A DNA stretch of 64,000 nt from Eledone cirrhosa. Its lineage: Eukaryota. Under the pieces are notes generated by a model. It made no database searches. It saw only the letters and a program-made list of their open reading frames with translations, and had not been told where the DNA came from. The stretch covers positions 289,106,001 through 289,170,000 of the forward strand of contig OZ024741.1 in assembly GCA_964016885.1 (NCBI GenBank), written 5' to 3'. Below are positions 1-64,000 of this stretch, piece by piece (the first letter of the stretch is position 1; each line of letters starts with the position of its first letter). The translations under genes and the position numbers were made by a program.

Positions 1-333
1 CAAAGTTAATCCCATCGATTTAACTTTGCCTTTTATCCATTGGGGATAAAATTATCATATAAGTTGTATTTAAACTATTCTAAAGAGATTATTTTAAATG
101 GAATATTGTAGTTTTTTCAATCAATTAAATGATTAAATTAAAACTTAAATCCTTATCTATTTTTTCATATTCTCTGTGTATATACAGATAGAGAGTGAGA
201 GACTTTAGGGAAAAAGAGAAAATTTATGATGATCATAGAAACGATTCTAAAAAATCTAAAGAAATCTAAAACATACATCAATCAATTGAATTATTAAATC
301 AAAATTTAAATCATTATTCTTTTATACACAAAA

Positions 334-543
334 TCTTTTTCCCTAAAATCTCTCACTCTGTATGAGAAAGAATATGTATAAGAGAATAATTGTTTCTACT
401 TTAGGCACAAGGCCAGCAATTATCCAGTGTAAAGTACCAGTAATACACTGAATAATTGCTGGCCTTGTGCCTAAAGTACAAACAATTATTCTTTTATACA
501 TATTCTCTCCCATACAGAGAGTCAGAGATTTTAGGGAAAAAGA
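334..543. repeat. Long imperfect palindrome (about 95 bp arms) made of a SINE 3' tail plus flank
   Basis: 334-430 (tctttttccctaaaatctctc...ggcacaaggccagcaatt) is the reverse complement of 444-543. Another copy of the outer part of the right arm lies at about 168-232. Confidence 0.85.
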
Positions 544-887
544 GAAAATTCATGATTAACTTACATATTTTCTGTGGAGCCATCGTAAATATTAAACTGT
601 CCAGTCCAGTTAAAATATATTAATGATGTGAGATACTGACAAATAACTGGCACAAGGCCAGCAATTACCCAGTTCATAACGACATCCACTCTGACCTGCT
701 ACTGACTTGCTAGTGACCTGTTACTGACCTGCTACATACTTACTATCTATAGGTGTGTATGCATATATATATGTGTGTGGTGTGTGTGTGTGTGTATTTG
801 TTTGTGTTTTTGTTTTTAAATTCTCTACTTGTTTTGATGTATTTTGAATAGCGTTCCTTAAATTTCAGGGTTTCACAAGAAATAACT

Positions 888-938
<51 letters not shown>

Positions 939-1302
939 ATTTGTACGTTTGTGGTTTTATTTGTAAATCCTCTCTTCCTGTTTTCATGTATTTTGAATAG
1001 CACTCAGTTGAATGTCACTATTGAAAAAACAAGCAAAAACCAACCGAAAATAAAATGAAATTTTTTTTCTTTTCAGAGAAGTATTATTCTGCACTCTAGC
1101 CTATACCTAACCATTCAACCATTCAACCATTCAACCATTCAATTTTCAGGATGACACTTTACAGGCTGAGTTCAAATCCAGCCATGGTTATCTGTGATTT
1201 TCATCCTTCCAGAATTATTACCATTCAAGTACTAACGTTGATTTAATCGATTTCCCCATACACACACACACACACACACACACACTCTCTCTCTCTCTCT
1301 CA

Positions 1303-1370
<68 letters not shown>

Positions 1371-1411
1371 CTCTCTCTTTCTCTTTCTGCCTCTCTCTCT
1401 TTCTCTTTCTG

Positions 1412-1454
<43 letters not shown>

Positions 1455-1536
1455 AACAAACACACAAAAACGATTTTAGTAATAAGCAGGGATTACCATG
1501 AGGATTCGACTCTCTTGCTATACTAACATTTGTTTG

Positions 1537-2400
1537 GTAGATTGGCCGTGTCGGTAGAGCTTCGGACAACATGCTTAGTGGCATATATAGTTACAGCCCT
1601 TTACGTTCTGAGTTCAAATCCCGCTGAGGTTGGCTTTACCTTTCATCCTTCCGGAGTCGATGAATAAAGCACCAGTAATGCACTGAGGTCGATTTAATCA
1701 ACTTTCCTCTTCCCTTCAAATCGCAGGCCTTGTGCCCAAAGTAGAAACAATTATTAATTGGATATAGGACTTTGGGTAAGCAGAGTTGTTAAAGTGTCGG
1801 ATAAATGCTTAGCAGTATTTGTTCTCGTTTATTACCTTCCAAGTTCAAATACTGCCGAGGTTAACTTTGCTTTTGTTTTCGTTTCGGGGTCTATAATATA
1901 GTACCAATAAAGAATTAGGTTCGATATAATCGACTTTACCCATGTCAAAAATGTCTCGCCTTGTTACGAATTTCTAAGTTCTCAGTTCAAATCCTACCGA
2001 GGTTAAATTTGCCATTCGGCCATCCGGGGTCGATAAATAAAGTACCAGTTAAGTACTGAAATCGATATAATCGACTTTCTCCTTTCTCAGTTGTTGGCCT
2101 TGAACCAAAACAAGAAATAACTATAATCATTGAAAGCCGTGGCGGTTCTCTAAGTTCTGATCACATCAAGGCCGTGGTCGAACTGGTTTTTCATCATTCG
2201 GGAATCGAATATAAAATATAATTGTTTCTACTTTTGGCACAAGACCAGCAATTACACCAGTGTATTACTGATACTTTGTTTTATCAACTCCGTAAGGATG
2301 AAAGGCAAAGTTAACCTCGGCGGGATTTGAACCGAGATCATAAAGGGCCATAACTATATGCTGCAAAGTATGGTGTCCGACCCTCTACCGATACTGCCAA
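1537..2400. mobile_element. Cluster of about 4 tRNA-derived SINEs (three on +, one on -)
   Basis: Repeated B box gagttcaaatcc, central gcctttcatcctt.cggggtcgataaa..aagtaccagt (Meta-domain-like) and tail ggccttgtgcc.aaagtagaaacaatta. Confidence 0.75.
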
Positions 2401-2941
2401 TAATATAATATCAATCGCATTCTGATACTACACAAAATTTCTTTGAGAATTCATCATCATTATCACCACTAATGCCGCCATGCCCCACCATCACCTTCAC
2501 CGCCATGCCCCACCACCATCACTTCATCGCCGACATAATTTTTCATCATAATCATCAACATCGCCATCATCACCATCCTCCGCCGCCTTTTCCGTTTCCT
2601 TCTCTTCCTTCTCCTCTTTTTCACTCCTCTTAACATCACAATCATCTACATCAACATCCTTCTCCTCTCTCTCCTCCTCTTCTTAACATCATCATCAAAC
2701 GTTGTCGCCGTTATCATCACGTTCGCCATGACAGTTGTTGAAGTCTATAATTGAAATTAATATCACTTAATTACTGCTGTTAATACTTGTCACTATCTCC
2801 GTCTGTCCCCAGGCAGTATGACATCACGTTTTGTATTGATAGTGAACCTTGCAAGGTATTCCTTGTTCAATGAAGATGTATGGGTTAGAAAAGAGAGACC
2901 GAATTTAAAGAGGGAGAGAGAGAGGAGTGATTGTGAGATAG

Positions 2942-3017
<76 letters not shown>

Positions 3018-3131
3018 AGTTGTAATAAAATGAAAACGAAATTTCATTTCTCACTCTTAGTACGGCACTTACTTAAATGTAAGTATGTGTGTATACGTAC
3101 ATACATATATGTATACAGACGTACAGTAGCA

Positions 3132-3179
<48 letters not shown>

Positions 3180-3658
3180 TACATACAGGTACACATACAT
3201 ACATGCACGCATCAGCTTAGCGGACGCTTATTATAACGCCGCTTTATTCGTTTGTAAACAAACTGAACAGCCTGAATTTTTATGCCGTACGGTGTTAAGG
3301 CAACCACGTCACCTTTTTTTTTTTTATATATATATATATACAAATATAAATTTAACGAGAATCGCATTTCGGCGAGTAGAAATTAGCGAAACGCAGCTTC
3401 CGAATTGTGTTGGTGAGCGCTCAATGGATATGAAGATACCAGAGCTATAAACATAAGTTAAAAAGGCCATACCAAACTGAGACGATGGTTAAGAAGCCAT
3501 TAACCACCTAAGCCAAAAAAGCGAGCAAGCTAAGCGGGTCAAACAAAATAAGATATGATTGAAATATATATATATATATAGAAGTGGTAACACAACAGTT
3601 AGTTCACCATACCGAGAACAATTTATATATATTTATATATGAACTCACAGGCAGATAT

Positions 3659-3704
<46 letters not shown>

Positions 3705-3720
3705 TAAAATAACAGATTAA

Positions 3721-4050
3721 AGTTACGTCCCTTTACGATCTGAGTTCAAATACCGCCGAGGTTGACTTTGCCTTTCCTCCTTACGGGGTCGATAAAATAA
3801 AGTACCAGTAATGCACTGGGTAATTGCTGGCCTTGTGCCTAAAGTAGAAATAATTATTTCTGGATTGGCAGTATCTGTAGAGGGTCGGACGCCATGCTTT
3901 GACGCATAGAGTTAGGGCCCTTGCCATTCTGAGTTCCAATCCCGCCAAGGTTAACTTTGCCTTTCATCCTTACGAGGTCGATAAAATAAAGTACCAGTAA
4001 TACACTGGGCAATTGCTGGCTTTGTGCCAAAAGTAGAAACAATTATTTCT
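3721..4050 (+). mobile_element. Two tandem tRNA-derived SINE copies
   Basis: Same A box (tggcagtatc.gtagag), B box and central domain as 59937-60125. Confidence 0.8.
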
Positions 4051-4325
4051 GAAGACAGCATATATATGTGTAGGTATGTATATTCCCTCTGATAGTTTGT
4101 AAAATGTTTACATAGATCTATATGATATACATACCAACACACACATATATATCCTAGAAACAATCGTAAAATGATGAATTTTTTTAATATAAGGAACTGT
4201 TTCTTGGTTTTTATTAATTGTTTTTATTAATTTATATATATATATATATATTGTATTGATATGCTGGGCACACAGGCATTAGGACGTGTTTTTTCCTGCC
4301 ACCGACATATCAAACATATCGGTTT

Positions 4326-4413
4326 TCATCTGAGGATACCGTTCTTATAATCAACAGTAAATGCACGAAGGACATCTCGATTGCATGGAGAACCGTGGAA
4401 ATAATTATTATGA
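4326..4413 (+). ncRNA. Type I hammerhead ribozyme (candidate)
   Basis: tcat-CTGAGGA(4330-4336)-tac.gttct...agaac.gtg-GAAA-taatta(palindromic helix III)-TT-atga. Helix I can extend via catatcg/cgatat. Confidence 0.6.
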
Positions 4414-4449
4414 TTAAACGATATATGTAACCTCAGCATCTAATTTTTT

Positions 4450-4650
4450 TATTTTTATAAAACTCTCCATCGCAACTAAAATCAACAATTGTTGAGAGCT
4501 TTCTCCGGCTTACTCCTGTTTTTACCAATATATATATATGTATGTATATATATTCGGAAAAGATTGTTTTGGTAAAAACAGGAGTAAGCAGGAGAAAGTT
4601 CTCAGCAATCGTTGATTTTAGTTGCGATGGAGAATTTTATAAAAATAACA
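4450..4650. repeat. Inverted repeat of a PLE-like terminal sequence around (TA)n
   Basis: 4450-4529 (tataaaactctccatcgcaac...gtttttaccaa) is the reverse complement of 4569-4645. Confidence 0.75.
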
Positions 4651-4691
4651 AAATAAGAAGCTGATATATATATGCTGATATATATATATAT

Positions 4692-4723
4692 AGTTTATTT
4701 ACTTATTTCGTTATTTCTTTATT

Positions 4724-4789
<66 letters not shown>

Positions 4790-5317
4790 TCTAGTCTAAC
4801 AATAGCTAGAGACTTAGGTCGTAGAACTTGCTTTACTTTTTTTCTTTACACTTATTCGCTTTTCATCACTCTCAGTATTTTTTCTTTCATATATATATTT
4901 TTACCCCTCATTGTTCTACCTACCGTTCCGACTTCCTCCCCCTCCCTCTCCCCAGTACCTTCTTTGACCTCATGCGCAGCTGCAGCTGGCACTACCAACG
5001 CATGATTGGGTCTACTCCACCCCCTCCCCTTTTTCTCCTACTGGCAGGTTTAGCCACCATCTCCCCTAGTAATTTGCAATCACGGAATTACTACTGACTT
5101 TTGACAATCACTTTGACCATATATGGAATTACCCCTTGAGAAGCTCGGCTATTTAAATACCAGGATAAATTTTCATTTAGTCCAGAATTAGCCGTCGAAA
5201 CGGCTTGAGCTCAGCCGTCGGGGTCTTACTGGTTCCTATTACCCACTCTACTACCCTAAGTATTGAGTACTTTGGTGCGTTATGGTCCACCTGGTTCCTT
5301 ACCACATTTCCTTCGTT
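4692..5317 (+). mobile_element. 3' UTR / pseudo-LTR of a Penelope-like element
   Basis: Near-identical to 58286-58790, which lies downstream of a PLE RT fragment. Carries an HHR and ends in ccttaccacatttccttcgtta followed by (TA)n. Confidence 0.75.
5131..5224 (+). ncRNA. Type I hammerhead ribozyme, U3-A8 core variant
   Basis: acccc-TTGAGAA-g..cggcta[loop]tagccg.c-GAAA-cggct(tgagctc)agccg-TC-ggggt. All three helices pair; predicted GUC cleavage after 5219. Confidence 0.7.
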
Positions 5318-5654
5318 ATATATATATATATATATATATAGGAACAAGTAAGACCCCGACGGCTGAGCTCAAGCCGTTTCGACGGCTAATTATGGTCCAC
5401 CTGGTTCCTTACCACATTTCCTTCGACGGCTATTTCTGGACTCACAGTCCAGAAACAGCCGTCGAAACGGCTTGAGCTCTGCCGTCGGGGTCATACTTGT
5501 TCCTATATATATATATGTGTGAGAAAAACGAGGAAGTTTCGTTTTCATATGAAAAATATTTATTGCGTATCGACCTGTTACGCTCGTTTCGCCGAGGATT
5601 GGCTCAAGGTGACCCATAGGAGTTATGGACCCGACTCCAGAATCAATCTGCTCC

Positions 5655-5688
<34 letters not shown>

Positions 5689-6019
5689 ATATATATATAA
5701 ATATATAATTATACATATATGTATATATATATATATATATATATTTCTTAAGGTTTGTTGGTTCACCACTGGATAGAACTGGTCATTCCGTATGGTCAAT
5801 CCTGGTGTAATATTGTGAAGAGTACTCAACGCAGTGCAGTAGTACATGGGTGGTAGTAGTACATGATAGACCTGCGCCCCCTTACCAGGTGTTCACTGGT
5901 AGTTTTTCAGTTGCCAACACTTTGAGGGCGGCTGGCTGTGAAGCTAGTTGGTCAGCCGCCTTCTCTGTCTCTGGTTTCTCGGACCCATGGCTTTTTACAT
6001 ATTCCTTTGTTATATTCCA

Positions 6020-6077
6020 ATACCTGATGATATCACCGGATTCATATGGAACCCGGTCATTGAAATGATCATTGTAT
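6020..6077 (+). ncRNA. Type I hammerhead ribozyme
   Basis: atac-CTGATGA-tatc.accgg...ccggt.catt-GAAA-tgatca-TT-gtat. Palindromic helix III. Confidence 0.75.
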
Positions 6078-7925
6078 AATAAACCTTTCAAGGATTTACA
6101 CCAGTTCAGCCTCCTGTTACTTCATTTATAATTAACTCCGTATTCGCACCACCAACTACACAAACGAATATGGGTGAACTGCACTGCGTTGAGTACTCTT
6201 CACAATATTACACCAGGATTGACCATACGGAATGACCAGTTCTATCCAGTGGTGAACCAACAAACCTTAAATAATGCTCCTATAATGTTGAGCACTTCAA
6301 AATGTGATATTGAACAGCGGCACTGACTTCAGTGTACAGCTACCGCCAGCATGGGATTAACTGATCTACTTGCCATTCGGGTTTTGGCTGCTCTGCGCCT
6401 TATCTACCGCCACCTGATACCACTTCCTTGTCGGGAGGATTCCGATTCCGACAAAACTCTACATATTATACTAAAACTGTTATTGTATTGACTGTATTCT
6501 CTACTCTATACCTCAGGACTCTTTGTGACTCGCACTGAATTCGGAACCTGAACTTTACACTAGGTACAATCTGTTACCATTCCATCTCCTCCATCCTCTA
6601 TATCTATATCTAAATGTACAACTTATATCTGTATCTATATGTACAACTTATATCTGTATCTATATGTACAACTTATATTATCTTACTACAACTTGATCTA
6701 TATTGACGCTTATTTACCTTTATTAATTTTTTTACTGTCATTAATGTATATTTTATTATTTTATTATTTTCTATTATTTTATTAATGTATTTTTATCAAT
6801 GTATTGGTATTTTTTTGTAACTTTTTCTCACTCAGGTCATTATATGCACCTTAATAGCCCCCTACCCACCGAAGAACCACACTACCTATAACCCGGACTA
6901 ACTGGGACTTTAAAATAATTTTGAATAATTTTGATCTATTTGCACTTTTCATTGTTTGACTTGTGTGGTGGCTTTTTCCCGGCTGCGCGCTGGGCACTCG
7001 GAAAGTTCAGCCTTCTTTGAGTGCTCGGAAAAATAAATTTCTCCTCTTTCGGTAAATGAAATTACTCAGAGTGGCTTGCTCTGCCCCAGTCCCACCGCGC
7101 CACCTGTTTTGGCCGCCTATTTATACCCGTACCTACAAACTCCAGGTTTGGGCACAACTATTAGCTGTATCTTGCCTCTATTGACACGTAAATAAACCCC
7201 TAATGTGTGATTTAATTGTATTCGTGGTATAGACGATGCCTGTCGAAATTGTGGGGTTCCCGCTAGCGATCCCGGGGCCAAACTTAGTTACGTTCCTAGA
7301 GTACTCTGAAAAATTAATTTCCATTTCTTTCGCTGGACGATACCACTCGAGACTGGCTGACTCATGGTGGTGGGTGTGCTGGCTGGGACTCCCAATCGAA
7401 ATCTTTACTCTATATCCCATCCTAATAGCTTATCGAGTTAACAAATTTTTTTTTCATGTAAGTCTCTCTCCGTAAGTTCGTTAAATAAATAAATCTCGCT
7501 ACCTCTATTTTTCAATTTACCATTTTCAAATATATTTTAATTTAATTTATTTCATCCTATAACTCGCAACATAAGTTTAGCGTTCCAATCTTCGGTTCAC
7601 ACATTAGACCATACAGACACCCACTATAGATTCTTTGGGTAGCATTCTTTTGGCGGCATTTTCTAACATGAATGTATTTTGACCCTTACACTACACTTCT
7701 TTCTCCCCTTCTTTCTTTCTTCCCCTTCTTCTTTGACGGGTGGTAGTAGTACATGATAGGCCTGCGCCCCCTTACCAGATGTTCACTGGTAGTTTTTCGG
7801 TTGCCAACACTTTGAGGGTGGCTGGCAGTGAAGTTAGTTGGTCAGCCGCCTTCTCTGTCTCTGGTTTCTCGGACCCATGGTTTTTCGGACCCATGGCTTT
7901 TTACATATTCCTTTGTTATATTCCA

Positions 7926-7983
7926 ATACCTGATGATATCACCGGATTCATATGGAACCCGGTCATTGAAATGATCATAGTAT
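7926..7983 (+). ncRNA. Type I hammerhead ribozyme (second copy)
   Basis: Identical to 6020-6077 except the cleavage triplet is AUA instead of AUU; both are permitted NUH. Confidence 0.75.
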
Positions 7984-8664
7984 AATAAACCTTTCAAGGA
8001 TTTACACAAGTCCAGCCTCCTGTTACTTCATTTATATATATATGTATATACACAGAGATATCCACTGTAAGTTGTGGGGTCTATTCTGTATGAAGAACTC
8101 AATGTAATCCATATGTTGAAAATGTTGTAGGTTAAGCTAAATCTCAGAAAACAATAAAACATTAAAAGGAAAACAGAGTCATGATACATTGTTTTAACTT
8201 ATATATGTATATATATATTTGTGTGTGTGTATGTGTGTTTGTGTATATATATTGTTATACTTTGGGAGGGTCATTCTGCCATTAAAAACACATGCACCTG
8301 TTAGTTTTCACTTCAATTTATTACAAATTTCCACATTTTGTGACCTCCTCAATGACTAAATTGCTATTTTCTGTTCCTTCTTTGTCCTCTCCTACATCAT
8401 CTTGTTTTTGAGAGCTCATGTTTAATTTAATGATTACTTGATTACGACATTCTATGTAAAAATGCTTGAATCCCAGAGTTTACCTTGGCCTGCCTCTTGT
8501 CACCAAGGCCACATTTAACTTTAGATTAATTTAAATCAAGTCCAATAGTTATTATCAAGCATGTGTCCGCTAAATTGCATTTTATTTATCCTACCTGTCT
8601 AACTAATTTCAGACTGGTATTAGGATTTAGGATTTGAGACAGACAGATACACAGGTAAGTACGT

Positions 8665-8723
<59 letters not shown>

Positions 8724-8728
<5 letters not shown>

Positions 8729-10014
8729 CTCAGACTCAGACGCTCCCGCGTCTTGCGACGCATGAGGCAATCATAGTGTTCCACCGCGTTCGGTCAGCAG
8801 CCAGTTGCACAGCGTCCCGCCATTGTCTGTTTGTCGCTCGCAGGTCCCTCTCAACTGTCTGGCGCCAGTTCATTTTGGGTCGCCCTCTCCGTCTGCCTCC
8901 CTGTGGGTTCCATTTAAGTACTTGGTTCGCCAGTCTCTCCGGGGGAAGTTTCAAAGCGTGTCCAAACCAGCCCAGGCGTCGCTTGCAGATGGCAGAAGAG
9001 ACTAGCTGCTGGTTGGTGTGGTTCCTGACTCCCTCTTTTGTTACATGGTCACTCCATTTAATCCCCAGGATCTTTCGCAGACACCTGGAATCGAATGCGT
9101 CCAACTTCTTCTCTTGGCTGGTCTTAAGGTGCCATGTTTCACTTCCGTACAAGAGTGTGAACAGCACGTTGTTGTTGTAGAATCTCATCTTTGTTTTGAG
9201 GGTGAACTTCCTGCTCTTCCAGATCTTGACAAGCTGGTTAAATGCTGCTGAAGCCTTTCCCATTCTACATTGCAATTCACTGTCCATGGCGCCCCCATTG
9301 TCAATGGAGCTTCCTAGGTAGGTGAAGTTGTCCACTATCTCCACCTCCCCCTGTTCAATGAAAACACTAGTTGGTGATGGGTGTGTCCCAGATAACATGC
9401 TTTTGGTCTTCTTAGCACTGATATTGAGACCTAAGCTTCCTGTTTCTACATTGATATTGTTCATAATGATTTGCAGGTCAGCTGTGCTCTCTGCAAGTGC
9501 AACAATATCGTCCGCAAAGTCCAGGTCAGACAACTTTTGCTCTCCCACCCAAGATATACCCTGGTCTTTAGACGCTCTTCTTAGTACCCAGTCAATGGCT
9601 ATGGCAAAGAGAATTGGAGAGAGCGAGCAACCTTGACGCACGCCAGTAACCACCTCAAACCAGTCACTGTAACCATCCTCTGTCCGTATGCAGCACTTGG
9701 AGTTTGCGTAAATCTGTTTGATTGCCGAAATGACTTTCTGGGGCAGACCATACTCATGCATGATGCTCCAGAGTGACGGTCGATGAATGCTATCGAATAC
9801 CTTGGAGAAATCGATGAAGCTGAAGCTGACGGCGAGAGGCCTCTGGAATTCGTTGTACCTCTCAATGATGCGGCGTAACGTAAAGATCTGCTCTGCACAG
9901 GAACGTTTTGGTCGGAACCCTGCCTGTTGTTCTCGCAGTTCCCGGTCTACCATGCCACGTATGTGGTTCAGGATCATCAGACAATAGACCTTCCCTGGTA
10001 TGGAGAGAAGTGTC
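8724..10014 (-). mobile_element. 5'-truncated RTE-clade LINE; open RT ORF to the stop at 8736, (GTCTGA)3 tail
   Basis: QAGFRPKRSC, FIDFSKVFD, GVRQGCSLSPILF, LDFADD, FTYLGS, LLYGSETW, WFGH, RRRGRP motifs; short tandem 3' tail typical of RTE. Confidence 0.93.
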
Positions 10015-10027
10015 CATATATATATAT

Positions 10028-10212
10028 AACGGGGGAAGTGTGGTAAGGAACCAGATGGACTATAACACACCAGAGTACTCGATACTTTGGGTAGTAGAGT
10101 GAGTAATAGGAAAAGAGTCAGGACCCCCGACGGCTGAGCTCCGGCCTTTTCGACAGTTAGTTACTAGCTGTCGAAACGGCCGGAGCCCAGACGTCGGGGT
10201 CCTGACGCTTTT

Positions 10213-10216
<4 letters not shown>
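10028..10216. mobile_element. Inverted pair of PLE pseudo-LTR fragments (3' halves of the HHR)
   Basis: Minus-strand copy of the 5190-5317 sequence followed by a plus-strand gtcgaaacggcc...gtcggggt; (TA)n flanks. Confidence 0.7.
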
Positions 10217-10251
<35 letters not shown>

Positions 10252-10252
<1 letters not shown>

Positions 10253-11570
10253 CCTGGTGTTTCTCCAGCGCAAGGTGCATATAAGAGTTCACTGCGAGCC
10301 TATGTATCTCCCTGGAGTACTCCAGCCAGTATCTCAATGAACTCCGTCATCCCATCAGGTGATAGTGTAAAGCAGTCATAGTAGGTTCACTCACTTTTTG
10401 GGGATTCTATCAGCCTGTAAGATCGTCATCAGGCAGTGACGGTCCTCAGAATCAAAGTCAATGAAAACCGTTACAGCAGAAAGGCTCTTTGCTCTAGCTC
10501 CTTCTAATATCCTCCTCACATCAGGATGTGACTGGTTGCTGATCCTCCCTCTCTGAAGCTGTTCTGGATCCTGTTAAGAATCATCCTGTTGGGGGTCTTT
10601 GCCACAAGTGACGTCAGTGAGATACCCCTGTAGTTGTTGGTGTTAGAGTGATCTCCCTTTTTTGGCACTGGGACGATGTTACTGATCTTCCACTGATTCG
10701 GGGCAACTACTTTCTCCAGTGCCTGGTTACAGAACTCCAGGATGATATCATGTCTTTACTGTAGCACTGGCTCAGAGCATGAGAGTTAAAGCGAAAAAGA
10801 TATCAGATGCTGAATTTGCTGACGACGTAGTTTTGATAACAACACACAGTGAAGACGCAGAGAAGTTGATGCATGAGATGGAGACTGTGTCGATGAGAGT
10901 GGAGCTGAGAATGAATGAGATTAAGATGAAGTACCTAGTAGAAAACATTAAGAAGCCAGAGAAGATTATGAATGTAGGTGGGAAGCCGCTAGAGTTGGTT
11001 GAGGACATCCTGTATCTGTGAGCAGAGTTTGGGAACAGAGAAAATGATGTGGTTGAGAGGAAGAACAAAGCCTGGGTTGCGTGCCACAGTTTGAGATCTG
11101 TGTGGAAGTCTGACCTTCGTATAGACCTGAAGATCCGTCTCTTATTTGCTGCAGTGGAGTCTGTGCTAATGTACGGGTCTGAGATTTGGACACTGACCAA
11201 GAAACTCACTCAGATGGTGGATGGGTGCTACACGAGAATGCTGAGGATGGCTCTGAACATTAATCAGTATCCACTGAGGATGAAGAACTCAGAGCTGTAA
11301 GGAAGCCTCCCAAAAGTCAACTCGAAAGTAACACAGAGGAGACTGAGGTTAGCTGGATATGCTCAGCCACATCCAGAGTTGACACTGCACTTAGTGCTCC
11401 TGTGGGAGCACCTACACAGACACACTAGAATAGGGAGACCGAGGTTGACATATGATCATGCACTAAGGACAGACACAGGTCTCTTGGAGATGCAGGACAT
11501 GGCAGCGATGATGAAGGACAGACATCACTGGGGAGAACTCGTCCATGGATCTCGGGAATTTTACCCGCCT
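10252..11570. mobile_element. Degenerate RTE/RTE-X-like LINE with a 5' inversion
   Basis: Minus 10752 to 10255 encodes IVPVPKKGD, NYRGISLTS, VFIDF, AGVLQGDT. Plus 10770-11570 continues with EFADD, LMYGSEIW, RMLRMAL, GRPR. Confidence 0.8.
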
Positions 11571-11587
11571 TATGTGTATATATATAT

Positions 11588-11797
11588 AACGAAGGAAGTG
11601 TGGTAAGGAACCAGGTGGACCATAACGCACCAGAGTACTCAATACTTTGGGTAGTAGAGTGGGTAATAGGAAAATGTTCAGGACCCCGATGGCAGAGCTC
11701 AAGCCGTTTCGACGGCTATTTCTGGACTCAGAGACTAAGTCCAAAAATAGCCATCGAAACGGCTTGAGCTCTGCCGTAGGGGTCCTGAACCGTTTCA
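11588..11797. mobile_element. Inverted pair of PLE pseudo-LTR fragments
   Basis: Same family as 5190-5317: minus 11588-11730, plus 11737-11797; (TA)n flanks. Confidence 0.75.
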
Positions 11798-11811
11798 TAT
11801 ATATATATGTA

Positions 11812-12460
11812 CTAGCAGCAGTACCCAGCGTTGCCTGGGAAGGTAAAATAATATCTGCTTTGATGAAAAGGTGTTGATCTTAGCGACTGCTTCTCGATGA
11901 CTCATCTATGGCTACACACACAGGCTATGCGGGGGAGGGTGGTGATGATTTCTATCACTGAGAAACGCGGGTCACTGACGAAGGGGCATACTGGGGGAGG
12001 GAGTTTCGAATTTGAACGAAATCGGTTGAAAAATGTGGGAGCTAGAGCCAAAAAGGCGGAAATTTGAGCGAAAATGTGGTATTTTCGAATATTTAAGCGG
12101 CTGCCACGCCGTTCCTGAACAACAAATGCAAAATATAAAGCCATTACAGGATGTGCAATGATAAATTCTATTTTGCTTTAAAATTTGAACGAAATCGGTG
12201 GCAAAATGTGGGAGCTAGAGCCAAAAATCTTATTTTTCGATACCTAAAAAAAGGTGACCCCCTATCGATTTTTATCTGCAGAATGACCCCGGAATAAAAA
12301 AAAAAACGATACGCTGATATATAGAAAACACTCCCCGATGACTAATCTATGAGCCTGTAAAGATTCATGAAAATCGGTCGTAAGATGTAGGCCCCTATAG
12401 GTAATACACAGACACACAGACACGCACACACACACATACTTAATTTTATATATATACAGA
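11812..12460 (-). mobile_element. Non-autonomous Helitron
   Basis: On the minus strand: 5' TC start (tctgtatatatataaaa), 3' hairpin cccag-gcaacg-ctggg then CTAG; inserted between A and T, no TSD. Confidence 0.75.
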
Positions 12461-12517
12461 TATATGTATATATAAAGAATAACAAAAGGTTTGACATTGA
12501 TGGTTTTATTGATTAGG

Positions 12518-12650
12518 CTCTTCTTCTTCTTCTTCTTCTTCTTCTTCTTCTTCTTCTTCTTCTTCTTCTTCTTCTTCTTCTTCTTCTTCTTCACTCACTT
12601 CTTCCTGAGAGGGACGTGAAGGCAGAGTCCTCAAACACACCTTCCAGCAG
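12518..12650 (-). mobile_element. RTE LINE 3' tip with (GAA)n tail
   Basis: ggcagagtcctcaaacac is shared with the RTE 3' fragment at 40745-40990 and sits next to (CTT)n. Confidence 0.6.
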
Positions 12651-12691
12651 TTCCTCGCTTATTATATATATATATATAGAGAGAGAAAGAG

Positions 12692-13073
12692 AGAATAAGA
12701 AAATGCGAAATTGTTTCAGATGTTAATGTCCTTTATTGATACGGCTGTGATACATATTTCAATGACGACAGTGGCGACGCAATTCTATGGACTCAGTGCC
12801 ATGATCCCACCAGAGAGCATCTTACATAATAAGGTTACTTTCCCGAGGCAATCCAAATTGAAACGACAATGGGACAGACAAAGATGATGTCCTTGAACCC
12901 TTCGTCCGTTCCCCTGTTAGGGGAACGTAACCTTATTATGTAAGATGTTGTATGAGGAGATCGTGGTACTGGGTACGCGGAATTGCGTGGTCACTGTCGT
13001 CATTGAAATATGTATCACAGCCTTATAAATAAATGACTTTCGCATCTAAAACTACTTCGCATTTTCTTATTCT
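12692..13073. repeat. Diverged inverted repeat (about 146 bp arms) carrying an HHR-like 3' half
   Basis: 12692-12838 versus 12927-13073; GAAA-tatgta-TC-acagc at 13005. Confidence 0.7.
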
Positions 13074-13150
13074 AAATATACTCTGTCATACCTATGTGGA
13101 AAAAGTACGTTGAGCGCTTGATTTGAATTGCATCAATGTTTACCGTAAGA

Positions 13151-13182
<32 letters not shown>

Positions 13183-14045
13183 ATGTGTGTGTGTGTGTGT
13201 GTGTAGAAGAGATATTAAATTTGTTGGAAATCCAACAAATATAGATGTTTACAACTGATTCAAAGCACTCGACAGATTTCTGGAGTAAGTATTCAATTGA
13301 TATTAAATAAATGGAAACTATATTTAGAAAACCATATTTATTCTATTATATATATTTCAAGGGTAGCAAACATTTTGGTACGCTATCAAATCAACATCAT
13401 AGAATCGAGTTATAGAATTGTATGAAGAATTGTTGTTGTAAGTGTTTTTATCTTATTGCATTGGGATGGGTGGTGTATATAGGTGTCTCTATATATATTT
13501 GTTGGTTGCATATGCATTGATTGTTTGTGTAAACAGGTATGAGTTGCGAGGGATGTTGAGAGTTTTATTTTCGAGTTGTGAGATTGGAATAGTTTGTGGA
13601 TTCAAGGGTTTTCGGCATTGAGGGTGTTTTCGGAGTATTGTTGATTTGGCGAGGCTGTATAGGTTGTCAGGCTGAAATTGTTGAGGAGGGGGAAGGGGAG
13701 GGCCGCTTGAACGTTGATTTGGGGAAGGTGTATTCAGACATTTATCTATATTTGTATGGAGAAATGTTTGTCTTATTGTAGTGGTATATAGGTGTCTATA
13801 TATATGTATTTTAGTGGTGGCATGTGTGTTTTTTTGAAGGGATGGTTTGTTTGTAATATGAGTTACGAGGGATGTTGATTTGATAGCGTACCAAACTTTT
13901 TGGTACCCTTGAAATATATATAAATATAGTTTCCATTTATTTAATATCAATTGTATATATATATATGTGTGTGTGTGTGTAAAAGGTAAACAGAAATAAC
14001 AACACAATCGGTACAGTATATGGAAGGTATATATTAGGTTAAGGG

Positions 14046-14081
14046 TCTTAACATTTCGGACGCTAGTCCTTCATCAGAAGA
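14046..14081 (-). ncRNA. Minimal type I hammerhead ribozyme (helix III CpG-decayed)
   Basis: Minus strand reads tctt-CTGATGA-a-ggac-tagc-gtcc-GAAA-tg-TT-aaga. Confidence 0.65.
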
Positions 14082-14764
14082 AAGAACGAGAAATAAAATA
14101 GATTGAGGGGACGGGCGGGTTGGAATTGGAAAAAATGTCTTTAGATAAAAATAACAGGTCCATTCATGTTGACATCAGAGAGAGAGAGGGTGGGAGATAT
14201 AGATTTATATATACATACATGCAAATGTCCATATGTCTGTGTGAACATGTGTATGTGTGTTTAATATTGTGTATTGTGTATATAATCTATGTATGTATAT
14301 ATGAGTATTCATTTCCCATGTTCTGAATTTTGCGATCCCAGCAAAGAATGAAAAGAAAACAAAAAAAAAACAACCACAACAAAAAAAAAAAAACAACAGA
14401 AAAGTCAACACACATACAAATTTGGGAGTGGCAAATAAAAGAGGCAGAGTTATTAAAAAGTAGAAAATGACAAAGACAGGACAGGAATGTTTTAACAGAA
14501 TCATCTCACAGTCTTTCTTGTACGACATTGTATTCTACTTTGTTTTAATCATTGGTTACTTATTGTTTTATTTACAGAAGATAAGTTATATTACACAAAT
14601 ATATACACATACATGTACACAAACACACACACACACAAACTCACACAAACTCGTGCACACACTCGTGCAGACACACACACATATATACGTACGCACGCAC
14701 TAATATAGTTGTAAACGCACACATGCATATATATATATATATTTATATCATACATATACATTAC

Positions 14765-14807
<43 letters not shown>

Positions 14808-15333
14808 GGTGATGGTGGTAGTGGTAGTAGTAGTAGTAGTAGTAGCAGGAGCAGCAGTGATATTGCATTTACCTTTTATTATTTAATTAACCAATCTTCA
14901 TTTGGTTTACTGCTGTTGCTCTATGTTGCACAATTTGTTTTATTTTTTCATGATATAGTTATTCTCACTGTTTTTGTCCACCATGTTTGTTTCCCTTTCA
15001 TTTTTTATTTTATATTATTTGTTGAAGGATGTTTGTTTATTTCTTGTGTTACTTTTTCGTGTTATTTGTCATATAAACACACAAAACACGAAACTCACAA
15101 ACACCCCACCAACACTTCTCACAACCTCAGCACATCACCGTTCCTCCTTTCACTACATACACTAACCTGAAAAGTTTAATTAAAGCAATCGTGTTATCTT
15201 ATGTCATTCTACTTTTAACACGAGAACTTAGTAAATCAACCCAAATTCAGAAAATCTAGAGTGGAAATGTTTGAGATGGAGCGTACACCAAATTTTATGT
15301 GTATGTCTAGAAATACAAACCCACGCAAACGCA

Positions 15334-15441
<108 letters not shown>

Positions 15442-15579
15442 AACACACACACACATATATATATGTGTGCGTATGTATATACTCATATGTATACACACAT
15501 ATATATATGTATATGTGACTATATAGATACGTATATATATATGCATAGATACATACACACACACAAACAGATCTCCCCC

Positions 15580-15625
<46 letters not shown>

Positions 15626-15659
15626 TTGTGTATATATATATATATATAATATGTATCAT

Positions 15660-15850
15660 AGGAAAAAGTAAGACCCCGACGGCAGAGCTCAAGCCGTTTC
15701 GACGGCTATTTCTGGACTAAAATAGCCGTCGAAACGGCTTGAGCTCTGTCGTCGGGGTCTTACTTTTTCCTATTTCCCACTCTACTTCCCTAAGTATTGA
15801 GTACTCTGGTGCATTATGATCCATCTGGTTCCTTACCACAATTCCTTTGT
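15660..15850. mobile_element. Inverted pair of PLE pseudo-LTR fragments
   Basis: 15660-15718 minus and 15721-15850 plus form a near-perfect palindrome; (TA)n flanks. Confidence 0.75.
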
Positions 15851-16075
15851 AATATATATCATAGATAGATTGGAGATGTATGGTTGAAGCATAGAGAAAA
15901 AAGTTTGGAGAATTGTACACCAATACTTGGTGGTAGACATGGCTTTGGACACACATATATACATATATATGTATATATATACATGGTGTCTCCCAAACAT
16001 TTATACACAGTTCAATTGCATTCTAATAAATATGTGTATACATCTTTTCGGGACACCCTGTTTATACACACACAC

Positions 16076-16180
<105 letters not shown>

Positions 16181-16784
16181 TATATATCAAAAGTGTCAGG
16201 ACCCCGACGGCTGAGCTCCAGCCGTTATATATATACTCTCTCAAACAGACATACACAAATGGGTTTTCGTCTTTATCCCAGTCCAAATCTATATCTTTGA
16301 ATTGCTTGTTTAATAGTCATACACACATACATACACAGATACACAGACATTCATATACCTACATACACACACGCATATATGCACACACACACCACAATAA
16401 TATACATATTCTCACACATACTCATACTTACACACATACAAACAGATCTAGACACCACTCAATGCCGCTCATCCTTGATTCCCTTAAAACAAACTATAAT
16501 AAACTACTAAATATATAAACAATTATATGTATAAACCAATAAAATAAATAACATGACAACAAACAAATTAAAAATAACAAACAAAACACCCGTCAAAATT
16601 TTCTGAGTTATCTGCCGTTGGTCTTCAGCACAATTTTCCACATCTGTACAGTCGTCATTTCGTTGCTTTTAAATGTCGTAAAATATTTTATTAGCAGATT
16701 TTTATTATCCTTAACTCCTCTTATATTCCTCATTAGCAGCACGTTTTTATGTACTATAGAAAGTTCCGTTCACTCCACCTTTCC

Positions 16785-16822
<38 letters not shown>

Positions 16823-16964
16823 ACGCACATACACACACACAGACACACGCACACACACACACACACACAAACATAGACGTACACATACTCTCTCTCGCGC
16901 TCTCAATTTCTCTCTCTACATCCTCAATCACTAATAATCATTAGCGTCAGACACCATTCTTTAC

Positions 16965-17430
16965 AGCATAGAGTTATGGACCTTTATGTTCTGCGTTCAA
17001 ATCCCGCCGAGGTGAACTTTGCCTTTCATCCTTACGGGGTCGACAAAATAAAAAAGTACCAGTAATGCACTAGGGTAATTGCTGGCCTTGTGCCAAAAGT
17101 AGAAACAATTATTAGTTTTACTCTTTTAAGGGCGGTGGACTGACAGTATCAGTAGAGCAGTGGTTCCCAATGTGTGTTCCATGGAACCCAAGGGTTCTGC
17201 AAAGGGATGTCTGGGGTTCTGTAAAAAAAGGTAGAGGAGTATATTTATATAACGACCATATAACAGTATTAGAATTTGGGGTTCCCCAAAAAATTTCTGA
17301 ACCAAAAAGGATTCCGAATTTGAAAAGGTTTGGGAAACCCTGCAGTAGAGCATTAGACAAAATACGTTGCCGTATATGTTTACGGCCCTTTACGTTCTGA
17401 ATTTAAATCTCACTGGGGGTCAACTTAGCC
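16965..17430 (+). mobile_element. Two tRNA-derived SINE copies, the second interrupted by a MITE
   Basis: B box and central domain present; the A-box region cagtatcagtagag is split by the insertion. Confidence 0.7.
17158..17342. mobile_element. hAT (Charlie-like) MITE, 185 bp
   Basis: TIRs cagtggttcccaa / ttgggaaaccctg; 8-bp TSD cagtagag at 17150-17157 and 17343-17350. Confidence 0.88.
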
Positions 17431-18216
17431 AATTATACTTCTGCAGAAGACCAAATATGTGTGATTGTGCGTATACATTTCACTGTTTAGGTTTGTTCCT
17501 GTGTCTGTGTTTACTGTGTAACTTAGTGGTTAACTTAGTGGTTTGACGAAAATAAGCACTGGCATTGATATAATCGACTTTCCTTCCCCGCTAAATCGTT
17601 GGTCTTGTATCTATATTAGAAATAATTTTGTATTACCTTTTTACAGGCTTCTGTCATTAGACTGCGGCCATGACCAACATCGCCTTAAAATCGATCATAT
17701 TAACCAGAGTACTTTTTGTGGGGAGTTTGGTACTTATTTTTTCGATCTCTTTCCGTCGTAGCGCTAAGTTTCGGGACTTAGATACAGACACAAAGCTAAA
17801 CATAGACAGGGACACACACATATTCGGACTTCTGTAGTTTTTATCTCCCAAATCAGTCAGCCTAATACTATAGTAGAAACCACTTCCCCAAAGTGCTACG
17901 CTTAATGACTGCGTCTGAATCCCCATGGTTGCCAAGCGAAATCCTTAAAAGCATGGCCTTGCCTGCGCCTCGTATTTATTAATAATTTTATTTATTTATT
18001 TAACTATTTTATGTTTGTGATAATATATTTGACGTGGCCAATTCGTCTACAAATTTCCTTATATTTTCCTCTCTTATTTTTTTCCTGTAATTCTTGTTTA
18101 TTTTCCTTTTAATTTTAAATATCAACGTCGGGAGTTATGAGAGGTGCCAGGGGTTTATTTGTTAAGCATTCGCCATGAACTGTATTTGTTACACACACAC
18201 ATATATATATATTATA

Positions 18217-18273
<57 letters not shown>

Positions 18274-18871
18274 TCAGTTCGGATCTAGCTGTCGAAACGG
18301 CCGGAGCTCATTCATCGAGGTCTTGAAACGTTTTATATATATATATATATATATAATTTAGGTTTCGGCCAGTATAGGTCCAGGCCATGCCTAACTTAAT
18401 AACACCACCATATATAAATATATATATATTTTCTTTTAATATACTATATGTATAGTATATATATATACACAGTCTGTAGTAACTTCTTGTATATATATTA
18501 TATATACAAGAAGTTACTACAGACTGTGTTGGTATAGGTAGCACTAACACTAGCTACCTATACTAACACCGAGGGAGATTTGGCTATTCTTTCTAACGGT
18601 CAACATAAATAACCTCTTATTTGTAAATGTGGAGGAAGTAGTTAGTGGCAGTGTCAGTTGGTGCTATTCTATTCCTATGTAAAGGGGACAGGATTAGTCT
18701 ATTGTTAATGACCATATCACCGCTGGGTTTGAACTTTTGACCGCTGATACAAGTTTCATTCAGTTTTTTGTTGGTTGCCACTGAACGACATTTTATTGCT
18801 TTTATTGAAATTGTAAGCTTTACAATTATTGTTGTTGTTAAGCGAAAACTATTAAATTGGTATCTTTGTTT

Positions 18872-19537
18872 GTATGTATGTATGTATGTATGTATGTATG
18901 TATGTATGTATGTATGTATGTATGTATGTATGTATGTATGTATGTATGTATGTATGTATGTATGTATGTATGTATGTATGTATGTATGTATGTATGTATG
19001 TATGTATGTATGTATGTATGTATGTATGTATGTATGTATGTATGTATGTATGTATGTATGTATGTATGTATGTATGTATGTATGTATGTATGTATGTATG
19101 TATGTATGTATGTATGTATGTATGTATGTATGTATGTATGTATGTATGTATGTATGTATGTATGTATGTATGTATGTATGTATGTATGTATGTATGTATG
19201 TATGTATGTATGTATGTATGTATGTATGTATGTATGTATGTATGTATGTATGTATGTATGTATGTATGTATGTATGTATGTATGTATGTATGTATGTATG
19301 TATGTATGTATGTATGTATGTATGTATGTATGTATGTATGTATGTATGTATGTATGTATGTATGTATGTATGTATGTATGTATGTATGTATGTATGTATG
19401 TATGTATGCATGCATGCATGCATGCATGCATGCATGCATGCATGCATGCATGCATGCATGCATGCATGTATGTATGTATGTATGTATGTATGTATGTATG
19501 TATGTATGTATGTATGTATGTATGTATGTATGTATGT
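18872..19537. repeat. (TATG)n microsatellite with an internal (CATG)n block
   Basis: Direct reading. Confidence 0.97.
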
Positions 19538-19541
19538 TTAT

Positions 19542-20352
19542 GTCAGGTCACCAGTTGGTGCTACTGGTAACATGTATCCCAGTACAACCTGTCTCATGGT
19601 CGGGTCGTTGGCGACTAAACTGGCAACCCCACCAAGACTTCTTGGTGAGGAGGGTGACTTTGGACATCCTGCAGGACTAAAAACAAAACCTGTCAAAGGG
19701 CAAAGGAGCTCTTAAGAGTCAATGGCCATCCAAAATCACATATGTCAGGTCACCAGTTGGTGCTACTGGTAACATGTATCCCAGTACAACCTGTCTCATG
19801 GTCGGGTCGTTGGCGACTAAACTGGCAACCCCACCAAGGTTTCTTGGTGAGGAGGGTGACTTTGGACATCCTGCAGGACTAAAAACAAAACCTGTCAAAG
19901 GGCAAAGGAGCTCGTAAGAGTCAATGGCCATCCAAAATCACCGGGAGAGATGACCCCTTAGCCTTTGTCAAGGCAGAATTCTAGGAGAAGGAAAACTCTG
20001 ATATAACACCTGCAACCCTGATGATATCCAATGATGTTGACTTGTTCTTCTTTTTGGTAAATATCATCTTGGTTAAGAGAGTGGGACTGGCTTTGTGCAG
20101 TGCCTTTGCTCACTATAAAAGCTTCACGGCACAGGCATTGCTTTGTATCTGGAGATCTCTCTGCACTTGTCGTCACATGGTACCATGGGCCCAGCACTAT
20201 GTGTCAATAATTGTCACAAGTGTAGTGTCTGTACCAGAGTTTTCAAGTCGCTGGCTGGACTAAAAAGTCACACTCGTTCAGCGCATCGGTAGGGGTTCTC
20301 CTACATGGATATAAAGTAGTGGCCGTACTCGAAAACGAGTTGGCAGCCACCA
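19542..20352 (+). mobile_element. Non-autonomous RTE-derived element (about 610 bp) with its first 200 bp tandemly duplicated
   Basis: RTE-like 5' UTR motif tctaggagaaggaaaactctga; the 3' end encodes the C2H2 motif [23 protein letters not shown] (20221-20292); 19542-19739 is repeated from 19744. Confidence 0.75.
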
Positions 20353-20440
20353 TATATATATATATATGTATGTATGTATGTATATATATATGTATATATA
20401 TGTATATGTATGTATGTATGTATGTATATATGTATGTATG

Positions 20441-20475
<35 letters not shown>

Positions 20476-21474
20476 TTATGTATGTGTATGTATGTGTATA
20501 TATATATGTATGTATATGTATGTATATATATATGTGTATGTATATGTATGTGTGTATGTATATATATATATGTATGTATATGTATATATATGTATGTATA
20601 TATATATGTGTATGTGTATGTATGTGTATGTGTGTATGTATATGTATATGTATATGTGTATGTATATGTATATATATATATATGTATGTATATGTATATA
20701 TGTATGTATGTATGTGTATGTATGTGTATGTATATGTATGTATATGTATATATGTATGTATGTATATGTATATATATATGTATGTATATATATATATGTA
20801 TGTGTGTATGTATATGTGTGTATGTGTGTGTATGTATATGTATGTATGTGTGTATGTGTATGTGTATGTGTGTATGTATATGTATATATATATGTATGTA
20901 TATATGTATATATATGTATGTATATATATATATATATGTGTGTATGTATATATATGTATGTATGTATATGTATGTATATATGTGTATATATATATGTATG
21001 TATGTATATGTATATATGTATGTATATGTATATATATATATGTATGTGTATGTGTGTATATGTATATGTGTGTATGTATATATATGTATGTGTGTATATA
21101 TATGTATGTATGTATGTGTGTATGTATATATATGTATGTATATGTATATATATGTGTGTATGTGTATGTATGTATGTATGTATATGTATATGTATATATG
21201 TATATGTATGTATATGTATATATATGTATGTATGTATATGTATATATATGTGTGTATGTATATGTATGTATATATGTATATGTATATGTGTGTATATATA
21301 TGTATATATGTATGTATGTATGTATATATATATGTATGTATGTATGTATGTATATATATATGTATGTATGTATGTATATATGTGTGTATGTATGTATGTA
21401 TATGTATATATATGTATGTATGTATATATATGTGTGTATGTATGTATATGTGTATGTATGTATGTATGTATATG

Positions 21475-21507
<33 letters not shown>

Positions 21508-22336
21508 GTGTATGTATGTATGTATATATATATGTATGTATGTATATATATATATGTATGCATGTATGTATGTATATATATATATATGTATGTATGTATG
21601 TATATGTGTATGTATGTATGTATATATATGTATGTATGTATGTATGTATATATATATATATGTATGTATGTATATATATATATATGTATGTATGTATATG
21701 TATGTATGTATGTATGTGTATATATGTATGTGTGTGTATGTATATGTATGTATGTATGTGTATATGTATGTATGTATATATATGTGTATGTATGTATATA
21801 TATATATGTATGCATGTATGTATGTATATGTGTGTGTATGTATGTATGTATATATATATGTATATATATATGTATGCATGTATATATATATGTGTGTATG
21901 TATGTATGTGTGTATGTATATATATGTATATGTATGTATCTGTGTATGTATATATGTATGTATATATATATGTATATATGTGTATGTATGTATATATGTA
22001 TATGTGTATGTATGTATGTATGTACATATGTATATATATGTGTATATATATATATATATATGTATGTATGAATGTATGTATGTGTGTATGTATATATATA
22101 TATATATATATATATGTATGAATGTATGTATATATATATGTGTGTGTATATATATATATGTGTGTATATGTATGTGTGTATATGTATGTGTATATATATG
22201 TATATGTGTGTGTATGTATGTATGTATGTATATATATGTGTGTATATATATATATATGTGTATATATGTGTGTATGTATGTATGTATGTATATATATGTA
22301 TGTATATGTATGTATGTATGTATGTATATATATATG

Positions 22337-22369
<33 letters not shown>

Positions 22370-22440
22370 GTATATATGTATGTATGTGTATATGTGTATA
22401 TATATATATATGTGTGTGTATGTATGTATGTATATATATA
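20353..22440. repeat. Complex (TA)/(TG)/(TATG) microsatellite
   Basis: Direct reading. Confidence 0.95.
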
Positions 22441-23000
22441 TCTCATGGTCGGGTCGTTGGCGACTAAACTGGCAATCCCACCAAGGTTTCTTGGTGAGGA
22501 GGGTGACTTTGGACATCCTGCAGGACTAAAAACAAAACCTGTCAAAGGGCAAAGGTGCTCTTAAGAGTCAATGGCCATCCAAAATCACTGGGAGAGATGA
22601 CCCCTTAGCCTTTGTCAAGGCAGAATTCTAGGAGAAGGAAAACTCTGATATAACACCTGCAACCCTGATGGTATCCAATGATGTTGACTTGTTCTTCTTT
22701 TTGGTAAATATCATCTTGGTTAAGACAGTGGGACTGGCTTTGTGCAGTGCCTTTGCTCACTATAAAAGCTTCACGGCACAGGCATTGCTTTATATCTGGA
22801 GATCTCTCTGCACTTGTCGTCACATGGTATCAACTACAAAGCACTATGTGTCAATAATTGTCACAAGTGTAGTGTTTGTGCCAGAGTTTTCAAGTCGCTG
22901 GCTGGACTAAAAAGTCACACTCGTTCAGCGCATCGGTAGGGGTTCTCCTACATGGATATAAAGTAGTGGCCGTACTCGAAAACGAGTTGGCAGCCACCAT
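22441..23000 (+). mobile_element. Second copy of the RTE-derived element (5'-truncated)
   Basis: Near-identical to 19793-20352. Confidence 0.85.
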
Positions 23001-23496
23001 GTATGTATGTATGTATGTATGTATGTATGTATGTATGTATGTATGTATGTATGTATGTATGTATGTATGTATGTGTGTATGAGTGTTCTTCTGGTTTTAT
23101 AATTTTATACACTTTTATCAATAGAGGGAGAGAGTCAGTTTCTAACAGACACAAGTCTCATAGAAATTTAAACAACATCAACTAGGTAGATATGTCTGCA
23201 TGCATGCATGTGTGTGTAGGTATGTATACATGTATGTATGTACGTACGTACGTATGTATGATTGTATGTATGTATGTATGTACGTAAGTACGTATGTATG
23301 TATGTATGTATGTATGTATGTATGTATGTATGTATGTATGTATGTATGTATGTATGTATGTATGTTTCTCTTTCTCTTAATACGTATGTATGTGTGTAAG
23401 TACGTACGTATGTATGTATGTATGTATGTATGTATGTATGTATGTATGTATGTATGTATGTATATGTTTCTCTTTCTCTTAATACATATGTATTAA

Positions 23497-23901
23497 GATG
23501 ACCCCTTAGCCTTTGTCAAGGCAGAATTCTAGGAGAAATAAAACTCTGATATAACACCTGCAACCCTGATGATATCCAATGATGTTGACTTGTTCTTCTT
23601 TTTGGTAAATATCATCTTGGTTAAGAGAGTGGGACTGGCTTTGTGCAGTGATTTTGCTCACTATAAAAGCTTCACGGCACAGGCATTGCTTTATATCTGG
23701 AGATCTCTCTGCACTTGTCGTCACATGGTACCATGGGCCCAGCACTATGTGTCAATAATTGTCACAAGTGTAGTGTTTGTACCAGAGTTTTCAAGTCGCT
23801 GGCTGGACTAAAAAGTCACACTCGTTCAGCGCATTGGTAGGAGTTCTCCTACATGGATATAAAGTAGTGGCCGTACTCGAAAACGAGTTGGCAGCCACCA
23901 T
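23497..23901 (+). mobile_element. Third copy of the RTE-derived element (5'-truncated)
   Basis: Near-identical to 19949-20352. Confidence 0.85.
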
Positions 23902-25063
23902 GTATGTATGTATGTATGTATGTATGTATGTATGTATGTATGTATGTATGTATGTATGTATGTGTGTATGTATATATGTTTATCTTTTAATACATATGTA
24001 TGCATGTATGTATATATGTTTCTCTTTCTCTTAATACATATGTATGTATATATGTTTCTCTTTCTCTGAATACATATGTATGTATATATGTTTCTCTTTC
24101 TCTGAATACATATGTATGTATGTAAGTATATCCTCCTCCTTCAACTATCTTACCGTCTGCCCCTTGGCGAAATAACGTTTGTTTACAGTTAGTATACAAC
24201 TACGCTGGTTTGATTTTTAAAAACCTTTCATGTAGGAAATTGAATGGGCCTTCGCCGAGTTCAATGATGAGTGTTCCAGTTGTTCAATCAAAGGAACAGT
24301 CGGCTCATGAGATTAACGCGTGGCTGTGTATACCACTGATACAGTAGGCTTAACGAAAATTTCCATTGAAATTCGACGAGACACCTTCTGTGACAAGGCT
24401 GCCCCGATGGGCTTCCAAACAGTTTATGTATACTTAATTTGACTCATAAGCTTTTGGTCGACCCGAGGCTATGGTAAGTGACATACAATGAGATCAAACT
24501 CAAGACCTAATAACTGCGAAACTGACCCCTCATAATCCTTCAGCCACGCCGTGTCCATAGCATTTGTTTACATAATTCCATAACCAAAAAAGAAAAAAAA
24601 GAGAGAGAGAGAGAGACTGATAAAGAGAGAAATATATATACATTCTGTCATTACAACAGCAGAGGTTCGACGAGCTTTTGATTCCAGAGTCGGGCTAGAT
24701 CGATTCAGATCGAACCTTGAGCTGATCAATAGCGAAACATGCGTCACCAGTTAATAAACGTAATGAAGGGTTAGCAAATCGTTCTTGTATTATATGCAGG
24801 GCACAAACCAATATTTATTGATTCTTAAAGGAGCATAAACTGCTTATAGTGCCTTTCCCGGACCCTATCACATAAGCAACATTTTACGCTAATTAAATTT
24901 TATATATTCAAATGAAGTTGAGATATAAAAAAAATAAATTTAAAAAGAATTTATTATATTAAAAAAATATATATATAGGCGTTTGAAAAGTGTGTGTGTG
25001 TGTGTGTGGGGGGACTTGTCCCCTGGTACCCCCCTGAAACAAGGCCCTTGATTATATATATAT

Positions 25064-25130
<67 letters not shown>

Positions 25131-25419
25131 TGAAAGTGAAAAGAGAATAAAAGAAAAAAAATGAAGATCTCAGGATTGAATTTTCAATCAATCGATAGGA
25201 ATTGGAATATCTTTTTGGAATCGAACCCGGACTCTAGGATTGCTTCATTGTAAATTAGCCACAAACACTATGTCACTCAGATAGAACTTTATGAGTAAAT
25301 AAATAAAAAGGAATTAATTAAAATGGCTGATGGTGTTCATTGTAAATTTGTTGTTATTGTTATTGTCGTAGTTGTCCTTATTATTGTTGGTATTGATGTA
25401 TGTGTTGTTATTACTAGTG

Positions 25420-39997: not shown

Positions 39998-40600
39998 TGG
40001 CTGCCAACTCGTTTTCGAGTACGGCCACTACTTTATATCCATGTAGGAGAACCCCTACCGATGCGCTGAACGAGTGTGACTTTTTAGTCCAGCCAGCGAC
40101 TTGAAAACTCTGGTACAAACACTACACTTGTGACAATTATTGACACATAGTGCTGGGCCCATGGTACCATGTGACGGCAAGTGCAAAGAGATCTCCAGAT
40201 ATAAAGCAATGCCTGTGCCGTGAAGCTTTTATAGTGAGCAAAGGCACTGCACAAAGCCAGTCCCACTCTCTTAACCAAGATGATATTTACCAAAAAGAAG
40301 AACAAGTCAACATCATTGGATACCATCAGGGTTGCAGGTGTTATATCAGAGTTTTCCTTCTCCTAGAATTCTGCCTTGACAAAGGCTAAGGGGTCATCTC
40401 TCCCAGTGATTTTGGATGGCCATTGACTCTTAAGAGCTCCTTTGCCCTTTGACAGGTTTTGTTTTTAGTCCTGCAGGATGTCCAAAGTCACCCTCCTCAC
40501 CAAGAAACCTTGGTGGGGTTGCCAGTTTAGTCGCCAACGACCCGACCATGAAACAGGTTGTACTGGGATACATGTTACCAGTAGCACCAAGTGGTGACCT

Positions 40601-40603
<3 letters not shown>
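39994..40603 (-). mobile_element. Fourth, full-length copy of the 610-bp RTE-derived element
   Basis: Reverse complement of 19744-20352; (TA)n on both sides. Confidence 0.88.
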
Positions 40604-40686
<83 letters not shown>

Positions 40687-40744
40687 TGTGTCTGTGTTTG
40701 TACTTATGCCTCGACAAATCCAAATCGATATAATAAGTACAAGA

Positions 40745-40990
40745 CTTCTTTTCTTCGTCCACTTACTCCTGAGAAAGTTGTGGGGGCAGAGTCCTCAAAC
40801 ACGCCCTCCAGCGGGTCCTAGCTGAAGCAACAATCTCCAACCTATCCGATTGGATCCCCAAGCGAGACCAGCCGAGATCATGGATGTTATCTAGACATCT
40901 TGCTCGGGGTCTACCTCTAGGTCTCTTACTTGTTGGTTTCGCCTGTAAAATCTGTCCAGCGATTCTTTCCAGAGACATTCTAACCACATA
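40745..40990 (-). mobile_element. RTE LINE 3' fragment
   Basis: LRYYGYVVRM...KRPRGRPRARCLDNI...RTRWR C-terminal motifs. Confidence 0.75.
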
Positions 40991-41994
40991 CCCATAGTAT
41001 CGGAGCTCATGCAAACCCTTACCTATGGTCATGACTCTTGGGTAATGTCTGAAAGAATACGACACCGAATACAAGCGGTCGAAATGGGGTTCCTCTGACA
41101 GGCCCGGAGTAACGTTACTCGATAAAGTGTGTAGCACGGAGATCAGAGATTCACTCCAGTTAAAGCCGCTACTCTGAATTGAAGTACAAGATTTGAAAAA
41201 AAAAAAAAAAATTCGGGTACGATAAGACCGACTAAAATCCCTTAAATGTGGTACCCCGCATTGGGCGACGTCTAATAAATAAAACTAGTAAAAGTATAAT
41301 AATTGTTTCTACTTTTGGCACAAGGCCACCAATTATCCCAGTGTATTACTGGTACATTATTTTATCGACCCCGTAAGGATGAAAGGCAAAGTTAACCTCG
41401 CATGGTGTCAGACCCTCTAGCGATACTGCCTATCCACCTATTCAGTATTTCCTCGCAAATTATATTTTGCTTTGATCTTTCATGTGTCAAATCTTGTTTA
41501 TACTCTGTTTATACACATGTATGTACTTAACAATATATGAGCTACATATGGAATTTACACTCATACATACAAACACACTTACATACACACACAGACACGC
41601 AAATCCAATACAACATCAACATTTCACGCAAAATAAATTACATATGAAATATAGACAATTAGGTGGTGAGTTCGATTCTCGGACAGAGTGGCGCATTGTA
41701 TCGTTGTGTTAGACACTTTATTTCGCGTTGCACCTTTCATCTCATTTGTTGAAAATGTAATTCTTGGAGCCTTGTTGCACATTGTGTCTGGCAGAACCTC
41801 CCAGAGAACCCTGTTAAAGGTGTCTTTGCCTCTGAAATATTTAGTCACTTACACGTTACTTTCATGAGAAGGCAGTTCCGTTGCTTGAAGCAACCGCAGC
41901 AGTCCTCGTCGGAAACGACTGAAGTCCGACAACAACACACACACACATACACACACTTGCACACACACATACATATATATTATATATATACATA

Positions 41995-42172
<178 letters not shown>

Positions 42173-42205
42173 TATACATACATATATATATATATATCTA
42201 CTTAC

Positions 42206-42258
<53 letters not shown>

Positions 42259-42689
42259 GCGTGTGTGTGTATGTACATACAAGTTTCTATACACATATAC
42301 ACATATACATATATATACACACATATATAGTATATATTCGCCAATGTCAATAGGAATCAACAACGACGACGTTATCTAACCTAAAACGAAACAATAAAGA
42401 AATATACACAAACAAACAAATAAACAAACAAACAAATAAATAACTAGATGTCTTATGTTGACAAGTAACAGCAATCAGTGCCTCAATCGGTTCATGTTAA
42501 CAGGACCGGCACACGTGCAATGCTCAGGTGTTAACATATCAGCACTTCAGCTCAGGTGTTCTAGTACCTACCTACTTGACGCCGAGTTTTTAAGAGGGAC
42601 ATTTTAAAATATATATTTTTTATTTTATTTTGTTATATTTTGTGTTTTATTTGTTGTTGGAGACCATTTATTGTGCTTATCATCAATAT

Positions 42690-45600
42690 TAATATCCGCT
42701 GCTACCAAGAGCAGGGCAGGCAACAAACGAAGAAGCCCCTTCCACGGTGAGTAGGAGGGCAACGTCCGTAGCACCCGTACCAAGGCCACGGACAACTAAA
42801 GAAGCATCATCAGTGGCGGCAACACCAATAGCTACATTTGAAGTAGCTACACCAGCATCAAAATTGCCGAAGAGGGCTCCACTACCACCACCAACAGCCG
42901 TGGAGCAGATACCCCTCCCAGACGCCACAGAATCCGACATGGAGTTTGAGGTGGGAGTGAAGTGTCAAACGGTCTGCCACAAAAAACAAAAAACAAAAAA
43001 CCCTTTAGATTCACCCTCCAAAAGCGAAGGCATACAAAGAGGGGTAAAGGCAGCAAGGAAACTTGCAGCAACACCACCACCATCACCACCACAAGCACCA
43101 CTGACAACAACAACCACACCACCACCAGCATCACAAAAAACACCAACAACGCAAACACAACAAGACACACACACCAAACAGCAACAAGAAGAAAACAGCA
43201 ACAAAATCACCCCTCCCCCAAAAAGTACACAGCCATAAACATGGCAAAAAAAAAGAACTCATACAATATATAAAGCAGCACACAGACATCACAGAAAAAA
43301 ACTACTACACCCCACCAACACCAAGAACTCTCCCGACAAACATAAGCATCATCGAAATCTCAATAGAACAGTACAAACCTTTAAAATAAAAATTCTCCAA
43401 CGCAGTTGGAGACTTCAGAGGGTCGGTTACCAAGAGGATGTACACTGACATCCTCTTGGAAACACCCATGACCAGCGAAAGGGACGGTTCTACTGTCCCT
43501 TCACCACACGATCAAGGTAAGTGAGCCTTTCTCACTTGCCCCGTTTCTCATCCAACATGGCCGTACTCAGAATAGGCAGTATAAATGCACGTGGCCTGGG
43601 GTCATCTTGGAAGCAGGGTCACCTGCTCAACGACCTCAGGTCACTAAACATAGATGTGGTGGCCATCAGTGAAACCAGAATCTCCGAAGCACAAGCCTTC
43701 GCACCGATCTTCGGCGGCTACGATGTATACGCATCTCCCAGCCGTCCAGGATCGGGGGAGGGGTTGCCGTCCTTTTTCGGAGAGGCTTGGATCTCGCGAT
43801 ACGGGCCATCTTCCAAGACCCAGAAGGTAAGTCGGTGGTGCTGGACGTGACCGGCAGCGAAGGCAATGCTTTCAGGCTAGTAGCCGTCTACAGCCCAACA
43901 GGGGCAGGACGGCCAGATTTCTTCAGACGTCTAGAGATCTTTCTTGGAACGTCCCGCTCTTTAGTGTTAGTGGGCGACTGGAACTGTATATTGGATGCAC
44001 GCTGGGATCGTGTGGGGCTAGTGGATAGGAGAGGAGGGTGAAAGAGCCTCACCAACCTGCTCAGACGTTTTGAACTGTCTGACAGGTATCGACTGGATCA
44101 CTCGAATGTGCCAATGTGGACATGGACAAATCGTATCGGGTCATCCAGATCGTATCTCGATAGGGTATTCTGCAGAGAACTAGATAAGGCTAGTATAAGT
44201 TGTCCACAATTTAAAATAGTCGACTACACAGACCACAAATTTGTGATCTGTGAGATCGACATAGACAGACTTCATAGACAAGGGTCTGGTTACTGGAAGC
44301 TGAACGCGTCTTTCCCGGCGCGCAAAGCCTACAGAGACCGGATTAGCGTATTAGTTAAGCGGGCGTTGACGGGAGCGGTCGTCAACAACAAGTGGTGGTT
44401 CGCCCTGAAAAGGGCAATTAAAGTAGAGTCGATTAGGTTTAGCAAAGGAGCAGTGATAGAGGAAAATAGAGTAGAGGGAGAGCTAGTCAGAAAGCTAGAA
44501 GAGGCGTTTAGAACAGGCATCACAACCGAGGTGCTTGCGGCGAGATTGGCACTCGACCAATTCCTCGATGCAAAACACGAAGGCTGCGTTGTCAGAGCTA
44601 GAGCGCGTGCTCTGAAACACGAGGGGACAAAAGCCGTCCAATGGGCTCGGGTGGCACAGGCGCGACGTGGCAACAAAGCAACAATTCGGTTTTTGTCTGA
44701 CCAAAACGGGTGCGTGATGCTCGAACCCGAGCGGATGTGTGAAGCTTTTCAGCAGCACTTTGCTGAACTGTTCAGGAGCGGCGGCGGCCCGGATCGGGGC
44801 ATGGACTTCAGTGCAAACCTCGACAGACTGCCTCGGCTCTCGACGACCGCAGCACAGTGTTGCGAAAAGCCAATAACAGCCGGTGAAATACGGGAAGCGA
44901 TGGCTAAATCGCCAGGTTTGGATGGTCTGCCCTACGACCTTTATGCATTTATGCCAGACTTGTTCGGTGAACTCTTGGCAGACGTCTACTGCAACTGGCA
45001 GCATAACGGGAGCATTCCCAGTTTTGTGAGCCGGGGAGCAGTGGCGCTGCTGAGAAAAGACCCGACCAAGGGGGATGTTATCGATAATTTCAGGCCCATA
45101 ACCCTGCTAAACTCAGAGTTCAAGATTTTGGCCAAGGTGTTAGCAACGAGGTTGGCGCTTGTCGTTGGTGGTCTGGTGGGAGAGGCGCAGACATGCGCTA
45201 TTCCGGACAGATCCATACACGACAGCCTCCACCTCATGCGATACATCATAGAGAGGGTGGTTAAGGAACCTGGCACGGGTGGGGCCCTGATCAATCGATA
45301 GCGTCGACCATCGGTACCTGGCGGCGGTCTTCGAGGCAGCCGGTTTCGGGCCCGTTTTCAGGCGTTGGATCGCAGCAATGTACAGCGACATCTGCTCAGT
45401 TGTGAGGGTGAACGGTCACCTGTCGCAGCCGTTCAGTATCATGCGCTCAGTCCGCCAGGGTTGTCCTCTCTCGTCCCTCTTGTACGTATTGGCTCTCGAG
45501 CCGATACTGCACAAACTGGGGGCGATGAGGGGCGTCCCACGCGAACTAGGATGCGGGAAATCCGAGTCGGTTACGCTGACGACGTTACCGTGGTGGTGTC

Positions 45601-47247
45601 GAGCACCAGACACGTCCAGATGCTCGGCATCGCTCTCAAGGAATACGAAACGGTGACAGGAACAAAGATAAACCAGGAAAAGTCGGTGGGCTTGCAGCTA
45701 GGCACCTGGAGAGGCAATTCCATGCCGTCCGACAGCGTCGTGGGGCGTTGGACGAACGGACCGGTTAAATTGCTCGGGGTCTGGTTCGGACCGGACCTCC
45801 AGATGGAGAAAAACTGGAACGAGGTGACGAGCAGAGTGGCCTCCCTCAAAAAGAAATGGGCTGAGAGGAAGCTGTCCCTGAAAAACCGGGCGGAAGTGGC
45901 GAATGCGTACATCGCATCCGTCATCTGCTACCCCCTCACCGTCGTCCCTTGCTCCAGCCCAACTCTCACCAAAATGGAGCGCCTCCTCTTCCGCTTTTTG
46001 TGGAAGGGACGCGCTCCCATGGTCAGACGATCCATCTGCTGTCAACACCCGTTGCGTGGAGGACTGGGCATGCCATGGCTGATGATGCGCAAACATGCGC
46101 TAAGGCTGTGACATCTCTGGTGCTTCCTTGATGGTGAACGGGTGTGGTCGCCGTTCGCCAGGCACATTTTCCCACAGCTCGTCTCCTTGACGGAGCTGCA
46201 GTCCTGGGTCAGAAAAAGACCGAGGGATAGCGCTTGGAAACTGGAATGTCTCCAGGCGCTCACTGCCCTCTCCCAGTTGGGCACCAGTATCGGTGGAACA
46301 TCCACCTCGGCGTTCTATAGAGGACTAGTGGGGGGGGGGGGCGACTACGTTCTCGGAGAGATCGTGGGCGTCGAAGAAGATCAGCTGCTTACTCTCTTCC
46401 GGAGAACTTTCAGCCCGGGGCCTATGGATAACTTCCAAAAATCCCTGGCCTGGCAGTGCTACCGGGGAGCGCTGCCGGTTCGAGATAAGCTCTACAGGCA
46501 CGGAAGTGCCGTCAGCCGAGCCTATCCGAGATGCGCGCATAGCGACGAAACCGTTGTGCACGCACTCGTTCAGTGCCCGAGCATTGCTGACTTGTGGAGC
46601 TATGTCGAACAGTTGCTGTCACGTGTGGGACTGATCCGGTTGTCGACTGAGTCCATTGTGCAGATGGTCTCACCGTCTTCCTTTGAGGAGGAAGGGCAGG
46701 CGGTTTTCATCTGCCTGGTGGCCATGGCGAAAGAGATTGTGTGGTGGACAAGGTTAAAAGGATTAAATACAAACACTTTTCTCTTCGGCGAAACCCTGAT
46801 TAACTTTTTCAAGTTTCACTTGAAGAGGAAAATCAGGGTGGAGAGGCAAGTGCTGCTTTCTAGCAAGTTTGTTGAAAGGTGTGTGAATGTAGCGAGAATG
46901 GTCCGAGTGAACGGGACCACTCTGAATATACGTCTGTAGTTTGAGAGATGGAAAAATTGAGAGAGGGTGCTTGCCCTGGTAGTCAGTGTGGCCGTGGTCT
47001 TTTGTGTGGTTTTCGCCACGAGTAACCCTCAGAGGTCTCCCCCCTACTGGGGAATTTTTCATTGTTTCAATTTTCATTTTATTGTTTATATATATATATG
47101 TTTTATGTCTTTTTTCTTTTCTTATATAAATAATAAAAATATTTACACGCACAAAACCCACATCGTACCGCCCTGTTCCGTCTGTGATGTTTTTCTTGAT
47201 GTCAGCCCTTGTGGCCAATAAAGAAATCATTATTATTATTATTATTG
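42690..47247 (+). mobile_element. L1/Tx1-clade LINE copy A (5'-truncated in ORF1, disrupted)
   Basis: ORF1 C-terminus, ORF2 from ATG 43557, 3' UTR, aataaa and (ATT)n tail. Confidence 0.93.
43557..46939 (+). pseudogene. ORF2 of copy A: APE endonuclease, RT and C-terminal Cys/His motif, with stops and frameshifts
   Basis: SINARGL, GDWN, SYLDR, TDH, KSPGLDG, FRPITLLN, VRQGCPLS, YADD, ETVVHALVQC. Confidence 0.92.
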
Positions 47248-47461
47248 AATGCTATGGTTGACGGAGGCTCGGCTCTGTAAGGTATTGTAAATTTTGACCG
47301 CTATAACAATTGTAAATTTTTTAAAACTTCAACCAACTTGTAGACAAAAACACCCTCCTCCTCGTGAGAGGGGTCTTTCTGCCCGTTATTTGGCCCTTCG
47401 GGGTTAAATAACTGCTTATTGGGGTTTTGTGCCCAATATTTATTTTAAACAAAAAAACAAC

Positions 47462-47824
47462 ATGGCTACGAAAAAGAATTTTCATAGGTCACTCCCACTC
47501 ATTCCGTCTTCTTCTTCCTCAATCGTCACTACAGCAGAGAGAAGATTGTCTCTCTCCTTCCCTTCATTAACTGTGTCTCTCTCCCTCCCTTCTCTTTCGC
47601 AAGCGACGACAGAAAAGAAAAATCTCGTGCAAAGCGTGCAAGATTTCTCCACGACGACGACGACAACGACGAAACAGGTGTGCGGGAAATACGAAAACCC
47701 ATTTCATTCGTCTGACGTCAGGAATAATAGCAGTAGCAGCCGTAATAACAACAGCAACAGTGACAAGGAAAACAACAGTAGCAGCCGCAACAGCATCAGC
47801 AGCAGCATAAACAACAACAGCATT

Positions 47825-47858
<34 letters not shown>

Positions 47859-49583
47859 ACAACAACAACCACAGCAACAGCGGCGCCGGCAGTAGTCGTA
47901 GTACCTGCAGCAACAACAAAAGTAACAGCAGCTCTGACGACAACAACAACAACAGCAGCAAAGAAAAACCAAACCCGTTTGCAGGTATCGCAAAGAACCT
48001 GGAAACCATCCTCATAACAAATGAGGAATTAGAGGAAGCGAAGAAGATGGTGACAAAAACTGGACACCGAGCAATCTGCAAGGCAGCGGAAAAATTTTTC
48101 AAAACCCAACAGCACTGTACGGTCACGTACCGTACAGTAAATACAAAATCCCGTAGGGTTGAAAGAGCCACAGAGGCTCAAATACAAAAAGCCTTGGGGT
48201 CTGTGTGGCAGCGGAAAACGCACATCACCCGAGGCAAGAAATATGCCACCGTAGACGTACTTTTTGCCACACCCCAGGAGGCAAAGGCTCAATCCTTAGT
48301 GACCCTAAGGAGCGAGGAAATGGTGTTGGTGCTCTCCTACTGCGGGCAAAAAATTGTGAGGGTCAAACTGACCCCCCTCCCCCAGGGATGGCCCCTTCTT
48401 GGCTGGCCGCGTCTGTCCTCGTCGGAATCGAGGACAAAACAACTGTACTGCAAGTACAGAAAAAAGTAAGAGAAGATTGGGTCGGCACCTCCATTGAGAT
48501 GTTAATCCAAACCAACCAGGAGTGCATCGGAGCTATCCCGGATGTGATAGACTTCGATAACGGCACTCAACTGCCCATAAGTGTTGAGGGCAAACGCCCG
48601 AAATGCTTTCGCTGTGGATCGAAGACTCACCTCAGGGCCTTCTGCAACGAGAAGACCCTGAGAACGGAGAAAACCCCCCTCCTTCCGAAACCGGCTCCAC
48701 GGCTACCAGCAACAGGACAAGCGGCAACCAGGAACGATAGGTCCGTGGCACCCATACCACGCCACGGAAATCAAAAACAGCAGCAGCAGTGGAAGTATTA
48801 ACAACAACAACAGCAATACCAAATGCAGCTGCAACAGAGACTCCAGTGCAAACATCACCAACAACAACAAGTGAAAGAGTGGAGCTGGTACCCCTCCCCG
48901 ACCTCACAGAATCAGACATGGAGTGTGAGGTGGGAGAGGGATGGCAAAAGGTCGTAAGAAGGCACAAACGCAGAAGCAGCGCATCGTCGCCTTTGAAAAG
49001 GGAGGAAAGAAATGAGAAAAGGGTAAAGTCTACTGCAAAGAGACTCACAGCAGCAACACCACCAACACAATCACCACCCACACTAGCACCACCATCACCA
49101 CCGGCGACAACCCCACCGCCAACAACACCTTCAACACCACCACCACAAGCACCAACATCGCAAACACAACAACAAAACACACACACCCAGCAACAACGAC
49201 AAGAAAATAGCAGAACCACACCCCACCCCCAGAAAAACAAATGCACGGCAATAAATACACACAACAAGAAACTAATGACTTACATAATTGAACACACAGA
49301 CATTTCACAACACGACTACATAATACCAGCACCAATCAAAACGCCAACTAACATAAGACTGCTAAAAATAGCACAGAAACAATACACAAACATTAAAACG
49401 AAATTCCCCAACGCAGTTGGTGATTTCAGAGACCTAGGAGGGACACTCAACCGAAGAGTATATTCGGACATACTCATAGAAGAGCCGACGACCAGCCGAA
49501 GGGACGATTCAACGGTCCCTTCACCAGACGATCAAGTGAAAAGGGATGGAAAAACCATCCCTCCTCTACGAAAAGTACGGTAA
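47462..49583 (+). pseudogene. ORF1 (gag-like) of copy B with a CCHC zinc knuckle; two frameshifts
   Basis: CFRCGSKTHLRAFC; Asn/Ser and Pro/Thr low-complexity tracts; C-terminus homologous to copy A (LPDxTESDMExEVG). Confidence 0.8.
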
Positions 49584-49618
49584 GTGGTCTTTCCCATCTT
49601 TTCCACTCTATTTTAAAC

Positions 49619-52600
49619 ATGACCTCACTCAGAATAGGCAGCATAAATGCGCGTGGCTTGGGGTCGTCATCGAAGCAGGGTCACCTGCTCAACGACCTCA
49701 GGTCACTAAACATAGATGTAGTGGCCATCAGCGAGACCAGAATCTCCGATCTTCGGCGCTACAATGTGTACGCATCTCCCAGCCGTCCTGGATCGGGGGG
49801 AGGAGTTGCTGTGCTTTTTGGGAGAGGTTTGGATCTCGCCATACGGGCCATCTTCCTGGACCCAGAGGGTAAGTTGGTGGTGCTGGACGTGACCAGCGGA
49901 GACGGGAAAGCTTTCAGGCTAGTGGCCGTCTATGCCCCAACAGGAGCATGGCGGCCTGATTTCTTCCGGCGTCTGGAGACCTTTCTTGGAACGCCCCGCT
50001 CTTTAGTGTTAGTAGGCGACTGGAACGGGATCTTAGATGCACGCTGGGACTGTGTGGGATTAGCGGATAGGGGTAGAGGGTGCAAGAGCCTCACCAACCT
50101 GTTCAGGCGTTTTGAATTGTCTGACAGGTACCGATTGGATTTCGCGAATGTGCCAATGTGGACTTGGACAAATCGCATATGGTCATCCAGATCATATCTA
50201 GATAGAGTATTTTGTAGGGAAATAGATAGGTCTAGCATAGGCTGTCCACAATTCAAGATAGTCAGCTACACGGACCACAAATTCGTGATCTGTGTGCTTG
50301 ACTTAGATAGGCTTCATAGACGAGTACCCGGCTACTGGAAGCTAAACGCGTCCTTACCAGCGCGCAAGGCCTACAGAGACCGGAGTAGCGAACTAGTTAA
50401 GCGGGCGTTGACGGGGGCCATCGTCAACAACAAGTGGTGGTTTGCTCTGAAAAGAGCGATTAGAATAGAATCGATTAGGTTTAGTAAGGCTTTAGCAATA
50501 GAGAAAAATAGAGCAGAGGGAGAACTAGTTAGAAAATTAGACGAGGCGCTTAGCAAAGGCATTGCAACCGACGTGCTTGCGGCGAAATTGGCCCTTGACC
50601 AATTCTTCAATGCAAAGCACGAAGGCTGTGTTGTCAGAGCTAGGGTGCGTGCTCTCAGACACGAGGGGACGAAAGCCGTTCAATAGGCCCGAGTGGCGGA
50701 GGCGCGTCGTGGCAACAAAGCCACGATCCGGTCTTTGGTGGACCACGACGGGCGCATGCTACTCGATCCCGGGCAAATGTGTGAAGCTTTTCAGCGACAC
50801 TTCGCTCAGCTGTTCGGGGGTATCGGGGGGCCGGGTCGAGGGATGGACTTTAGTGTCTACCTCCACGGACTGCCGCGGCTCTCGGCCACTGAGGCAGAGT
50901 GTTGCGAAAAGCCGATAACAGCCGCTGAAATACGGGAGGCAATGACTGGCTGCACAAGGGGTAAATCGCCTGGTTTGGATGGTCTGCCCTATGAACTTTA
51001 CGTACAGATGCCAGACTTGTTCGGAGGCCTCTTGGCGGACGTCTACTGCAACTGGCAACAGAACGGGAGAATTCCCAGTTCTGTGAGCCGAGGAGCGGTG
51101 GCACTGCTGAGAAAGGATCCGAACAAGGGGGATAACATAGATAATTTCAGGCCCATAACTCTGCTAAACACAGAGTTCAAGATTTTGGCCAAGGTGCTAG
51201 CAAAGAGGTTGGCGCTTGTCGTTGGTGGTCTGGTGGGAGAGGCGCAGACATGCGCCATTCCCGACAGATCCATCCACGACAACCTCCAGCTCATGCGATA
51301 CATCGTAGAGAGGGTAGCTAGGGAACCTGGCACGGGTGGGTCTTTGATCAATTTAGATCAGTCGAAAGCTTTCGATAGGGTCGACCATCGTTACCTAGCG
51401 GCAGTCCTGAGGGTGGCTGGCTTTGGGCCCGTCTTCAGAGGCTGGATCGCTGCCATGCACAGCGACATCTGCTCTGTGGTGAGAGTGAACGGTCACCTTT
51501 CGGAACCGTTCAACATCATGCGCTCGGTCCGCCAAGGATGTCCCCTCTCGTCCCTCTTGTACGTATTGACTCTCGAGCCATTACTGCACAAACTGGAGAC
51601 GTTGAGGGGGTCCCGCGCGAACTAGGATGCGGAAGATCCGTGTCAGCATATGCGGACGATGTCCCGTAGTGGTGTCGAACGCCAAACACATCGAGGCGAT
51701 CGGCACTACACTAAGAGAATACGAAGCGGTGACAGGAGCAATGATCAACCAGGAAAAGTCAGTGGGCCTGCAGCTCGGCACCTGGAGAGGCAGGTCCATG
51801 CCGTCCAACAGCGTCGTCGGACGCTGGACGGACGGACCGGTTAAATTGCTAGGGGTCTGGTTCGGTCCGGACCTCCAGACGGACAAAAACTGGGACGAGG
51901 TGACGAGCAGGGTGGCTTCTCTCACCCAGAAATGGGCGGAGAGGAAGCTATCCCTGAAAGGTCGAGCGGAGGTTGCTAACGCGTACATCGCGTCTGTCAT
52001 CTGCTACCGCCTGACCGTCGTACCTTGTCCTAAGCCTCGCCTGACTGCGCTGGAGCGTTTGCTCTTTCGCTTTTTGTGGAAGGGACGCGCTCCGATGGTG
52101 AGGCGGTCCATCTGTTGTCAACACCCGCTACGTGGCAGTTTTTATCTGTCTGGTGGCCATGGCGAAAGAGATAGTATGGTGGACACGTTTGAAAGGGTTG
52201 AAGACGAGCACTTACCTCTTCGGTGATGCCCTGATTAATTTTTCAAATTTCATTTGAAAAGGAAAATAAGAGTAGAGAGGGAAGTGCTCTCTTCCCAGCA
52301 TTTTGTTGAAAGATGGGTGAGAGAAGCAAGAATGGCCCGAGTGAATGGGCCTACTCTGAGTATATATCTGTAAATTAAAGGTGAAAACTGGGAGAGGGCA
52401 CTTGCCTTGGTGGTCAGGGTCACTGTGGCATTTTACTGGGCTTTCTCTACAAATGTCCCTCCGAAGTCTCCCCCCCCCCCCCTATTGGGGAATTTTTCAT
52501 TGTTATTTTTTTGTTACATCCTTTGTTTTTGTTTTTTACACGCAGAAATGCCCATTTGTACCGTACTGTATTGTCCTGCACTGTCCTTAATGTCTACTTT

Positions 52601-53574
52601 ATGTAAACCCTTGTGGTTAATAAAGAAATCATTATTTTTAGGGACGTGCTCCGATGGTCAGGCGGTCCATCTGTTGTCAACACCCGCTACGTGGAGGGCT
52701 GGGCATGCCGTGGCTGATGATGCGCAGGCACGCGCTCAGGCTACGACATCTCCACCTCTTCCTCGACGGTGATCAGGTGTGGTCGCCGTTTGCTAGGCGC
52801 GTATTTCCCCAGCTCGTTTCCTTGACGGAGCTGCAGTCCTGGGTCAAGCGAAGACCGAGAGGGAGCGCCTGGAGACTGGAATGTCTTCAGGCGCTCACAG
52901 CCCTCGACCAATCGGGCAATGTGATCGGTGGAAACTCCACCTCGGCGTTCTATAGAGGATTAGTGGAGGGTAAGAGCGACGACGTACTTGGGGAAACTCT
53001 AGGCGTCGACGAAAATCAACTAGCCAATCTCTTCGGAAGAACTTTCGGGCCGGGGCCTATGGACAACTTCCAGAAATCTCTGGCCTGGCAGTGCTACCGA
53101 GGAGCCTTGCCAGTTCGGGATAAACTCTACAGGCATGGAGGTGCCGTCAGCCGGGCATGTCCGAGATGCGCGCAGGGCGACGAAACCGTCCTGCACGCAC
53201 TCGTCCAGTGTCCGAAAATTGCTGACTTGTGGGTTTATGTCGAACAGCTGCTGTCGCGTTTAGGACGGATCCGGCTATCATCTGAGTCCATCGTGAGGAT
53301 TGCCCCGCCCTCCTCCTTTAGCCGGGAAGGGCAGGCAGTTTTTATCTGTCTGGTGGCCATGGCGAAAGAGATAGTATGGTGGACACGTTTGAAAGGGCTG
53401 AAGACGAGCACTTACCTCTTCGGTGATGCTCTGATTGACTTTTTCAAATTTCATTTGAAAAGGAAAATAAGAGTAGAGAGGGAAGTGCTCTCTTCCCAGC
53501 ATTTTGTTGAAAGATGGGTGAGAGAAGCAAGAATGGCCCGAGTGAATGGGCCTACTCTGAGTATATATCTGTAA
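49619..53574 (+). pseudogene. ORF2 of copy B: APE, RT and CCHC
   Basis: Same motifs as copy A plus LDQSKAFDRVDH, YADD near 51649 and CPRC...HALVQC; premature TAG at 50684; interrupted at 52136-52639. Confidence 0.93.
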
Positions 53575-53833
53575 ATTAAAGGTGGAAAACTGGGAGAGGG
53601 CACTTGCCTTGGTGGTCAGGGTCATTGTGGCTTTTTACTGGGCTTTCTCCACAAATGTCCCTCCGAAGTCTCCCCCCTATTGGGGAATTTTTCATTGTTA
53701 TTTTCATTGTTATTTTTGTTACATCCTCTGTTTTTGTTTTTTACACGCAGAAATGCCCATTTGTACCGTCCTGCATTGTCCTGCACTGTCCTTAATGTCT
53801 ACTTCATGTAAACCCTTGTGGTTAATAAAGAAA

Positions 53834-53890
<57 letters not shown>

Positions 53891-54029
53891 GTAGTAGTAG
53901 TAGTAGTAGTAGTAATATTATTGCTATTATGAGTGCTACTTATATGAGTTACTGGGCGTGAATCTGGAATGAATGCCGTGTATGTTGTGTACTCACACAC
54001 ACTCACTCACACACACACACATATATATA

Positions 54030-54073
<44 letters not shown>

Positions 54074-54076
<3 letters not shown>

Positions 54077-54693
54077 TAATCTATAAAGCTCAGTGTGTGG
54101 TCAAGCTCCTTCGTTATAGAAATCTACGATATAGAATTTCTTCAATTGAAATTTACAATTCAGTATTCGAAATAGTTTCGATTGCGTCTTGACGCAGATA
54201 ATTTTTTCAATTTCACCCACAATTACGCAAAAAATAGATAAAACTCAATATTTTACGATTTTCCTCTGTCATTTAAACTGCTAAACTCTTTCCACTACCA
54301 TTCAAAATCTATACAACTTCATACTTTCTGCTACTTTCTCTTTCCAAGCTTGATGGTGATACTGTCCGTTCACACCACTCACTACTGTCTTAAATTTAGA
54401 AAACACACAGACAACCATGCAGAACAACTCCATCGCAGCTCTGTTGTTCGGCTGGCATCGTCTACTCGCGTGTTGCGCAAGTACTGTGAAACAATAAATT
54501 TCAACACTTTTTTGCACAGAGATAATATCCATAGGCGAAACTACAATTGTCACTGCTGGTGCAGCTCCTGCTTCCAGGTCTGCAATTCATTCACCCAGTG
54601 CCTGGCAGACAAAAAAGTGGTGCCATAAAATGGGTGGTGCAACCTAACTTTGGTAACTTAATGACCCCGAGCAACGCCGGGCTTTAATGCTAG
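54074..54693 (+). mobile_element. Non-autonomous Helitron
   Basis: 5' TC after (AT)n; 3' hairpin cccgagcaacgccggg then CTAG followed by T. Confidence 0.72.
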
Positions 54694-54718
54694 TATATAT
54701 ATATATATATATATATAT

Positions 54719-55044
54719 AGGAAAAAGTATGACCCCGACGGCAGAGCTCAAGCCGTCTGGACGGCTATTTCTGGACTAAATTAGAATTTTTAGCCTCCTA
54801 TTTCCCACTCTACTACGCAAAGTATTGAGTATTCTGGTGCGTTATGGTCCATCTGGTTCCTTACCACATTTCCTTTGTTTTATATATATATATATAAGAA
54901 CATATATATATATATAAATATATAACGAAGGAAAAGAACATATATATATATATATAAATATATAACGAAGGAAAAGTGGTAAGGAACCAGGTGGACCATA
55001 ACGCACCAAAGTACTCAATACTTAGGGTAGTAGAGTGGTTCCTA
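54719..55044. mobile_element. Rearranged PLE pseudo-LTR fragments
   Basis: Same family as 5190-5317, in both orientations, interleaved with (TA)n. Confidence 0.72.
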
Positions 55045-55091
55045 TATAAATATATATATATATATACGCACATAAGAACACACACATAAGA

Positions 55092-55152
<61 letters not shown>

Positions 55153-55659
55153 CACACATATATATGTATTTATACACATAAATGTATAGCGTATATATAT
55201 ATATATACATACACACATGCGTGTGCGTGCGTGTGCATACTCATTCAGGGAGTGAGAGAAGTAAAGAGAGAAAAAGTGAGAGAAAATACATCATCTGGCG
55301 TTGATGCCTTTCTCAATGTTATGGGAGCTGCAAATATATGAAATCAATAGACCATAATCAATATAGATTTGTTTGTTTTTAAACACAGAACCTCAGTAGA
55401 ATTTATGAAATAGCAATATAACACTAGGTTGCGAATTGGCAGATTCGTTAGAGTTTCCAATAGAAGAGTTTGGGTATTTGTTCTAGCGCTCTGAGTTCCA
55501 AACTAATCGTGGTCTACTTTACCTTTCATCCTTTCACGGTCCATGGAAAAGTATCAGTCATGTACTAGCTTCGTTTCTTCCTCGATATCTCATTCCTATT
55601 TCCTCTATCACAACGGTCCTCTACCACCGGGCCGCTTCCCGGTACCGGACCACATATAA

Positions 55660-56050
55660 ATAATGATTTCTAGTATAGGCACAAGGCCAGTAATGTGGCA
55701 GGAGAGGAAAGTCGATTAAATCGACCCCAGTACGTTACTGGTGCTTTATTTTATCGACCCCGTAAGGATGAAAAGCAAAGTTACCTCGGCGGGATTTGAA
55801 CTCAGACCATAAAGGATCGTAACTCTATGCTGCAAAGCATACCGATATCACTACCGATACTGCCAATCCACCGACCGTACATAAATAATTGTTTCTACTT
55901 TTGGCACAAGGCCAGCAATTACCAAGTGCATTACTGGTACTTTATTTTATCGACCCCGTAAAGATGAAAGGCAAAGTTAACCTCGGTTGGATTTGAACTC
56001 AGAATGGCAAACACCGTAACTCTTACGACCCTCTACCGATACTGCCAATC
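55660..56050 (-). mobile_element. Two tandem tRNA-derived SINEs
   Basis: Reverse complements of the 59937-60125 consensus. Confidence 0.78.
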
Positions 56051-57429
56051 CAAAACCTACCGGATATTTTATTTTCAAAAAATTATAGTCTGTTACACAT
56101 ATTCTCTGCCTCTCTCCTTCATTCCCTGGAAGAAATCGCCTGTGTTCAAACCTAGAAAGCAGATGGGCTCCACCAGTTTTAAAATGCCTAAGAGGTGCTG
56201 TATGTCACGACGGAACCCGTACGAGTCCACGAGGATGTACGGGTCCCATACATACACACATACATAACACTATATACTTATACTTCACATTTACAATTCA
56301 CCGCAAGAATGTTTCTATTTTCTTTGAAGGGATTCAGTTATTGATATGTGGCTATACTCGGACACGATTTTTCAAATGATATATTTTTGTTGATTTATCA
56401 AAACCAGTATAAATAGTGAAGTAATTGTTTGTTGTTCACGCAGTGGATTTTCAAAGCTATAAATAAATCGTGGAAAATACTTAAATCACTTGTTTACTTA
56501 TTTCAATATACTCATTTTATTTTATTTATAAGTTATATTTATACATTTATTTTTCATTTACTATATTTTATCCATAAAATATATTTAAAACATAATTAAA
56601 TTTTACTTTTCTTTATGGAAAAAAATTATCGATTCTTTAATTAATAATCTTATCACTGTATAATAGATTATTCGGACTTAGTTTGATATTTATCTGTGCA
56701 TTAGATTTTAAATTATAGGTTCAGCTAAATGTGAATTTAAAATATAAACTGATTATAAATATTTAGATTTTAATAATTATATATATTGAATAATTTCCAT
56801 TATAAATAATCAACTCTTTAAATACTTTTTAGCTAAATGAGAAACAACAATAAAGTATTTTGTTTGGTACAGAAGTGGTTTGTTATCTCATAGCAAATGT
56901 ATTGAAATAAATATGAAACTGAAGACTGAAGTACGAATATTTTTTCTTATAAAAAAAATGGTCATATATTTTGCAAATATATTCTACAAATATGGGTGTT
57001 AATTCTGTGGGAAACATCAGATTAAAAGAAAAAAAAGTAACACATATTCTTTCTCTTTAAAGTAAACTTTTAGCAAAGTGAGTAAACAGATTTATGGTCA
57101 AATGTGTTCCAGCAGGAAACGTCCTCTCTTTTTTAAAGTGAAGGGAAGTTAGTCGAATGTATATATTTGGTATTTCTAGCAAGACGGACGTCCACCCCAA
57201 GGCACTCTCCTTGGTAGACCTTGGTTGTCCTTGATGTTATTGTTTATCGCCCAGAGAGCAGTAACAAGGTGGACATTGATGAACGTATTTCCAGTCACTT
57301 ATGCACATTTAGATTCTTCTCCGAACACTGTGCATTCTGGTCAACAATATATGTGTATCCCACCTTTATGGACCGGAAGGTGTAATTTTAGGGATGTTTG
57401 GTTGCTATTCACAGCATGTCATGTAATCA

Positions 57430-57465
<36 letters not shown>

Positions 57466-57517
57466 ACTGTATGTGTTTTATATATACATATATATTGCTT
57501 TGTTATTTCTGTATACG

Positions 57518-57635
<118 letters not shown>

Positions 57636-57639
57636 ACAT

Positions 57640-58790
57640 CTTCGCCCTGCACAAGGTTAACCCCAGAACCACCGATGGGTTTCGGAAAAACTTAAGCTCT
57701 TTCTTCTCTAATCTAGGATTTAGTATAACTATAGAATCAAATTTGACTAAGGTCAACTTCTTAGATGTCACTCTCAACCTAGATACTTCCCTCTATTACC
57801 CGTACCACAAACCTAACGAGTCCCTTAGATATATTAATGTTAATTCAAACCACCCCCAAAACATTACTGATAACCTAGTAAAAAGCGTCTCTATTAGAAT
57901 ATCTGGCCTCTCCGCCAAAAAAGATATTTTTAACGCATCTGCCTCCTACTACAATGACGCCCTCGCCCGGATTCTGAATTTATTTTTCCGTTTTCTACCT
58001 TTACTTCGTACGAACTTTCATGTAGCTTGTATAAGATCTTTTGTAGCGCGGCGGTACCTTTAGAGTTAGCATTAGTATATATTTTTTTCGGGACTCAAAA
58101 TTATTATCTCGTACTAGTTTACTTTGCTGCACTGGGTGGTTGCTGGCCTTGTGCCCGGGATAGAAACCTTTATTATTTATTTCGTGGTAGTTTCTTTAGT
58201 ATTTTGGCCCCATTTGTTGACCCGTCACCGTATGATTTACGTACTTATACCTCTTAAAAGGGTCCTTGCCTATTCCGTCCCACATAGTTTATTTACTTAT
58301 TTCGTTATTTCTTTCTTTATTTCTTTCTTTCTTTATTTATTTATCTAGCCTAACAATAGCTAGAGACTTAGGTCGTAGAACTTGCTTTTATATTCTTTTT
58401 TCTTTACATTTATTCGCTTTTCATCACTCTCAGTATTTTTTCTTTCATATATATATTTTTACCCCTCATTGTTCTACCTACCGTTTCGACTTCCTCCCCC
58501 TCCCCCTCCCCAGTATCTTCTTTGACCTCATGCCCAGCTGTAGATGGCACTACCAACGCATGATTGGGTCTACTCCATCCCTCCCCTTTTTCTCCTACTG
58601 GCAGGTTTAGCCACCATCTCCCCTAGTAATTTGCAATCACGGAATTACTACTGACTTTTGACAATCACTTTGGCCATATATACCCCTTGAGAAGCTCGGC
58701 TATTTAAATACCAGGATAAATTTTCATTTAGTCCAGAATTAGCCATCGAAACGGCTTGAGCTCAGCCGTCGGGGTCTTACTGGTTCCTAT
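57640..58790 (+). mobile_element. Penelope-like element: RT C-terminal fragment, internal deletion, 3' UTR with HHR
   Basis: KVNFLDVTLNL...YHKPNE.LRYIN..SNHP...RISGLS; HHR at 58682-58775. Confidence 0.82.
58682..58775 (+). ncRNA. Type I hammerhead ribozyme, U3-A8 variant (second full copy)
   Basis: Same fold as 5131-5224. Confidence 0.68.
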
Positions 58791-58835
58791 ATATATATAT
58801 ATATATGGCTGTATATGTGTGTATGTGTGTGTGTA

Positions 58836-58878
<43 letters not shown>

Positions 58879-59094
58879 GTGTGTATATGTATGTGTGTAT
58901 ATATGTGTATATATGTATATGTGTGTATATGTATATGTGTATGTATATGTATGTGTACGTATATATATATATATGTATGTATATATATATATATGTATAT
59001 ATGTGTGTTTATATGTATATATATATATGTATGTGTGTATATATATGTATATATATATGTGTGTATATGTGTATATGTAGGTGTATGTATGTAC

Positions 59095-59127
<33 letters not shown>

Positions 59128-59274
59128 CACTGTATATATATATATATGTATGTATATTTATTTATTTATTTATACGTATGTGTGTGCGTATGTGTGTGTA
59201 TATTTGTGTGTACGTGTATATATGTATATGTATGTATGTGTATGTACTTGTATGTGTATATATATATATGTGTG

Positions 59275-59325
<51 letters not shown>

Positions 59326-59395
59326 TCACACACACACACATATATATAAATATATATATATATACACACATACACATATACACACATGCACACAT

Positions 59396-59451
<56 letters not shown>

Positions 59452-59544
59452 ATGTGTGCATGTGTGTATATATATATATATATATTTATATATATTTATA
59501 TATATATGTGTGTGTATATGTGTGTATGTGTGTGTGTGTATATG

Positions 59545-59577
<33 letters not shown>

Positions 59578-59936
59578 ATGTATATATATATACGCTTACA
59601 CATATACATATACATATATATACACACACACATACACAAATATATACTATATTAAATCTTTGTTGGTTTTATTCAATGAACAAATATAATTATTTCTGAG
59701 GTCAGCATATGACCTATTTTCATCCCTAAAATAATCTTTCATTCATAATATTCCTTCCATCCAAAACTGAAATCTACCTTCCTCTACCCATAAATTAAGG
59801 TTCTTTTACTACTATTTTATCATCTTGACCTTCACTATCTTTCTATTGGTCAATTCAAAACCTGTTCCCAAACAGACCTATTGTATTAAATCTTTGTTGG
59901 TTTTTTTCAATAAACAAATATTATTTCTGAAGACAG

Positions 59937-60125
59937 GGCGGTGGATTGGCAGTATCGGTAGAGGGTCGGACGCCATGCTTTCCAGCATAGTTACGTCCCT
60001 TTACGATCTGAGTTCAAATCCCGCCGAGGTTGACTTTGCCTTTCATCCTTACGGGGTCGATAAAATAAAGTACCAGTAATGCACTGGGTAATTGCTGGCC
60101 TTGTGCCAAAAGTAGAAACAATTAT
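59937..60125 (+). mobile_element. Full-length tRNA-derived SINE
   Basis: A box tggcagtatcggt, B box gagttcaaatcc, central gcctttcatccttacggggtcgataaaataaagtaccag. Confidence 0.85.
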
Positions 60126-60323
60126 TTCTGAAGACAGCATATATATGTGTAGGTATGTATATTCCCTCTGATAGTTTGTAAAAATTTTACATAGATCTAT
60201 AGGATATGCATACCAACACTAACATATATATCCTAGAAACGATCGTAAAATGATGAATTTTTTAATATAAGGAACTGTTTCTTTGTTTATTCATTATTTT
60301 ATTAATTTATATATATATATATA

Positions 60324-60396
<73 letters not shown>

Positions 60397-60490
60397 ATAT
60401 ATGTATGGATATATGTATGTACGGTGTACGTGTGTATATATATGTGTGTGTATGTGTGTATATATGTATGTTTGTATATATATGTGTATA

Positions 60491-60563
<73 letters not shown>

Positions 60564-60614
60564 ATGTATATACATACATCTATGTGTGTATAAATGTATA
60601 TATATGTGTATATG

Positions 60615-60649
<35 letters not shown>

Positions 60650-60651
60650 GT

Positions 60652-60682
<31 letters not shown>

Positions 60683-60686
60683 TGTA

Positions 60687-60721
<35 letters not shown>

Positions 60722-60732
60722 GTATGTATGTG

Positions 60733-60767
<35 letters not shown>

Positions 60768-60776
60768 GTATATGTG

Positions 60777-60845
<69 letters not shown>

Positions 60846-60847
<2 letters not shown>

Positions 60848-60942
60848 CGAAGGAAATGTGGTAAGGAACCAGGTGGACCATAACGAAGTCCAGAATTAGC
60901 CGTCGAAACGGCTTGAGCTCAGCCGTCGGGGTCTTACTTGTT

Positions 60943-60945
<3 letters not shown>
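60846..60945. mobile_element. PLE pseudo-LTR mini-fragment (minus tip joined to plus HHR 3' half)
   Basis: Same family as 5190-5317. Confidence 0.72.
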
Positions 60946-60979
<34 letters not shown>

Positions 60980-61527
60980 GTATGTGTGTGTATATATATG
61001 TATATGTATATGTGTAAGCGTGTGTGTTTATGGGTGCGCGCGAGTGTGTGAGTGAGTGTGTTCTGTGAATGTGTCTGTTGATTTTTGGCATATAGTTGAA
61101 TAGTTTAAGAGAAATTTGAGGATAATTGTAAGATATGCACTCAATATTTTGAATTTGTCTACAGAATTCTCTAAACCTTTGTTACTTAGTAGAACCTTAA
61201 AGAATTTAGCTTTTAAAGGATCTCCCTTTCATTTAAACCTATCTACCATGACTGACCCCCACTGATCTTATAGACACCTGTTAAGAGAAACTTAATAATA
61301 AGGAGTGGCCTGCCACCCTGAACCTGTTTATAGAATTCTTTCTGCCTTTGTTACTCTAAAAATAAAAATAAAAATAAAAATAAAAATAAAAATAAATTAT
61401 AGCTTTGTAGAATTAGCTTTTAATGAATTCCCTTTTCTATCAACCAATGACCTACACCCATCCCACTCCCCACCCTCTCCTACCACTTGTAGAGACCTAT
61501 AAATACCATATTTATTTTTTGATACCC

Positions 61528-61578
61528 AGATTCCTGATGATTTCTAAAGAATGAAACAGTTCTAGTCCTGTAGAATCT
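61528..61578 (+). ncRNA. Type I hammerhead ribozyme
   Basis: agattc-CTGATGA-t.ttc(taaa)gaa.t-GAAA-cag(ttctagtc)ctg-TA-gaatct; 6-bp helix I, GUA site. Confidence 0.72.
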
Positions 61579-61607
61579 CATCTATATTAAAACTATATAT
61601 ATATATA

Positions 61608-62828
61608 GAAAAACTACGCAAAGATATAAGAAAACTACTACTCGAAATAGGACTAACTATAACATATGAATACAACCTTAAAGTAGTTAACTTCCTGGAT
61701 GTCACACTCAATTTAAACTCTGGTCTGATTAAACCGTTTCATAAATTGAATGAAAATCTCAAATACGTAAATGTTGGGTCTAACCACCCCATCTCTATAA
61801 TTAAATCTATCCCTAAAAATATTTCCCTTAGAATCTCGGGTCTATCTTCTAACATACAAGTATTTAAGGAACACGCCGAATACTACGATAACGCCCTTAG
61901 TAAAGCAGGCCACCTCAACAAAATAGAGTATATAGATGGGAACAATCAAAACACCCAAAATAAATCCCACATAGGTAGATATAATAACACAACACCAAAC
62001 CACACTTACTACCATAGTATGCACACCAGTAAACCAACAAACAAAACTAATAGAAAGCGATGCAAAGAGTACTTATGGTATAACCCCGAATACAATAGTC
62101 CCATTAGTACAAATTTACCAGTACTCTTCTTTAAAATAATTAAGAGACATTTTCCTACATCACACAAATACCACAAAATCCTAAACCCTACCACTATAAG
62201 ACTGTCATACTCTACAGCGCTAAACCTTGAACAACACATAAAAAAGATCAATACTAGAAGGTTAAACGAAAACACTAAAAACTTAAGTACAAAGAACACA
62301 AAAAAAAAAACAGTAAACAATATACTACAGAACATAAATAAACCACACCTAAGTTCGTCCGCAATACTACTCCAGAGAAAACCCAACGTACACAACTGTA
62401 ACTGCACCTATCCTGACAACTGCCCCCTCGGCAATAACTGCCTGGAAAAAAATATTATTTATAAGTGTACCATTAAATCCGGAGGCAACGAGTGGTATTA
62501 CGTGGGATCAACGGCAACATCGTTTAAATCTCGATTATATAGGCATTCTTACTCAATAAAACACCAGAGCCAAAGAAATGTAACAACTTTAGCAGAAAAA
62601 GCTTGGACGCTCAGGGATAGCGATCAAAAGTTTACCCTAAAATGGGAGAAATTAGCTAAAACCCAAAGCTTTTCCAGGAGCCAACATTTCTGCAAATTGT
62701 GTAATCTTGAGATTTATTACATAATCACACACAAGAAGAAATTGCTGAATAACAGAATTGAACGAACATTATTCTGCCGTCACCGAACTAAAACCCTTTT
62801 TTCCCACTACAAGCCGAATATTACATAA
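61608..62828 (+). CDS. 5'-truncated Penelope-like element ORF: RT C-terminus/thumb plus C-terminal GIY-YIG endonuclease (open frame)
   Basis: VNFLDVTLNL, YVNVGSNHP, CNC..CPL..CL, IIYKCTI...YYVGST...FKSRLYRH, CKLCNLE, LLNNR.E...CRH. Confidence 0.9.
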   Translation, partial: EKLRKDIRKLLLEIGLTITYEYNLKVVNFLDVTLNLNSGLIKPFHKLNENLKYVNVGSNHPISIIKSIPKNISLRISGLSSNIQVFKEHAEYYDNALSKAGHLNKIEYIDGNNQNTQNKSHIGRYNNTTPNHTYYHSMHTSKPTNKTNRKRCKEYLWYNPEYNSPISTNLPVLFFKIIKRHFPTSHKYHKILNPTTIRLSYSTALNLEQHIKKINTRRLNENTKNLSTKNTKKKTVNNILQNINKPHLSSSAILLQRKPNVHNCNCTYPDNCPLGNNCLEKNIIYKCTIKSGGNEWYYVGSTATSFKSRLYRHSYSIKHQSQRNVTTLAEKAWTLRDSDQKFTLKWEKLAKTQSFSRSQHFCKLCNLEIYYIITHKKKLLNNRIERTLFCRHRTKTLFSHYKPNIT

Positions 62829-63662
62829 AAGAGGGACATCCCCCCAACTATATAAACCTCAATCTAGTTAGAAAAAATATAAAAACAATTTCTTCTCAAC
62901 ATATATATGTATATTAATAACCTCAAATTACCACACTAATAATGGAAAGATATGCTGATGAGAATAGGTGCAAAAATGCGATAATGAATGTGTCTAAAAG
63001 CGACCATAAGTATGTATATATATGTGAAAATGTATATAAATAAGTAAATATATATATATGTTTGATGTGTATAGTTAGATGTAAGTGTATTCATGTATTA
63101 AAGTGCTTGTATATGTATATATATACACATAGACTAGAGTATGTATGTATATATGTGTGTGTCTATACGTGTGTATATAAAGATAAGTTGAGTATGAAAA
63201 TGTATACACATGAACGCGTATGTATGTACATGAATACATGTGTGTATATATATATGTATGCATGTGTATATGTATGTAAGTATGAACATGTTACTATGTG
63301 AATGTGAGTATATGTATTTTGTAGAGGGGTGCAAATATGTTTGTGTGAGAATGCGTGGGTGAAAGGATACGTACACTGGAAAGAAAAAAAAAAAAAAAAA
63401 AATTTAAGTCTGAATGTTAATTAAGTGCAAACACAAAACCAACCACGCATATCTTTACTATCTCTAATCCCTCTATAGATTTAGAAAAATACCCAATAAT
63501 ATATTCTATAAAAATGTCAAAACAACAGATGGGAATCTAATTACTCACTGCCACCAAAAATTGTCACTGCTATCAAAAAACCACTCCCTCAATTATTCTT
63601 CTAACAACTTCACCCCTCTCTCCTAATATTCTCTATAAAAACCAAACAGGTCCTCAGTAATA

Positions 63663-63783
63663 TTATTCTGATGAAATGACAGTAAATAATAACATTGAAA
63701 TATTGATTGTCTGCATAACTAATACTTTGTGGATAGCAGCTGTTTTCAGGTTATGTAACTGTTATAGAAACACGTGTCAATAA
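63663..63783 (+). ncRNA. Type I hammerhead ribozyme with a long helix II
   Basis: ttatt-CTGATGA-a.atgacagt...actgttat.a-GAAA-cacgtg(palindrome)-TC-aataa; downstream of the PLE ORF. Confidence 0.72.
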
Positions 63784-64000
63784 ATTCCTTTCAACTAAAC
63801 TGTATCCATTCAAAATCTTTCTATTTTTCTCCGGATTACTTTTGGAATTACAACTGGAACCGTCGAGCAAACTTTACGTGAGCTGTCAATCTACTGTGTG
63901 TAATATTTATATTACAACACAATGGAAAATACTATATATATATTAGAAATAGAATTTTTGACTAAACAAATTTTATTCTGATAATGGGGTTTAGAACCCT

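What the first reader, a model, noticed from the sequence alone, without database searches (positions are those of the whole stretch)
5747..8035. Non-coding 1.9 kb unit bracketed by two hammerhead-bearing direct repeats: candidate large retrozyme or circular RNA replicon
Seen: about 285 bp direct repeats (5848-6130, 7738-8035), each with an intact type I HHR (6020-6077, 7926-7983) whose helix III is the palindrome TGATCA. The only core difference is at the free H position (AUU versus AUA). Predicted cleavage sites are 1906 nt apart. The interior has hairpins (for example 6992-7026) but no recognisable ORF. A 94-bp inverted copy of 6177-6270 caps the left end, and (TA)n flanks both sides. Known: PLE pseudo-LTRs and retrozymes carry HHRs, palindromic helix III permits dimeric cleavage, and retrozyme monomers circularise. 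Inference: a non-autonomous, PLE-mobilised element giving a 1.9 kb linear or circular RNA, longer than typical animal non-LTR retrozymes.
Basis: partly seen in the sequence, partly recalled or inferred. Interest (0 to 1): 0.78.

Follow-up and report, generated by a model that had tools for sequence, protein, structure and literature searches.

The report
Ribozyme-bearing non-autonomous Penelope-like retrotransposon
This is one copy of a protein-free jumping-DNA family, present hundreds of times in this animal genome, that carries a predicted self-cutting RNA and likely borrows its copying enzyme from a related protein-coding Penelope-like (Hydra-type) transposon; the proposed circular RNA is untested.

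Summary
Observation confirmed with small corrections: direct repeats 5848-6130 and 7738-8036, hammerhead (HHR) folds with cut sites 1906 nt apart, a 93-bp inverted cap, (TA)n flanks, no ORF.

It is one copy of a dispersed non-coding family (864 exact hits of its HHR 25-mer; 5,431 for a wider clan, units checked 1.9-2.9 kb) with Penelope-like (PLE) insertion anatomy: 5' truncations, inversions, partial tandems, (TA)n targets and two fixed 3' ends about 140 nt apart. The cap is this optional PLE 'tail'; 36 of 37 two-ended insertions carry it at exactly one end.

A young, intact Hydra-clade PLE (894-aa ORF) in the same genome shares the HHR variant, both ends and a 26-nt motif just past the tail, so it is the likely enzyme donor.

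The HHR covaries across families but is non-canonical, and cleavage is untested. There is no support for a circular replicon: no RNA data, the monomer folds like shuffles, and copy ends do not pile up at the cut. A circle remains possible as template, because both reverse-transcription start sites lie within 200 nt after the cut.

New variant of a known kind.

The parts
5656..5744 (.). (CA)n then (TA)n microsatellite, left flank and target
   Evidence: 112 of 120 sampled family termini run into a TA tract
5748..5840 (-). Inverted, 5'-truncated second arm made of the last 93 nt of the tail (tail-type end)
   Evidence: 100% identical to 6178-6270; the same end recurs in many copies
5841..5847 (+). 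7-nt filler at the inversion junction, repeating bases a few nt downstream (microhomology)
   Evidence: sequence
5848..6130 (+). Upstream pseudo-LTR: the truncated 3' end of a second unit; its length varies between copies
   Evidence: 90, 148, 237, 283, 320 and 629 nt in different loci
6020..6077 (+). Type I hammerhead variant, upstream copy; cut predicted after 6073; private AUU triplet
6131..6272 (+). Optional PLE tail (about 140 nt) between the two fixed 3' ends, the inferred reverse-transcription start sites
6276..6301 (+). 26-nt post-tail motif shared with the autonomous Hydra PLE, where it lies just before the start codon; inferred enzyme-recognition element
6302..7737 (+). Non-coding body with a 25-nt minisatellite (6599-6678), AT-rich tracts and a pyrimidine tract
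7019..7067 (+). Conserved internal motif, copy 1; kept in sister families whose bodies differ; function unknown
7299..7348 (+). Conserved internal motif, copy 2
7738..8036 (+). Downstream pseudo-LTR ending at the short (tail-less) 3' end; carries a 16-nt duplication at 7862-7896
7926..7983 (+). Type I hammerhead variant, downstream copy; cut predicted after 7979; family AUA triplet
8037..8053 (.). TA-rich right flank; no target-site duplication can be told apart from the microsatellite
6074..7979 (+). Predicted 1906-nt monomer if both hammerheads cut; not observed
   Evidence: inference; fold not above shuffles

Best explanation
This is one copy of a dispersed, non-coding element with Penelope-like (PLE) insertion anatomy that is likely copied by the reverse transcriptase and endonuclease of a Hydra-clade PLE of the same genome, which would cut (TA)n DNA and start reverse transcription inside the RNA at two fixed sites. 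Inferred steps: (1) the + strand is transcribed; (2) the Hydra protein binds near the conserved post-tail motif; (3) both DNA strands of a (TA)n tract are cut and primed, one at the short site (6130/8036) and the other at the tail-end site (about 6272), giving two head-to-head, 5'-truncated arms with the tail at one end only; (4) copying past one unit length gives the direct repeat. Shown: the multicopy family, the two ends, the one-tail rule, the target, the lack of coding signal, and homology to the Hydra element. The hammerhead is conserved with covariation and is predicted to cut as a dimer. The RNA that is copied is continuous across the cut site, so it is either uncut or re-ligated. Sub-odds: the young Hydra family E itself is the donor, about 0.55; the hammerhead cuts in vivo, about 0.5; a circle is the usual template of full-length copies, about 0.25.
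For: Family: 21 of 40 scored places cover at least 1350 of 1451 interior bases (self at 100%, the rest 87-93%), out of 1941 candidates; 864 exact HHR 25-mers; 5,431 clan-wide. Anatomy: truncations, inversions and partial tandems; 36 of 37 two-ended insertions are tail + short, 1 short + short, 0 tail + tail, P 3e-10. This matches 'tail often at only one end' in PMC8557442 and the two internal start sites in PMC11167929. Partner: L462 holds an intact 894-aa ORF with RWK, DKT, CxCX5C and CxxC/CxH, the Hydra diagnostics of PMC8557442 section 11. 28 of 30 of its copies have a related HHR 1.1-1.4 kb after the ORF, with 15 short and 12 tail ends. The stretch from HHR to post-tail motif aligns with the window at score 120 against shuffles 79.6 +/- 6.4, maximum 102.5 of 1000. 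The motif has 237 genome hits, control 0; 38 of the first 100 are E-type, and 12 of 14 fetched E-type hits run into the Hydra ORF. HHR covariation: 44 two-sided changes, 0 of 500 shuffles.
Against: No autonomous element with a near-identical pseudo-LTR was found. Family E is only loosely similar and its tail is about 100 nt against 140, so the donor may be another Hydra family (59,122 first-look candidates, 150 scored, all family E). The 100 loci screened for a Neptune partner were mostly chosen at the endonuclease or 3' UTR end and seldom include the ORF start, so the absence of the motif there is a weak test. The internal motif is absent from 53 Hydra loci, so part of the element's conserved content is unexplained. 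Neptune and Naiad PLEs also target (TA)n. There are no RNA or biochemical data. The end tallies come from the first 76 Mb of one contig.
Confidence: 0.8

Rival explanations
1. A large retrozyme or circular RNA replicon: both hammerheads cut, and the 1906-nt monomer circularises, accumulates and is copied RNA to RNA, with genomic copies as by-products.
For: Two HHRs one unit apart with a palindromic helix III and covariation. 97 of 99 sampled pieces run through the cut site, as a circle would give. Small animal retrozymes do form circles (PMC7229834).
Against: The circular fold is -406.6 kcal/mol against -378 to -416 for 8 shuffles, 54% paired, whereas retrozyme circles are described as highly self-paired. 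Copy divergence is flat along the unit, mean 5.2%, as expected of neutrally ageing DNA copies. Copies are dispersed, not in arrays. 3' ends at the cut number 2, against 2 at a control site and 246 at the family-A short end. PLE HHRs are weak in vitro (PMC4209133), and cleavage was not needed for insertion in PMC11167929.
Confidence: 0.06
2. Same kind of element, but mobilised by one of the abundant Neptune PLEs of this genome.
For: Neptune-type ORFs are abundant and some are young (10,596 GIY-YIG candidates; 97-99% identical 3' ends). They also end in (TA)n and show inversions.
Against: No Neptune 3' end examined shares the pseudo-LTR. The apparent cases L127 and L141 are separate insertions. 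The Neptune ORF start seen in L122 lacks the post-tail motif, while a Hydra element shares HHR type, tail and motif.
Confidence: 0.07
3. A once autonomous PLE whose ORF has decayed in place.
For: The ends are homologous to an autonomous PLE and the body sits where the ORF would.
Against: tblastn of six PLE proteins, including the Hydra one, finds nothing significant in the unit (best E 0.2). Pfam finds nothing in the 6 longest frames. Only 13 of 77 indels keep frame; the longest stop-free stretch in 21 copies is 72-118 aa against a shuffle 95th percentile of 135. The 1.4-kb non-coding body was itself amplified as a unit.
Confidence: 0.04
4. An LTR-type element (plant-style LTR retrozyme or TRIM) or a local duplication, with the repeats as true LTRs.
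For: Two direct repeats of about 285 nt flank a non-coding interior.
Against: The upstream repeat has no fixed start; the HHR is type I; copies are 5'-truncated and inverted; the ends are the two PLE sites next to (TA)n.
Confidence: 0.02

Closest known systems
Hydra-clade Penelope-like elements (Craig et al. 2021, PMC8557442)
   Same: HHR in the pseudo-LTR, (TA)n target, partial-tandem and inverted insertions, tail at one end; in this genome direct sequence homology from HHR to post-tail motif with a Hydra family.
   Different: No ORF. The tail is about 140 nt (about 100 in the Hydra family) against the 30-40 bp given for PLEs. The HHR is non-canonical in helix II. A twice-repeated internal motif is absent from the autonomous element.
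Animal non-LTR retrozymes (Cervera and de la Pena 2020, PMC7229834; Li et al. 2026 preprint 10.64898/2026.07.22.740005)
   Same: Non-coding, type I HHR in each unit, GC about 39%, PLE-derived ends, presumed PLE mobilisation; two consecutive HHRs are present.
   Different: Unit 1906 nt (clan to about 2.9 kb) against 150-450 bp, or 51-972 bp in the preprint, whose tandem-repeat search stopped at period 1000. Dispersed 1.x-mers and truncated pieces rather than arrays. Not unusually self-paired. Circles not shown.
Non-autonomous Chlamys PLEs such as MRC1 (PMC8557442)
   Same: Non-autonomous, forms pseudo-LTRs and head-to-tail copies, shares its end with an autonomous family.
   Different: Green alga, N-terminal endonuclease clade, mostly without canonical HHR, (CA)n or (C)n targets.
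Poseidon element PAc of Anolis (Frangieh et al. 2024, PMC11167929)
   Same: Two internal start sites bounding a tail, both strands cut and extended, AT-rich target, need for RNA 3' of the start site; the model for the mechanism proposed here.
   Different: Autonomous, different clade, HHR overlapping the start codon; the mechanism is shown there and only inferred here.
Plant LTR retrozymes
   Same: Two HHR-bearing repeats around a non-coding interior.
   Different: Type III HHR, fixed LTRs, PBS/PPT, 4-bp TSD, GC above 55%, Gypsy partner (as described in PMC7229834 and the preprint); not matched here.

Membership tests
Non-autonomous Penelope-like element | Dispersed multicopy family | tested here: met
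Non-autonomous Penelope-like element | Partial tandems (pseudo-LTRs), 5' truncation, inverted 5' arm | tested here: met
Non-autonomous Penelope-like element | Optional tail, usually at one end only | tested here: met
   36 of 37 two-ended insertions; about 140 nt rather than 30-40
Non-autonomous Penelope-like element | No RT/endonuclease ORF, intact or decayed | tested here: met
Non-autonomous Penelope-like element | End sequences shared with an autonomous PLE | tested here: met
   distant but significant homology to Hydra family E; no near-identical partner found
Non-autonomous Penelope-like element | Mobilisation in trans by that PLE protein | not testable with these tools
   needs an in vitro or cell assay
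Hydra clade (the partner, family E) | RWK, DKT, CxCX5C linker, CxxC and CxH around the conserved E and N, C-terminal GIY-YIG, HHR, (TA)n target | tested here: met
   motifs read in the L462 protein against the list; GIY-YIG E 0.001, below the Pfam cut-off
Hydra clade (the partner, family E) | Placement in the Hydra clade on an RT tree | not tested
   no named reference proteins were held
Animal non-LTR retrozyme | Type I HHR in at least two consecutive units | tested here: met
   the variant is not found by Rfam
Animal non-LTR retrozyme | Short unit (150-450 bp, up to about 1 kb) in tandem arrays | tested here: not met
   1906-nt unit; dispersed, at most 2 full units seen
Animal non-LTR retrozyme | Highly self-paired monomer | tested here: not met
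   fold within the range of 8 shuffles
Animal non-LTR retrozyme | Self-cleavage and circular RNA in vivo | not testable with these tools
   no RNA holder listed
Type I hammerhead ribozyme | Core CUGANGA / GAAA / UH with helices I-III | tested here: met
   core invariant in 22 aligned sequences, 93% of cells paired, 44 two-sided changes; 3 of the 22 come from other HHR families of the genome whose element was not traced
Type I hammerhead ribozyme | G10.1-C11.1 closing pair of helix II | tested here: not met
   U.U then A-U in this family; G-C after the extra U in families D and E
Plant LTR retrozyme / LTR element | Fixed-length LTRs and type III HHR | tested here: not met
   variable repeat start and type I HHR
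Plant LTR retrozyme / LTR element | PBS, PPT and 4-bp TSD | not tested
   not searched; any TSD would be hidden in the (TA)n flanks

The most novel reading that the evidence does not exclude
A clan of 1.9-2.9 kb non-coding parasites of a recently and possibly still active Hydra PLE in which hammerhead cutting and circularisation are required for full-length copying. The start sites and the enzyme-recognition motif lie in the first 230 nt after the cut, and a typical 1.15-mer locus such as this one has no such module at its 3' end, so only a circle lets the enzyme run round into the body and rebuild the pseudo-LTR. The twice-repeated internal motif would be an undescribed RNA element serving this cycle. 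These would be animal retrozyme-type circles about twice the longest unit in the papers read, with an identified partner enzyme.
Probability: 0.25. Interest if true: 0.75.

Novelty: new variant of a known kind. Interest (0 to 1): 0.45.

Why it matters
What the hammerhead does for PLEs and how pseudo-LTRs are regenerated are open questions: the circle model of PMC4209133 is untested, and cleavage was dispensable in vitro in PMC11167929. This system makes both testable. It offers an intact, very young Hydra ORF, a non-coding passenger that has kept only the cis-elements (HHR, two start sites, a 26-nt motif), and thousands of genomic products obeying a near-strict one-tail rule, which points to ordered use of the two start sites on the two DNA strands. 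It also extends HHR-bearing non-autonomous PLE derivatives beyond the size range screened in the papers read. It remains a transposon family of a recognised class, so surprise is moderate.

Tried and rejected
Rfam at gathering score (whole window) and at E<=10 (5000-9000): no HHR and nothing credible on the internal motif.

Expression: no RNA holder listed. The three listed runs are contigs of one sample, of unrecorded kind; they served only for variant states.

Neptune as partner, my first guess: L127 looked like an ORF followed by this pseudo-LTR, but 0 of 29 other copies of that family carry it, so it is a nested insertion. L310, L403 and L419 are likewise single adjacent or nested cases.

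A DNA search with the family-E pseudo-LTR returned nothing, although such copies exist; the tool skips very common words, so this blank means nothing.

Structure of the internal motif: a three-way junction pairs in 91% of cells but shows no covariation beyond shuffles (441 of 500 as high); RNAalifold gives a weak, different fold. A stem between the tail and the post-tail motif has no two-sided change. Tail folds are not significant (z -1.4 and -1.1).

Circle versus linear template from the genome: inconclusive. My first count that three loci have discordant repeats was a pattern-matching error; the alignment shows only the window copy is discordant for the 16-nt duplication. The L262 dimer (99.9% identical units) is better read as a local duplication, because its internal tails share a deletion that the terminal tail lacks. 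Sibling repeats were nearest neighbours in 6 of 15 ranked pairs, two of these with ties, and as far as rank 32 of 72. 5' ends at the cut: 2 of 99, about 1 expected from the local truncation rate.

Earlier scan notes: none found.

Full report
OBSERVATION. The window is G000:C2:289106001-289170000 of a 3.0-Gb, microsatellite-rich genome. The described features are present. The direct repeats 5848-6130 and 7738-8036 differ by 9 substitutions and a 16-nt duplication, and 5748-5840 is an exact 93-bp inverted copy of 6178-6270. HHR cores are at 6024 and 7930, with an 8-nt helix III palindrome and predicted cuts after 6073 and 7979. (TA)n lies on both sides. Rfam reports no hammerhead. Helix II opens with U.U and has a C.C mismatch, so this is a variant. 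Across 22 related HHRs from this genome the core is invariant and the helices covary: 93% of cells paired, 44 two-sided changes, 0 of 500 shuffles, slid controls 24-46% paired. These sequences are related, so the shuffle count is not a probability. The left AUU is private: AUA in 240 of 247 distinct copies, AUU in 1.

A DISPERSED FAMILY. The interior finds 1941 candidates; of 40 scored, 21 (self included) cover at least 1350 of 1451 bases, the others at 87-93%. The family's HHR 25-mer occurs 864 times exactly, a degenerate clan pattern 5,431 times and a post-cut 22-mer 5,111 times; controls were 0. Sister families share pseudo-LTR and tail but have different non-coding bodies; the units checked run from 1.9 to about 2.9 kb. 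Twenty-one near-full copies differ by 5.2% on average, evenly along the unit. Only 13 of 77 indels keep frame, and no copy has a stop-free stretch above chance. Six PLE proteins and Pfam find nothing significant in the unit.

INSERTION ANATOMY. Copies are 5'-truncated, often inverted, sometimes in partial tandem, and the upstream repeat has no fixed length. They end at one of two places, equivalent to 6130/8036 or about 6272, and 112 of 120 sampled termini run into TA. From the first 100 listed hits (contig C1 only, 99 distinct pieces), 37 two-ended insertions of up to 3.2 kb were found: 36 have the tail at one end and the short end at the other, 1 has two short ends, and none has two tails (P 3e-10 against an even split). 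Four further insertions were not counted: one longer than the cut-off and also mixed, and three with atypical ends. The window copy obeys the rule: its cap is the tail-type end of a short inverted arm and its right end is the short type. This is the PLE tail, described as a 30-40 bp extension often present at one end only (PMC8557442, passages). It has been shown to lie between two internal reverse-transcription start sites (PMC11167929, parts 1-2 of 4). Here it is about 140 nt.

THE PARTNER. Neptune PLEs are abundant, but none examined shares these ends, and apparent cases were nested insertions. A weak profile hit led to L431, where a related HHR follows a different PLE ORF. L462 holds it intact: 894 aa with RWK, DKT, CxCX5C and CxxC/CxH motifs, the Hydra-clade diagnostics (PMC8557442 section 11), a clade also reported to target (TA)n and carry HHRs. 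No tree was made. This family E is very young: 39 of 150 scored copies are 100% identical in the endonuclease and all are at least 96%. Of 30 copies, 28 have the HHR 1.1-1.4 kb after the ORF, with 15 short ends, 12 tail ends and 1 cut off. Its stretch from HHR to start codon aligns with 6078-6310 at score 120 against 79.6 +/- 6.4, maximum 102.5 of 1000 shuffles. The best-kept part is a motif just past the tail (6276-6301). It has 237 genome hits; among the first 100, 38 are E-type and 62 of the non-coding type. Of 16 fetched, 14 are E-type, 12 of them followed by the Hydra ORF, and 2 belong to the non-coding family. Against this: similarity is distant, the E tail is about 100 nt, many other Hydra families exist, and the Neptune loci seldom included the ORF start, so their lack of the motif (0 of 100) is a weak test.

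HOW IT LIKELY WORKS. Inferred by analogy with PAc: the Hydra protein binds near the post-tail motif, cuts both strands of a (TA)n tract, and primes one strand at the short site and the other at the tail end. The two truncated cDNAs join head to head, here through a 7-nt filler. The template is continuous across the HHR cut. 97 of 99 pieces extend past it, and 2 stop within 2 nt of it against about 1 expected (extents for the rarer families are approximate). 3' ends at the cut are no commoner than at a control site (2 and 2, against 246 at the family-A short end). A cut linear monomer is therefore not the usual template, which also follows from the layout: the start sites lie about 57 and 200 nt after the cut. 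Two templates remain. One is an uncut transcript from a dimeric source locus; such loci exist. The other is a circle made by two cuts and ligation, as proposed in PMC4209133 (parts 1-2 of 4). This locus has no tail or motif at its 3' end, so on this model it could yield full-length copies only through a circle. Genomic tests did not separate the two (one miscount corrected). The monomer folds no better than shuffles, and no RNA data were available.

UNEXPLAINED. A motif of about 50-65 nt occurs twice in the body (7019-7067, 7299-7348) and once or twice in many sister families with different bodies, including the distant family D. It is absent from 53 Hydra loci. A three-way junction is possible but has no covariation support.

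COMPARISON AND NOVELTY. It works like an animal non-LTR retrozyme in being a non-coding, HHR-bearing PLE derivative, but it fails two defining features: a short unit in arrays and a highly self-paired monomer. Those units are 150-450 bp (PMC7229834, passages) or 51-972 bp in a screen capped at period 1000 (10.64898/2026.07.22.740005, parts 1-3 of 5). Non-autonomous PLEs are known in Chlamydomonas (PMC8557442) and butterflies (PMC6685494, passages). Seven answered searches of the open library listed no paper on kilobase non-coding passengers of Hydra PLEs. Repbase and Dfam could not be searched, and the supplements of PMC8557442 (Hydra consensus and HHR files) and of the preprint were not seen; they may already hold such families or tails. 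Hammerhead numbering and the twin-priming idea are from my own knowledge.

VERDICT. A real feature and a new variant of a known kind: a non-autonomous, Hydra-linked PLE (confidence 0.8). The circular replicon reading is unsupported (0.06); a circle as required template is open (0.25). Interest 0.45.

Noticed in passing
window 5000-5516, with copies at 10016-10238, 11571-11811, 15635-15870, 54696-55066, 58558-58806 and 60823-60968: Another abundant repeat with inverted arms that ends at two recurring sites next to (TA)n and contains a TTGAGTACT word like the tail here; possibly the end of another PLE family. No HHR core was seen in it by a simple scan.
   Followed up: partly
window 61566-62828 and 57638-57883: Fragments of Hydra-type PLE ORFs (35-52% identical to family E), the first with a 420-aa open frame; HHR-like cores at 61534 and 63668.
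   Followed up: partly
window 8736-10160 (-): 474-aa open frame that reads like the RT of an RTE-type LINE (by eye, not scanned).
   Followed up: no
window 44042-53574: Two broken non-LTR elements in tandem with endonuclease and RT-like frames (L1/Tx1-like by eye, not scanned).
   Followed up: no
window 25300-34100: About 9 kb of G-rich tandem arrays (GTG-based, plus a 67-nt unit x 32) with extreme GC skew.
   Followed up: no
window 19740-20407, 22443-23056, 23496-23957 and 39938-40607: A repeat of about 670 nt present several times, 95-98% identical, flanked by TA and ATGT tracts.
   Followed up: no
window 5748-5840 against 6178-6270: The inverted arm is 93 of 93 identical to the internal tail, although the direct repeats of the same insertion differ at 3.2%; chance (about 5%) or gene conversion.
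   Followed up: no
L122 and L127 (G000:C1): A young Neptune-type family (97-99% identical 3' ends, 3308 candidates) with an upstream frame out of register with the RT frame in L122 and no recognisable HHR at its 3' end; all 29 other copies stop at one site.
   Followed up: partly
L462 (G000:C2:291939900-291942600): Family E Hydra ORF has a long low-complexity insertion between RT and endonuclease, and its endonuclease region rings at 59,122 first-look places, a very large load for a clade described from few families.
   Followed up: partly
L339, L346, L266, L175: Other Hydra-type ORFs are followed 0.8-1.7 kb downstream by HHRs; those in L339 and L346 have a similar build, with a non-standard first pair, an internal mismatch and a palindromic helix III.
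   Followed up: partly
L403:2530-2625 and L228:1490-1585: Chimeric junctions without a TA tract: a family-B body joined to the 3' UTR of a Hydra element, and a family-A copy running 55 nt past the tail into the end of another repeat; template switch or nested insertion.
   Followed up: partly
L352-L429: 47 of 99 sampled 5' junctions fall 101-250 nt upstream of the post-cut motif, many at a GC-rich hairpin before the HHR in family B; part of this may be a limit of the references used.
   Followed up: no
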